49,785 nucleotides of DNA, from contig JBDRRF010000091.1 of assembly GCA_043825875.1 (NCBI GenBank), positions 1 to 49,785 on the forward strand. Reading direction: 5' to 3'. Source of the stretch: Pseudomonadota bacterium. Lineage in GTDB: Bacteria > Desulfobacterota > Desulfobacteria > Desulfobacterales > RPRI01. Positions 1 to 49,785 of the stretch are shown piece after piece. Under the pieces are notes generated by a model, which was not told the origin of the DNA, made no database searches, and was given only the letters and a program-made list of their open reading frames with translations. A program made the position numbers and the translations under genes. Each line of letters begins with the position of its first letter. Position 1 is the stretch's first letter.

Positions 1-141
1 AGCCACTTTCAAAACGTTTCAGTTTGGTCAAGCTCAAGGCGGGCGAAAATTTCAACCACAGGAATACATTTAGTATTTCGAGGATTGAAATTTGAGCCCA
101 ACGCAGAGATCGGCCAAAATGGGGCGTTTTGAAACTGGCTC
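1..141 (+). mobile_element. 142-bp MITE-like element, subfamily A, copy 1 (first base outside the window)
   Basis: Near-identical to 1696-1837 and 49124-49265. Terminal inverted repeats GAGCCACTTTCAAAACG / CGTTTTGAAACTGGCTC. Confidence 0.9.
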
Positions 142-202
142 GAACATTTTTGTTTTAGGAACAAATATTTCATAATAAAAACAATTAAGGGAGGAAGTTA
201 AT

Positions 203-958
203 ATGATGTTAGAAGGTAAATCGGCAATTGTAACAGGCGCCGGAAGAGGAGTAGGAAGAGGAATTGCTTTGGATTTTGCAAGAGAAGGCGCTGATGTCTT
301 GGTAAATTATAGCAGCAGCGAAGCAGCGGCTAACGAGGTTGTGAAGGAAATAGAAAAAATGGGCCGTAAAGGCATTGCCGTTAAGGCTGATGTTTCCAAA
401 GAAGAAGATGTAATCAATATGTTTAAAGCCGCCATCGACGGTTTCGGCAAGGTTGATATACTGGTAAACAATGCCGGTAATTCGGCTCCCGGAATGTTTC
501 ATAAGATGTCTACGGAAAAATGGGACAGCGTAGTGGATATTCATCTTAAAGGAACGTTTTTATGCATGAGAGAAGCCGCCAAACACATGATAGAAAAACA
601 GCAGGGAACAATTCTTTGTGTTATTTCGGTAGCAGGTATTCAGGGTTCGGTAGGCCAACCGAATTATGCAGCTTCTAAAGGCGGAGTTATTGGTCTGATT
701 AAAAGCGGAGCAAAAGAACTTGCACGTTATAATGTTACTGTCAATGCGGTAAGTTTAGGAATAGTATCTACCGATATGACATCTAAAATTTTATCAGATC
801 CTAAATTCAGGGAAGCCACACTTGCAAGAGCATTGCTGAAAAGACCTATGGAACCGGAAGAAGTTGGTAAAGTTTTTTCATTTTTGGCATCGGATGCCGC
901 CAAGATAATTCAGGGGCAGGTTATTGCAGTTGACGGAGGCATAGCAGGCTTAGGTTAA
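203..958 (+). CDS. Short-chain dehydrogenase/reductase, FabG-like 3-oxoacyl reductase family
   Basis: TGAGRGVG cofactor motif, NNAG, catalytic YAASK, GGAGG RBS. Confidence 0.9.
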   Translation: MMLEGKSAIVTGAGRGVGRGIALDFAREGADVLVNYSSSEAAANEVVKEIEKMGRKGIAVKADVSKEEDVINMFKAAIDGFGKVDILVNNAGNSAPGMFHKMSTEKWDSVVDIHLKGTFLCMREAAKHMIEKQQGTILCVISVAGIQGSVGQPNYAASKGGVIGLIKSGAKELARYNVTVNAVSLGIVSTDMTSKILSDPKFREATLARALLKRPMEPEEVGKVFSFLASDAAKIIQGQVIAVDGGIAGLG

Positions 959-983
959 TTTCTTAAAGATAAAGACAATATAT

Positions 984-1025
984 ATCCCTAAGCAAAAAGT
1001 CTAAAACGACTTTTTGCTTAGGGAT
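984..1025. terminator. Intrinsic terminator-like hairpin between convergent genes
   Basis: ATCCCTAAGCAAAAAGTC ... GACTTTTTGCTTAGGGAT, a perfect 18-bp stem after the SDR stop. Confidence 0.8.
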
Positions 1026-1160
1026 TAATTTTTTATGGGGCAACAAGTTTTTTCAATTATACAATCATCTATTATGGCAAATGTCATAAATTAAGTTTCG
1101 TACAATTACAAATTTTATCGCTTGCTCAAATCCGTTTTTGACTTTGGAAAGAACCATCGA

Positions 1161-1478
1161 TTACGCTTTGATCATTGTTAATAACATTTTAAAATTTTTA
1201 ACAGCCTTTAAAGCATGGGGTTTATTGGCAGGCATTATTATCATTTCACCTTGTTTTACATTAAATGGGGTACCTGCAATTGTTATTTCCACCTCACCAT
1301 CTAAAACCTGAACCAAAGCATCAAACGGGGCAGTATGTTCGCTTAAGCCCTCTCCCTTATAAAAGGCAAATAAAGTAACAGTCCCTGCTTTCTTATCGAT
1401 TATGGTTTTGCTTACAACCAATTCCTTTCGATAATCCACCATATCAGCTAATCTTCCAATTTTCACATCATCACTCAT
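1161..1478 (-). CDS. Cupin domain protein
   Basis: LSEHTAPFDALVQVLDGE and MPANKPHAL cupin motifs; GGAG RBS. Confidence 0.88.
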   Translation of the reverse strand: MSDDVKIGRLADMVDYRKELVVSKTIIDKKAGTVTLFAFYKGEGLSEHTAPFDALVQVLDGEVEITIAGTPFNVKQGEMIIMPANKPHALKAVKNFKMLLTMIKA

Positions 1479-1695
1479 AGCTTTTTCTCCTATTCTAATA
1501 ATCTTTTATTATGGTTGGATAAATATCTTAGATTTTCACGTATTCAACAGTTTAACAAAAATTTATGCCCGAAATATGAAACATAATTCTATATGTTTTT
1601 TCATATAAAACAAACAATTCTTGATATAAAATAAAATATGCCGGATACTAAGTATTCAAAAATGATGGCTTTGCAGCCAATGTATTTTATAACTT

Positions 1696-1837
1696 GAGCC
1701 ACTTTCAAAACGTTTAAGTTTGGTCAAGCTCAAGGCGGGAGAAAATTTCAACCACAGGAATACATTTAGTATTTCGAGGATTGAAATTTGAGCCCAACGC
1801 AGAGATCGGCCAAAATGGGGCGTTTTGAAACTGGCTC
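1696..1837 (+). mobile_element. 142-bp MITE-like element, subfamily A, copy 2
   Basis: 17-bp TIRs with 1 mismatch; flanked by 4-bp direct repeat ACTT (1692-1695, 1838-1841). Confidence 0.92.
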
Positions 1838-1892
1838 ACTTGCTTAATCCAGGTAATTTGCCGTTAAAATTCTAACTTTTTTTAGCTCTATT

Positions 1893-3272
1893 ATGTTTAA
1901 AAAAATATTAAACAATAAATTCTGGACCGGATTTCCTTCATGGTTATTAATAGGTGCTTTTGCAGTACTTCTTCCTATTTTTGCTTTCACAACGGCGCAA
2001 AACATACAACGCTGGAATACCTACAATAATCGTCTTTTACTTGAAAAAGGCACATCGCTTATACGTTCTTTTGAAGCCGGCACAAGAACCGGAATAATGG
2101 GAGATTATATAGGCAGCTTTCATCTTCATAATCTATTAACTGAAATCGCAATACAACCTTATGTATCATATATTCTTATAACAGACTCCGAAAAAACTAT
2201 TGTTGCCCATGATAACCCCGATTATGAAGGTGAACCTTATAAAACCGATATTGATCTCAAGAAGACTTATCTGTCAGATGAAATACAATGGCATATTATT
2301 AAAACACCGGATAAGGAAAAGATATTTGAAGTATATAAAAAATTTAATCCTGTTGGTGGCTTTTTCCGCGAAGGGATGATGCGTAAATTATTTAACCCTC
2401 AGTATAATATAAAAAACCCCAGGCAGGCGGAACTTATAATATTTGTCGGCCTTGACATGTCTTATGTTGAACAGGCAAGAAAAGCAGATACAAAACACTA
2501 TATATTTATGGGAATAGTATTACTGCTGGTAGGTTTTGGAGGCGTTGTACTGCTTTTTATGACTCAAAACTATAAAAATACCAAAGCCTCTTTAACGAGA
2601 GAAATCGCAAGAAGCCAGCGCCTTGCATCTCTTGGAAGTCTTGCTGCAGGAGTAGCGCATGAAATAAGAAACCCACTAAGTTCCATTAAAGGTCTTGCAA
2701 CCTATTTTATGGAACGAAATGAAGAAGAGGAAGATAAAAACGTTGCAAAAATTATGATCAGCGAAGTAGACAGGCTTAACAAAGTTGTAAGCCAATTGGT
2801 AGAACTTGCAAGACCGGTAACCATATCAAAGCAACCTACTCTGCTTAAATCCGTAATAGAAAATTCAATTAAGCTTCTCGAAAGAGAAGCTTTTGGGAAG
2901 AACATACAAATTGCAACAAATATTTCTTCTGAAGAAATTGAAATAGCAATTGATAAAGATAGAATAACACAGGTTTTATTAAATCTTTTTCTTAATGCAA
3001 TTGAGTCCATGGAAAAAGGCGGCAAGCTCACTATCGATGTTTTAGAAAAAGATAAAGGAGTGCTTATTAAAGTTTCAGATACAGGATCAGGTATTGACAA
3101 AGATGATCTTGCTCAAATTTTTGACCCGTATTTTACAACAAAATCAGGCGGAACAGGACTTGGGCTTGCGATAGTTTATAACATAGTAGAAGCTCATGAC
3201 GGTAAAATTACAGCGCAAAGCCTTTTTGGTAAAGGAACGGCGTTTACTATTTTTCTGCCTGGAACAAAGTAG
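1893..3272 (+). CDS. Membrane sensor histidine kinase (ZraS/NtrB-like)
   Basis: Two TM segments, H-box AHEIRNPL, N box NLFLNA, G boxes DTGSG and GTGLGL. Confidence 0.92.
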   Translation: MFKKILNNKFWTGFPSWLLIGAFAVLLPIFAFTTAQNIQRWNTYNNRLLLEKGTSLIRSFEAGTRTGIMGDYIGSFHLHNLLTEIAIQPYVSYILITDSEKTIVAHDNPDYEGEPYKTDIDLKKTYLSDEIQWHIIKTPDKEKIFEVYKKFNPVGGFFREGMMRKLFNPQYNIKNPRQAELIIFVGLDMSYVEQARKADTKHYIFMGIVLLLVGFGGVVLLFMTQNYKNTKASLTREIARSQRLASLGSLAAGVAHEIRNPLSSIKGLATYFMERNEEEEDKNVAKIMISEVDRLNKVVSQLVELARPVTISKQPTLLKSVIENSIKLLEREAFGKNIQIATNISSEEIEIAIDKDRITQVLLNLFLNAIESMEKGGKLTIDVLEKDKGVLIKVSDTGSGIDKDDLAQIFDPYFTTKSGGTGLGLAIVYNIVEAHDGKITAQSLFGKGTAFTIFLPGTK

Positions 3273-3299
3273 AAATATGATTTTAAGGGATTAAAAAAC

Positions 3300-4661
3300 A
3301 TGAAACAAAAAAACACAATTCTTGTTGTAGATGATGATATGGCACACCGTACCATGCTGTGTAAGCTTATCGGCAGTTGGGGATACGAAATGACCGAAGC
3401 AGATGATGGCATAGCGGCGATTGAGGCAGTAAAGATAAAGCCTTATGATCTTATTTTAATGGATGTAAGAATGATAAAGCTGTCAGGCATTGAAGCACTT
3501 AAAGAGATTAAAGTACTAAACCCTGCAATTCCTGCGATAATAATGACCGCTTACTCTTCTGTAGAATCAGCCGTTGAGGCCATTAAATATGGTGCTTATG
3601 ATTATCTTACAAAACCGCTCGACTTCGACAAGTTAAAACTGACTATAGCAAGAGCTATGGAGCATATTCATCTTAAAGAAGAAAACCGCCTTCTTAAAGA
3701 AAATCTCGGAATGCGTTTTGACAGGCAGAATATAATAGGGCAAAGTCTGGCTATCACAAAATTATTCGAAACCATTTCCCTGGTTGCTCCATCTGAAGCT
3801 ACTGTGCTTATTACAGGGGAATCCGGAACAGGGAAAGAATTGATTGCTGGTGCTACCCATTTTAACAGCGCAAGAGCAAAAGGCCCTTTTGTTAAAATCA
3901 ACTGCGCGGCAATACCGGAAACTCTTCTCGAATCTGAACTCTTCGGGCATGAGAAAGGAGCTTTCACCGGAGCAGACAGAAAAAAGGACGGGAGGTTTCT
4001 TCAAGCAAGTGATGGCAGTATTTTCCTTGATGAAATCACTGAAATGCCGCTTACAATGCAGGTCAAACTCCTGCGGGTGCTTCAGGAACGGGAGATAACC
4101 AGAGTCGGGGGAAATGATGTCATAAAAGTGGATGTGAGAATAATTGTTGCTACAAACAAAGATATTCAGGAAATGGTTGCTTCAGGAGCTTTTCGTGAAG
4201 ATCTTTACTACAGGCTAAATGTGGTGAATATTATGGTTCCTCCTTTAAGGGAAAGAAGAGAAGATATTTCTCTTCTTGCTGCACATTTTCTTGAAATGTT
4301 TTCAGAAAGAAACCATAAAAATATAAAAGGATATACTCCGGCAGCTATGGATGGAATTATAAAATATGACTGGCCTGGAAATGTACGGGAACTAATGAAT
4401 GCTATTGAAAGAGCTGTTGTTCTTGCACGTTTAGATTACCTTGATGTAAATGATTTTGAAGCAATCCAGGGTGAATCCGGAAAAAGTGAATTAACACAGC
4501 CTTTTGATACCTGCGATATGCCTCTTGAAGAAATTGAAAAAGCATCTATATTAAAAACACTAAAGTCTTCGAAAGACAATAAAAGTGAGGCAGCCAGAAG
4601 GCTTGGTATAACAAGAAGAACTCTACATAAGAAATTAAAAAAATACGGTGTGATGCCGTAA
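3300..4661 (+). CDS. Sigma-54-dependent response regulator (ZraR/NtrC family)
   Basis: Receiver domain, Walker A GESGTGKE, GAFTGA loop, C-terminal Fis HTH. Confidence 0.95.
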   Translation: MKQKNTILVVDDDMAHRTMLCKLIGSWGYEMTEADDGIAAIEAVKIKPYDLILMDVRMIKLSGIEALKEIKVLNPAIPAIIMTAYSSVESAVEAIKYGAYDYLTKPLDFDKLKLTIARAMEHIHLKEENRLLKENLGMRFDRQNIIGQSLAITKLFETISLVAPSEATVLITGESGTGKELIAGATHFNSARAKGPFVKINCAAIPETLLESELFGHEKGAFTGADRKKDGRFLQASDGSIFLDEITEMPLTMQVKLLRVLQEREITRVGGNDVIKVDVRIIVATNKDIQEMVASGAFREDLYYRLNVVNIMVPPLRERREDISLLAAHFLEMFSERNHKNIKGYTPAAMDGIIKYDWPGNVRELMNAIERAVVLARLDYLDVNDFEAIQGESGKSELTQPFDTCDMPLEEIEKASILKTLKSSKDNKSEAARRLGITRRTLHKKLKKYGVMP

Positions 4662-4674
4662 AAACCTGGAGGGA

Positions 4675-5139
4675 TTGATGATTAACCAGGACAAAACACG
4701 GACAATAAGATGTACTAACTGCGGGATAAAAAATAAAATCCCTTTGGATAAAGCCGGAGCTGTTGCAAAATGTGGGAAATGCTCTTCCACCCTTGATACA
4801 AGTGATCTTTTAAACAGAAAGCCTGTAATTGTTACAGATGGTGATTTTGGAACAAAAGTTATAAAATCACCCATTCCGGTTTTACTTGACTGCTGGGCTC
4901 CCTGGTGCGGGCCATGCAAAATGATAGGGCCTGTTATTGAAGAACTTGCTACTCAATACTCCGGCAAAATAAGAGTATGCAAGCTCAATGTAGATGAAAA
5001 CCCGTCAACGTCTTCAAGATTTCAGATATCAAGCATTCCTTCAATGCTGATATTTGATAAAGGAGAACTAAAGGATACAATCGTGGGAGCAGTTCCGAAA
5101 CAACAGATAGTTGGTAAAATATCACCTTTTATCTTATAG
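4675..5139 (+). CDS. trxC: Thioredoxin 2-type protein with N-terminal zinc finger
   Basis: CTNC and CGKC zinc ligands plus the WCGPC active site. Confidence 0.85.
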   Translation: MMINQDKTRTIRCTNCGIKNKIPLDKAGAVAKCGKCSSTLDTSDLLNRKPVIVTDGDFGTKVIKSPIPVLLDCWAPWCGPCKMIGPVIEELATQYSGKIRVCKLNVDENPSTSSRFQISSIPSMLIFDKGELKDTIVGAVPKQQIVGKISPFIL

Positions 5140-5313
5140 AAGTAAAAATTTGCAAGGATTCCCTTTAAATTGTTCTTTCTAAAAAGCATTGAAGCTTTGT
5201 TGAGAAAAAACATGCACTATAATTATGATTAACCATAACAAGCGGTCTAAAAGCATCAATGATAGATTTATTTCCACCGACACTTTCCATCAAAGATAGG
5301 GAGAGAAATCAAT

Positions 5314-8300
5314 ATGAAAAAGTGCCCTGAATGTGGTTTAACTATATCAGAAAAAGATAAAACTCAATGTTCTTCTTGCGGATATGTTTTTACGAAACCC
5401 GCCTCAAAAAAGCGCTTCTTTCTTACAATAATAATAGTACTTGCAACCTCGATAATATTACTTGCCTATCTGGCAATCCCAACCCGGCTCTCCTATTGGG
5501 TTTATAATATAACAAGTAATATAAAAAACCTGACTCAAATCAGCGGAAATAAATATTCAACTCCAACAGTCAAACAAAAAGATATCTATCAGGAATTTCT
5601 TGATCGCTATACAGTAAAGCCTGATACCAGATTTATCAATTCGTTTAAGATTTTAGCCAAACTTTATGGAAAGTATCGGAACCTTTCTGAGGATGAACCA
5701 GCATTTAGTATCGGCGATGTCATACATGATGGCAAAACGGCTTCGATCCCCGTCATCAAAGACGGAAATGTTGTAACTACTATTGTATTGACTGCAGAAA
5801 TGACTTTTGATGATGCCCTTAAAGCGCTTGATCAGTGTTTGAAGAAAATAGATCAAGATAAGTCACAGGTAACCGCAAATCCTGAAAGAGGGATATATTG
5901 GATGAGCGAATATGAAGCTGCGATCAGTAATTTCCATAAAATTGATCCGCGGCGTATCATCGAAGGCCTATCAGATATTGAAAGTTTATGGCAGAAGGAA
6001 GGGCCTGATTCAAGGCTACTTCTTGCAGCAGCACGGGGATATGCTTTGCTTCATATGAGTTTATATCCTGATTATATGCAACATGCCGATGATTTCACCT
6101 CGTATGCACTAGGATATTTGGCTCTTGCCAGGCATATTGATCCTGCCATTTCTTCTTCTCATGAGGAAGCATTTATCGCTATGAATATGGGATATACCGC
6201 TCATGCAGATCGAATGCTGAAAAGCAGTTCAGACAAAACTACCAAACCGGCAGACAAGATTTTTGACGCTTATATGAAAAAAGATTTTACAGCACTACTA
6301 AATCTTCAGGGGGAAGGCTCAAATGTGTTGTCTTATTATTTACTGGCGCGCCTATATCGTGAAAGCGGTTTATACAGAGAAGCCGAGGAAGTGACGAAGG
6401 GATTGCTCAATAAAATTCCCGGCCATTATCCTTCTGTTGTGGAAGCTATTTATTCCGCGGATTTGGGGATTGCCAAAATATTGACCGTTTTATATCCTAT
6501 GGATATTTTGGCACATATGGAGCAAAAAGTATTACATAGTAACCTGAAAATCTCTGAGGCCAAATTAAATGAACGTATTAAAGCCTTTACTGGCGATCCG
6601 TCAACAGCAAGCAGCATTTCTTTTAATCAATTTGATAATCTGCTGTCAAAGTGGCATCCTTTTGACAATGATAAGCATTATGGCCTTTTTATTGATGATC
6701 AGCGGGTGAAAAATATATATAAGTCACTTTATTCAGGTGCTGTGTATTTAAGGTTTAATCTTCTTTTGAAAAGATGGAATACTGTTGATAAGGCCGAAAG
6801 CTACGTTAGGGCAATGTCTGAAGGTGATGACACCTCTCCTTTGGTGATGCTAATGCTTGCAGAAGTAAACAATGAACAGGGCAACCTTGAGCAGGCAAAA
6901 TTGATTTGTGCAAAGATCGTTAGTAATTCTGAAACCAGCGCATCGCTTGCAATGAAAGCATATTTTTGTGTGGATGATTATCAGGCAAAACTGAAATTCG
7001 CCCCGGCCGTTTTCAAAAAACTTGATGGCCGGCCTGTTAATCTTACCCGCATGGGGCATGTCTTACAATGGCTTAACAATTATGACATGGCCGGAGATTT
7101 TTATGCTCTTGCCTTAAAAAAAGACCCATTTGATTTTTCCAACTATCAGTCTCTTGCAAAAGTTTCGGGTACTCATGTTCCCATTACTTGCAATCTGGAA
7201 AACTTTTCTTATAATTTTTCATTTCTCGAAAAAGCCGGAGATTATTTAGCCCGGCACGAAGAATTGATTTATAAACTCAAGGCTTTGGATTGTTATGACA
7301 AAGCACTTAAATTGGCACCTTCAAGAAATCGTCTATGGGAAAAAAAAGCAAAGATATTAAAAGATCTCAAAAGATACAAAGAATCCGCAGATGTTTTGAA
7401 AAAATGGCTTGAAAGATACGGCAGAAATGACCTGGTCACAACTATTTATAAATCGGAACTGGCAAACATATATCTGGATATGGGTAAACCAAAGATAGCG
7501 TTTAAAGTACTTTCAGATGAAATCGATTCTTATCAGGGTGGTTTTATGATGGCTCTTGCAAGAACATATGAAGATCTGAAAAAACCGGGGGAAGCCGAAA
7601 ATATTTATAAAAAAGCCCTGACCCGATATCCGACTGGAAGTCATATACTTTCGGGTGCTGCCGCATTTATGTGGCGTTTTGGCCGGGACAAAGAGGCCGC
7701 AGAATATATAGAAAAAGGACGTTTATTAAACGGTAAGTTCTCGAAGTGGTACTTTGACGATTATATGAAAATCTTTTCCCAGGCAAGTAAAGAAAGAATC
7801 ATGAAGGCATTTGATCACATTGCCTCAGGAGCAGGAGTATGGGAGATAAGTTCACTTGCCTTTCGTTTTGAAAAAGAAAAAAGGCCTGAAATCGCATACT
7901 GGCTTTTAACAAAAGCTAGGGCAGCAACCCGAATGCAGCAACTTGAAAATAGTGTTAATATTTATAAAGTATTACGTAAGTGGAAAGGAGATGATCAAGC
8001 CAGAAAATTTTTAGCGCCGAATTTAACTCCTCAATCAATGGGCCCCTTGTCTATGATATTGTTTAAGGAAGGACAATTCGATCTGATTTTGACCGAATTA
8101 AAAAATCCGGATGATTATCAAAAAGACTACAGGGAATTTATGTGGTTAATGAAGCTGATGGCATGGCAGGCAAGCAATCCGCCTGAACAAGATCTTACCG
8201 GGTTTACCCGCCATTATAGTAATAACTCACCTGACCACTACCATTCAATAGGTAAATATATGATGGGCTTAATATCGCGTTCTGATCTTTTGCAGCTTAT

Positions 8301-8538
8301 AAAGAGTCCTAAACAGCGTTGTGAGTTTTCATATTATATCGGATTTTCAGAGCGAATGAAGGGTAACTTCAGAGAGGCGGCCAACTGGTACCAGATATGT
8401 TTGGAAACCGGGCTTTCTAACAACGGGGAATATCATTGGGCATCGGATGAGTTGTTCTGGTGGGCACATATGGGAACAACAAACCGCCATAAAAAAGTAT
8501 CCGATGACATCAGTGCTTATCATGATCGGTTGTTATAG
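5314..8538 (+). CDS. Large membrane-anchored TPR-repeat protein with N-terminal zinc ribbon
   Basis: CPEC..CSSC, one TM segment, then TPR-like helical repeats (YDKALKLAP, YKKALTRYP). Confidence 0.75.
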   Translation: MKKCPECGLTISEKDKTQCSSCGYVFTKPASKKRFFLTIIIVLATSIILLAYLAIPTRLSYWVYNITSNIKNLTQISGNKYSTPTVKQKDIYQEFLDRYTVKPDTRFINSFKILAKLYGKYRNLSEDEPAFSIGDVIHDGKTASIPVIKDGNVVTTIVLTAEMTFDDALKALDQCLKKIDQDKSQVTANPERGIYWMSEYEAAISNFHKIDPRRIIEGLSDIESLWQKEGPDSRLLLAAARGYALLHMSLYPDYMQHADDFTSYALGYLALARHIDPAISSSHEEAFIAMNMGYTAHADRMLKSSSDKTTKPADKIFDAYMKKDFTALLNLQGEGSNVLSYYLLARLYRESGLYREAEEVTKGLLNKIPGHYPSVVEAIYSADLGIAKILTVLYPMDILAHMEQKVLHSNLKISEAKLNERIKAFTGDPSTASSISFNQFDNLLSKWHPFDNDKHYGLFIDDQRVKNIYKSLYSGAVYLRFNLLLKRWNTVDKAESYVRAMSEGDDTSPLVMLMLAEVNNEQGNLEQAKLICAKIVSNSETSASLAMKAYFCVDDYQAKLKFAPAVFKKLDGRPVNLTRMGHVLQWLNNYDMAGDFYALALKKDPFDFSNYQSLAKVSGTHVPITCNLENFSYNFSFLEKAGDYLARHEELIYKLKALDCYDKALKLAPSRNRLWEKKAKILKDLKRYKESADVLKKWLERYGRNDLVTTIYKSELANIYLDMGKPKIAFKVLSDEIDSYQGGFMMALARTYEDLKKPGEAENIYKKALTRYPTGSHILSGAAAFMWRFGRDKEAAEYIEKGRLLNGKFSKWYFDDYMKIFSQASKERIMKAFDHIASGAGVWEISSLAFRFEKEKRPEIAYWLLTKARAATRMQQLENSVNIYKVLRKWKGDDQARKFLAPNLTPQSMGPLSMILFKEGQFDLILTELKNPDDYQKDYREFMWLMKLMAWQASNPPEQDLTGFTRHYSNNSPDHYHSIGKYMMGLISRSDLLQLIKSPKQRCEFSYYIGFSERMKGNFREAANWYQICLETGLSNNGEYHWASDELFWWAHMGTTNRHKKVSDDISAYHDRLL

Positions 8539-8578
8539 TAAATTTGATAGCCAAACTGTTAAACATCCCTGGCAATAT

Positions 8579-11542
8579 CTATGCGCCGTCTATTACTTCT
8601 CTAACCTTTGATGCCAAGGCATATAATGAAAACGGTTTTTGTATGAAATTTACACCTTCGTCCAGTTTACCATGGTGAGTAATAATGTTACTCGTATAGC
8701 CGGACATATATAAATACTTTATATCAGGACAAAGAGAAACTATTTTTGTCACCAATTCCCGTCCATTCATACCGGGCAAAACCACATCGGTTATAAGCAA
8801 GTCGACTTTAACAGCCGTATTTTCAACCGTACTAATTGCCTCGTGCGGAGTCGGGGCAGTCAGCACCTTATAGCCTAGTTTCTCAAGCATTTGCATAGCC
8901 ATGTTCAGCAGAGCAAATTCATCTTCCACCAAAAGGATAGTTTCATCACCCTGCAAGGCTGAAACCGTACCTTTCTCTTTCTTTACCTGAACAGTATCGG
9001 CAGTGTGCCTTGGCAAGTAGATTTTGAAAACAGAGCCATGATCCGGTTCACTGTAAACATTTATAAAGCCATTATTTTGCTTGACAATACCATATACCGT
9101 GGCCAATCCCAGGCCCGTGCCTTTATCCTTATCTTTGGTAGTAAAAAACGGTTCAAACAAACTATTTAAAGTTTCCTTATCCATACCAATACCGTTATCA
9201 CTTACTGTAAGCCGCACATACTCGCCTGGAATAAACTCGGTAAGCGTGTCGGAATATATTTCATCAATGGTAACATTTTCAGTTTCGATGGTGATCTTTC
9301 CCACCTCACAGATTGCGTCACGAGCATTAACACACAGGTTAGCCAATATTTGATCTATCTGTGATGGATCCATCTTGACCGACCAGATCCCGGTATCAGG
9401 CAACCAGGCAAGATCGATATCTTCTCCGATCAATCTTCGCAACATCTTTAGCATGCCTTCCACAGTCTCATTCAGATCAAGGACTTTGGGGATAATGGTC
9501 TGTTTGCGTGCAAAAGCCAGAAGTTGCCTGGTAAGGTTGGCAGAGCGCTCTGCTGCTGTCTGGATTTCCAGAAGATTTACATAGAGCGGATGGGAAGGGT
9601 CCAGCCCCTCCATGCACAAATCCGTATGACCTATAATAACTCCTATCATGTTATTAAAGTCATGAGCCACACCTCCCGCTAACCGCCCTACAGCCTCCAT
9701 CTTCTGTGCCTGATGGAGTTGTGCTTCCAACTTTTTATGGTCCGTAATGTCCTCAGCTATAACTAACAAATATTGCGGGTTTTCGGTTTTATCCAAAATC
9801 GGGATTTTTTTGGTATGCAATATCCGTTTTTCATTATCTTTATTATTAAACATAACTTCCGGTGTATCGACAAATTTTTTAATGCGAAGCACGTTGTAGT
9901 CATTTGCAGTAACAGCGTCAGCTATTTCCTTCGGCAATATGTCATAATCGGTTTTACCTATCACTTCTTTATTCGAACGCCCTGTAAAATTATCACAAGC
10001 CTTGTTTCTTCTTAAATATCTCAAATCATTTGCATCTTTTACTAATACCATGTATGGAATATTTTCTATTATATTACTAAGAAATTCTTCACTCTTTACA
10101 AGATTGCGATAGGTCAGCAAACTGGTAAGCGCATCGCTCAATCGTCTGCCGATTTCCTGAAAAAGTCTTTCTTCTTCAGCAGTCCATATCCTGTCATGAG
10201 AGCACTGCTGTATACCAAACAACCATGGTTTTCCCATTTTTGGGTAAAGAGCGGTTGCCATAAAACTTTTAATACCAAAGTTTTCTGCCATTTGATCTGA
10301 TAATTGATGGTCAGCACCTATGCCGAATTTCACAGGGCCATCGGAATTTTTTACAGTACATAGAGTTTGCGAAACAGCATCCTCCATAGGCATCATAAGT
10401 CCAAGTCTTAAGATTCTGGGATATTCAGGTTTTGTACAACTCATTGGCACTGACCACGAGTCGGCCTCAGGATCACAGGGAAATTGCATAACTACCCGAT
10501 CACAGTCAAAAAGTGACATAACCACATCAAGCACATCACCCATCATGCTTTCGAAATCATGCGCCCCTTGTATAGCCCGATTAACCTTGTCCATACTCTC
10601 AAAAAACTTCAGATTGGCCAGCCGCTCCATTTCCGCTTGCTTGCGTTCGGTGATGTCACGGACAAGTCCCAATATCAGCCTCTGGCCTCGCAGTTCAACG
10701 TGACCCACACTTAATTCTACCGGAAATAAAGTACCATCTTTACGCAGGTGCTCACTCTCAACAACAAATTTCCTGCCGACATTAAGCTCTTTCCAAAAAA
10801 CTTCCGTAAACTCTGTCTGATTTATTTTGTTGTCTACATCCCATATGAAGAGCTGCATCAATTCTTCGCGCGAGTAGCCCAGCATCTCACAGGCCGCATC
10901 GTTCACATCAACGATCTTACCGGCATCATGCAGAAAAAACCCCTCTGAAGCCTGGTCTACCAGTGTGCGGAAACGTTCCTCAGCTTCAATCAGCTTCTCT
11001 TCAGACTGCTTGCGTTCGGTGATGTCACGGGCAAAAGCGCAAATATATTCTTTATCCCCGAATTGAATATAATTAATAACAATGTCTACCGGAAAAATAC
11101 TTCCATCTTTTCTTTTATGAAGTGACTCCCAGACAAGGAATTTTTTTTCTTTAAATTCTTTCCAATTGGACAACAAAATTTCCTTGGAATATTTCTGCTC
11201 GATATCGGATATGGACTTGGTCAACAGTTCTTCACGTGAATACCCAAGCATCTTACAAGCAGAATTGTTCACATATAAAAATTGAGTGTCCGAATCTATC
11301 CAATATGCTGCGTCCATCGCATTATCAACGATAAACTGCGTTAGCTGCAATAAAGCCTTCCCTTTCGTTTGCGGCTCAACACTCCAACCGGTTGATGGAT
11401 CTATAGCTTCATATTGATCATCGGCACTACAATCATTTTTACACAAAGCTTCTTCCAACTCGCAAACTCGCTGCTGTAAAACTTCAATTTGGCGGAGCAA
11501 TTCAGTGTTATCGGTTGTCATCGGTATACTCATCCTCTCCAC
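8579..11542 (-). CDS. Cytoplasmic hybrid histidine kinase (PAS-PAS-GAF-PAS-HisKA-HATPase-REC)
   Basis: Repeated PAC motif DITERKQ, AHDFNN H-box, GTGLGL, C-terminal receiver domain. Confidence 0.92.
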   Translation of the reverse strand: MERMSIPMTTDNTELLRQIEVLQQRVCELEEALCKNDCSADDQYEAIDPSTGWSVEPQTKGKALLQLTQFIVDNAMDAAYWIDSDTQFLYVNNSACKMLGYSREELLTKSISDIEQKYSKEILLSNWKEFKEKKFLVWESLHKRKDGSIFPVDIVINYIQFGDKEYICAFARDITERKQSEEKLIEAEERFRTLVDQASEGFFLHDAGKIVDVNDAACEMLGYSREELMQLFIWDVDNKINQTEFTEVFWKELNVGRKFVVESEHLRKDGTLFPVELSVGHVELRGQRLILGLVRDITERKQAEMERLANLKFFESMDKVNRAIQGAHDFESMMGDVLDVVMSLFDCDRVVMQFPCDPEADSWSVPMSCTKPEYPRILRLGLMMPMEDAVSQTLCTVKNSDGPVKFGIGADHQLSDQMAENFGIKSFMATALYPKMGKPWLFGIQQCSHDRIWTAEEERLFQEIGRRLSDALTSLLTYRNLVKSEEFLSNIIENIPYMVLVKDANDLRYLRRNKACDNFTGRSNKEVIGKTDYDILPKEIADAVTANDYNVLRIKKFVDTPEVMFNNKDNEKRILHTKKIPILDKTENPQYLLVIAEDITDHKKLEAQLHQAQKMEAVGRLAGGVAHDFNNMIGVIIGHTDLCMEGLDPSHPLYVNLLEIQTAAERSANLTRQLLAFARKQTIIPKVLDLNETVEGMLKMLRRLIGEDIDLAWLPDTGIWSVKMDPSQIDQILANLCVNARDAICEVGKITIETENVTIDEIYSDTLTEFIPGEYVRLTVSDNGIGMDKETLNSLFEPFFTTKDKDKGTGLGLATVYGIVKQNNGFINVYSEPDHGSVFKIYLPRHTADTVQVKKEKGTVSALQGDETILLVEDEFALLNMAMQMLEKLGYKVLTAPTPHEAISTVENTAVKVDLLITDVVLPGMNGRELVTKIVSLCPDIKYLYMSGYTSNIITHHGKLDEGVNFIQKPFSLYALASKVREVIDGA

Positions 11543-11681
11543 GGGTTTATATTTCGTGCTTAAACAAACAATTATGCTAAACTACATATCAATACTATTT
11601 GATATGCAAAAGGATTTCATACAAGTTTCTGTCAAGAAGCACTTTGATGACTGATTTAAGTCTATTTCGTAAGAGTAGTAA

Positions 11682-12644
11682 TTAGAATCCCAGAAACCCT
11701 GCCAGATATTTCAAAGCTGTAAGTGTAATTATACCTGCAAGCATCCATTTTATAACCCTTGCCGGAACAAATTTCTGGCAGCGGGCACCGAGATATATTC
11801 CAGCCATTCCTCCCAGCCCGAATAAAATTCCCAAAAACCAATCCGGAGCAACGGATATATTGGGATAAAACGGTGCAATAGCCTGATAGAAAGCAACGCC
11901 TGCTATTGAGGTGACAAATGTACCCATAAGTGCTGCCCCGGCTATGGTGTAAACCGGCAATCCGAAATATGTTACAAGAAAGGGTGCAATAATTGCTCCG
12001 CCGCCGATTCCGTATATTCCACCAACAATGCCTACGACAAAGCTTAAAACAAATATCCCCCAAAAGGATACATCAAACTGTTCGCCGTAAAATTTGTACC
12101 CTAATCGTTTTAAATTAAAATGCGTAACCTTTACAGCCGGAATTGCTTCAAAGCCTGACTTGTCAGATTGTGCGGTCGCTATCCGATGATTGCGAACCAT
12201 ATCCTGAAAACGGTTTTCGCTCAAGGTCTTGTCTGCACCTTTAGAGTTTTTTGATAAAAGATCGCGTATCAACCTTGCACCAATGTATAACAAAACAAAG
12301 GCAGCAAACAGCTTGAAATTCTTAGGATCAGGAAGATATGCAACCCGCACAACAGCGCCGATAAATACCCCTGGAAGAGTGCCGACCACTATAACCCATG
12401 CAAGCGGCCACACCATTCTTCCTTCCTTGCAATAACGATAGATTCCGCTTGGAATAGCTACGATATTAAACAACTGATTGGTTGCGCTTACCGATGGATT
12501 TGAATAGCCTAAAACTGAAACCTGAAAAGGAAGCAGCAAAAAAGCACCGGACACACCACCCATAGAAGTGAAAAATGATATAACAAAAGCTACAAGCGGT
12601 GGAATCCATAAAGAAACTTCAATACCTGCTGTTTGGAAAAACAT
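11682..12644 (-). CDS. Sulfite exporter TauE/SafE family membrane protein
   Basis: GGVSGAFLLLP and GIGGGAIIAPFL repeats; multiple TM segments. Confidence 0.85.
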   Translation of the reverse strand: MFFQTAGIEVSLWIPPLVAFVISFFTSMGGVSGAFLLLPFQVSVLGYSNPSVSATNQLFNIVAIPSGIYRYCKEGRMVWPLAWVIVVGTLPGVFIGAVVRVAYLPDPKNFKLFAAFVLLYIGARLIRDLLSKNSKGADKTLSENRFQDMVRNHRIATAQSDKSGFEAIPAVKVTHFNLKRLGYKFYGEQFDVSFWGIFVLSFVVGIVGGIYGIGGGAIIAPFLVTYFGLPVYTIAGAALMGTFVTSIAGVAFYQAIAPFYPNISVAPDWFLGILFGLGGMAGIYLGARCQKFVPARVIKWMLAGIITLTALKYLAGFLGF

Positions 12645-12870
12645 TGCATAATTCCTGTTGCAACATTAAGGTTTTAGATTAAATAATAATATATTTTTCA
12701 CTTATCGTATAAGCAGGCTTTATATGTGTCAAGCCAATTTACGCTGTATTTCCGGCTATATTCATATATGGTTGAATTTTTTCGCCCAACCTTATATCTT
12801 GCAAGCATCTTTTTTTTATTGTAGGAAATAGTAAATAAATAAATTATCTCGGAAAGGTTAAACATATCAT

Positions 12871-13533
12871 ATGAAAATAAGAACAATAATTATATGCTTT
12901 GCCATTATATTCTGTCTGACCTGTTTTTTATCTTATGCTAAAGTAAAAGAAGATTCATTAACAGCGAATCAGATTATGGTAAAGCTGGAAAAAAAATATT
13001 CAGTTCCCGGTTTTGTTGCAAAGTTTATCCAGATGTCGACATTAAAGGCTATGGGAATATCCGATGTCGCAGAAGGCCGGATACTGGTTAAGCGTCCCGG
13101 TATGATGAGATGGGAATACGAGAAACCCGATAAACAGACTGTTGTTACAGACGGAGAAAGCATCTGGATTTACAGACCGGATGACAACCAGGTTATGGTA
13201 GGCAAAGCTCCGGAATTTTTTGGTGCGGGTAAGGGAGCAAGTTTTTTATCGGATATAAGTATTATCCGACATAATTTTTCGGTTACAATCAAAAATGACA
13301 GTGATAAATATTTTGCATTAAAATTAATACCCAATGAAAAAAGGGTCGATTTAGCTTATGTACATCTTTATATTTTAAAAACAACTTTTGAAATTGCAAA
13401 AATCGGAATTTATAATTTATATGATGATGAAACCGAAATAGAACTTATTGATTCAAAGTTTGTTGACAACCCGGATTCGGTTTTTAGTTTTAAGATACCT
13501 GAAGGTGTTGAAGTCCTGAAAATGGGTGAGTAA
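12871..13533 (+). CDS. lolA: Outer-membrane lipoprotein carrier protein LolA
   Basis: Signal peptide; KRPGMMRWEY and VTDGESIWIY motifs. Confidence 0.85.
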   Translation: MKIRTIIICFAIIFCLTCFLSYAKVKEDSLTANQIMVKLEKKYSVPGFVAKFIQMSTLKAMGISDVAEGRILVKRPGMMRWEYEKPDKQTVVTDGESIWIYRPDDNQVMVGKAPEFFGAGKGASFLSDISIIRHNFSVTIKNDSDKYFALKLIPNEKRVDLAYVHLYILKTTFEIAKIGIYNLYDDETEIELIDSKFVDNPDSVFSFKIPEGVEVLKMGE

Positions 13534-13546
13534 TTGGAGGATTGAA

Positions 13547-14446
13547 ATGAAAGATAAAGTCAGGAGTCTTTTGAAACAGAGAAAGGCGATTATGCTTGCA
13601 CATAATTATGAGCCACCTGAAATACAGGATGTGGCCGACCTTTGCGGAGACTCTCTTGAACTGAGTATAAAAGCATCACAAACCGATGCTAAGGTTATTG
13701 TGTTTTGCGGGGTGCATTTTATGGCTGAAACAGCCTCGATAATGTCGCCTGAAAAAATAGTTTTACTTCCCAGAAAAGATGCGGGATGCCCTATGGCTGA
13801 TATGGTAACACCCGAAGCACTTGCAAATAAGCTTAAAGAAATTCCCCCCATGCCGGTTGTTACATATGTGAACTCAACTGCGGCGGTGAAGGCGCTTTCT
13901 ACCATATGCTGTACATCTGCAAATGTAGTAGGTATTGTTAACAGCCTTGACGCTGATGAGATCTTAATGGTGCCGGACAGAAATCTTGCAAAGTATGCAG
14001 CTTTGCACACGAAAAAGAAATTACATCTTTGGGACGGATATTGCCCTATACATGACAGCCTTACAGCAGAAAAAGTGCTAAAAGCAAAAAGCAAGTACCC
14101 GGAAGCATTTTTTATGGCTCATCCTGAATGCCGCCCGGAAGTTCTTGAACTTGCGGATCTTATTTTAAGCACATCCGGAATGATAAAATATGCAGCAGAA
14201 TCTGAAAACAAGACTTTTCTTATAGGCACTGAAATAGGAATACTTCATCCAATGAAAAAAGCCTGCCCCGATAAAATATTTTATCCTGTTTCAGAGGATA
14301 TGGAATGCAAAGATATGAAGAAAATAACTTTGGAAGATGTAGCAAGAAGCCTGGAATTTATGGAAGGTGAAGTAAAGGTTCCTGAAGATATAAGGATAAA
14401 GGCAAAAGAAGCTGTAAGTAAGATGATAGAGTTTTCACTAGGATAA
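13547..14446 (+). CDS. nadA: Quinolinate synthase
   Basis: LAHNY, FCGVHFMAE, GCPMA, YVNS, HPEC motifs. Start placed at ATG 13547 after GGAGG. Confidence 0.95.
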   Translation: MKDKVRSLLKQRKAIMLAHNYEPPEIQDVADLCGDSLELSIKASQTDAKVIVFCGVHFMAETASIMSPEKIVLLPRKDAGCPMADMVTPEALANKLKEIPPMPVVTYVNSTAAVKALSTICCTSANVVGIVNSLDADEILMVPDRNLAKYAALHTKKKLHLWDGYCPIHDSLTAEKVLKAKSKYPEAFFMAHPECRPEVLELADLILSTSGMIKYAAESENKTFLIGTEIGILHPMKKACPDKIFYPVSEDMECKDMKKITLEDVARSLEFMEGEVKVPEDIRIKAKEAVSKMIEFSLG

Positions 14447-14451
14447 AAAAC

Positions 14452-14481
14452 AGGATCACCTCCAAAAGAGTTGGTGATCCT
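14452..14481. terminator. Hairpin after nadA
   Basis: AGGATCACC...GGTGATCCT inverted repeat immediately after the stop codon. Confidence 0.65.
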
Positions 14482-14484
14482 ATT

Positions 14485-14651
14485 AGGATTCCAGGGTTCC
14501 AGGATTCAAGGATTCAAGTGAAATGCATATACAGAGGCTCCATATTATGGATGACGGACTGAGAGCATCGTTTCGGGGCATTCCGACCCAGAGAGCATAG
14601 AAATGAGAAAATAAACACTTGAACCCTCGCCCCCTCGAATCCTCGACCCCT
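14485..14651. repeat. Inverted arrays of four 8-bp units flanking a ~100-bp core
   Basis: Left AGGATTCC-AGGGTTCC-AGGATTCA-AGGATTCA-AGTG; right CACT-TGAACCCT-CGCCCCCT-CGAATCCT-CGACCCCT. Confidence 0.8.
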
Positions 14652-14690
14652 TTTTCAAAATAGCCGCATATAATCAGGGGAGCAATTACT

Positions 14691-15458
14691 ATGGAAGAAT
14701 TAATTAACCGTGCAGTCGATTTAATACATAACTCAAAAAAAATAGTAGTTTTCACAGGTGCAGGAGTTAGCACGGAATCCGGAATTCCGGATTTTCGAAG
14801 CCCAGGTGGAATTTGGGATAAATTTGAACCTGTATATTTTCAGGATTTTGTTGAAAGTGAAGAAGCCCGTGAGAAATACTGGTTAAGAAGTAAAGTAATT
14901 TATCCGCTTATAAGCAGCGCCAAACCTAATCTTACCCATCTGTCTTTGTTTGAACTTGAAAAAATGGGAAAACTTGATTGCATAGTTACTCAAAACATAG
15001 ACCGTTTGCATCATAAAGCAGGCAACTCCGATGAAAAAATCATCGAGATTCACGGCACCAATGCTTTTGCAATCTGCTTGAAATGTAAAAAGATTTATCC
15101 CAGAAACGAAATACAGCAACAATTGGAAGCAGATGAGTCTATCAAAGTACCCCATTGTATTGATTGTAACGGATTTTTAAAAGACGCCACTATTTCTTTC
15201 GGCCAGTCTATGCCGGAAAGGGAATTGGGTGAATCTAACCGCAGGGCAGAATCCTGTGATTTAATGCTTACACTCGGCTCTTCTTTAGTAGTATATCCCG
15301 CAGCCTATCTGCCTCAGTATGCTTCTCAGGCCGGAGCTAAACTGATTATCATTAATATGACCGAAACTTCGATGGACAGGCTTGCCGATGTAGTAATTCA
15401 TGCAAAAACCGGTGAAACTCTTAATCGTATAGTAGAAGAAGTCAAGATGAGACTGTAG
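14691..15458 (+). CDS. cobB: NAD-dependent protein deacylase (Sir2/CobB family)
   Basis: TGAGVSTESGIPDFR, TQNIDRLH, HG, two CxxC pairs. Confidence 0.92.
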   Translation: MEELINRAVDLIHNSKKIVVFTGAGVSTESGIPDFRSPGGIWDKFEPVYFQDFVESEEAREKYWLRSKVIYPLISSAKPNLTHLSLFELEKMGKLDCIVTQNIDRLHHKAGNSDEKIIEIHGTNAFAICLKCKKIYPRNEIQQQLEADESIKVPHCIDCNGFLKDATISFGQSMPERELGESNRRAESCDLMLTLGSSLVVYPAAYLPQYASQAGAKLIIINMTETSMDRLADVVIHAKTGETLNRIVEEVKMRL

Positions 15459-16767
15459 CATAATTACCACAGGCTTTTGCATACTTATCCAGTATTTCCT
15501 CAATTCTGCCATAAACCAAACGACTCGGGATACATTGAATACGCCCTTCTCTTACTGCTTCATACAAAGTGGGCATGTATTGACTAAGAAGTGGCAATGG
15601 AATCCCATATTTTGTCAGATTTTCAAACAAACGCTCTATAGCCTCCGAACATCTGCGGTCTGACCAATAATATCGGATACGGTCACTAAAGCCGTAGGCT
15701 GAAATATATCGCAAGTATGCTTTATCACCTTGGTAGTGCTCCTGCCAGTGCTTACTGTCTGCATCCATAAGTTCTTGCATCAGTTCAGGAAGTCTGGAAA
15801 GGGTTACTCCCCTTCTTTCTGCCAGCCATTCCCGCTCGATGTATGCCAAAGCATAAAGTGCTTCCCGTGTGGTAAATGTAAGCCATGGGCCTACCTTAAG
15901 GATTGCGAAGTGATCATAAACCATATTGGAAAGTGATTGCCGGGTCTGGAAATCGGTGGAATGGGCTTCAAAAACCATATTTTCCTCACCCTCTATTAAC
16001 AACTTAAGATCTTTTGTTTTCTTGCTGTCATAGTCACACACTGTTTCCGGGCCAAATGATGTGCCAGTCTCCACAACAAGTGCTAAACAACGATCCCAGG
16101 CGGATTCAAGCCCTCTTTCCACAAAGGCTCGGTGCATAATGCTTATGGTATCTTCAACATCTTTGGCAGATGATACACGTATCTCATCACTTCTGCTTTC
16201 AAGCATTCCGCCAGGTGTCGGTACTTCAGCACCCACAACATACACGAGTTGAACTTTGTTTCCCGTATGTGCTTTTGCGGCTTGCTCGGCAATTTCGCAA
16301 AGAGATGCCGTTCGATCCGCTATCGTTTTAATAGAAAGTTGAGTGCGACCGTTTTGCATATCATCTTGGCAAGGCATACTTGTATCCAAATGCAACTTCC
16401 GGTAACCCGCATAAACGCAATTACGAATCAGATCCTTAGCTTTTGCCATAGCCACATCTGAATTCTCGAAACGCCAGGCGTCTGGTCCCAAGTGGTCACC
16501 ACCTAAAACAACCTTATCACAATCAAGTCGCATCGCTTCAGAAATGCTTCTAACGTATTTAGCGAATTGCTCCGGCTGCATACCGGCATAACCACCAAAC
16601 TGATTAACTTGCCGCCCCGTGGATTCTATGCACACTAAACTATTTCGTTTTCGGGCATATTCCAGTGCAGCACTGACAACGAAATTATTAGCCGAACATA
16701 TTGAAGTGATCCCTACCGGATCGCCTTGTTTATGTGCTGCCAAAAGTTTTAGCAGATAATCTATCAT
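15442..16767 (-). CDS. GatZ/KbaZ-family protein (tagatose-bisphosphate aldolase non-catalytic subunit / tagatose-6-P epimerase-like)
   Basis: GITSICSA, QVNQFGGY, GGDHLGP, EVPTPGG, FEAHSTD, LKVGP, SDRIRYYW motifs. Confidence 0.9.
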   Translation of the reverse strand: MIDYLLKLLAAHKQGDPVGITSICSANNFVVSAALEYARKRNSLVCIESTGRQVNQFGGYAGMQPEQFAKYVRSISEAMRLDCDKVVLGGDHLGPDAWRFENSDVAMAKAKDLIRNCVYAGYRKLHLDTSMPCQDDMQNGRTQLSIKTIADRTASLCEIAEQAAKAHTGNKVQLVYVVGAEVPTPGGMLESRSDEIRVSSAKDVEDTISIMHRAFVERGLESAWDRCLALVVETGTSFGPETVCDYDSKKTKDLKLLIEGEENMVFEAHSTDFQTRQSLSNMVYDHFAILKVGPWLTFTTREALYALAYIEREWLAERRGVTLSRLPELMQELMDADSKHWQEHYQGDKAYLRYISAYGFSDRIRYYWSDRRCSEAIERLFENLTKYGIPLPLLSQYMPTLYEAVREGRIQCIPSRLVYGRIEEILDKYAKACGNYATVSS

Positions 16768-16784
16768 TATACCTTACTATCTTA

Positions 16785-17309
16785 TCATTTAATACTGCAT
16801 CTTTTAAAATAAAAAGTAATATTACCAAGGCCGGTTTCATGAGTACCTACCAACATGCCCTTAAAAGTTGGTTCCCCGTTTACCCATTTTCCCAATATAC
16901 AAGATTTCCTTTTTTTACTTCCTTCACAATACCAAGCCCTCCTGGCAACAATTAATTTGCCTGCTTTTTGATTGATGCAAGTGTACTGTATTTTGCCTAA
17001 AAAGCCTGTGTCAAATGAAACAAACCCCTTGTCTGCTGGAAAGTTGTCGGGAAGAATACAGTTGGCCACCGGGTATCCGGGATCTTTAACTCGCGGCGGG
17101 ATAATTTCTCCGGCCTTCATTCTTTGCTCGGCCTGTTCTCTTAGCATAGCCTTTTCAGCAACAATTTTCTTCATAACTGCACTATGCTTTGTTTCGGCAT
17201 AGGCTATTTGCCTGGTACCTGGAGTAAAATTATAAATGAATAACAGGAGAATCGGCAAGGCTATGGATATAAAAATAAACATTTTATACCTATGGATCTT
17301 TTGTTTCAC
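16785..17309 (-). CDS. Hypothetical exported protein
   Basis: 174-aa ORF with N-terminal hydrophobic segment and AGAGG RBS. Confidence 0.6.
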   Translation of the reverse strand: MKQKIHRYKMFIFISIALPILLLFIYNFTPGTRQIAYAETKHSAVMKKIVAEKAMLREQAEQRMKAGEIIPPRVKDPGYPVANCILPDNFPADKGFVSFDTGFLGKIQYTCINQKAGKLIVARRAWYCEGSKKRKSCILGKWVNGEPTFKGMLVGTHETGLGNITFYFKRCSIK

Positions 17310-17361
17310 AACTTCCTCTATTTATACTGCTAAGATTCGCAAGAAAAATTATAATGTATTG

Positions 17362-18606
17362 TTATCGGAAAGCAAACAGTACAGGCAATATAATCCCTAT
17401 AATAACTGACCAGAGCGAATAAATTGGCAAATAATTTGCTACAACCTTTTTTAGCTTATCCGGAGAATCTGAATTTTTATATTGATGTATATATGCTTTA
17501 AGAATTAACACCAGGTGTATAAAAATTAGAACATTTGATCCTGTAACAGCTACACGGTTGGGCGTGATCCCATACTCTGAAAGTCGAAACAAAATTGCAG
17601 AAAGCGCAACAGTGTTTATTAGCAATGTAACTGATACAAGAGATATATTAACTTTATCCACCACTCTCGAAGTCTCTGGCTTGCTTTTTCCGGAAATTGA
17701 AAAAACAGTAACCGCCAAGACAATAACTAACAGACCATTAAACGAAATAAAAAAATCACGACCCACATACGGGCTTTTACCCTGGTACAATATGGCCAGC
17801 AGGTAAACGAATACAGTGATTAATAAAAGAGGCGAAAATACATTAGATATTAATACTGCAATCTTGCTGACTCTTTTCAATGCCGAGTCATATAAAAAGG
17901 TAGCAACTATAGGTATAGCAACCAAACCAAAAACAACGATATGACTGATATACCATTCCCGGATTGACAGTCCGATCAAACCAAACAAGCCGAATGTCAA
18001 CAGTGTTAAAACTATACCTCCAATAAGTATAAGAATTGAATATATTATTACTTCACCCACATAACGAACATAAAGCAATCTTGCGTCCGGGTTTGTCCAG
18101 TCATCGGCCATAAAGGCCAGAGCTAACAATGAGCCTAATACTAACGGCATATGAATCTGGGACATTATTATAGAAGGAGACATCGGATTATCAGGTAGCA
18201 GCAACATTACTGTTGTACACAGCAAAAGCCCTGCGATAATTATACTTTTAATTTTAAAAGAGTGGATTACAGGCAGAAAGTAACAAATAAGAGCACATAT
18301 AACAATCAATGGTGCGAATCGGGGGTAAAACCATTTTTCTGTTATTGGTAAAAAGGCCGGTAGTTTCATCAAAAATCCGGATGCCAGAGATATAATAACA
18401 ACAATGAAAAGAGGTACCTTAGTTTCCGGAATAAATGAAAGCCTGGTAAAATTAATACGGGCATTCCAAACTTTTAAGGTCTCTGATTCAGGGTGCTTTA
18501 TTATAGCTTCGTTAAGCCATGTACGAAATTGCTCCGGCTTACTAAGGTAAAGCAATTCGAGCTTCTCCGGACTTCCCATCAATTCTAAAAGTTCGTTGTT
18601 GCTCAT
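17362..18606 (-). CDS. Polytopic membrane protein (DUF4153-like)
   Basis: About 11 TM segments and YGITPNRVAV motif. Start placed at MSNNELL; 18627 is an alternative. Confidence 0.7.
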   Translation of the reverse strand: MSNNELLELMGSPEKLELLYLSKPEQFRTWLNEAIIKHPESETLKVWNARINFTRLSFIPETKVPLFIVVIISLASGFLMKLPAFLPITEKWFYPRFAPLIVICALICYFLPVIHSFKIKSIIIAGLLLCTTVMLLLPDNPMSPSIIMSQIHMPLVLGSLLALAFMADDWTNPDARLLYVRYVGEVIIYSILILIGGIVLTLLTFGLFGLIGLSIREWYISHIVVFGLVAIPIVATFLYDSALKRVSKIAVLISNVFSPLLLITVFVYLLAILYQGKSPYVGRDFFISFNGLLVIVLAVTVFSISGKSKPETSRVVDKVNISLVSVTLLINTVALSAILFRLSEYGITPNRVAVTGSNVLIFIHLVLILKAYIHQYKNSDSPDKLKKVVANYLPIYSLWSVIIGIILPVLFAFR

Positions 18607-18623
18607 GTTTGATGCCCCGCCTC

Positions 18624-18956
18624 TCATAGACCGTCAATCAGTTTATAATATTCCTTTAAAGTTTGAATGGATTCCATAGTCATTTGGAATAAAACCCAAC
18701 TGAAAACAATAATTGCTATTGTAAGTATAATCTTCCATGACAAAGTCGTTTGCGGATGCCACCAGATAAGAGGCAGTGCCAGAGGCCCAACACTACAGAC
18801 TGCAATTATAATAAAGGATTTTCGAAAATACCATGGAAGCTTTTCCTCTGTTGATCGTGGAGGATAGAAGGAATTTAGAAACTCACCACAATGTTTACAC
18901 TTTATAGCATCGTCTTGAATTTCTTCAGCACAGAATGGACATTTTTTCATTATCAT
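18624..18956 (-). CDS. Zinc-ribbon membrane protein
   Basis: [22 protein letters not shown] followed by two TM segments. Confidence 0.8.
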
Positions 18957-19058
18957 CTCCCTTGACAGAACATATTACTTACCGGACATTGGGAAGAAAC
19001 ACAGTTATGAGTAAGTCCAGGTTAAACAAAAAGTTGTGTGTAAAAAAACAACTTGCTC

Positions 19059-19463
19059 TCACACCTTTGAGATTTCTTGTGCTCTACGAGAAAGAATAGC
19101 AACGATAAGCCCAAGCGCTATCCCAAAAATAGCGTCCCCTAAATAAATTTTCAGAGACATTTCAAGGCTCAATCCAAGAATTAAACTCAGCAACCCAAAA
19201 ACCATTAAACCATAAGCTCCCAAATTCAGCATTGGGCCATACTTTACAGGATTTCTTGCAAGTATAATAAAATAAATTCCGATCAATCCAATTATACCAC
19301 AAGCACCTCTGAAGAAATAAATTAATAGTGGGGTATCAGGAATTGGCTCTATCCCAAACCAAACAAAGAGATCTTGAATTATTTCCCATGGCAATACAAC
19401 AAATGGAATGGCTGCCAGACATCCTGAAGCACAAATCCATAGAGCTGTTTTTAAACTTCTCAT
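19059..19463 (-). CDS. Four-TM hypothetical membrane protein
   Basis: Hydrophobic 134-aa ORF with AGGAGG RBS. Confidence 0.75.
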   Translation of the reverse strand: MRSLKTALWICASGCLAAIPFVVLPWEIIQDLFVWFGIEPIPDTPLLIYFFRGACGIIGLIGIYFIILARNPVKYGPMLNLGAYGLMVFGLLSLILGLSLEMSLKIYLGDAIFGIALGLIVAILSRRAQEISKV

Positions 19464-19483
19464 TGATATGTCCTCCTTTTAGA

Positions 19484-19539
19484 TAATAACCGATATGAGG
19501 CACGGCGGATTTTTGCCTTATCGTACAATGTAGTTATTA
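19484..19539 (-). other. Degenerate solo attC-like site
   Basis: Ends TAATAAC / GTTATTA are perfect inverted partners; centre GGCACGGCGGATTTTTGCC resembles GGCGCGGCGGCTTTTTGCC of the attC at 47741-47802. Confidence 0.45.
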
Positions 19540-19617
19540 TATATACCATGTTATCGAAAACAATGCCACTAGTTATAAAGTCCAGGTACCATAAAAATAT
19601 TTATCCAATACATTGCC

Positions 19618-19663
19618 ACATAAGACCGCCCCCATGGACGACTTTATCAAGAGTAAAGCTCAT
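19618..19663 (-). pseudogene. 5' fragment of a SAM-methyltransferase-like gene
   Basis: Reads MSFTLDKVV then, after a 1-nt frameshift, (P)WGRSY, an N-terminus I recognise from that family; no continuation. Confidence 0.4.
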
Positions 19664-19769
19664 ATATGTCCTTGACTATCTGTCAATCGAGTTGTGCTGT
19701 AAGGAAACTGATTTGGCCACCGGCTAAAGTTTCAATAATTTATTTTCTTGCTTTCGCCGTAATAACTCT

Positions 19770-20483
19770 TCATTCCATACTACTGTGTTTCCTTATAAGG
19801 TATATACCGTCACGAATTGTCAAAAACAGCTTTTGGGCACGTTCGTCTGAGTTCACCCTTTCATTAAAGTCTACCATTGCCCGGCTATCATCGTCCTGTG
19901 GATCAAATATCCTCCCATACCACAGGGCGTTATCAGCAAGAATCAGACCGCCGTTTCGCAAAATCCGCATGGATTCTTCGTAATATGCAATGTAGTTTTG
20001 CTTATCGGCATCGATAAAGACCAAATCGGTCTGCCCGTCCGGCAGGGTTTTTAAAATTTCCAGGGCTTCGCCCAGGTGAATTGTGATTTTACTTTTATCG
20101 GAGTGCCGGTCGAAGAAACTCTGGGCTAACTTCTCATGCTCCGGGTTATGTTCAATAGTGATAATACTGCCGTCTTGTGGGAGCACCTCGGCCATAGCGA
20201 GGGCGGAGTAACCGGTAAAGGTGCCGATATCGACGATGTTTTTGGCACCGGAAAGTTGAACGATCAGTTGCAGGAACCGGCCTTCGACCCGGCCGGTAAG
20301 CATGCTGGGATAGGTAGTATTGTTCAGGGTGAAATGCTCAATCTCTTCAAGAAGGGGAGACATAGGAGATGTATGAACCGCCGCATATTTTTCTGCTTCC
20401 TTTGCAACCACATCCATGAAACAGTAAATGCCGTTTAAATTGTTTTTATCATTTTGGGAAGTATTGTCAGGTTTTTGGCTCAT
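19770..20483 (-). CDS. Class I SAM-dependent O-methyltransferase (caffeoyl-CoA OMT-like)
   Basis: DIGTFTGYSAL, DLVFIDADK, GGLILADN motifs. Confidence 0.9.
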   Translation of the reverse strand: MSQKPDNTSQNDKNNLNGIYCFMDVVAKEAEKYAAVHTSPMSPLLEEIEHFTLNNTTYPSMLTGRVEGRFLQLIVQLSGAKNIVDIGTFTGYSALAMAEVLPQDGSIITIEHNPEHEKLAQSFFDRHSDKSKITIHLGEALEILKTLPDGQTDLVFIDADKQNYIAYYEESMRILRNGGLILADNALWYGRIFDPQDDDSRAMVDFNERVNSDERAQKLFLTIRDGIYLIRKHSSME

Positions 20484-20498
20484 AGTATCTCCTTTACG

Positions 20499-20906
20499 CT
20501 AAAACTCCTTGTAAATCCTTGCCAGCGGATGCCCCGGCGCATCCATGGAAAGGTCATTGAAATAGCCGTAAGGTGTCTGGACCGCAGTATACCCGGCCGT
20601 TTCCAATCGCTTCTGCACCCGGTCGATAAGCTTTTTAGCTTCCTCATTATCCGCCTTTTGTTCTCCCAGATGGGTGAACGAGTGCAGGATAATTTTCTGG
20701 GTTTCCCATTTTCTGGCCATCCATTTGGCGTTTTTTACCAGTTTGGTTTCGGCTGAGCTTTTATCCAACACGTCCGGTGGTTCTACGTGGATGAATGCCA
20801 CTACCGTTTGTTCGTAAGCCATGGGAAATGCCTCAGGAGCGTTGTCAAGGGTTTTCATTGACGGATTCCAGGCGAATCGGTCACAATACCAGAACAGTAA
20901 GCGCAT
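20499..20906 (-). CDS. Free-standing archaeal-type threonyl-tRNA synthetase editing domain protein
   Basis: MRLL..C start, VAFIHVE, LHSFTHL, PYGY and C-terminal GHPLA match that domain. Confidence 0.75.
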   Translation of the reverse strand: MRLLFWYCDRFAWNPSMKTLDNAPEAFPMAYEQTVVAFIHVEPPDVLDKSSAETKLVKNAKWMARKWETQKIILHSFTHLGEQKADNEEAKKLIDRVQKRLETAGYTAVQTPYGYFNDLSMDAPGHPLARIYKEF

Positions 20907-20996
20907 TTTTTATCCTCGTTTATTATCACTTATGTATATTAGAATAACCATATTAAGATTTTAAAAGACTCTTTTAACCCTATCACCTGCTCGTAA

Positions 20997-22259
20997 TCAT
21001 AATTTTTGAGATTCGCTAGTTGTTTGCGCAGCGCTACGCCCAGCTATCCAGCCGGTTGAGAATGCCGCCTGTAGATTGTATCCACCTGTATCAGCCTGAA
21101 TGTCTATCAGCTCTCCAGCAAAAAAGAGACCCTTTGTTTTCTTGGATTCCATAGTTCTGGGGTCAATTTCCCGGGTGTCTATTCCCCCAGCTGTTATAAT
21201 TGCCTCGGCAAACGGTCTGTATCCAACAACATCAAGACGAAAATCCTTGAGCCAGGTCCTAATGCGCAAGCGTTGTTTTGCAGAGATATTGCAGACCTGA
21301 TAATCGGCTGGTATTCGTATGAGATCAAGGCAGACAGGAACCATTTCTCTCGGGATTACCCCCCGCAGAAAACTGCTGATTTGCTCCTTGCCCCTGGAAG
21401 CAATGTCTCGCAAAAGACGTGCATCAAGTTTTTTTTCATCAAGGGCGGGTTTGAGATCAAGGGAAAGGGTGATTTTGTGCCCATTGCGCAAGCTGTCCAC
21501 CGCCTCACCGCTCAGGGTGAGAATTGCAGGTCCTGTCAATCCAAATTCGGTAAAAACTATTTCACCGAATTCTTCCCTTTTTTTCTTACCGTTTACAAGC
21601 ATTTTGGCTTTGACATTGCGAAGGTTGAGACCAGTCATCCTTTTTGCTTCATCTCCTGAGGTTTCAAGTGGAACAAGCGCCTGGCGGACCGGTATTACTG
21701 TATGTCCTGCGAATTCAGAAAGGCTGTAGCCGTCTCCGGTTGAACCTGTAGCCGGATAGGAGGCTCCGCCCAATGCCAAAATAACGGCATCACAGGAGAT
21801 TTCCCTGCCTTGAGCAACAACACCAATGATGCGTTTGTTATGTATCAGTATTTTATCAACAGAAGAGGAATTCTTTATAGCGACTCCTGTTTTTTTATTC
21901 CATTGCAGAAGAACTCTGTGGACATCCGGCGCTTTGCCGCTTGCAGGAAAAACCCGGCCGCCTCTTTCTGTTGCCAACTCTAAACCCAGCTCATTGAAGA
22001 ATTCCATGAGATCGGTATTGAAGAACCTGGCAAAGGCTTGACGAAGAAAAGAGCCGGTTTTGCCAAAATGGGAAATAAAGTCGGATATCCCGGCGATATT
22101 TGTGATGTTGCAGCGGCCCTTTCCTGTAATACAGAGCTTGAGTCCGGTATGTCTCATTTTTTCCAGTAGAAGTGTTTCAGCTCCCGCTTGTGCTGCCTGT
22201 CCCGCAGCCATAAGTCCTGCAGGGCCACCGCCTATAACAATTATTCTTCGCGCCTTCAT
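20997..22259 (-). CDS. HI0933/BaiN (YhiN) family flavoprotein
   Basis: GGGPAGLMAA, TGKGRCNITN, GGASYPATGSTGDG, TGGYNLQAAFSTG motifs. Confidence 0.93.
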   Translation of the reverse strand: MKARRIIVIGGGPAGLMAAGQAAQAGAETLLLEKMRHTGLKLCITGKGRCNITNIAGISDFISHFGKTGSFLRQAFARFFNTDLMEFFNELGLELATERGGRVFPASGKAPDVHRVLLQWNKKTGVAIKNSSSVDKILIHNKRIIGVVAQGREISCDAVILALGGASYPATGSTGDGYSLSEFAGHTVIPVRQALVPLETSGDEAKRMTGLNLRNVKAKMLVNGKKKREEFGEIVFTEFGLTGPAILTLSGEAVDSLRNGHKITLSLDLKPALDEKKLDARLLRDIASRGKEQISSFLRGVIPREMVPVCLDLIRIPADYQVCNISAKQRLRIRTWLKDFRLDVVGYRPFAEAIITAGGIDTREIDPRTMESKKTKGLFFAGELIDIQADTGGYNLQAAFSTGWIAGRSAAQTTSESQKL

Positions 22260-22688
22260 ATATTCTTTGCCATCTTTAATCCTATAAAATGGGGTCTATA
22301 TTTGACCCTTAATTACTTTTTCTTTTAAAGATTGAATCTCTTTCCCAAATATCTTGTCTGTTTTTGTCATACATGCAATTTTTTTAGACAATGCTGCTCA
22401 CTGTGCTGTATGTGTTTATATTAAATACTTCTTTTATCATATGCAGTATTAAATATAAAGCATAATAACATACCCCCATTCTTACCCAAAGTGTGCCTTC
22501 AGCATAACCGCATTTGTATCTTTTCTAAGTCCAGAGGTTTATAAATAAATACAAAAGCGTATTATTGCAAAAATTCTACCGATAGGTTATATATAATTTC
22601 AAATCAATTTAAATAATTGCTTATAATATTGGATCTGAAAATTTAAAAGGTCAAATCTATTATCACATATAAGCTGGAGATTATTATC

Positions 22689-22937
22689 ATGAGAGAAGAA
22701 CAATTACTCGAACGAATCACTTTTAATCCAAAAGTCATGGTAGGTAAACCTGTTATAAAAGGAACTCGTTTAACCGTTGATTTTATCCTTAATCTTTTGG
22801 CACATGGTACTACAGAAAATGAGATTTTGAAAGAATACAAGGGCCTTACAATGGAAGACATACATGCTTGTTTCCTTTTTGCCACTAAGTCCCTTAAGAA
22901 CACTGAATTTATGCCGCTTATGGCAGAGCATTCCTGA
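22689..22937 (+). CDS. DUF433 family putative antitoxin
   Basis: RITFNPKVMVGKPVIKGTRL signature. Confidence 0.9.
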   Translation: MREEQLLERITFNPKVMVGKPVIKGTRLTVDFILNLLAHGTTENEILKEYKGLTMEDIHACFLFATKSLKNTEFMPLMAEHS

Positions 22938-23287
22938 TGCGATTTATTGTAGATGAATGTACAGGCCCGGCTGTGGCCCAATGGCTCCGCAATCAAAATC
23001 ACGAAGTATTTTCGGTTTTTGATGAAGCAAGAGGAATGAATGATGATGATATCATCTTAAAGTCGCAGGTAGAAAATTGGATTTTAATAACAAATGATAA
23101 GGATTTTGGTGAAAAAGCATTTAGAGATAGCCGACTTCACGGGGGCATTATCCTGCTTCGCCTTGAAGATGAGAGATCCCAATCAAAAATTCAGGTGCTT
23201 TCACGTCTTCTCAAGATATACCCGGATAGACTGCTAAACACTTTTGTTGTTGTTACTGAAAAGCAGGTACGTTTTGCCCGAAGATAG
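22937..23287 (+). CDS. DUF5615 family PIN-like putative toxin
   Basis: MRFIVDEC and ILITNDKDFG; TGATG overlap with DUF433. Confidence 0.88.
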   Translation: MRFIVDECTGPAVAQWLRNQNHEVFSVFDEARGMNDDDIILKSQVENWILITNDKDFGEKAFRDSRLHGGIILLRLEDERSQSKIQVLSRLLKIYPDRLLNTFVVVTEKQVRFARR

Positions 23288-23412
23288 GAATTGATTATCG
23301 GTAAGTTGTATTAATTCTATACATTTGAGGCTTTCATATAGGGAAGTATTAGTGTCAAACCTTGATCTGTGAATATATACACTAAACCAATAAGGTGAGT
23401 AGACCGATTTTT

Positions 23413-23937
23413 TCAATTTAAAGAAGAAATCACATTCACAATATCCCGCATCAAAACCCAGATATTATTCAACATCTCCTCCATTTTACCTCCATCAAAA
23501 ATAAACTCATTTTGCATCAGTTTCCCCACATACCCCAGCACCGCCAATGACGGCATCATCAAATACTTCGTCGCCGTTGACAAAGTCGTCCCAACCTTTT
23601 GAAGAGTTGCCTTCTCATTATCAGACAACTCCGCATAAACCTTCTTCTCTTGATTCTTATCAGAAGCCGCCTTATTCGCCGCAGTCGCCGCATCATTCGC
23701 CGCCTTTTTCGCCGCATCTGCCGCCTTCTGTGCATCCGTTGTAGCTGTAGTTGCTGTGTTTACTGTTTGTTGAGTCTGATCTGTAGATTCTACAGGAAGT
23801 CATGCTCCGAAAACATTTCACACATAAATATCCTTTTGAAAACAAGCCAAAAATCAAACTATCAGAATACAAATCAAGAATAGTTTTAAATCTTTTTTGG
23901 ATGACTTACGATATTTTCCAATTTTTCTTTTTAACAT
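23413..23937 (-). pseudogene. 175-codon frame interrupted only by three TGA codons; 3'-truncated exported/membrane protein gene of probable foreign origin
   Basis: ATG at 23937; in-frame TGA at 23854-23856, 23818-23820 and 23800-23802; no TAA/TAG. Basic N-region, hydrophobic stretch and Ala/Thr/Lys-rich linker, in frame with track ORF 23413..23628. Confidence 0.6.
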
Positions 23938-23960
23938 CTCAAACTTATTAATAAAAATAT

Positions 23961-23986
23961 GTCATTCCCGCGAAGGCGGGAATCTA
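23961..23986. repeat. REP-like palindrome GTCATTCCCGCGAAGGCGGGAATCTA
   Basis: ATTCCC-N8-GGGAAT hairpin, same form as Neisseria dRS3; single copy in the window. Confidence 0.7.
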
Positions 23987-23988
23987 TC

Positions 23989-25005
23989 TTAGCTAAGATT
24001 ATTTACTAACGTATACATTCTTTTGATTACATTATTATAATGAATTTCAGCAGATTTTAGCCTATTTGGGTCTCTCTTATCTCTTAAATAATCTTGAATT
24101 CTTTGTGATAATAAATCATGCATATAATCATTAAAATCCACATAAGCCGATTCATTTTTTATCTTATTCACATCAACCCCTTTCAACATTTTATCCAAAA
24201 TCCCTTTCATCTGATTATGAAGAGCCAAAAAATCTGCTTCTGTCTTTGGGTTCTTGTCTAATCTTATCCGCGGCGCCTCATTCCCCACCACCTCTATTTC
24301 AACCTTCCCTTTCGGCGCTAATGTGCCAATCAGATACTCACTATCGTTCCCTTTATGCCTTCTTAACCAATACCTTAATTCCTCAATAAATTTACTTTCC
24401 CATCCATCTTCAAAAGGAATAAATTCAAAACGTCCGTTAGCTGTACTAAAAGCAATACCCCTTCCATCAACCACTTCCAAAAATTGATTAAGCGCTCTTT
24501 TTCCTGTTCTTAAGGATTCTAACGCTTCCTGAATTTCAGACGGAGAAACTCCTCCGAACTTCTTGATAATTAAATCTTTACCTCCTTTGATATATCGCTT
24601 CAATGACAATCCCTGCTCCAGTTTCTCCACTTTCGCACGAGGCTTGTTCACATTCTTAGGATTTTCACCAGCAAAAGCAGACACCGGCAACATCAGCAAC
24701 ACAGCCGCCATTGCTATTCGAAGCATTTTTTGGACATTTCCCACTCCTTCCGTAAATTTCACCTTATCTAAAGCTTGATCTACCATACCGCTCATATCCA
24801 CTTCACTCACTTCCTTGCTAAGTTCCCCTTGAATTCCTGACTTATCCAACAATTTAGCTAAATCATCTACTTCTCTTTTTTCTACTAGCCCATCCTCTAC
24901 AGTTTGTTTCAAAGCCTCCAGCAAAGCATGATCTTGCTTCAAAACAGCTTGAACTTCCTGATTCGCTAAAACATCTCCCGTAATTCCGCGTACCTTTGCA
25001 TTCAT
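23989..25005 (-). CDS. Hypothetical protein with an internal signal-peptide-like segment
   Basis: 338-aa ORF, strong AAGGAGG RBS, hydrophobic IAMAAVLLMLPVSAFA near residue 100. Confidence 0.8.
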   Translation of the reverse strand: MNAKVRGITGDVLANQEVQAVLKQDHALLEALKQTVEDGLVEKREVDDLAKLLDKSGIQGELSKEVSEVDMSGMVDQALDKVKFTEGVGNVQKMLRIAMAAVLLMLPVSAFAGENPKNVNKPRAKVEKLEQGLSLKRYIKGGKDLIIKKFGGVSPSEIQEALESLRTGKRALNQFLEVVDGRGIAFSTANGRFEFIPFEDGWESKFIEELRYWLRRHKGNDSEYLIGTLAPKGKVEIEVVGNEAPRIRLDKNPKTEADFLALHNQMKGILDKMLKGVDVNKIKNESAYVDFNDYMHDLLSQRIQDYLRDKRDPNRLKSAEIHYNNVIKRMYTLVNNLS

Positions 25006-25209
25006 TTACGCCTCCTTCAACCGCAATCGGTATTGTCAAAAAGTGTTTTGCATACCTTATCCCATATACTACCCAGTATAATTTCGACCAAAGAGAAAAT
25101 ACTTTACCAACACCATGCTATAGCCTGTTATTTTTCCTCCCCCATATTTTAAAGCATAATATATTGTATATCGGAACATTCTTTTAATATATTTATAGAA
25201 CTTTTAACA

Positions 25210-25431
25210 TTACCAAACAATTTTTAAATTATCCAAATCAGTTCCGTCACAGAAGATATCCGCTTCTTCATTTGGGAAGACTTGAGTTACTTCAGGTCTA
25301 AATACAATGACGTTAGAGGATTCTTTAATTCGCTTTGCATACTTGCCTCGTACAAGGCCGCCGGGAAAATCTGAGCGCTTATATTCCTCCCGCAAATCGT
25401 CTTTATCAGGTTTTTTATTATCCTTCTTCAT
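25210..25431 (-). pseudogene. BrnA-like antitoxin with probable replaced C-terminus; toxin reduced to a few codons
   Basis: DDLREEY..VRGKYA..PEV..VFPNEEA family pattern followed by an unrelated tail. An overlapping upstream frame reads RELYEEG-stop, like a BrnT C-terminus. Confidence 0.6.
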
Positions 25432-25440
25432 AGAGTTCTC

Positions 25441-25530
25441 GCTATCCTCGAAATACTAAATGTATTCCTGTGGTTGATATTTTTCTCCCGCCTTGAGCTT
25501 GACCAAACTGAAACGTTTTGAAAGTGGCTC
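25441..25530 (-). mobile_element. Truncated MITE subfamily A copy
   Basis: Reverse complement of the first ~87 bp of the element; ends at the internal hotspot, retaining GCT of the inserted unit. Confidence 0.85.
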
Positions 25531-25544
25531 CTTTGATTTGTGAT

Positions 25545-26756
25545 TTAATAAAGAAACCCGAACAAATATAAAGGTATTGTATTGCCGCTCGGATACAGGA
25601 TATCATCTTTTACTATAAACGAGTTTTCAAGGTTGTTTTTAATCTGTTTTTTTGATTTGTTCTTGCCGCCAATCTCAAAGAAATAGTCTTGCACTTGAAA
25701 ATCACCAATTTTGCTGTAAAATAATTTCTTCCCTGAATTTTGCATCATCTTAATGAAAAAAATTTCTCTCACAGTACCTTTATTATACGCAAAACCGATT
25801 TCATCAATTATTGCTTTGTAAATATTGGAATTATCCAGGTAGATTTTTTCAGTTTGTTTTATCAGGCCACTGCCTGATCTGTTTTCTTTAACAAGGCAAA
25901 CGAGACCGGTTTCATTTAAGATTCCCAGATAGTTCTCAACTGTTTTGTTATCAAGCCCAATATGCTTTGAAATACTGTTTCGATTCAACTGACCCGGTGA
26001 AATAGTAGCCAGATATGAAAGGATTTTCCTGAAATTGTTTAAATTTTCCGTTTTGAGTTTGTAAAAATTGGATATGTCTTCATATATCGTTTTATCAATC
26101 ACGTTTAATAATTTTTGATGATAATTATTTTCATCCTCAAACAAAAATGGGTAGTATCCATATTCGAGATATTCCTGAAAATGCCCTTTTATTCTTTCAA
26201 TAAAGGCTATTTGTTCTATGAAAGCATCCGGATTTTCAATCAGTTCATCAAAGCTTATGCCCGGAATGGTTCGGCCCAACCGAAATTCAAGATACTCCCG
26301 AAATGACATACCTCCAATTGTAAAAACCGCCCCTCTTCTCGACAAATCATAAGCGCCATGGATTAAATTCATACTGGAACTGCCGGAAAAAACAATTTTA
26401 ACATCCGGATATGAATCATAAATATTTTTTAATTCCTGATTCCAGGCAGGATATTTATGAACCTCATCTAAGAAAAAAATGCGAATGCCATCAATTTCGT
26501 ACAGATCATCAACAAAATCGAGCAGATTCGACTGTGTAAAATATATATTATCTAAAGAAAGATAAATACATTGATTCTTGTTTTCAATCTGCTCATTAAT
26601 ATATTGAAGCATCAGGGTCGTTTTGCCGGTCCCGCGCGGACCGACCAGCCCTGTAAGTCTGCTTTCCATATTAAAGGATTTAAATAAATAACGATATGTG
26701 CTGTAGTTTGTATTTTTAAGTAACCTTCGATAAACAGCTTTGAAATTGTCTCTCAT
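25545..26756 (-). CDS. AAA_14-family ATPase (DUF4143-associated)
   Basis: GPRGTGKT Walker A, FLDEVHKY Walker B, SGSS, DLSRR, FEIGGK. Confidence 0.88.
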   Translation of the reverse strand: MRDNFKAVYRRLLKNTNYSTYRYLFKSFNMESRLTGLVGPRGTGKTTLMLQYINEQIENKNQCIYLSLDNIYFTQSNLLDFVDDLYEIDGIRIFFLDEVHKYPAWNQELKNIYDSYPDVKIVFSGSSSMNLIHGAYDLSRRGAVFTIGGMSFREYLEFRLGRTIPGISFDELIENPDAFIEQIAFIERIKGHFQEYLEYGYYPFLFEDENNYHQKLLNVIDKTIYEDISNFYKLKTENLNNFRKILSYLATISPGQLNRNSISKHIGLDNKTVENYLGILNETGLVCLVKENRSGSGLIKQTEKIYLDNSNIYKAIIDEIGFAYNKGTVREIFFIKMMQNSGKKLFYSKIGDFQVQDYFFEIGGKNKSKKQIKNNLENSFIVKDDILYPSGNTIPLYLFGFLY

Positions 26757-26864
26757 TAGATTCTACTCCATATATATCAATTGATTATTGGAGTGTATTC
26801 TAATTTATGTGATTTATCAAGTTGTTTTTTTCGTGCTTCCCGGTGTACTTTGCGAAGTATTATT

Positions 26865-27019
26865 GGGCTCAAACCTTGAATTGTGATTTAAGAAAGAAAA
26901 CTTGTATCTCAAAAGTACTACCATGGTAAATATAAAAGCGTTTAAAAAAGAAATCTCCAACCGCTGTTCGTTTGTGCTTCTTAATCAACAATCAAAGGGC
27001 TGTTGCCCAAACCGCTTTT
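26865..27019 (+). repeat. ~155-bp imperfect direct repeat, copy 1
   Basis: Colinear with 29310-29463 (shared AAGAAAACTTGTATCTC, AAATATAAAAGCGTTTAAA, CCCAAACCGCTTTT). Confidence 0.9.
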
Positions 27020-27084
27020 CTTTTTCAACTTCTCCCCTCTAATATCGGAACTAAAGATATTCCTGTGCTCAATTCTCCCAATCA

Positions 27085-27696
27085 TCAAATATGCCCCTTA
27101 TCTAACATAGCCAGAAAATCATCGCTGCCAAGGGGAAACCCGGTCTTTTCGTGCCGATAGAACAAATCTGCCTCCTCCATCGGCCTGGGTTCGGCAATAA
27201 AATACTGCCACCCCTTTTTAACCCTTTCAAGCAGTGGTTTTACCAGCACTAAAGAATCATCAGTACCTGCGATATGAGCACGGGCACTGCTCCAAGGCCA
27301 ATCTTCCGGCTGGTCGACGTACTCTCTTTTGACCGGATTTATCTCAATATAGCGGGTACAGGCAATCAGGTATTTTTCATCAAGCAGATGTGATGAGTAT
27401 CGTCCCTGCCAGAACTGACCGCTTTTGCCAGTCCGACGGTTTATATACCTGGTGTACCGACCATGGGCCGATCGAAGGCAGCTGGAAAGGGATCTCTTTT
27501 CCATGGGAACAGCAATGAGGTGAACATGGTCCGGCATCAGGCAGTAAGCCCAGATCTCCACACCATGCTTACGGCAGCAGTCAACCATAATCTCTATGTA
27601 GACTGCATAATCATTTTCATTCAAAAAGGTCTGCCGCCCATGTAACCCGCGCTGGATAACATGATGTGGCAGCCCCGGCACTGTAATTCTTTTCAT
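27085..27696 (-). CDS. REP-associated tyrosine transposase (RAYT, IS200/Y1 HUH family)
   Basis: PGLPHHVIQRG, HUH motif MPDHVHLI, FWQGRY, catalytic RYIEINPV, WPWSS. Confidence 0.9.
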   Translation of the reverse strand: MKRITVPGLPHHVIQRGLHGRQTFLNENDYAVYIEIMVDCCRKHGVEIWAYCLMPDHVHLIAVPMEKRSLSSCLRSAHGRYTRYINRRTGKSGQFWQGRYSSHLLDEKYLIACTRYIEINPVKREYVDQPEDWPWSSARAHIAGTDDSLVLVKPLLERVKKGWQYFIAEPRPMEEADLFYRHEKTGFPLGSDDFLAMLDKGHI

Positions 27697-28002
27697 ATGT
27701 ATTTGGGGTCAGGCGTTAATATTTTCACATTCTATCACTGGTCTAATAAATATACTCATAAGCCAAGCCTGCCCCATCCCCCTTTTGATTTGACGTGCCC
27801 ATTTTAGCATTTGGCTCTTATTCATCATAAGAGTAAGCCCATCTATTCGTTTCCCTAAAGATCTATCATTATAAACTGTTTTTTGACCCATTCAATAACA
27901 CTGTCGATAGGACTATTTTATTTTGTGTTATCCCGCCAAAGCCATCTGAAGAGATAAACCGATATAATTTCTTCCTTCTATTGTGTCTCTTTTCTTTAAT
28001 TT

Positions 28003-28075
28003 CCTCCATGGTAGTTTGCCAAGAAAGACATCTATTAGAAACTATATAACTAAAGAATGTACCCGATATACCCCC
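28003..28075 (+). repeat. ~70-bp dispersed repeat B, copy 1
   Basis: CCTCCATnGTAGTTTGCCnAGAAAGACATCTAnTAGAAACTATATAACTAAAG also at 44590-44660 and, diverged, at 32359-32428. Confidence 0.85.
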
Positions 28076-28098
28076 GACATACCCTCAATTAGCAATTT

Positions 28099-29260
28099 CT
28101 ATTTCCATGACGATACTTGCTCTATATTTGAGTGAATCTGATAAAATCTATTTTTAGTGGAATAACCCCATCCAATCCGAAATTGCTCAATATCGTGAAT
28201 TATCTGAGCCTCATCTTGATTTGATATAAAGCCTGCTTCGGTATAAATATCTGCTGGATTTTTCTTATTTACTTCTTCTGGATTAAGGCCTCCTCCGGTC
28301 AAACAAATTGTAAACCACCAATCGGCATCTTTTAGAACAAGTTTCCTAAAGAACGTAGCAGCTTGTTTAATGCCGAGGTGCTGAGTTCCTAATGCCTCAT
28401 ATATATCGGCATTACAAATTTTTAAAGAAGCCATCAGAATGGTTCCAACCCCTATACACCAACGTATTTGGCCTTGACTTGATTTATCTGTCTCTAAAAC
28501 GTGTCCCATAATTCTAAAGACTTCTTGGACTTGTCTCGGAGTCATTTCCATAGAGCTAATTAAATTAACAATGTCTTCAAGCCGAGATGGATCAACAGAC
28601 AAAAAGCAATAACGTTCATTCTCTTTTTGCATGTAATAACCAACGTATTCCGATGCTAATGTATGGTAGATTTTTATACTTGGCTTCGGAAACATTACTT
28701 CTCTTTGTACAAATTTACGATAATATTCTGGAAAATTAAGATCGTTACCAAAAGCTGCTTTTGCGGAGCATTCTAATTGTTTGCGATCTACAGCTAAAAC
28801 GAAAATAATACCGTAAATATCAAATATATGATTTATTGTCTCTAAGTATGAAATTGCGTAATCAGGTCTACATCGGTCGAGTTCATCAACCAATATCAAG
28901 ATAGTTGGATTGTTATCCTTAATGAGTTTTTTGATCGAATTTTTTAGTGCCTGTAATGACTTCTTCTTTACCCAATGATTCAAGGAGAGCCGACACAATC
29001 GATACAAGAGGATCACCGCAGTAGTCATCGTTCCAAGCGTTCACTTCTACTAATATTATGTCATTAAATTTACTTTTGTTTTTTATGATACGATCTGACC
29101 ACATTTTTAAAAAAGTGCTCTTCCCAGTGCCAAATCCTGCGTTTAAGCTAATGACAAGACTTTCATTGACATAACGATGCTCTACTTTGATAAAGCTCTC
29201 CAGTTTTTCGGCAAATTGCTGAAGGTCAAGAAGATCTTCCTCAAATGTTGAAATTTTCAT
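28099..29260 (-). pseudogene. KAP-family P-loop NTPase, frameshifted
   Basis: Walker A AGFGTGKST and NAWNDD in ORF 28919..29260; Walker B VDELDRCRP in ORF 28099..29028; frame change near 28965. Confidence 0.85.
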
Positions 29261-29309
29261 TATTTATCCTATTCTCCTTCCGGTTACCAATCGGGGTCAT
29301 ACCAATCGA

Positions 29310-29463
29310 GGGCAAACTTTAAAATTGTGCTTTAAGCAAGAAAACTTGTATCTCGAAAGTATTATCATGGCAAATATAAAAGCGTTTAAAGAAGAATTCT
29401 CCAAGCGCTGTATGTTTGTGCTTCTAAATCAATAATCAACGGGCTGTTACCCAAACCGCTTTT
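29310..29463 (+). repeat. ~155-bp imperfect direct repeat, copy 2
   Basis: Matches 26865-27019; preceded by the tandem TACCAATCGGGGTCA-TACCAATCGAGGGCA. Confidence 0.9.
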
Positions 29464-29576
29464 GGCTCTTATTTATCATAAGATGAAGTTCATTTATACT
29501 TTTTCTTAAATTTGGCCTAAACCCCAACGTTCATATAGACAGGAAGATTATAAGGATGTCCCTATGCCGCCCTTTG

Positions 29577-30926
29577 CTATCGCCTGCCAGACCAATTACC
29601 GCCATTATTGCGCGATTGATCATATCCCCATGTACCATTAAATTGCTCCCCATTCTTAGAGGCTTTAAAAAGCCCCTGCCCATAAGAGCTGCCTTCTCTC
29701 CATTGAAAGTATAGCAGGTTCTTTTTAACTATACCTTTGATTTTTCCGGCACCCAAACCATATGTATAAATACCGCTTACATTTTGTCCGATTCTTTCAA
29801 AGCGTATGGATATCTTCACGCCAGCGTTGTTGCCGATAGTAAACTCCCCTTCGTATAATCCGCTGAATGCTTGACCGGCCGTTGTGCTTTCTGATTTGAG
29901 ACTTTTTAATTGTGGGCCAATGCTGCCTTCCGGTCTGGGCGTCAAATATCCCAATTCCATGGTTCTTCCGATATGGGCTATACTTTTTTGAGTATCCCGG
30001 TTAGCTAAAATATCAGCAATGGCATCTAACTGGCTTGCCATATAATTGATTTGGACAACGGCTTTGCGGATATCCGGTTCGGTTCGTGCAAAATCTGTGG
30101 AATGCGTTTTAAGCTTTAAAGAAAGCGCGCGTATTCGTTCAGGAGATAGCGGGTGGGTTGATTGCGTGCGAAGGTAATTTTCCCATTGTGCATCCGAATT
30201 AAAATCCCCACGATGATTTGATAAATATAATGTAGCCATAAAAAAATGGGTGATACCCATTGGCGCAACACCAATACGTCTCATCAGCTCCATGGCAAAA
30301 TTGTCGGCCTGAAGTTCATTTTGTCGGGCCTGATCCAATGGAATATCATAGCCGGGATGATGATAGTAATGATGTCCGAGCTCATGTGCCATAATGAAGA
30401 CCATTGCCGATTTTAGAATTTTTTGGGAAAGTGAATCAACACGTTTATCATTAAGCGCGTCGTCTGGTATTTGAAGCGCTGCCAGTGGGGGAGGAAACCT
30501 TTTTCCCGGAAGTGACTGTGGGTTTTTATATTTTATCATGCTCATATAGTTGTAAATTGTATCCTGGCTGTAACCATTGAACAAAAGCCAGGCAGAGGCG
30601 ATGGCCACATCATCTAACAGCTTTATGGATAGAATGGGCAGAAGTATTCCTCTCGGTCGATTGGCCGCATAGAAATTTATTGGGGAATTTTGACCGGAAG
30701 CAATGAGTGGAAACTGCAAGGCAACGGAACCGATGGATTGCCGTTCCTTTGGGGTAAGATTCTTCATAAGAAGATGCTTAAAATTCCAGCGAACATTTTT
30801 AGGATATCTTGATTGCCAATATTGTAGTGTGCTTTCCGGATAAAACTTTTCTAAATAAGAGGCATGCAGTGGCAACACGCCAAAGGCAAGGATAAGCAAA
30901 GTAATAAATAAGACGCGGCTACGCAT
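29577..30926 (-). CDS. Secreted zinc metallopeptidase-like protein (M48-like HExxH) with C-terminal beta-rich domain
   Basis: Signal peptide, AHELGHH, ELQADNFA, THP..ERI motifs. Confidence 0.75.
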   Translation of the reverse strand: MRSRVLFITLLILAFGVLPLHASYLEKFYPESTLQYWQSRYPKNVRWNFKHLLMKNLTPKERQSIGSVALQFPLIASGQNSPINFYAANRPRGILLPILSIKLLDDVAIASAWLLFNGYSQDTIYNYMSMIKYKNPQSLPGKRFPPPLAALQIPDDALNDKRVDSLSQKILKSAMVFIMAHELGHHYYHHPGYDIPLDQARQNELQADNFAMELMRRIGVAPMGITHFFMATLYLSNHRGDFNSDAQWENYLRTQSTHPLSPERIRALSLKLKTHSTDFARTEPDIRKAVVQINYMASQLDAIADILANRDTQKSIAHIGRTMELGYLTPRPEGSIGPQLKSLKSESTTAGQAFSGLYEGEFTIGNNAGVKISIRFERIGQNVSGIYTYGLGAGKIKGIVKKNLLYFQWREGSSYGQGLFKASKNGEQFNGTWGYDQSRNNGGNWSGRR

Positions 30927-30940
30927 GATAAACCCTCCTG

Positions 30941-31546
30941 TTATCCGTCATGCCCATAAAAAAACAGCTCTTTCGCCTGCTGGCATCCGTCTGGCAGGGC
31001 GGTTTCGCCCCCCAGACTCACCCATTGCTCGAAAGCTTCAAATGAGCCCCAATCTGCTCCCCACACCTTGCTAATCAACTCCAATTTGACGGCAGGCAGT
31101 TGCAGTTGCATATTCACACGATCCTCCTCATTTTCGAAACCCTTTATCTTCTTTGGAAGTTGATTGAGCCAATAAAATGAGGGACGAAGCAAAGAGCGCT
31201 TATTTTCGAGTTCAGCTGAATCTATATTCGCACTACCTTCGGTTGCACCCTGGTAATTTATTTTTGCCTGGGATACCTGAGCGACTTCCAAATTTTTGGG
31301 TTCAACGCTGTATTGAATCGCATTATTCAGAGAAAGGGCGATGACAGCCGCACCGAAAAGCGCAAAAAAAACGCCAGGGCCAACACGGCTCAAGAAAATT
31401 GAAATGTTTCCAGGCAAGATGATTTTGCCTTGGCTGTCAGATTTTTCAGGCAATTTGATAAAAAGTCGGTAGCCTAAATAAATTGACACGCCACCGATAA
31501 CAGAATCCAAAATCCTTTCAAAAGACCTAATAATGATCGGATCCAT
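30941..31546 (-). CDS. Hypothetical protein with two N-terminal TM segments
   Basis: 201-aa ORF, AGGAG RBS, 14 bp from the peptidase gene. Confidence 0.75.
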   Translation of the reverse strand: MDPIIIRSFERILDSVIGGVSIYLGYRLFIKLPEKSDSQGKIILPGNISIFLSRVGPGVFFALFGAAVIALSLNNAIQYSVEPKNLEVAQVSQAKINYQGATEGSANIDSAELENKRSLLRPSFYWLNQLPKKIKGFENEEDRVNMQLQLPAVKLELISKVWGADWGSFEAFEQWVSLGGETALPDGCQQAKELFFYGHDG

Positions 31547-31620
31547 AAAAATCTCCTTTCTAAGCTTTCGCTGTTATAGGAACATATTAGGAGCATATCT
31601 TAAATATTTATTATTCTCTT

Positions 31621-31807
31621 GAGCCACTTTAAAAACGTTTCAGTTTGGTCAAGCTCAAGGCGGGCGAATATTTCAAGCACAGGAATACATAGAGTATTTC
31701 TATGATAGCGCTAATGGTTAGCGCTGATGCTTCACTACGTGTCACTTCGTGCGAAATTTAAGCCCAACGCAGAGTTCGGCCCAAATGGGGCGTTTTGAAA
31801 CTGGCTC
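31621..31807 (+). mobile_element. MITE subfamily A copy with +45-bp nested insertion
   Basis: Same TIRs; 4-bp TSD TCTT; internal extra AGCGCTAATGGTTAGCGCTGATGCTTCACTACGTGTCACTTCGTGC. Confidence 0.9.
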
Positions 31808-31851
31808 TCTTTTTAATTTGATTTATAGTAGTACAACACTAATATAAAGTT

Positions 31852-32169
31852 TTATGGACTTTCTTCTTCACCAACAGGCTCCAGACCAGTTTTTAATCTG
31901 CCCCATCCGGCAGCGGTGGAAATATAGAGTTGCAAGGGCTTTTCGTTCTGGAGTATCTTTAGCACCGCTTCAAGCTGATCAATATGGAAATAAAGGAAAA
32001 TTCGATCCATAGATGACTGATACCGAGGCTTTTGTATATTACTTTTTTCACAAAAAGCAAGCATACCAACCTGGGTGTTTCCCCGATAGCAGGTAATACT
32101 GGCTTTTGTGGTTGTTCCGGAGTTTACAGCAAGAATATACTTGTCAAAATCTTTTGTAATATTGGGCAT
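31852..32169 (-). CDS. Hypothetical protein
   Basis: 105-aa ORF with AAGGAGGT RBS; C-terminal EPVGEEE. Confidence 0.8.
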   Translation of the reverse strand: MPNITKDFDKYILAVNSGTTTKASITCYRGNTQVGMLAFCEKSNIQKPRYQSSMDRIFLYFHIDQLEAVLKILQNEKPLQLYISTAAGWGRLKTGLEPVGEEESP

Positions 32170-32358
32170 GATAACCTCCTTTTTTTGGGTGAATTCTAAG
32201 AAAACATTATGGTCATATCTTAAATATTTATTGTTTTTTTACTCTATTGGCACGACCTTTTAGCATGCGATCACTCTGTATCTTATTTGCAAATTAAGTT
32301 TACTAATTTAATACGTACCTAATACTACCCCTTATTGCGCTTCCTTCTTTTATGATTT

Positions 32359-32428
32359 CCTTTATAGTAATATGCTAAGAAAGACATCTACTATCAAATA
32401 AATAACTAAAGAACGCCCCCGATATCCC
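32359..32428 (+). repeat. Dispersed repeat B, diverged copy 2
   Basis: AAGAAAGACATCTA and ATAACTAAAGAA..CCCGATAT shared with 28003-28075. Confidence 0.7.
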
Positions 32429-32486
32429 TTCAAACACCAGCGATAGAATGAACCAATAATGATGACAATCAATAATTGTACTCCAT

Positions 32487-32807
32487 CTATTTGATATTCA
32501 ATAAATGTTTACCTATAACAAAAACCCAACCCGCCGCAGTTACAACGAATGCTGGCAAGACGAGTGCAACTGCCGCGCTGCGTCCTTTACCCTGCGTTGC
32601 TTTCTTCCATACGAATACAAATGATGCAAGATGCGCTACTACCAGCAACCCAGCAATGATGTAGGTGACTTGATAAGAGCCAGATTGGTACCCACCTATC
32701 ATAGAAAACACTAAAAACATATATGAAGCACACAACCCTATAGCTGTTGTAAGAATGTAGATGATAATATCCAATACCAGGTCTATGTTCTTTTTAGTAC
32801 TTCTCAT
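32487..32807 (-). CDS. Cassette-borne three-TM hypothetical protein
   Basis: ATG 32807 after AGGAG, just downstream of attC core GTTGTTC. Confidence 0.7.
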   Translation of the reverse strand: MRSTKKNIDLVLDIIIYILTTAIGLCASYMFLVFSMIGGYQSGSYQVTYIIAGLLVVAHLASFVFVWKKATQGKGRSAAVALVLPAFVVTAAGWVFVIGKHLLNIK

Positions 32808-32816
32808 GTTTCTCCT

Positions 32817-32930
32817 GAACAACGTTTATGTGAGGAGGGGCGGTTTAGAAGCTGAGATATTGAATATACAGAACCAGCTTATTACTCCAACCGCTATTTG
32901 GCAACCCTCCGATCGACCTTGTGGTTAGCT
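32817..32930 (-). other. attC-like recombination site (somewhat degenerate)
   Basis: Minus strand AGCTAAC ... GGAGGG ... CCCTCC ... GTTGTTC between co-oriented small ORFs. Confidence 0.6.
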
Positions 32931-32943
32931 TTTTTACGTTATA

Positions 32944-33180
32944 TTACTTTGATTCAAGAAGGCTAATGATTTTATCAATTTTTTCACTAATTGTTTTGTC
33001 TGTGAGTGAAGCCAAATAAAGCGCCAAATAAAAGCCTACTACAGGGATTATACTCAATATGCCATAAAGAAATGGTCTCCTTCCTTTGCGTTTTGATAGG
33101 AAGATATTAAAAATGATAATGGGTAAGGTCATTAAAATTAAAGGTATAAACGCTGCGAATCCTGCTGTTTCTTGTTCCAT
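32944..33180 (-). CDS. Small two-TM hypothetical protein
   Basis: 78-aa ORF with AGGAG RBS. Confidence 0.75.
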   Translation of the reverse strand: MEQETAGFAAFIPLILMTLPIIIFNIFLSKRKGRRPFLYGILSIIPVVGFYLALYLASLTDKTISEKIDKIISLLESK

Positions 33181-33216
33181 CTCATTCTCCTATTTTTTTA
33201 AATAATTTTTTGAAAA

Positions 33217-33813
33217 TTATTTGTTCAACTTTAATAGAATTGCATCCAATTTGTCTTCTGTTGGTATGTCTGGCAGTACTTTCTTTTTTATATCAAGCAC
33301 AACAGTTCCGGCAATAAAATCATGTAATGCTCTCTTTTTTTGGTTGAATAAAAGAACAATTAATTCACTCCAAATCCAAATTTGACTTGCTGTGTATATT
33401 GGATTATAAGCTTGGGGCATATTTTCGTGTAAAAAAACTGCCTGCTTAAACCATGAAAGATTATCATATGAAGGATCTGATATATTAAAAAGAGTATATG
33501 CTTGCATAAAAACGATAATTATTCCAAAAGATAAATCGACAATATTTCTAAGGAATGCTTCTTTGTAATGGATTGTCTCTCCATCAACCTTTGTTATTTT
33601 AATCCCCATTATTAACTTCCCAAATGTTCCACCATAATTTGCATTCATATAGATATGATATGCGAAGAATAAAAGCGTGTGAGGGATTATAACAATCAAA
33701 TGAATGGTTTTAGAAAATGATCCAACCCAAAGGATGAAAATTGAAATTGGCATTAAAATTATAAAATCTAATATCACAGAAGATAATCTTTTCCAAAAAC
33801 CTGCATATTGCAT
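33217..33813 (-). CDS. RDD family membrane protein
   Basis: YAGFWKRL..ILD, TFGK..GIKI, KRALHDFIAGTVV motifs. Confidence 0.9.
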   Translation of the reverse strand: MQYAGFWKRLSSVILDFIILMPISIFILWVGSFSKTIHLIVIIPHTLLFFAYHIYMNANYGGTFGKLIMGIKITKVDGETIHYKEAFLRNIVDLSFGIIIVFMQAYTLFNISDPSYDNLSWFKQAVFLHENMPQAYNPIYTASQIWIWSELIVLLFNQKKRALHDFIAGTVVLDIKKKVLPDIPTEDKLDAILLKLNK

Positions 33814-33831
33814 ATAAGTAGTCCTGATTTT

Positions 33832-33890
33832 TAAAAGCGATCTAATCAGCCGCGAAGCCTTTTACGTGGGCTGATTTAGCTTTGCTATGT
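33832..33890 (-). other. Degenerate attC-like site with AGC/GCT in place of AAC/GTT
   Basis: Minus strand ACATAGC-aaagCTAAATCAGCC...GGCTGATTAG-atc-GCTTTTA; spacing nearly equals the attC at 34421-34505. Confidence 0.5.
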
Positions 33891-33891
33891 T

Positions 33892-34395
33892 TTATTGGGT
33901 ATTATTCATTTGAGATGCTATTTTATCAAGCTCTATCATTTTGGGACGGTGATAGAGCATCGCAGCGGCGGAAATACCTGCCAATATATAAAGAGTTGGG
34001 AAATCTTTACTAAGAAGGAATAGAACGAAACCTACTATCCCGATACTTTCTGAAATAGCAATTGAAACAATTACGGCAGTTCCATATTTGACAATTGAAG
34101 GGTGAGAATTGGTCTTAGCAGCACGTTTGAAATATTTTGCTTCAATTTTTTCAGATTGTGGTTTCATTAAATGGTTTCGGAAATAATAACTGAAAATCAA
34201 AATGAAACCACAAACACTATAAAGAATAATTTTCAAAACATCTAAATGAAAATCAGCGCCAAGTATAGATTTCAAGGTTGGTTCTATCATATGGCAAATT
34301 TTAACATAAAGATATAATGAAAAGAGCATAGCTCCCCAGATAATCCAAATTCCACGGATTCCTTTTTTGAAGAGATCCTGTTTATCTGTATTCAA
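33892..34395 (-). CDS. Cassette-borne four-TM hypothetical protein
   Basis: 167-aa ORF with TTG start, between attC-like sites. Confidence 0.75.
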   Translation of the reverse strand: MNTDKQDLFKKGIRGIWIIWGAMLFSLYLYVKICHMIEPTLKSILGADFHLDVLKIILYSVCGFILIFSYYFRNHLMKPQSEKIEAKYFKRAAKTNSHPSIVKYGTAVIVSIAISESIGIVGFVLFLLSKDFPTLYILAGISAAAMLYHRPKMIELDKIASQMNNTQ

Positions 34396-34420
34396 TTTTA
34401 CTTTCCTTTTTTTGAGCTAA

Positions 34421-34505
34421 ACCCAACACTCAAAATCAGCCGCCGAAGACGAAAGAAAGATACGCTCGCGTCGTTAATTCGTCGGCTGCATTTTGCTGGT
34501 TATGC
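34421..34505 (-). other. attC recombination site
   Basis: Minus strand GCATAAC-cagCAAAATGCAGCCG...CGGCTGATTTTG-agt-GTTGGGT, with an unpaired extra base in the L boxes. Confidence 0.8.
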
Positions 34506-34512
34506 TGTTTTG

Positions 34513-34899
34513 CTAATAATCAGAATGTCTACCTCTTTTTATACAATCGGGGTCTTCTTTAAAGCCTTTTTCTCGTGCATCATCTATCGCATTATCAGTA
34601 ATAGCGAATGCTACAGCAAATATGACTACAGTTGTTGCATCTATAACCACTGTAATTGGAGTTCCCAAAACTCTGGTAGAATAATCCTTGAACCTATCAA
34701 ATGAATCTTTGTCTACATAAAACGCATGCTCATTATCATCTCGTATATATTTTGCACCTCTACTTTTTAAATTATCTTCTGTTATTTCAGTAAATTTGAT
34801 TTTTACATATCCATTTGGGTCTGTCCTATCCCATAAGTATGTGGTGGCACAAGAGTTGAGTACAAAAAATAAAATGGTGATAAGTATAATATTTTTCAT
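34513..34899 (-). CDS. Cassette-borne putative lipoprotein
   Basis: MKNIILITILFFVLNSC lipobox. Confidence 0.75.
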   Translation of the reverse strand: MKNIILITILFFVLNSCATTYLWDRTDPNGYVKIKFTEITEDNLKSRGAKYIRDDNEHAFYVDKDSFDRFKDYSTRVLGTPITVVIDATTVVIFAVAFAITDNAIDDAREKGFKEDPDCIKRGRHSDY

Positions 34900-35108
34900 A
34901 GATATATTTGAATAAAAAGTTATTCATAAGTTCTGTTGATCTTGTAATTTAGTATGATCAACGGAAAAATTGAAAATTATTATTGTAAAATGTAAAAATA
35001 ACTTGGACAAACATAGTTAAAGTTTTGTTACTTTATCTTAGTAGTACATATAATTCATTGATAGAATTTTTGTGAAAATATGTTTTTATCTTTCCGTTTT
35101 AAAAACAC

Positions 35109-35148
35109 AAAAGCCCCATGCTTCAATTATATGAAGATTGGGGCTTTT
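35109..35148. terminator. Bidirectional terminator-like hairpin
   Basis: AAAAGCCCCA...TGGGGCTTTT; second copy at 48530-48569. Confidence 0.7.
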
Positions 35149-35175
35149 TTATATCCGGCCATATTCAATCCTTTT

Positions 35176-35339
35176 GAGACCTCTGCAAAACGATCCCTTT
35201 TACACGATTCCTTCGTCAGGTTCAAATTTCGCACGCAGTGAAGCTTTAGCGCTATCCTCGAAATACCCTAAGTATTCCTGCGGTCAATATTTTCGCCTTC
35301 CTTGAACTTGAGCAAAATTGAACATTTTTCAAAAGTCTC
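35176..35339 (-). mobile_element. MITE subfamily B copy with +22-bp insertion
   Basis: GAGAC...GTCTC ends; core homologous to subfamily A; extra GCACGCAGTGAAGCTTTAGCGCT relative to 48596-48737. Confidence 0.85.
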
Positions 35340-35527
35340 ATCCTATAAAATATAAAATGAGATAACGGATTCTTGTTTCCAGAAAATACCAAAACAACAC
35401 AAATTGTATAATGAACAACAATACTAAAGTTTTGCTAACACTTTGAATCAACTAAATCAATAATTTTTTATATTGGTATATAGATATCTTATCTGATAAG
35501 CTCTTTTGAAGGTTGTGGTTTTTCTAT

Positions 35528-35659
35528 CTTATCGGCATTGGAGGTCACAAATTGTGACCTCCAATTTTTAAAATCTTCAATTATCAGCTCAAACATGAAG
35601 TCAGGAGGAAAGCGTTCAATGTTTCTTCTGACCGCCTGTTTTAACACTTTTGTCTCATA
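35528..35659 (-). pseudogene. Internal fragment of an ORF6N-domain gene
   Basis: Encodes [37 protein letters not shown]; homologous to 49368-49497. Confidence 0.85.
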
Positions 35660-35946
35660 AATTGATAGCCCTTCCTCTTTTTGATTTTCAATTGTTCCCA
35701 GAGTAAAACTTCCGATAAAACACCTTGATTGCTGAGTTTTCGAGATAGAGCCTTCAATTTTGGGGTATACAAAAAATTTTCATTACAACCCCCTTTCTCC
35801 CCACTTTTTTAAGGGGAAATTAATTAGATATGTGGTTGTCTTCATAAAAAGTAGATTTCGGTTTGATTGTTATTAAACATCATTATATATACACAGCATA
35901 AGGCATCCCGTAACAAGAAATCTTTATTACACAAAAACTATCTCAT

Positions 35947-36060
35947 AATAAAGATCACGCTCACTGACAAGGCGTGAGGCGATGAAAAAGCGCAGCATAT
36001 AGTTAATATGTGAGCATTTTGAAGAGCCTCACAACGCAGTCAGGGGGGGTTTGATTTATT
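35947..36060 (+). repeat. Palindromic element sharing architecture with the MITEs
   Basis: CTGAC-AAGGCGTGAGGC...GCCTCACAACGCA-GTCAG with central CATAT..ATATG hairpin. Confidence 0.55.
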
Positions 36061-36076
36061 TTGAAAAAGGATATTT

Positions 36077-37306
36077 ATGAAAATACTGCACACATCAGAC
36101 TGGCATATCGGCCGCGCGCTCCACGGCCGCAAGAGGTATAACGAGTACGAAGCCTTTCTGGGCTGGCTGGCAAAACTTATCGAAGATGAAAATATTGATG
36201 TATTGCTTGTAGCAGGAGATGTGTTTGACAACAGCACTCCGAGCAACCGGGCGCAGGAGATATATTACCGTTTTTTAAACCGGCTGGCTGTATCTGCAAA
36301 CCGCCATGTTGTGGTAACAGCCGGAAATCATGATTCGCCTTCATTTTTAAACGCTCCCCGTGAACTATTAAAATTTCTTAACATTCATGTTGTAGGTTGC
36401 GCGTCCGAATTTGCTCAGGATGAATTGATTACAATTGCGGATGCAGATAACGAGCCACAACTTATTATATGCGCCGTTCCTTATCTTCGTGACCGTGATA
36501 TCCGCACCGCTGAGGCCGGAGAAAGTCTGGAGGATAAAGAAAGAAAAATTATTGAAGGTATAAAATCTCATTATCGAAAACTTTATGATGCAGCGGAAGA
36601 AAAACGCGCATTGCTTAACAAACCCGTACCAGTTATCGCTATGGGGCATCTTTATACTGCTGGAGGAAAAACCGTTGACGGGGATGGTGTCAGAGAACTT
36701 TATATCGGGACTCTTTTGCATGTTGGAACGGATGTGTTTCCCGAAAGTATTGACTATCTTGCCCTGGGCCATCTTCACATACCGCAAAAGGTTGGCGGTT
36801 CGGATTTTATCCGTTATTCCGGTTCTCCACTGCCGATTGGTTTCGGGGAAGCTATGCATGAAAAAAGTGTTACTATTGTAGAATTCTCGGACAAACAACC
36901 TGTTGTTAAAACCATACCTGTTCCCTGTTTTCAGGAATTAAAAAGCATTAAAGGTGATTTGCAAACTATTATTCAAAATATCGAAGACCTGAAATCCAAA
37001 AAAAGCTCAGCTTGGCTGGAGATAGTATATGAAGGAGATGAGATTGCAGCAAATTTGCGCGAGCTTATAGATGAAGCTGTTTCCAATAGCTATCTTGAAA
37101 TTCTTCGTATTAAAAACAATATGATTATTGAACGTGTTTTAGAAAGGATAAATGTTAATGAAACGCTTGATGATCTTGATGTTTATGATGTATTCGGCCG
37201 CTGTCTTGACATGCATGTAATTTCCGAAGAACAAAAAAAAGAGCTTCTTGGCACATACCAGGAAGTAATTTCGGCTTTAAATGAAGAAGACATAATGAAG
37301 GAATAG
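36077..37306 (+). CDS. sbcD: Exonuclease SbcCD subunit D
   Basis: HTSDWHIG, AGDVFD, GNHDS, ALGHLH, YSGSP motifs. Confidence 0.95.
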   Translation: MKILHTSDWHIGRALHGRKRYNEYEAFLGWLAKLIEDENIDVLLVAGDVFDNSTPSNRAQEIYYRFLNRLAVSANRHVVVTAGNHDSPSFLNAPRELLKFLNIHVVGCASEFAQDELITIADADNEPQLIICAVPYLRDRDIRTAEAGESLEDKERKIIEGIKSHYRKLYDAAEEKRALLNKPVPVIAMGHLYTAGGKTVDGDGVRELYIGTLLHVGTDVFPESIDYLALGHLHIPQKVGGSDFIRYSGSPLPIGFGEAMHEKSVTIVEFSDKQPVVKTIPVPCFQELKSIKGDLQTIIQNIEDLKSKKSSAWLEIVYEGDEIAANLRELIDEAVSNSYLEILRIKNNMIIERVLERINVNETLDDLDVYDVFGRCLDMHVISEEQKKELLGTYQEVISALNEEDIMKE

Positions 37307-37315
37307 TTGTGCAGC

Positions 37316-40300
37316 ATGAAGATACTTGGCATCAGATTTAAGAATCTTAATTCTCTTACCGGCGAATGGCGAATTGATTTTACACACCCGGATTTTACTT
37401 CAAACGGAATATTTGCAATTACCGGCCCGACAGGCTCAGGAAAAACTACCGTTCTTGATGCCCTCTGCCTCGGGCTTTACGGCAGAACCCCCCGTCTGGA
37501 CAAGGTTACAAAAAGCAGCAATGAAATCATGTCAAGGCAAGCCGGAGAATGTTTTGCAGAAGTTGAATTCGAAACATTAAAAGGCCGCTATCGCTGTCAC
37601 TGGAGCCAGCACCGGGCCAGAAAAAAACCCGGCGGCGAGCTTCAGCAGTCAAAACATGAAATATGCGAAGCTGATTCCGGAAAAGTACTGGAATCAAGGA
37701 TAGCTTTAGTTGGAGAATTTATTGAAAAAGTAACCGGCATGGATTTTGAACGTTTTACACGTTCAATGCTTCTTGCACAAGGCGGATTTGCAATATTTCT
37801 TAAAGCTCCTCCCAACGAAAGGGCTCCCATCCTCGAACAGATTACGGGTACTGAAATCTACAGCAAAATTTCTGTTAAAGTTCACGAAAGACGTTCGGAT
37901 GAGAACAATAAACTGGAAATACTTCAGGCGGAGCTTTCAGGAATCAGGATACTTGGTGAAGACGAAGAAAGAGATTTTAATACCGGTCTTAAAGAAAAAC
38001 AGAATCAGGAAGCTCAGATATCAGCTAGTGTAAAAAAACTGGTAACAGCAGCAAACTGGATCGAGGAAATAAACAAGCTTGAAAAAGATATAGAAGATCT
38101 TGGCGAAAAACGCAAAGATTCGGATAAGCGCAGGCAGGAGTTTGAACCGGAAGCCAAAAAGCTTGATAGATCCCGAAAGGCAGCCGGTTTGGAAGCTGAT
38201 TACCGGGGTGTAACAACTTTGCGTACACAACAGGAAACGGAATTAAAGGAACTTGACGGCGCTGTTTTACTTTTGCCTGAAAAAGATAAAGTTCTTCATG
38301 AAGCATTGTCTCAAAAAATTTCTGCTGAAAACACATTAAATGAATCGCATAAAAAGCAGCAATCGGAAATGCAAATTATCAAACAGGTGCGTGATCTTGA
38401 TACTTTGTTAAGAGAGCAGAAAAAACAGCTTGCAGGACAAGAAAAGAAAGTTGAAGAAACAGAAAAGCAAATATCGGCTTATAAAAAAAGCATAGCAAAA
38501 AGCGATAGCGAAGTAAAAAAGTCGCTCACATCTTTGGAAACAATTAATGATTACCGGATAAAACATGGCGTAGATGCTGCATTAATAACAAACTTAAGTG
38601 CCATTGAAAGGGGCTTTGTTTCATTTCAGGTTGTTGATAAAAAGCATAAAAAAGTATTGAAAGAACTTCATGCAGCAGAAAAGAAAAAAGCCGATTCTTC
38701 TGCCGAATGCAAAAAGCTTGAAGCAGAGCATAATAAATTACACCTTGAATTTGAAAAGCTACGGGATGAACTAAAAAGCATCGGCGATGAAATATCAATT
38801 ATTTTAAAAGGACGCGATATCAGCCAGCTACGGTCAGAACTTGAAAGCTTTAAAGATAGTGAACGCCTGCTGGTTCAAACAGAACAAACAATTGCAAGGA
38901 TTGATAAAACCTTCGAAATGATAGCAAGCTGTGAAAAGCAGATTGTTGAATTAAAAAAAAAGAATTCAAAGCTATCGGATGGAATATATACCGATAGCGA
39001 AAATAAAGAACACCTTGAAAAAGACATTGCCTCACTGGAAACACAGGTGTCTCTTCTTAACCGTATTCATGATCTTGAAGAAGAAAGAAAAAGGCTTGAA
39101 GACGGCAAGCCATGCCCTCTTTGCGGCGCAACCGATCATCCTTATGCAAAGGCCAATATCCCCGCATTAAACGAGACTGAATCCGAACTGAAAAAGGCAA
39201 AGGCAGAATTCAAAAAAATATCCGACAAGCTTACTAAGCTTGAAAATGAGCGGGTCAAAAATACAGCAGCTTTAGAATATTCTGAAAAAGAAATTAAAGA
39301 ACATAAAACATTGCTGGATACTGACAAGAAACAGTGCAAAGCAGAAATAGCTGCATTAAATATTGAAGCCACACCCGGTGAACGGGCAGTAAAAGTACAC
39401 GATCAGCTTTCGGAAGTTAAGTCCAAAATAACCGAAACCTTACGCGTTATTGCAATGGTTGAAGAAAAAATAAAAGAGGAAAAATCAGCGCAAACAAACT
39501 TTGAAAACCTGAGAGAAAAACAGAACAAGGCGGAAAAAGCGTTGCAAGGCTCTATCCATAACATGAAGACAGCCGCTGATGATTATAACCGGCAAAAAAA
39601 TGAATGCGATGCTTTAAAAGAAGAAGTTGAAAAAACCCGGATGTCTGCAGTTAAAGATATTCAAGCTTTCGGGATTAACAATATTACAATAGAAAACCTT
39701 AACCCCACTTTACAAAAACTTACTGACCAAAGAAATAACTGGCAGGCAAAAGATGCTGAAAAATCTACTTTTGAGAAAAAGATCAATGAATTAAAAGCTG
39801 AAATCGAAATAAATAAAGCCATGACAGATAAGCTTGAAGTGGGTTTGGCCGATAAAAATTTTGAGCGCAATAATTTGAAAAAAGAATTCGAGGCGCTGAA
39901 TTTAAAACGCCGTGACCTGTTTGGTGAAAAAAGCCCCGACATTGAAGAAAAACTTCTGGCTGAAGCAATTGATATGGCCGACAAAGCGCTTGAAACAAAG
40001 CGCGAATTATATACACGGATTGAAAAAGAGATCAGTGCTCTTAAAGATAAAATGGATTTTCTTAAAGGAAAAACAGAAAAACGGGCAGCAGAACTTATCC
40101 AGGCGGAACAAAAAATATCTGAGCAATTTAAAACGACAGGATTTGAAGATGAAGGTGATTACCGGTCTTGTTGCCTGAGCAAAGAAGAACGGGAATCGTT
40201 GGCTTTAAGGGAAAAAGCGCTATATGAGGAAAAACTGGAGCTTGATACCCGGTTTAAGGACAAATCAGATGCCCTTTTAAAAGAGAGTAGTAAAAATCTA

Positions 40301-40987
40301 ACTGCTTTATCCAAAGACTTACTTGCGGAAAACATCCGCTGTGCCGAAGATGATCTAAAAGAATTACGGCTTGATATCGGCGGCATTATAAAAAGTCTTG
40401 CCGATAATGAGAAGCAAAAAAAAGATCAGGTTGAGCGTATAAAAAATATAAAAGCACAAAAAACGGAATGCATCCGCTGGGACAACCTGCATCAACTGAT
40501 AGGCTCTGCCGACGGCAAGAAATTCAGAAATTTTGCCCAGGGCCTTACATTTGAAATGATGATATCCCATGCCAACCGGCAGCTTAAAAAGATGACGGAT
40601 CGCTACCTGCTTGTCCGCGATACATTGCAGCCATTGGAACTAAATGTTGTCGATAATTATCAGGCAGGTGAAATCCGTTCTACAAAAAATCTGTCCGGAG
40701 GCGAAAGCTTTATCGTAAGCCTTGCTCTTGCGCTTGGATTGTCTCAAATGGCAAGCAGAAATGTTCGTGTTGATTCTTTATTTCTTGATGAAGGCTTCGG
40801 AACTTTAGATGAGGATTCGCTTGAAACGGCAATAGAAACTCTTGCACAATTACAGCAGGACGGAAAGCTTATTGGCGTTATATCCCATGTACCTGCATTA
40901 AAGGAGAGAATCGGAACTCAAATAGAAGTAATTGCGGAAGCAGGCGGCCGTAGCCGTTTAAGCGGGCCCGGATGTTACAAAATCTGA
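37316..40987 (+). CDS. sbcC: Exonuclease SbcCD subunit C (SMC-like ATPase)
   Basis: GPTGSGKT, coiled coils, CPLC zinc hook, LSGGE, FLDEGFGTLD. Start placed at ATG 37316. Confidence 0.95.
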   Translation: MKILGIRFKNLNSLTGEWRIDFTHPDFTSNGIFAITGPTGSGKTTVLDALCLGLYGRTPRLDKVTKSSNEIMSRQAGECFAEVEFETLKGRYRCHWSQHRARKKPGGELQQSKHEICEADSGKVLESRIALVGEFIEKVTGMDFERFTRSMLLAQGGFAIFLKAPPNERAPILEQITGTEIYSKISVKVHERRSDENNKLEILQAELSGIRILGEDEERDFNTGLKEKQNQEAQISASVKKLVTAANWIEEINKLEKDIEDLGEKRKDSDKRRQEFEPEAKKLDRSRKAAGLEADYRGVTTLRTQQETELKELDGAVLLLPEKDKVLHEALSQKISAENTLNESHKKQQSEMQIIKQVRDLDTLLREQKKQLAGQEKKVEETEKQISAYKKSIAKSDSEVKKSLTSLETINDYRIKHGVDAALITNLSAIERGFVSFQVVDKKHKKVLKELHAAEKKKADSSAECKKLEAEHNKLHLEFEKLRDELKSIGDEISIILKGRDISQLRSELESFKDSERLLVQTEQTIARIDKTFEMIASCEKQIVELKKKNSKLSDGIYTDSENKEHLEKDIASLETQVSLLNRIHDLEEERKRLEDGKPCPLCGATDHPYAKANIPALNETESELKKAKAEFKKISDKLTKLENERVKNTAALEYSEKEIKEHKTLLDTDKKQCKAEIAALNIEATPGERAVKVHDQLSEVKSKITETLRVIAMVEEKIKEEKSAQTNFENLREKQNKAEKALQGSIHNMKTAADDYNRQKNECDALKEEVEKTRMSAVKDIQAFGINNITIENLNPTLQKLTDQRNNWQAKDAEKSTFEKKINELKAEIEINKAMTDKLEVGLADKNFERNNLKKEFEALNLKRRDLFGEKSPDIEEKLLAEAIDMADKALETKRELYTRIEKEISALKDKMDFLKGKTEKRAAELIQAEQKISEQFKTTGFEDEGDYRSCCLSKEERESLALREKALYEEKLELDTRFKDKSDALLKESSKNLTALSKDLLAENIRCAEDDLKELRLDIGGIIKSLADNEKQKKDQVERIKNIKAQKTECIRWDNLHQLIGSADGKKFRNFAQGLTFEMMISHANRQLKKMTDRYLLVRDTLQPLELNVVDNYQAGEIRSTKNLSGGESFIVSLALALGLSQMASRNVRVDSLFLDEGFGTLDEDSLETAIETLAQLQQDGKLIGVISHVPALKERIGTQIEVIAEAGGRSRLSGPGCYKI

Positions 40988-41011
40988 AACCAATAGTTTA
41001 TACTTCTGATC

Positions 41012-41038
41012 TTTACGTTTGGATCTTATAGGTTTTTT
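41012..41038 (+). repeat. 27-bp duplicate of the 3' end of the cysE-like gene
   Basis: TTTACGTTTGGATCTTATAGGTTTTTT versus TTTACGTTTGGATCTCATAGTTTTTTT at 49634-49660 (25/27 identical). Confidence 0.8.
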
Positions 41039-41064
41039 AAAAAGAAATGGGTGACCTCTTTTCT

Positions 41065-41985
41065 TTATATTTTATCCAGATCAGAGGACAATTTTCTAAC
41101 TGTTCTAACAAATTCATTTTGAAATTGAAAATTTTCCGCATTGGTAAAATTGGCAAAGTCCAGAAGGTCAAGGTTTCTTATTAAATTGAGCAGGCCCAGC
41201 AAAGATTCTTCTGCAATTGCCTCCCAGGCCAAAATCCTTTCTTCTTTATTTTTTGAATTTTCCCTGGCCATGGACAAGGCTTTGTATAGGTTTTCATGAT
41301 CTTTCTTAAAACCATGATGCACCATATTGTATAAAAGCAGGAACAAGGCATCAACTCGATTCATCTTCACCAGTGTGGGGCTGTGGAAAAAAGAATGTTG
41401 TTTATCCACACTCACATCTGCCTTGCCAAGCAATACTGTCTTTTCAAACCAGTTAAGGGTATAGGCCAGATAATCCTTGCTTTGCCACTTGTGTTTTTCC
41501 CAGGCATGAGTCCGGATAATCTTGGTCAACTCCATGATGCAGATATCATGCGTGTCATAATCAAAGTTGCCCAAAAATGCTCCGGATTGAAAAATGTCCA
41601 CGCCAGGTCTATGGGCATGTTTTGAAATTTCTGCGCAAAGGATCCGATTTTCTTTTCCTGGTCTTTGGATGATAATTTTATAGGATGGTTTTTCTTTTTT
41701 AATACGCACCAGTTCTTCAATGGAATCCGGTGGGAGAATCGGGTCGGCTATGCAAGGGGGCAAAAAAGCAGCTAAAAGACCGGGGCTTAAGTCCACCCTT
41801 TCCAAAGCAGCTTTGAATACGGGCAGATCGTTTTCATCCAGGGGGGCAACCGGTGTCAGACAACCCTTTTCCAGATGGGGTAAAACCAGCTCCATAAAAG
41901 CTTCAAGGCCAGCTTGCCAATGGGCACTTCTTGGGTCTTTTTTCTCATCAATCCATTGTTTTGCTTTTGACAACATTTGATCCAT
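41065..41985 (-). CDS. Hypothetical protein flanked by a 16-bp direct repeat
   Basis: 306-aa ORF; AATGGGTGACCTCTTT at 41046-41061 and 42164-42179. Confidence 0.8.
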   Translation of the reverse strand: MDQMLSKAKQWIDEKKDPRSAHWQAGLEAFMELVLPHLEKGCLTPVAPLDENDLPVFKAALERVDLSPGLLAAFLPPCIADPILPPDSIEELVRIKKEKPSYKIIIQRPGKENRILCAEISKHAHRPGVDIFQSGAFLGNFDYDTHDICIMELTKIIRTHAWEKHKWQSKDYLAYTLNWFEKTVLLGKADVSVDKQHSFFHSPTLVKMNRVDALFLLLYNMVHHGFKKDHENLYKALSMARENSKNKEERILAWEAIAEESLLGLLNLIRNLDLLDFANFTNAENFQFQNEFVRTVRKLSSDLDKI

Positions 41986-42332
41986 TAATTCACACTCTTT
42001 TTAAATTTTCATACGGTTAAGATCGGAACAGAAAAAAAGTATCTTCCTCATTTTGCCGATAGTATTACCATACTCACCCAATAATACCAAGGGATAATAA
42101 GATATGAGAGAACTGCATCAAAACAAGCTTGGAAACCGAGTCCCCTCTCTTTTCATACCCTTTAATGGGTGACCTCTTTACCGATGTTTTGTGCCTGGCA
42201 AAATAGCAAAGCATGGAGCTCGCTTGACATATAGAGTCTCATGCCTACTTTCAAACTAAAGATCTATAATTGATGGTTAATTCCAGATAATGGATAACAA
42301 ATCAGCTTATTTACCCTTACAGTAAAGGAGGT

Positions 42333-42839
42333 ATGGCAATGAAAATTATATTTAGATCAAAGGCTGTATATCTACTGGTATCATTGGTATTTGTAATGAC
42401 TTTTGCCCTTCAGGCATGTACCGAAAACAATAAACTTGTGGAAGGCCCCAAAACGACAAAGGTAATTTTTGATTTTCGTGATTCAGTCCTGGAGAGCGCG
42501 CTGATCCACATAAAATTGATTCATGATACATATAAGGATAAAAACATTGTGACAGATAAGCCCGAATTCGCGGTTGTTTTTATGGGTGGATCTGTAAATC
42601 TTCTGTCAAAAAGCAGAGACGGGTATTCACCGGAAGATCAAAAAATACTTGAAAAAATAGGTGAAATAATTACGGCAATGTCAAAGGACGGTATACGGTT
42701 GGAGGTTTGCATGTTTGCAGCCAATTTATTTGGTCTTGACCCGGACTCCATATTACCGGAAATCCATCAGATAAAAAACGGTTGGATCTCTTCAATCAGG
42801 TATCAGGAAAAGGGATACGTTCTGGTTCCGGTATTTTAA
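42333..42839 (+). CDS. DsrE-family protein, probable lipoprotein
   Basis: LQAC lipobox; KVIFD, VVFMG, LEVC and YQEKGY motifs; AAGGAGG RBS. Confidence 0.75.
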   Translation: MAMKIIFRSKAVYLLVSLVFVMTFALQACTENNKLVEGPKTTKVIFDFRDSVLESALIHIKLIHDTYKDKNIVTDKPEFAVVFMGGSVNLLSKSRDGYSPEDQKILEKIGEIITAMSKDGIRLEVCMFAANLFGLDPDSILPEIHQIKNGWISSIRYQEKGYVLVPVF

Positions 42840-42939
42840 ATGAGTCTTTAAAATATTTCCCATAGATTATACGCTGGTAACACCAATATTTCCCCTTATT
42901 TGACGCAATTCGGGGGCTTGTTGGGACCGCTATATTCTC

Positions 42940-42977
42940 TTGACAAATTAATTTGTATACGTACAATAAACTGTACA
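42940..42977 (+). promoter_or_regulatory. yefM-yoeB promoter and autoregulatory operator
   Basis: TTGACA (42940) and TACAAT (42962); CGTACA/TGTACA cores 12 bp apart, as in known YefM operators. Confidence 0.7.
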
Positions 42978-42989
42978 GGAGTTACCAAA

Positions 42990-43241
42990 ATGGAAGCAAT
43001 AACCTATACAGCCGTAAGACAAAATCTTGCAAAAACAATGGAAAAAGTATGTAACGACCATTCTCCAATTATTGTGACACGTAAATCCTCAAATTCCGTG
43101 GTTATTATGTCACTTGAAGACTATGAATCGCTTGAAGAAACAGCCTATTTATTGCGATCTCCGAAGAACGCGAAACGTTTGTTGGAGTCAATAGCCCAGC
43201 TTGAAAATGGCAAAGGGCATGAAAAGGACCTTATAGAGTGA
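42990..43241 (+). CDS. yefM: Phd/YefM antitoxin
   Basis: MEAITYTAVRQNLAKTM...SLEETAYLLRSPKNA; ATG 42990 after AGGAG. Confidence 0.93.
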   Translation: MEAITYTAVRQNLAKTMEKVCNDHSPIIVTRKSSNSVVIMSLEDYESLEETAYLLRSPKNAKRLLESIAQLENGKGHEKDLIE

Positions 43242-43492
43242 AGCTTATCTTTTCAGACAATGCATGGGGCGATTATCTCTTCCGGCAAAAATCTGACAAA
43301 AAAATATTACGTCGAATCAATACACTCATAAAAGAAACAAAGCGTAACCCGTTTGAGGGTATTGGTAAACCTGAGCCTTTAAAACATGCTCTTTCCGGTT
43401 ATTGGTCGAGACGAATAACCGATGAGCATAGATTTATATATAAAGTCTCTGAAGATGCCATCGAAATAGCACAACTCAGATACCACTATTGA
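43238..43492 (+). CDS. yoeB: Txe/YoeB toxin
   Basis: GIGKPEPLKH, WSRRITDEHR, C-terminal RYHY; GTGA overlap. Confidence 0.93.
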   Translation: MKLIFSDNAWGDYLFRQKSDKKILRRINTLIKETKRNPFEGIGKPEPLKHALSGYWSRRITDEHRFIYKVSEDAIEIAQLRYHY

Positions 43493-43561
43493 CACATCTC
43501 TTTCAGCCCTGTCTTCTGAAAATAAAATTAACCTTTTAAAAATAAATATTTAGGAGACGTA

Positions 43562-44497
43562 ATGATAAGTAACCAAAACAATTCAAAAAAGTTAAGTTAT
43601 GCCGAATGTATTGATATTTCAAAAAAGGTGCGCTGGGACATTGATAATGATTTGATTAAAGGACGTACTTTTGATGTAACCAAAAAATTTCTTCCGGATG
43701 GATTATCAAAAGTCGACCAGTTTGAATTTCTCACTGACCGGGAAAAGATGTTGTTAAGTCAGGTACAGGGGTGGACCTATGCAAACATGTTCGGGTTTGT
43801 GGAGAGATTCATTGTTGCCAAGGTATTGGAACTGACTGCAATGCATTGGCTCGGTGACCAGGTGGCGCTGGAATCCATGGTTCGTTTTTGTGATGAAGAG
43901 CTAAAACATCAGGAGTTGTTCCGGCGCATAGATCAAATGATGGCAGATGTGATGCCTGACGGCTATCGATTCCTGTTTGATCCCAACGAGGTGGCAAAAG
44001 CTGTTTTATCCAAATCCACATGGGCGGTCATGGCACTGATACTGGAAATTGAGCTTTTTACACGGGAACACTATAAGCAAAGCATCGAACCCGATAACGA
44101 ACTCTCCGATCTTTATAAAGATGTATTTTTATTTCACTGGAAGGAAGAGACCACCCATGCAATGATTGATGAACTTGAATGGCCGCTCGTTGATGCAAAA
44201 TTAACACCTGAAAAACGGGACAATGCTGTAACTGATGTCATCGACCTGGTGACAGATGTGGACGGCATTTTAAAGGCTCAAAGTGAATCTGACACAAAAT
44301 ATTTTTTAAAAATAATTGACCGGCAATTGAGTGAGGATCAGGTTATGCAAATCGGAAAAGGTGTCCATCAAGCCTATCAATGGCAGTATATTTTTTCCGG
44401 CGTACAACATCCACGATTCGTTTCAATGCTCAGCTCGCTGACAACAGAAGAACAGCGCACGCGACTCGGTGATGCGTTGAGCTTGCTCGGGAAATAA
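43562..44497 (+). CDS. Ferritin-like diiron protein (AurF-like fold)
   Basis: Two ExxH motifs (EELKH, EETTH), each with an upstream Glu. Confidence 0.65.
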   Translation: MISNQNNSKKLSYAECIDISKKVRWDIDNDLIKGRTFDVTKKFLPDGLSKVDQFEFLTDREKMLLSQVQGWTYANMFGFVERFIVAKVLELTAMHWLGDQVALESMVRFCDEELKHQELFRRIDQMMADVMPDGYRFLFDPNEVAKAVLSKSTWAVMALILEIELFTREHYKQSIEPDNELSDLYKDVFLFHWKEETTHAMIDELEWPLVDAKLTPEKRDNAVTDVIDLVTDVDGILKAQSESDTKYFLKIIDRQLSEDQVMQIGKGVHQAYQWQYIFSGVQHPRFVSMLSSLTTEEQRTRLGDALSLLGK

Positions 44498-44589
44498 TAA
44501 TTTTTCATTTGAAGAGCGTAACTATAGTGAATGGGGGTTTTCACTAGTTTTAATATTCAAGATTCAAGACGCGGCCCCATTGTTTTCCC

Positions 44590-44660
44590 CCTCCATAGTA
44601 GTTTGCCCAGAAAGACATCTAATAGAAACTATATAACTAAAGGGCGTTACCGATATCCCC
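44590..44660 (+). repeat. Dispersed repeat B, copy 3
   Basis: Near-identical to 28003-28075 over about 50 bp. Confidence 0.85.
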
Positions 44661-44700
44661 CAATTATGACAAATGTGGTTGAGATATTTAGATCCTGAAA

Positions 44701-44982
44701 CTATGCAAATTGAAGCTTAAGCTTTTTACCAAGGGCTACAGCGACATTTTCCAAAGTTAGAAGTGTTATTGAAGAATTTTCAGGATCCAGCAGCCTATCA
44801 ACTGAAGATCGACTTGTTTTCATCATTTTAGCCAAAGCTGTTTTTGAAATGTTACGTAATTCCATTTCCTGCTTAATCTGATAAGCAAGTATGCGTTTTA
44901 GAGCCGCTGCTTCGGCTTCTGCCAGTAAGCCTTCCTCTTGAAGGAAATCATCAAAACTACTTCCAATATGTTTGTCTTTCAT
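44701..44982 (-). CDS. XRE-type HTH antitoxin
   Basis: HIGSSFDDFL..EG and TSRSSVDRLLDP..SITL motifs. Confidence 0.85.
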   Translation of the reverse strand: MKDKHIGSSFDDFLQEEGLLAEAEAAALKRILAYQIKQEMELRNISKTALAKMMKTSRSSVDRLLDPENSSITLLTLENVAVALGKKLKLQFA

Positions 44983-44984
44983 CC

Positions 44985-45341
44985 TTAATCCTCCTGATAT
45001 TCTTTCAACCGGGAAAGAGCTGTTTCTAATTCATTCTTAGGAATTTTCTGCGTTTTTTAATAAACCCGTGTAATAGGATCATCATATTCCCGTCAACAGT
45101 GAATAAAACTCTGGCAATTCCACCCGGAATCTTGGACCTTACCTCCCACCTCCCATAGGAACGGTTTTAATTTTTCAACCAAAGGCATGCCAAGGGGCCA
45201 TCCTAACTGAACAGTTATAATATCTTCTCCTAATACTTTCTTTTGTATCGGGGACAATGATTTTAGCTATTTCCTTACGGGTTCCGTGCCTGCACTGGTC
45301 TTGTAAAAATGAACTTTTAATTTTAGATCATCTAAATCTAT
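44985..45341 (-). pseudogene. RelE/ParE (Gp49-like) toxin pseudogene
   Basis: Fragments FYKTSAGTEPVRK*L, GWPLGMPLV, WEVRS, RVLF, LLHGFIKK with an in-frame TAG and frameshifts. Confidence 0.85.
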
Positions 45342-45917
45342 GATTTGCGGTGTACCAAAATTGGTGCGTTTGTCAATTATTATTTTCGTTGAGTATAATT
45401 GCAAGCATTTTGACAACCTTTTCATAATCTTGTTTGCTTGCCTGAAAATTCACATTGATAACTTTATCAACAGTAGGTGGTAATTTTACTTTTTTATAGC
45501 AGTATCACTTGCAGATTCAAGGCGCTTTGAGTTGTCATTGTAAGGGGGAAAGTGTTTCTCTCCTCCCTTTGCAAAAGGGAGGCCGGGAGGGCTTTATAAA
45601 AAGCTTTTTCAATCAGTTTATTAAATCTTCATATAGGGGGAATTGAGGGCATCCTACAAATGCTTCTTTGCATGTGAATATTAACAGCAGCAAATTGATT
45701 AAAAAATATTTTCATTTTCTATAAAGCAAATAGGATGATATCCTTGATAATATTCATATTTAGCTTATCAACTATAAATATAAAGGGCGTTATATATTAA
45801 AAGAAAAGAAGTCCCCAATACTACCCATAGGTATTACTTCCAAATATATGGACTAAACTGTTACCAAGCCGTAAGTTCATATTTCAAGGTTTGACCCCGT
45901 TTTTCTCAACCCGCTTG

Positions 45918-46283
45918 TTAAAGCCTTTTAGCTTTTGCTTCTCGATAAAAGTATATCTTGAATAGTTGCAGTAACAAACCAATCCCTAAAAAACTTATTC
46001 CTAAATAGAAAATATCATAAGTGTCTTCTTTGATGTTTCCAAATATAATTTCGACTCCAGAAGAGATAAATCCTACAGATCCAGCAAGTAATAAAAGAAA
46101 GATATATAATTTTAGGGCAATTAAAATAGTATTTTCCTCGGGTAAAATCACAAGAGCAGTGAGGAACGGCAGAGAAATTAATAGCAAAAAGCACAAATTT
46201 TTTATAAAAAATTGCCCAACGAGCAATGCAACAAAAATTATAATACCAACATTTCTTTTATCATTTAAGAATAATTGTTTCAT
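45918..46283 (-). CDS. Cassette E: hydrophobic membrane protein
   Basis: Cassette starts GTTAAAG (46300); the stop codon overlaps the matching inverse core CTTTAAC (45917-45923). Confidence 0.75.
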   Translation of the reverse strand: MKQLFLNDKRNVGIIIFVALLVGQFFIKNLCFLLLISLPFLTALVILPEENTILIALKLYIFLLLLAGSVGFISSGVEIIFGNIKEDTYDIFYLGISFLGIGLLLQLFKIYFYREAKAKRL

Positions 46284-46293
46284 TATATTTCAA

Positions 46294-46398
46294 CTTTAAC
46301 GCCCCGCCTGAGCAGCGGCCCAATATTGGACCGGACTTCTACAGACTTTTACGTTAAACTGCGATTTTCCTGCCGTCTGCTCCAGGCGGATGTTATGT
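46294..46398 (-). other. attC site
   Basis: Minus strand ACATAAC-atCCGCCTGGAGCAG...CTGCTCAGGCGG-ggc-GTTAAAG, with an extrahelical G. Confidence 0.88.
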
Positions 46399-46423
46399 AT
46401 TGAATTCTATAACGAATTTAATT

Positions 46424-46783
46424 TCATGTTCTTAGTTCAGGATGCCTATCGTAAAAGCCTTCAACATTTTCAATGCGGCCATTACAATTCGGACAAGTAT
46501 TTTCAGAGACCTCTTTGGCGTAAAATGATGCTCGACAGTCTAAGCAGATTACAAAATCGTCATCGTAGCTTTTTGGGATGTTCCTTCTAATTAGTCCGTA
46601 TAGGAGAATAAGCACACCAAATATAGATAGTACTACTCCAGCACCTTTTGATATTGGGAAGCCATATCGGCTATCCCATTGATGAATATAATAATGCACC
46701 CCTAACCAAATTGTGAGACACCCAAGACCAATAAAGAATAAGCGTCTAAGAAATGGAGTTGTATTTGTTTTTTGCTTTTTCAT
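46424..46783 (-). CDS. Cassette D: two-TM protein with C-terminal zinc ribbon
   Basis: CLDC...CPNC; bounded by GTTATGT / ACATAAC. Confidence 0.8.
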   Translation of the reverse strand: MKKQKTNTTPFLRRLFFIGLGCLTIWLGVHYYIHQWDSRYGFPISKGAGVVLSIFGVLILLYGLIRRNIPKSYDDDFVICLDCRASFYAKEVSENTCPNCNGRIENVEGFYDRHPELRT

Positions 46784-46787
46784 TTAT

Positions 46788-46922
46788 ACATAACGTTGCC
46801 GCTAAGGGCGCCGGGAAATATCCCATCATAGGCATGTCTTAAAACCTAAAAACTCAGCACAATGACAAAAGTTCTAAAAATCCGCGGCCTTTCCCGGTCC
46901 CGCTTCAGCGGCCTTGTTGGGC
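46788..46922 (-). other. attC site
   Basis: Minus strand GCCCAAC-aagGCCGCTGAAGCGGGACCGGG...CCCGGCGCCCTTAGCGGC-aac-GTTATGT. Confidence 0.88.
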
Positions 46923-46925
46923 AAC

Positions 46926-47255
46926 TCAATTGCTTATTATAATCCTTGTTTCCGATTTACTATTTTTAAATCGTGTGTTTACGAATCCCGAACAAATACA
47001 GAAGTTGTGGAAAACATCAGATTCATCAAGTTCTCTGGAAAACTTGTATCCAGAAACCACGAATTCAATCTGTGCTCCAAGTGCAACTTGGACTTGGCTC
47101 ATCCCTGCCTCAGAATCGTCAATGTATGACATGCAATCAATCCACGCATCCCAGTTACTGCCATAGAAATCGGGAAAACCCATGACCTTTGCAAAGGCAG
47201 CATGAAATGTTTCTTCATCTTTGAAGATATCAAATGGGAGATGGATAGTTTTCAT
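46926..47255 (-). CDS. Cassette C: barstar-family protein
   Basis: GFPDFYGSNWDAWIDCM signature; start is ATG 47255 downstream of core GTTGGGC (the track start lies inside the attC). Confidence 0.85.
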   Translation of the reverse strand: MKTIHLPFDIFKDEETFHAAFAKVMGFPDFYGSNWDAWIDCMSYIDDSEAGMSQVQVALGAQIEFVVSGYKFSRELDESDVFHNFCICSGFVNTRFKNSKSETRIIISN

Positions 47256-47263
47256 AATTCTTT

Positions 47264-47406
47264 GCCCAACGTTTGAGTTAAGGGGCCACCGACCGCAGGG
47301 AGGGAACAAGGTACCACTAAATTATGCAAAGAGTAACACTGTTCCAAAGTTGTCACAGATTTTGAAAAAGCCGCCCCTTGTGGTCCGCTGCAATGATTGG
47401 TTAACT
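47264..47406 (-). other. attC site
   Basis: Minus strand AGTTAAC-caatcaTTGCAGCGGACCAC...GTGGCCCCTTAActcaaac-GTTGGGC. Confidence 0.85.
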
Positions 47407-47415
47407 ATCAATAAT

Positions 47416-47724
47416 TTATTTTAACGTTTCCTGAATATATAAGGTAATTGCTGTAATTGTGAAAGATATGATACCTGTTAGAGCATATTTCCACCATGCT
47501 TTTATCCATTTTGAGCGCTTCCCATTGTCCCAAATAGGCCAAGGATACAACCGGGCGTGGTAAAACAAATTCATTGTTTTTTTAAATTTAGGATCACTAT
47601 AAAATTCTTTTTCATTTCCCAAAAGCCTAAACATTGGATATAAAAATATTCTTAAAAAGCAGTATCCAGTAACCATATTGGAAATTATGTAAATAATTAT
47701 ATTTAGAGCTTTTAAATATTCCAT
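47416..47724 (-). CDS. Cassette B: two-TM hypothetical protein
   Basis: Bounded by 11-bp complementary ends GTTAACTATCA / TGATAGTTAAC. Confidence 0.75.
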   Translation of the reverse strand: MEYLKALNIIIYIISNMVTGYCFLRIFLYPMFRLLGNEKEFYSDPKFKKTMNLFYHARLYPWPIWDNGKRSKWIKAWWKYALTGIISFTITAITLYIQETLK

Positions 47725-47740
47725 AAATACTCGGACTGAT

Positions 47741-47802
47741 AGTTAACGCCCGGCATAAGGCGCGGCGGCTTTTTGCCGTCGATCTTAATGCCGTTGTTCG
47801 CT
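47741..47802 (-). other. attC site (62 bp)
   Basis: Minus strand AGCGAAC-aaCGGCATTAAG-atcgaCGGCaaaaaGCCGccgcgc-CTTATGCCG-ggc-GTTAACT. Confidence 0.88.
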
Positions 47803-48245
47803 TAAATAGCGATTTTGTAAAATCCCTGTTCTTTAAAAAAGAAGCTTTTATCAAGAATCTGTTGTAATGATATTTCTTCCATTACTTTAGGCGATTCCTG
47901 AAAATCTCCATCCCAAATTCCATATATCTCAATTTCAGATTCTTCGGTTGACCTGAGAAGCTTCACTAGCGCATCACGGTTGTATGTATCTGTGGCTTCC
48001 CACTCTGGATCGTCGTCATCATCGTCATCAAAAATTGGCCATTGGCCATTTTGTAAAGTGACGTGTGGAAAATCACAACCGCATCCAGATGTCGCGCCAA
48101 CATATTGAACTTCAGATTTACTAAAATGAGCCTTGATTGGTTGATCTCTCTCTGAAAGAGATTCCACACATAAATCTGGTGCTTCCTTATCCCATTTTTT
48201 TCTTGGAATGGATTTCTCTGTTCCGACGTAAAGTACAAAACACAT
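47802..48245 (-). CDS. Cassette A: acidic hypothetical protein with a CGC motif
   Basis: 147-aa ORF bounded by GTTCGCT (48262) and AGCGAAC. Confidence 0.8.
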   Translation of the reverse strand: MCFVLYVGTEKSIPRKKWDKEAPDLCVESLSERDQPIKAHFSKSEVQYVGATSGCGCDFPHVTLQNGQWPIFDDDDDDDPEWEATDTYNRDALVKLLRSTEESEIEIYGIWDGDFQESPKVMEEISLQQILDKSFFFKEQGFYKIAI

Positions 48246-48255
48246 ATTTTCACCA

Positions 48256-48285
48256 AGCGAACAAGTAATTATACAGTTTTGGATA
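48256..48285 (-). other. Putative attI-like site heading the array
   Basis: Minus strand AAAACTGTATAATTACTT-GTTCGCT. The core matches the first cassette's inverse core and no attC stem lies upstream. Confidence 0.6.
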
Positions 48286-48527
48286 GCTTCACCATTGTAA
48301 GAAACTCTGGAAAGGTTAAGAACAAATTATTCTAAAACCAAAAGTTAGCTACACAAAACTTGTAATTTATTTATTTTATTATATTCAATAATTATATAGC
48401 TTATTAACAGATTTTTTATGGTAATATTTTTCTATCTTTATGTATATCATTCTATTTTTCGGTTCATATAGAAGGATGATTCTTTTACATTGAATCCTCA
48501 ATATCCCGCATAGCCTGCCCTAAAAAA

Positions 48528-48873
48528 ACAAAAGCCCCATGCTTCAATTATCTGAAGATTGGGGCTTTTTATATCCGGTCATGTTCAATCCTTTTGAGAC
48601 CTTTGCAAAACGCCCCTTTTTACCCGATTCCATAGTCAGGCTCAAATTTCAATCCTCGAAATACCCGATGTATTCCTGTGGTTGAAATTTCCGCCTTCCT
48701 TGAACTTGAGCAAAATTGAACATTTTTCTAAAGTTTCATCCTATAAATAATAAAATGAGATAATGGATTCTTGTTTCCAGAAAATGCCAAAACGGTATAA
48801 ATTGTATAATGAACAACAATACAAAATTTTGGCTAACACTTTGGATAAATTAAATCAATAATTATTTATATTG
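48528..48873 (+). repeat. Duplicated array-leader region, copy 2
   Basis: Colinear with 35107-35475. Confidence 0.92.
48596..48737 (-). mobile_element. 142-bp MITE subfamily B copy
   Basis: Same length and core (AAATTTCAATCCTCGAAATAC..GTATTCCTGTGGTTGAAATTT) as subfamily A reversed; GAGAC-type end. Confidence 0.85.
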
Positions 48874-48917
48874 AAAATTATTCAAAAACTATTCTTTCAA
48901 GTACTGCAACATTGCCG

Positions 48918-49597
48918 CTACTTACCGTATTTCCGTTTCTTTTCTTTAACTGTAAAACCTATTTTCTTCTTCGGCTTGCTTTCAACAACCAACATATGAT
49001 CCAACGTCTCAAATACAACCTGGAAACGATCTTCGGTAATTTTTTTGAGTTCTTCAAGCTCTTTTCTGAGATCAGCATTCTCAAGAAGCATCCGACTTAA
49101 TTTTGCAAATGTCCTCATGATCTGAGCCACTTTCAAAACGTTTCAGTTTGGTCAAGGTCAAGGCGGGTGAAAATTTTAACCGCAGGAATACACGGAGTAT
49201 TTCGAGGATTAAAATTTTCACCCAACGCAGAGATCGGCCAAAATGGGGCGTTTTGAAACTGGCTCATCTGTATATTTACATAAATCGGCACGTTTGCTGT
49301 TTAAAACGCTGGAAAGCATGGCAACACCTTGTTCAGTAAAGGCCATGGGTTTATATCTCAAGCCCATCTTGTCGGCATTGGAGGTCACAAATTGTGACCT
49401 CCAATTTTCAAATTCTTCTATTGACAGCTCAAACATGAAGTCAGGAGGGAAGCGGTCAATGTTTCTTCTGACCGCCTTTTTAGGACTTTTGTCTCTACTT
49501 CGTAGAGCTCTGCTAAGTCTCTATCAAGCATAACCTTTGAATCCCTTATAAAGTATATTTTGCTGACAATCGTTTCTGCTGGTAATAATTCAGTCAT
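48918..49597 (-). pseudogene. ORF6N-domain DNA-binding protein, disrupted
   Basis: [36 protein letters not shown] and KKIGF. 1-nt deletion near 49478, 1-nt insertion near 49287, and a MITE insertion. Confidence 0.9.
49124..49265 (+). mobile_element. 142-bp MITE subfamily A inserted in the ORF6N gene
   Basis: TSD ATCT (49120-49123, 49266-49269); removal restores NIQIMRTF. Confidence 0.95.
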
Positions 49598-49634
49598 TAC
49601 TATGATCCTTCGGGTTTAATATCCGCATTTCCTT

Positions 49635-49785
49635 TTACGTTTGGATCTCATAGTTTTTTTTATAAATAAGACGTGGGTTTTCCATAATAACGGTTGTATC
49701 AGGTCTTACAGATTCGGTTATCCAGACATTTCCGCCGATCACCGAACGTTTGCCAATTACTGTATTTCCACCAAGTATAGTTGCG
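49635..49785 (-). CDS. cysE: C-terminus of a serine O-acetyltransferase (runs off the window)
   Basis: ATILGGNTVIGKRSVIGGNVWITESV hexapeptide repeats; TAA at 49635-49637. Confidence 0.75.
   Translation of the reverse strand, partial: ATILGGNTVIGKRSVIGGNVWITESVRPDTTVIMENPRLIYKKNYEIQT

Follow-up and report, generated by a model that had tools for sequence, protein, structure and literature searches.

The locus and its reading frame

The window is a stretch of 49,785 nucleotides and forms the entire contig C91 of G000, a genome of 4.77 Mb (99.8% complete, 0.8% contamination) from a groundwater Pseudomonadota bacterium of sulfate-reducer type; it has dsrA, selA and ComEC, encodes RF2 and uses TGA as the stop of 559 of its about 1990 long ORFs. 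On the minus strand a frame opens at ATG 23937 and meets TGA at codons 28, 40, 46 and 175, with zero TAA or TAG. The original prediction had taken this frame for one gene that is intact only if TGA is a sense codon, and our re-reading from the same ATG returned its three internal TGAs without any TAA/TAG, as well as the hydrophobic segment it had described, which lies at codons 15-37 when TGA is translated as glycine. The three internal TGAs do lie in foreign DNA; the terminal one is past the right junction and has to be taken out of the gene. The foreign sequence ends at about 23427 (…GTG AAT GTG ATT T), where homologues go on VNV[VI]FVL, so that the frame is the 5′ fragment of a gene of 822-1016 codons, and the match to host DNA of G008, a genome of the same genus, begins at 23393. 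As a bare pattern such a frame is common by chance, since 4477 frames in G000 reach 130 codons or more with at least two TGAs and no TAA/TAG (162 of them without an overlapping long ORF), and homologues are therefore needed to decide the case. The features at the locus are the following.

22689..23287, plus strand: host DUF433/DUF5615 gene pair at the right junction, with homologues in congeners
23413..23415, minus strand: terminal TGA, codon 175, beyond the donor-like sequence, closing the frame by accident
23427..25261, minus strand: foreign insert of about 1.83 kb from a G041-like Patescibacteria lineage, made up of the end of an upstream gene, intergenic sequence, a complete 338-aa gene and the first (5′) fifth of a VirB6-like gene
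23427..23937, minus strand: first 170 codons (5′ fragment), truncated by the right junction, of the gene for a polytopic membrane protein resembling VirB6/TrbL
23800..23802, minus strand: TGA codon 46, presumably Gly; no reliable alignment there
23818..23820, minus strand: TGA codon 40, presumably Gly; no reliable alignment there
23854..23856, minus strand: TGA codon 28 (Gly), in a variable region, opposite G in the homologue P0004 and F in the G008 and G041 alleles
23960..23983, minus strand: short palindromic hairpin between both donor genes, found in both alleles, which we take to be REP-like
23989..25005, minus strand: intact 338-aa gene with no TGA, a hydrophobic segment at aa 94-113 and a variable C-terminal part
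24618..25211, minus strand: 5′ block near-identical to the G008 insert (98-99% identity), with an abrupt drop at about 24618
25229..25261, minus strand: probable final 10 codons of an upstream donor gene, GYLL*RN*FG-TAA, with two further TGAs (asterisks)
25260..25431, minus strand: small host gene, presumably antitoxin-like, broken by the insertion after …FPNEEA; intact in congeners G002 and G014, where it continues …EEAVN
25444..25530, minus strand: 87-bp dispersed host repeat with very many copies in G000
25545..27696, minus strand: host AAA_14/DUF4143 gene and Y1 (IS200-like) transposase gene, 98% to G008

The coding strand of the insert is strongly G-skewed, and no second copy of the insert was found in G000. 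At the left junction the insert and the broken host gene, which matches no Pfam family, overlap by 2 nt (GG). A Y1 transposase gene lies 1.8 kb away; among the ORFs and the repeats listed the insert itself has no recombinase or integrase, terminal repeats or target duplication, and no prophage context was seen at the locus. The 33-nt tail at 25229..25261 is suggestive of the end of an upstream donor gene, its likeness to the corresponding terminus in G041 (GSALLGYLFS) being a resemblance of four residues only. For the 338-aa protein we found two homologues, the G008 allele (63%) and a 411-aa G041 gene at the same position (28%, E 1e-29), and neither a Pfam family nor a usable Atlas match. TGA makes up 0/25, 0/26 and 0/24 of the Gly codons in the three alleles of this neighbour gene, which removes the caveat, attached to the original prediction, that its lack of TGA sat badly with a recoded donor. 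A gene without TGA could be translated by the host; a promoter scan of the insert stayed at chance level (8 vs 6.4 ± 2.6) and so leaves host expression unsupported.

Within the window the 87-bp repeat also occurs at 1-86, 1696-1781, 31621-31710, 35250-35328, 48652-48726 and 49124-49209; it is often located at contig ends and is common to the genus and the order. Other genes of the window include a KAP-family P-loop NTPase present as two overlapping ORFs (28099-29260) and a stand-alone archaeal-type threonyl-tRNA synthetase editing domain (PF08915, 20499-20906). The DUF433 block (22430-23393) is found elsewhere in G008, without DUF5615 (L011:4651-5200), a 414-bp skip at DUF433/DUF5615 also appears in sequencing runs X2-X4, and the region is rearranged between both hosts.

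Authenticity of the insert and a second allele

A chimeric assembly had been named as a possible cause of the pattern. In run X1, one Logan contig of 11,016 b spans both junctions (21800-25469) with 0 differences and at a depth of 27.8, the same as the flanks and the next host contig; this evidence comes from assembled contigs, not raw reads, and X1 is possibly the window's own source. The G008-type allele is present in runs X2 and X3, which stem from two other studies, and its depth in X2 is 19.1 vs 19.3 for host DNA; runs X2-X4 share only 0.10-0.18 of the words.

A DNA search of 41 genomes recovered an insert at this site in one other, G008, and a protein search matched the insert in 2/17 genomes of the genus. 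In a sample of 301 genomes of the host order that did not include G008, the one match was G000 itself, with none in the 300 others. A metagenome scan gave only a locus identical to the G008 stretch and hence no new allele, a search of the 174-aa fragment against longer proteins returned nothing, and no RNA runs containing the window stretch were found. Further recoded or G041-like fragments in G000, judged by eye and by identity to 1.30 of the ~1.5 Mb of G041, were none of them convincing.

The two host alleles differ in an uneven manner. Over the first 129 codons window and G008 have 127 identical codons, 0 synonymous and 2 non-synonymous changes, and over 62 codons of the VirB6 core 40 identical, 15 synonymous and 7 non-synonymous. 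Since a host cannot select on a gene that it cannot translate, the divergence of the core presumably arose in the donors; a second donor allele would have crossed over at about 24618. G008 lacks ~207 bp across the left junction and retains the whole VirB6-like gene. The Y1 transposase gene, the AAA gene and the shared 5′ part are 98% identical between the hosts, above the genome-wide range (median 93.7%, 95th percentile 97.9, 127 fragments), so that this block may also have moved between the two hosts.

G008 also carries, on its contig C22 (L217:about 690-2660, minus strand), a broken P-type ATPase gene with an internal deletion and no proper start, adjoining a partial duplicate of the start of a host HI0933-like gene. 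Its identity is 71% with G041, 62% with G453 and 44% with a congener, and it has 0 TGA in 622 codons where the G041 counterpart has 4, which means that gene classes differ between relatives or that its donor was a code-11 sister. Judged from these sequences, donor DNA would have been taken up on at least two occasions. A DEAD-box helicase of G000 (C96:7299-8870) shares 67% identity with a G041 protein across 533 aa, more than the distance would suggest, and a transfer in either direction is possible.

Glycine at the TGA positions

The cut gene of the window has TGA at 3/10 of the Gly codons of its 170-codon fragment, and the same gene can be followed over its full length in two other alleles, namely an 822-aa ORF in G008 with 8 TGAs, intact only on TGA read-through, and a 1016-aa allele in G041 with 14 TGAs, both without TAA/TAG. 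TGA124 of G008 (DG*SMEE) stands opposite GGT in the window (DGGKMEE), and TGA512 and TGA631 of G041 stand opposite G in G008; G outnumbers every other residue in two TGA columns of the core, 12 each among 42 other rows. Only one of the three TGAs of the window itself is opposite a G, in a variable region. When the TGAs of G041 were aligned to G000 proteins, 27/63 faced G, including the Walker A glycine of PilT, and 0/63 faced W or C; ordinary G041 Gly codons face G at 66%. TGG is used for Trp in the same TGA-carrying genes. The database fragments P0019 and P0020 stop exactly at a shared KE[AT]-TGA site, where P0018 has G. At 5 columns with G in both alleles the homologue P0004 has W, likely because its source mistranslated a TGA=Gly gene with table 4, and it likely comes from the donor's wider lineage. 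We are close to certain that the insert is real and that its TGA means glycine.

The right cut falls within a conserved WVLMRDIVNV block, and the motif W..MRDIVN, which the original prediction had likened to Patescibacteria membrane proteins, proved a sound lead, the family occurring in 238/401 genomes of the phylum (a tally that includes one unpublished genome, G195, on which alone no claim rests). Over the membrane core the identity to G041 is 71%, and none of the other 237 matching genomes exceeds 33%. Pfam TrbL is matched by 4/43 family members (best E 2.4e-5, under the curated cut-off for P0013), and the G008 allele has no Pfam match, the TrbL profile included. An AlphaFold model of the core (pLDDT 80) matches the R388 stalk chain 7o3v_F with Z 10.4 over 245/261 residues at rmsd 6.4, tied with generic helical bundles; Foldseek gave nothing at E 0.001 and a PDB sequence search no clear family. 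There is thus moderate evidence for a VirB6/TrbL-like protein, and the fragment of its gene is dead in the host.

A donor relative among the Gracilibacteria

A pattern scan of GTDB yielded 248 matching stretches, one of which was confirmed, at locus L012 of G041, "Ca. Gracilibacteria bacterium PL25b_bin.48". There a 326-aa gene (5 TGA) is followed by a TGA-free 411-aa gene and the 1016-aa allele (14 TGA), the same gene order as in the window, and next come tsf, rpsB, rplA and clpC, all with no TGA. Searches of its family and order gave G041 alone in the GTDB set examined.

In an RpoC tree G041 is found among TGA-free, RF2-positive (code-11) genomes, and AU tests reject its placement within the code-25 clade with p 0.002 without G455 and 0.012 with G455, these being quick-mode trees of one gene with AU tests on 16/31 rows and SH-aLRT 92-97 at the G041 node. 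PilT of G041 shares 61-62% identity with code-11 genomes and no more than 55% with recoded ones, and its TGAs were therefore likely gained in place. We are highly confident that the donor belongs to the G041 lineage. The idea of an alternative-code donor accordingly holds for the Patescibacteria and for TGA as Gly, not Trp, and is not supported for a canonical table-25 donor (BD1-5/Absconditabacteria).

Very low TGA counts in the RpoC match are also seen in RF2-less code-25 genomes, 0 in G549, 1 in G518 and 3 in G527 (L177, L180 and L178, respectively). G455 (L208-L215, L170) forms a long branch sister to the code-25 clade; its RpoC is TGA-free, RF2 was not found, and its TGA fraction is 0.02 in conserved genes and 0.11 in others (91 kb only). 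It is possibly a second partly partitioned lineage.

Release factor 2, tRNA(UCA) and two classes of genes

The RF2 of G041 scores 464 bits against a TIGR00020 cut-off of 370, has SPF, GGQ and the TGA frameshift site, and lies 3 kb from a PilB gene with 5 TGAs on the same contig. Its frameshift site (C59, L076:6963-8070) reads GTT-TGA-C, the usual form in RF2 genes being CTT-TGA-C, and a suppressor tRNA would interfere with RF2 autoregulation there. The tRNA(UCA) of G041 (C1:4485-4561, 77 nt) carries G1:C72, C2:G71, G3:C70 and U73, bases covered by the glycine identity rule as set out in PMC8629427, and selA was not found in G041. The tRNA-Gly(UCA) pattern occurs in 51/401 genomes of the class, 50 of which share one sequence type and have no RF2 (0/50), so that the two are found together in G041 only (1/51). 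The G041 tRNA is 66-68% identical to canonical tRNA-Gly(UCA) and 59-61% to the genome's own tRNAs, and may thus have been borrowed sideways; BLAST with it against 141 class genomes gave two weak matches only. At C53:17177-17254 ARAGORN reports, at relaxed threshold, a tRNA-like gene with an 8-base anticodon loop (ttaa).

Sense TGA in G041, a single MAG of which 1.30 of ~1.5 Mb was examined and the sole genome behind the dual code, is confined to a minority of genes. TGA is absent from 792/1026 ORFs and found mid-gene in 128, some of these being spurious frames, and 59 ORFs of at least 300 aa have at least two TGAs. Among 429 conserved genes with a host homologue, 408 have no internal TGA and 21 have it mid-gene; 16 conserved genes have TGA only in the final 40 codons, several exactly at the end of homology (lepA, purA, argF-like), and since in most of these a TAA/TAG follows the terminal TGA by only a few codons, read-through there could also be harmless. 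The genes with TGA inside the alignment, named from alignments to host proteins and from their sequences, include three PilB, PilC, two PilT, two MacB-like, TrkA/H, a Kef-type antiporter, a P-type ATPase, an MFS transporter, and GGDEF and cNMP-binding proteins. In PilB, PilC, PilT, MacB-like, Trk, P-type ATPase and VirB6-like genes TGA occupies sites of conserved glycine. VirB4-like and coupling-protein-like genes carry TGA as well, the VirB4-like gene on another contig than the VirB6-like one.

The split is far sharper than a uniform spread would give. Gly-rich genes without TGA number 453/530 vs 234 expected if uniform, and lineage-specific genes with zero TGA number 215 vs 80 expected; in the control G549, RF2-less and low in TGA, 20 were found vs 19.4 expected, on 240 kb with noisy ORF calls. 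The two genes of our locus fall in the same two TGA classes across all three alleles. TGA-rich and TGA-free genes alternate on the same G041 contigs, so binning error is not the explanation, and the TGA genes are clustered. Proteins with a hydrophobic segment are enriched in the TGA class (37/63 vs 169/505 of the TGA-free proteins, p 1.4e-4); the TGA-free genes include a ComEC-like gene and some genes of the pilus loci, and with so many secreted or membrane proteins free of TGA, a 'host-attack regulon' is a guess. TGA is also enriched at the 5′ end of genes (35% vs 14%), an excess that AT-rich or mis-called gene starts could cause, and sense TGA and GGA are followed by similar bases, giving no context signal. 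G041 encodes giant surface proteins of 5395 aa with 28 TGAs (C31:12900-29087), of 3373 aa with 26 TGAs (C33:35647-45768) and of 4050 aa with 0 TGA for 239 Gly (C42:7565 onward).

G041 is not canonical code 25. It has UGA for glycine and a tRNA(UCA) of Gly identity, as table 25 would have it; its RF2 is not lost, Gly-UGA is not genome-wide with the stop function abandoned, and its RpoC does not group with the code-25 clade. Genome sequence points to G041 probably giving UGA both meanings, glycine and stop.

A proposed mechanism and its alternatives

Our main reading, to which we assign a probability of about two in three, is that the insert comes from Patescibacteria (class Gracilibacteria) with TGA=Gly, and that the lineage likely reads UGA dually, with Gly-UGA in a subset of genes serving as a translational gate. 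RF2 and the suppressor tRNA would compete at UGA. With the tRNA scarce, genes of the TGA class would yield short abortive peptides; with the tRNA induced, likely on host contact, pili, T4SS and some surface proteins would be made. We propose a regulated switch via UGA tentatively, at somewhat less than an even chance. Donor DNA may have entered the host by uptake, through transformation or during attachment, followed by illegitimate recombination, as suggested by the host ComEC, the 2-nt junction overlap and an insert that has no integrase or terminal repeats. Later, in one lineage, homology-anchored recombination may have exchanged the 3′ part for that of a second donor allele. Repeated capture further suggests that the donor lineage lives on the sulfate-reducer genus, a host-parasite link that may hold but on which we would not yet wager. 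In its boldest form, which we regard as speculative and more doubtful than either of these parts, the proposal is of parasitic Patescibacteria with two codes per cell, code 11 for housekeeping and host-contact genes (for pili, T4SS, signalling, ion transport and one class of surface proteins) UGA-locked until suppressor tRNA-Gly outcompetes RF2, with an origin apart from code 25 and with captured scraps that name the host genus.

The donor may equally have been no partner of the host, in which case free groundwater DNA entered a debris-collecting region; this account, compatible with either reading of the code, we consider nearly an even bet. The host ComEC and the many unrelated small or broken genes of the region suit it, as does the presence of the insert in only 2/17 genomes of the genus, whose 98% flanks indicate a history that is in part common. 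It is harder to square with two alleles and a P-type ATPase that all point to one rare lineage with a single GTDB genome, and among the contigs listed for X1 there was no free donor allele of at least 88% identity at the locus.

The same donor may also read UGA dually without any regulation, as an ambiguous intermediate or a partial reversal with constant read-through, TGA drifting in only where a partial yield is tolerated. RF2 and tRNA do coexist, the tRNA was perhaps acquired sideways (66-68% canonical vs 59-61% own), gene classes differ for the P-type ATPase, and only 16/408 conserved genes end at TGA, as expected on the way to reassignment; an ancestor of this kind has been proposed for the Eggerthellaceae (PMC13462651). 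Constant partial read-through, however, would nearly abolish proteins with 14-28 TGAs, genes tend to have many TGAs or none, with those of the TGA class grouped as neighbours, and TGA is carried by PilT and PilB, which are likely important, when long low-profile genes have none. An unregulated state seems to us less likely than the translational gate, which remains our reading.

A canonical table-25 donor (BD1-5 or Absconditabacterales, RF2 lost), with the neighbour gene TGA-free by codon bias, would account correctly for TGA=Gly, and some RF2-less genomes do use few TGAs (0, 1 and 3 in RpoC of G549, G518 and G527). It is improbable given that the VirB6-like core is 71% identical to G041 vs 24-31% to low-TGA code-25 genomes, that G041 contains a syntenic homologue of the 338-aa gene, and that the AU tests reject G041 together with the code-25 clade. 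Still less credible is a chimeric assembly or a contaminated bin, whether for the window or for G041. Such an error is suggested by the MAG status of both hosts and G041, by evidence from contigs of a run that may be the window's source, and by a host join in X2 of only 43 letters beside a repeat; yet an independent assembler spanned both junctions at flat host depth, a different allele occupies the same site in a second species, and TGA-rich and TGA-free genes of G041 alternate on the same contigs, with RF2 and PilB within 3 kb. A pseudogene whose nonsense codons arose by chance, or a reading of TGA as Trp (table 4) or selenocysteine, can be dismissed in spite of the chance frequency of such frames, the host selA and the five W columns of P0004, because there are full-length alleles with 8 and 14 TGAs and no TAA/TAG, no aligned TGA of 63 faces Trp or Cys, TGG is Trp in the same genes, the tRNA has Gly identity and G041 has no selA.

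Implications

It has long been asked how a living bacterium turns a stop codon into a sense codon, and an intermediate with RF2 and a suppressor has so far been proposed as an ancestor (PMC13462651); G041 makes this dual-code intermediate directly testable. The all-or-none split raises the prospect that a life cycle is switched through the code, an idea put forward to date for phages and, for a cell, categorically new if true. In practice code callers would assign G041 table 11 or table 25 (coding fraction 0.79 vs 0.84), which breaks either pilus and secretion genes or gene ends. Dead recoded fragments in host chromosomes are donor tags that could be mined for the hosts of uncultured Patescibacteria. 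The chief limitation is that the case for a dual code depends on a single MAG together with captured fragments.

Comparison with known systems

Table 25 (JAEDAM01: BD1-5/Gracilibacteria, Absconditabacterales) shares with G041 UGA as Gly, the identity bases of tRNA-Gly(UCA), TGG as Trp and membership of the Patescibacteria; G041 is unlike it in keeping RF2, in having sense TGA in a minority of genes, in ending some genes at TGA and in its position among code-11 lineages. In PMC13695967, PMC8629427 and PMC6851277, RF2 and tRNA-Gly(UCA) are described as mutually exclusive in the genomes examined, and PMC13695967 mentions a Minisyncoccia genome that gives a table-25 signal, has prfB and lacks tRNA-Gly(UCA), and dismisses it as a poor assembly. 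Code 25 with RF2 lost is likewise described in a literature including PMC12455944 and PMC13059738, where the NCBI label "Gracilibacteria" is no predictor of the code. The full-text literature searched reports no RF2-positive, partly recoded Gracilibacteria genome, no extant case of RF2 plus suppressor and no insert like this one, a scope outside which subscription papers and the gTranslate Zenodo tables may list the genome.

Chromosomal T4SS of Patescibacteria are treated in PMC12102498, which found no VirB6 by HMM in class Gracilibacteria. The VirB6/TrbL of these systems and our protein are alike large, polytopic and phylum-wide, and the fold of our protein may resemble 7o3v_F; our protein has no Pfam match itself and is not beside virB4 in G041. 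As to the capture, homology-facilitated illegitimate recombination, with one homologous and one illegitimate end (PMC3240628), would fit the shared 5′ block, the allele switch and the differing right junctions. In contrast to that scheme the anchor here would be foreign DNA taken in earlier; alternatively, the donor population may itself contain mosaic alleles.

Recoding of stop codons in phages has been proposed as a timer of late and lysis genes by Borges et al. (bioRxiv 10.1101/2021.08.26.457843). Such phages, like G041, have a suppressor tRNA beside a working release factor, recoded stops in one gene class and a proposed translational switch, and the recoded stops of G041 are likewise found in one functional class, bimodal and clustered. 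G041 differs in being a cellular chromosome with its own RF2, in reading UGA as Gly, and in the genes concerned, which are for pili, T4SS-like functions, transport and some of the surface proteins. Further analogues are the conditional use of pyrrolysine in a bacterium and the context-dependent stops of ciliates.

The ambiguous-intermediate model (PMC13462651) predicts a state like that of G041, in which prfB and a UCA tRNA occur together and UGA is rare at gene ends. The intermediate described there is a hypothetical ancestor with Trp, whereas G041 is extant, would use Gly, and has an all-or-none split between genes that the model does not predict.

Follow-up and report, generated by a model that had tools for sequence, protein, structure and literature searches.

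The window, a 49,785-nucleotide stretch of a draft genome (G000), carries two cassette arrays, A and B, on its minus strand, and neither adjoins an integrase gene. This raises the question of what heads these arrays and how their cassettes were acquired. Complete integrons are fewer than CALINs, and loci of this kind bear on whether CALINs are relics, donors or active acceptors. The comparisons below, in which C-numbers denote contigs, G008, G011, G013, G016 and G038 are other genomes, and all genomes are draft assemblies, make it probable that the loci are arrays with the attI and promoter DNA of a long-IntI integron whose intI has been lost, with loading in trans at the intact attI.

Array A (45918..48245, minus strand) contains five cassette ORFs (47802-48245, 47416-47724, the barstar-like 46926-47255, 46424-46783 and 45918-46283) and four attC sites (47741-47802, 47264-47406, 46788-46922 and 46294-46398), followed by a truncated fifth. 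The four score 47 to 62, against none at or above 45 in the reversed-genome control, two of them being training seeds. Array B (32487..34899, minus strand) is decaying: its five ORFs (34513-34899, 33892-34395, 33217-33813 with an RDD domain, 32944-33180 and 32487-32822) are accompanied by one strong attC (34421-34505, score 50, a training seed) and one weak attC (32817-32930, score 31), the rest being degenerate or truncated. These calls come from a PWM-plus-pairing scanner with a reversed-genome control, not from IntegronFinder, and miss weak sites; an initial attC heuristic was too noisy and was discarded. The initial annotation described the two sets of cassettes as entirely different, and they are indeed unrelated, with real attC sites. 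No window cassette protein (0/10) has a close copy in the rest of the genome or among the 32 loci of relatives that were searched; one of the ten has a 30% paralog, and comparison with NCBIfam and PADLOC gave no match above cut-off or otherwise convincing. By attC number, array A is a CALIN and array B is borderline, since it has one strong and one weak site; intI is not nearby, and the adjoining intI and attI of a complete integron are found at neither array.

The absence of a tyrosine recombinase from the window, noted from the start, is confirmed: none of the nine genomic PF00589 matches lies on this contig, and tblastn of six IntI proteins against the window gave a best E value of 0.12. 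The integrase genes lie elsewhere, with four intact IntI above the TIGR02249 cut-off encoded in the genome, none of them on this contig; C79 carries an intact intI with a 506-aa product.

Judged by homology, both arrays start at a real integron attI region minus intI. The spacers ahead of the arrays had been called unique, but both are homologous to the intI-attI DNA of long-IntI integrons. They represent two different versions, 66% alike. The type-A region (48256..48521, minus strand), a homolog of intI-attI intergenic DNA with its G|TT crossover at 48262 and R' GTTCGCT, matches two other loci in the same genome at 92% and 89% identity and DNA immediately 5' of intI in G008 and G016 at 70-73%; its last 40 nt are 81-83% identical to the intI-linked attI of G008. 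The type-B region (34910..35100, minus strand) matches, at 69% identity across 185 nt, the DNA lying upstream of the intact C79 intI, and its last 40 nt are 83% identical to the C79 attI. By comparison, attI A and the resident C79 attI share 58.5% over the last 40 nt and 61% over 180 nt, the latter inside the shuffled range (mean 57, max 62); this distance suggests that the cognate IntI of attI A may be missing from this genome.

An attI-like site had been proposed for each array, and the proposal holds for A, where the site is intact and shows the homology, G|TT junction and R' complementarity of an attI. The B site retains the homology, but its core is mutated (T at 34916, at the crossover; TTTATTC against the R''-predicted GTTATGC), matching at five of seven positions. 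attI A and its type-A counterparts on C97 and C109 each have an exact 7-nt R'/R'' complement; 11 of 31 sites lacked an exact 6-nt R'' match in a test in which some crossover offsets were misplaced. A candidate Pc facing the array matches at 10 of 12 positions (48407-48378), with promoter-like sites numbering 2 against 4.1 expected by chance.

Such regions are multiplied across the genome. A profile search, with most counted sites belonging to its training set, gave 27 matches, 19 of them full length and one adjoining intI, and none in the reversed-genome control. The junction between leader (the repeat upstream, described below) and type-A region is identical at array A, C97, C109, G008:C76 and G008:C87, and the leader-attI fused unit of type A is copied without intI. 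Each of these five copies has its own first cassette at a G|TT junction. The attI regions of A and G008:C76 are 97% identical and their downstream sequences 54%, the G008:C76 array reaching a contig end after 1.4 kb with its first attC truncated; for C97 and G008:C87 the values are 88% and 55%, and unrelated pairs show 48-54% downstream. Different first cassettes at orthologous copies in a congener fit capture in trans. Locus A lacks intI in all four genomes that have it (G000, G008, G011 and G013). On the upstream side of attI A the window contig stops after 1.5 kb, and the orthologous DNA runs on into a housekeeping-type gene. The attI type also differs behind orthologous leaders, both between C109 and G008:C57 and, at locus A, between G000/G008 and G011. 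The initial annotation had seen the two window arrays as copies of one platform; with attI types A and B, they are not siblings. Its wider idea of a duplicable intI-less platform whose copies each acquire their own cassettes survives and extends to congener orthologs, although the unit is not ORF6N plus leader.

Two apparent cassette movements were rejected. A contig joint skipping cassette A1 (run X1) is best explained by the C109 paralog, whose attC is 90% alike. The C97 array shares a 271-nt match with an array of G008 linked to intI, but this overlaps a repeat and does not count as cassette exchange. A pattern scan of metagenomes returned 10 loci, the matchable ones being repeats of congener loci, so no independent support is drawn from them.

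Array differences could also arise if the arrays were dead relics, built in complete integrons from which intI was later deleted, with homologous recombination and deletion accounting for the rest. That intI deletions do occur is evident from the intI stubs adjoining attI modules on C83 and C10, both leaderless. Decay is likewise apparent at array B, with its mutated attI and degraded attC sites, and at its ortholog, where only ~20 nt of spacer and no array are left. The type-A copies are mosaic, so homologous recombination could swap whole arrays without an integrase, and the distance of attI A from the resident intI-linked attI points the same way. The relic reading nevertheless appears unlikely, if still a serious contender: it is at odds with the different first cassettes at the G|TT junctions of five intI-less type-A copies, with the exact complementarity kept in all five R'/R'' pairs of array A, and with attI modules lying directly after queC and after a tRNA gene in G000, which bear no trace of intI and are missing from these sites in the relatives examined (9/9 and 4/4 loci, respectively).

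The homologous non-coding leader reported upstream of both attI regions is real (48528-48873 versus 35107-35475, 84% over 369 nt, E 1e-115), as are the MITE and the terminator-like hairpin within it. All leader parts lie on the minus strand. At locus A, a 5' part recognized by the leader profile (48746..48866, beginning with the hexamer TTGATT) is separated by a MITE (48595..48730), directly 5' of the ribosome-binding site, from a 3' module (48522..48602) in which an SD-like AAGGA and an ATG open a short ORF that extends into a T-tailed hairpin. Leader B (35101..35470) has the same parts (5' part 35346-35470, MITE ~35177-35340, 3' module 35101-35182). The leader is a separate dispersed repeat, with ribosome site, short ORF and terminator hairpin, that stands before accessory genes in two families and in one case adjoins an intact intI; its MITE occurs at ~250 genomic places of at least 100 nt. 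Its short ORF, with Shine-Dalgarno sequence and start codon, overlaps an intrinsic terminator, an arrangement that is among the features of a leader-peptide transcription attenuator. An ATG, GTG or TTG is in place in 58 of 59 leader copies (55 parsed, three by eye) under a model itself trained on such copies, while the short peptide varies in frame and in length, from 5 to over 20 codons. No RNA sequencing run was listed as containing the stretch. The hairpin, terminator-like on both strands, has 85% of cells paired and one clearly covarying pair. No minus-strand promoter was called in the 5' part of leader A, and Rfam gave no match at gathering score in the window and at best 21 bits, against a gathering score of 65, for a MITE-free leader copy. 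The leader tree is poorly resolved, with 5 of 23 inner branches strong.

Several other identities for the leader were rejected: its hairpin arm as an intI 3' end (a likeness of ~12 nt, with 0/80 intI ends running into the leader), a dif-like or sigma-54 site (not conserved, by eye), and part of a TIRtron/TIRYT, elements in which a Y1 transposase gene lies between terminal inverted repeats (PMC3733652), as the Y1 transposase genes in G000 have no leader match beside them. Only in some leader copies is the extension followed by a TIR-like end.

The relation of leader and attI is loose. Leader copies without arrays had been named as evidence against a shared platform, and half of the 12 leaders in the genome do lack an attI region, the other six heading one. 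Simple deletion was to be indicated by intI in the spacer of relatives; leader DNA does adjoin an intact intI at two loci, G000:C79 and G038:C25, suggesting an origin through intI deletion, but no complete leader-intI-attI locus was found for type A or type B, and none of 80 related intI loci carries a leader. At G038:C25, intI is convergent on the leader hairpin and encodes an IntI of the short type; a 5' leader piece lies by a convergent intI at G000:C79 and G008:C43.

The initial annotation further proposed that ORF6N and leader form one duplicated platform replacing intI, with ORF6N as regulator. PF10543 matches do occur at both loci (49305-49564 and 35528-35659), but in pseudogenes. The A copy (48918..49597, minus strand) has a frameshift near 49477 and a MITE insertion (49123-49266), with an intact ortholog in G011; the B copy is a 131-nt fragment (35526..35656, minus strand, 91.6% identical to A) fused to the stub of an unrelated gene (35655..35790, minus strand, 86% to C18:25588-25721) that is presumably DUF559-like. 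Co-occurrence with the leader is frequent: ORF6N lies at most 1.3 kb upstream of three leaders in G000 and just 3' of the leader 3' module at G013:C69, G013:C90, G016:C189 and G038:C38. However, its side relative to the leader varies, three of six genomic ORF6N places lack a leader on the same contig within 10 kb, and ORF6N is found at 0/80 related intI loci. In addition, 13 of 19 intI-less attI regions and 6 of 12 leaders lack the other partner. A regulatory role is not plausible for a gene that both loci have as a pseudogene only and that the ortholog of B lacks, and the joint platform is very unlikely; the platform proper is the attI/promoter region, and ORF6N is a bystander, passenger DNA carried by these accessory loci. 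Cassette insertion at secondary sites of the attG type in the genome, with incidental attI likeness, a route described for small CALINs (10.1101/2022.09.11.507474), is the least credible explanation and is refuted at both loci because the homology to intI-upstream DNA extends beyond the core, over 170-230 nt.

The favored reading, attI-headed arrays that lost intI and are loaded in trans, would proceed in four steps. An integron would first have lain beside a leader copy, its intI converging on the leader hairpin, a geometry seen at G038:C25 and, for a 5' piece, at G000:C79 and G008:C43. Deletion of intI may then have joined leader and attI region, on at least three occasions from which types A, B and C arose. 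The fused unit spread, and was exchanged among leader-bearing loci, through duplication and homologous recombination, as shown by the same junction at three loci, the mosaic alleles and the differing attI behind orthologous leaders. Finally, an IntI from elsewhere, most likely the 506-aa one of C79, would insert cassettes at intact attI copies such as A. Such insertion in trans at intact copies is reasonably likely, whereas copy B is probably frozen, given its mutated core. A doubtful extension would make the leader an undescribed module for attenuated expression, with promoter, ribosome site and a short ORF lying over the terminator, at the head of accessory and defence loci in Desulfobacterota. 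On this view the module would repeatedly have gained attI regions of several types, in two families, and the integron system of a single genome would have become a network of separately regulated intI-less pads, trading attI-array units through recombination, with a few IntI loading all of them in trans. Should the leader be an attenuator, cassettes at the pads would be expressed conditionally, which was not found described for integrons in the literature searched.

That literature, most subscription papers and supplements excepted, contained no paper that describes a multiplication of intI-less attI platforms or links ORF6N to integrons; CALIN tables in supplements could affect novelty. The leader resembles the putative mobile promoters of Nijveen et al. 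2012 (PMC3575422, as far as its accessible text goes), non-coding upstream repeats before unrelated genes, sometimes across families, but in it the ribosome site, the start codon and the terminator hairpin are conserved, and it is found repeatedly at integron platforms. Like sedentary chromosomal integrons with long IntI (G000:C79, G008:C37/C38), the loci have the homologous intergenic DNA, an inverted L box, a 5-bp spacer and a G|TT crossover; unlike their intI-PintI/Pc-attI order, the leader occupies the intI position. Extra attI copies, still recombinogenic, are also described in Delta-attI-type cassettes of class 1/2 integrons (PMC12901181, accessible text), which flank cassettes in one mobile integron, whereas here whole attI regions precede separate chromosomal arrays. 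SALIN/attG insertion likewise has IntI acting far from its own gene, but attG, as presented in the accessible text (10.1101/2022.09.11.507474), is unrelated to attI. Xanthomonas CALINs at conserved loci share the occurrence of several CALIN loci per genome, attI not being reported in the accessible text of that study (10.1101/2025.06.18.660453).

A close comparison is with CALINs as defined in 2016 (PMC4889954), with at least two attC, no nearby intI, and IntI elsewhere in the genome. The accessible text of that study discusses the loss of intI and mobilisation through the integrase of a different integron, treats CALINs as cassette donors, assumes Pc to be absent from split arrays, and has attI searchable for classes 1-3 only. 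Here, by contrast, the attI/promoter region is kept and multiplied ~20-fold, and the comparisons suggest an acceptor role. With attI-bearing CALINs at orthologous loci, three attI types and four resident integrases, the question of acceptors in trans becomes directly testable.

The two minus-strand cassette arrays, A (45918-48245) and B (32487-34899), each follow a ~350-bp repeat, the leader, and a spacer. Pairwise alignment confirms that the leaders are homologous, as initially annotated (84% identity over 369 nt), and a search of the window, which is the whole contig G000:C91, bears out the reported lack of tyrosine recombinase genes. Array A holds five cassette ORFs and has four attC sites with high scores; read from the sequence, R' is exactly complementary to the next R'' at all five junctions, the first at G|TTCGCT (48262). 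In array B one attC site is strong and one weak, and the attI core is TTTATTC instead of the expected GTTATGC. By definition A is clearly a CALIN and B a borderline one; tested as complete integrons, the loci fail.

Just past array A, at 42900-43492 (+) and 44701-45300 (-), lie a YefM-YoeB toxin-antitoxin pair and an HTH gene that stands behind a broken, presumably RelE-like gene. Defence-like genes downstream of array B (25545-29260 and 29577-30926) comprise a split KAP NTPase (PDC-S20-like), an AAA_14/DUF4143 ATPase (PDC-S01-like) and an M48 peptidase. TIRYT-like element ends sit at gene seams (44590-44662, 27995-28076, 32349-32430), and the score of a Y1 transposase (27085-27696) exceeds the cut-off for REP-associated transposases. 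A MITE is present at the window end (1-141) and at the ends of many contigs, which makes it a break point of the draft assembly. Long arrays on C25, C75 and C102 start at contig edges, and their head cannot be assigned.

The spacers had been called unique, which does not hold. Spacer B resembles the region 5' of the 506-aa intI on C79 (69% over 185 nt), spacer A the region 5' of related intI in G008, a congener, and in the relative G016 (70-73%), and the alignments span roughly intI start to crossover. Judged by this similarity, the spacers are the integron platform itself. The attI regions of A and B share 66% over 180 nt (shuffled mean 57, maximum 62), which marks them as two versions, types A and B, not sibling copies. 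Four intact integron integrases are encoded elsewhere in the genome, where the initial annotation had proposed to look. The C79 protein (L028:2180-3697, a stretch of that contig) carries an N-terminal extension of ~190 aa and has relatives, by record titles, in Desulfobacterota, Nitrospirota and others. An attI-region profile gave 27 matches in G000, 19 of them full length and only one adjoining intI; counting a shortened copy on C51, intI-less regions number 19, most regions counted having been in the training set. An earlier profile found none in the reversed genome. A third, partial copy at 22553-22647 (+), the promoter half without the attI end, faces a toxin-antitoxin-like pair whose DUF5615 half was named by domain match and whose partner we take to be DUF433.

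Copies without intI turn over their cassettes. By upstream flank, locus A is orthologous to G008:C76, C97 to G008:C87 and C109 to G008:C57. The attI regions are 97% identical in the first pair and 88% in the second, with unrelated first cassettes in both; in the third the attI types differ. A type-A leader junction is common to A, C97, C109, G008:C76 and G008:C87. At locus A the attI is of type A in G000 and G008 and of a short type B in G011; G013 lacks attI there, and none of the four has intI at this locus. At locus B, G008 has the leader and ~20 nt of spacer, without ORF6N or array. In G000, leaderless modules follow queC and a tRNA gene; at the corresponding places they are absent from 9/9 and 4/4 relative loci examined, respectively. 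At G000:C18:33240-34900 queC is followed by two tandem attI modules. Ahead of the second lies a diverged extra copy of the queC 3' end that begins at an attC crossover, which suggests that attI modules may arrive on integrase-moved pieces. Homologous recombination alone could swap arrays, and the mosaic type-A alleles show that recombination among copies is real; attI A is also distant, by sequence comparison, from the resident intI-linked attI. For these reasons cassette capture in trans at intI-less attI sites is something we infer, with somewhat better than even confidence. The duplicable platform served in trans stands as to intI-less copies with their own first cassettes, the trans capture being the conjectural part.

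Deletion of intI from a leader-intI-attI locus would produce the window layout. On C25 of G038, a relative outside the genus, ~50 nt separate the end of a leader module from the stop codon of a convergent, intact intI, behind which come attI and cassettes; the first 70 nt of the leader, its 5' part, are placed likewise downstream of the long intI at G000:C79 and at the orthologous G008:C43. That such deletions occur is shown by intI stubs next to two leaderless modules: on C83 69 nt of the 5' end survive, on C10 a decayed piece from the 3' side. At G038:C26 an intI-less G|TT site follows the module within ~100 nt, its R' complementing the R'' of the next attC. None of 80 loci encoding relatives of the long IntI has the leader, and the analysed DNA around further intI genes surveyed in the genus and in G038 gave no leader match, which argues against a fixed leader-integron link. 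A gene end that we take to be SRAP-like, an intI 5' stub and attI recur twice in G008 (L116, on C134: 5150-5440 and 11400-11700) and once at G000:C83:68850-69510; this is an intI-less unit that has been copied along with its flanking DNA.

The leader is a repeat separate from the attI region. Its 3' module has 12 copies in G000, half of which head an attI region (6/12) and half of which do not, against 3/18 in G008, 1/5 in G011, 1/5 in G013, 0/5 in G016, 0/1 in G014 and 0/13 in G038, by a profile that detects only the attI types it contains (reversed control, 0); 13 of the 19 intI-less attI regions lack a leader. BLAST among 40 relatives finds it in 5/16 congeners and one other family, a covariance model in 7/140 relatives (one a single weak match), and an exact pattern in 4/400 genomes of the order, all congeners. 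Its parts are an SD-like motif, a start codon (58/59 copies) and a short ORF that extends into a T-tailed hairpin. Over 39 copies, 85% of the hairpin is paired; one pair clearly covaries and most are invariant. In many copies a MITE, of which there are two kinds, directly precedes the SD, and a TTGACT-17-TATATT-like promoter precedes several G038 copies. Judging from translations, downstream genes are presumably toxin-antitoxin pairs, a methyltransferase, ORF6N and cassettes, and we take the gene after the G014 copy to be cas6. At G000:C49:65330-65423 the leader is followed by a 70-nt stub of type-A spacer and a TPR-like gene, attI being absent.

ORF6N matches lie upstream of both window leaders, and the gene had been proposed as part of the platform and a possible regulator. 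The locus A copy is frameshifted and carries a MITE (its G011 ortholog is intact), and that at B is a 131-nt piece joined to the stub of another gene; ORF6N cannot be a working regulator here and, absent from locus B of G008, is not supported as a part of the platform. Three of six ORF6N places in G000 lie ≤1.3 kb from a leader, and in relatives it also occurs downstream of the module: it is common to the same accessory loci. In the literature searched we found no related paper on ORF6N with integrons. Overall, the initial observation is partly confirmed and its interpretation partly supported, without ORF6N.

The window loci work like a sedentary integron platform. In the accessible text of PMC4889954, PMC9668308 and 10.1101/2025.06.18.660453, CALIN cassettes are mobilisable by other integrases and attI is unknown for most integrons; multiplied attI-bearing CALINs are undescribed there, and a literature search with most subscription journals outside its range found none. 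The leader, without a match in Rfam, is undescribed; it resembles the putative mobile promoters of PMC3575422, with what may be an attenuator-like anatomy. Together, the ortholog evidence and this undescribed leader make a standing question on CALINs testable.
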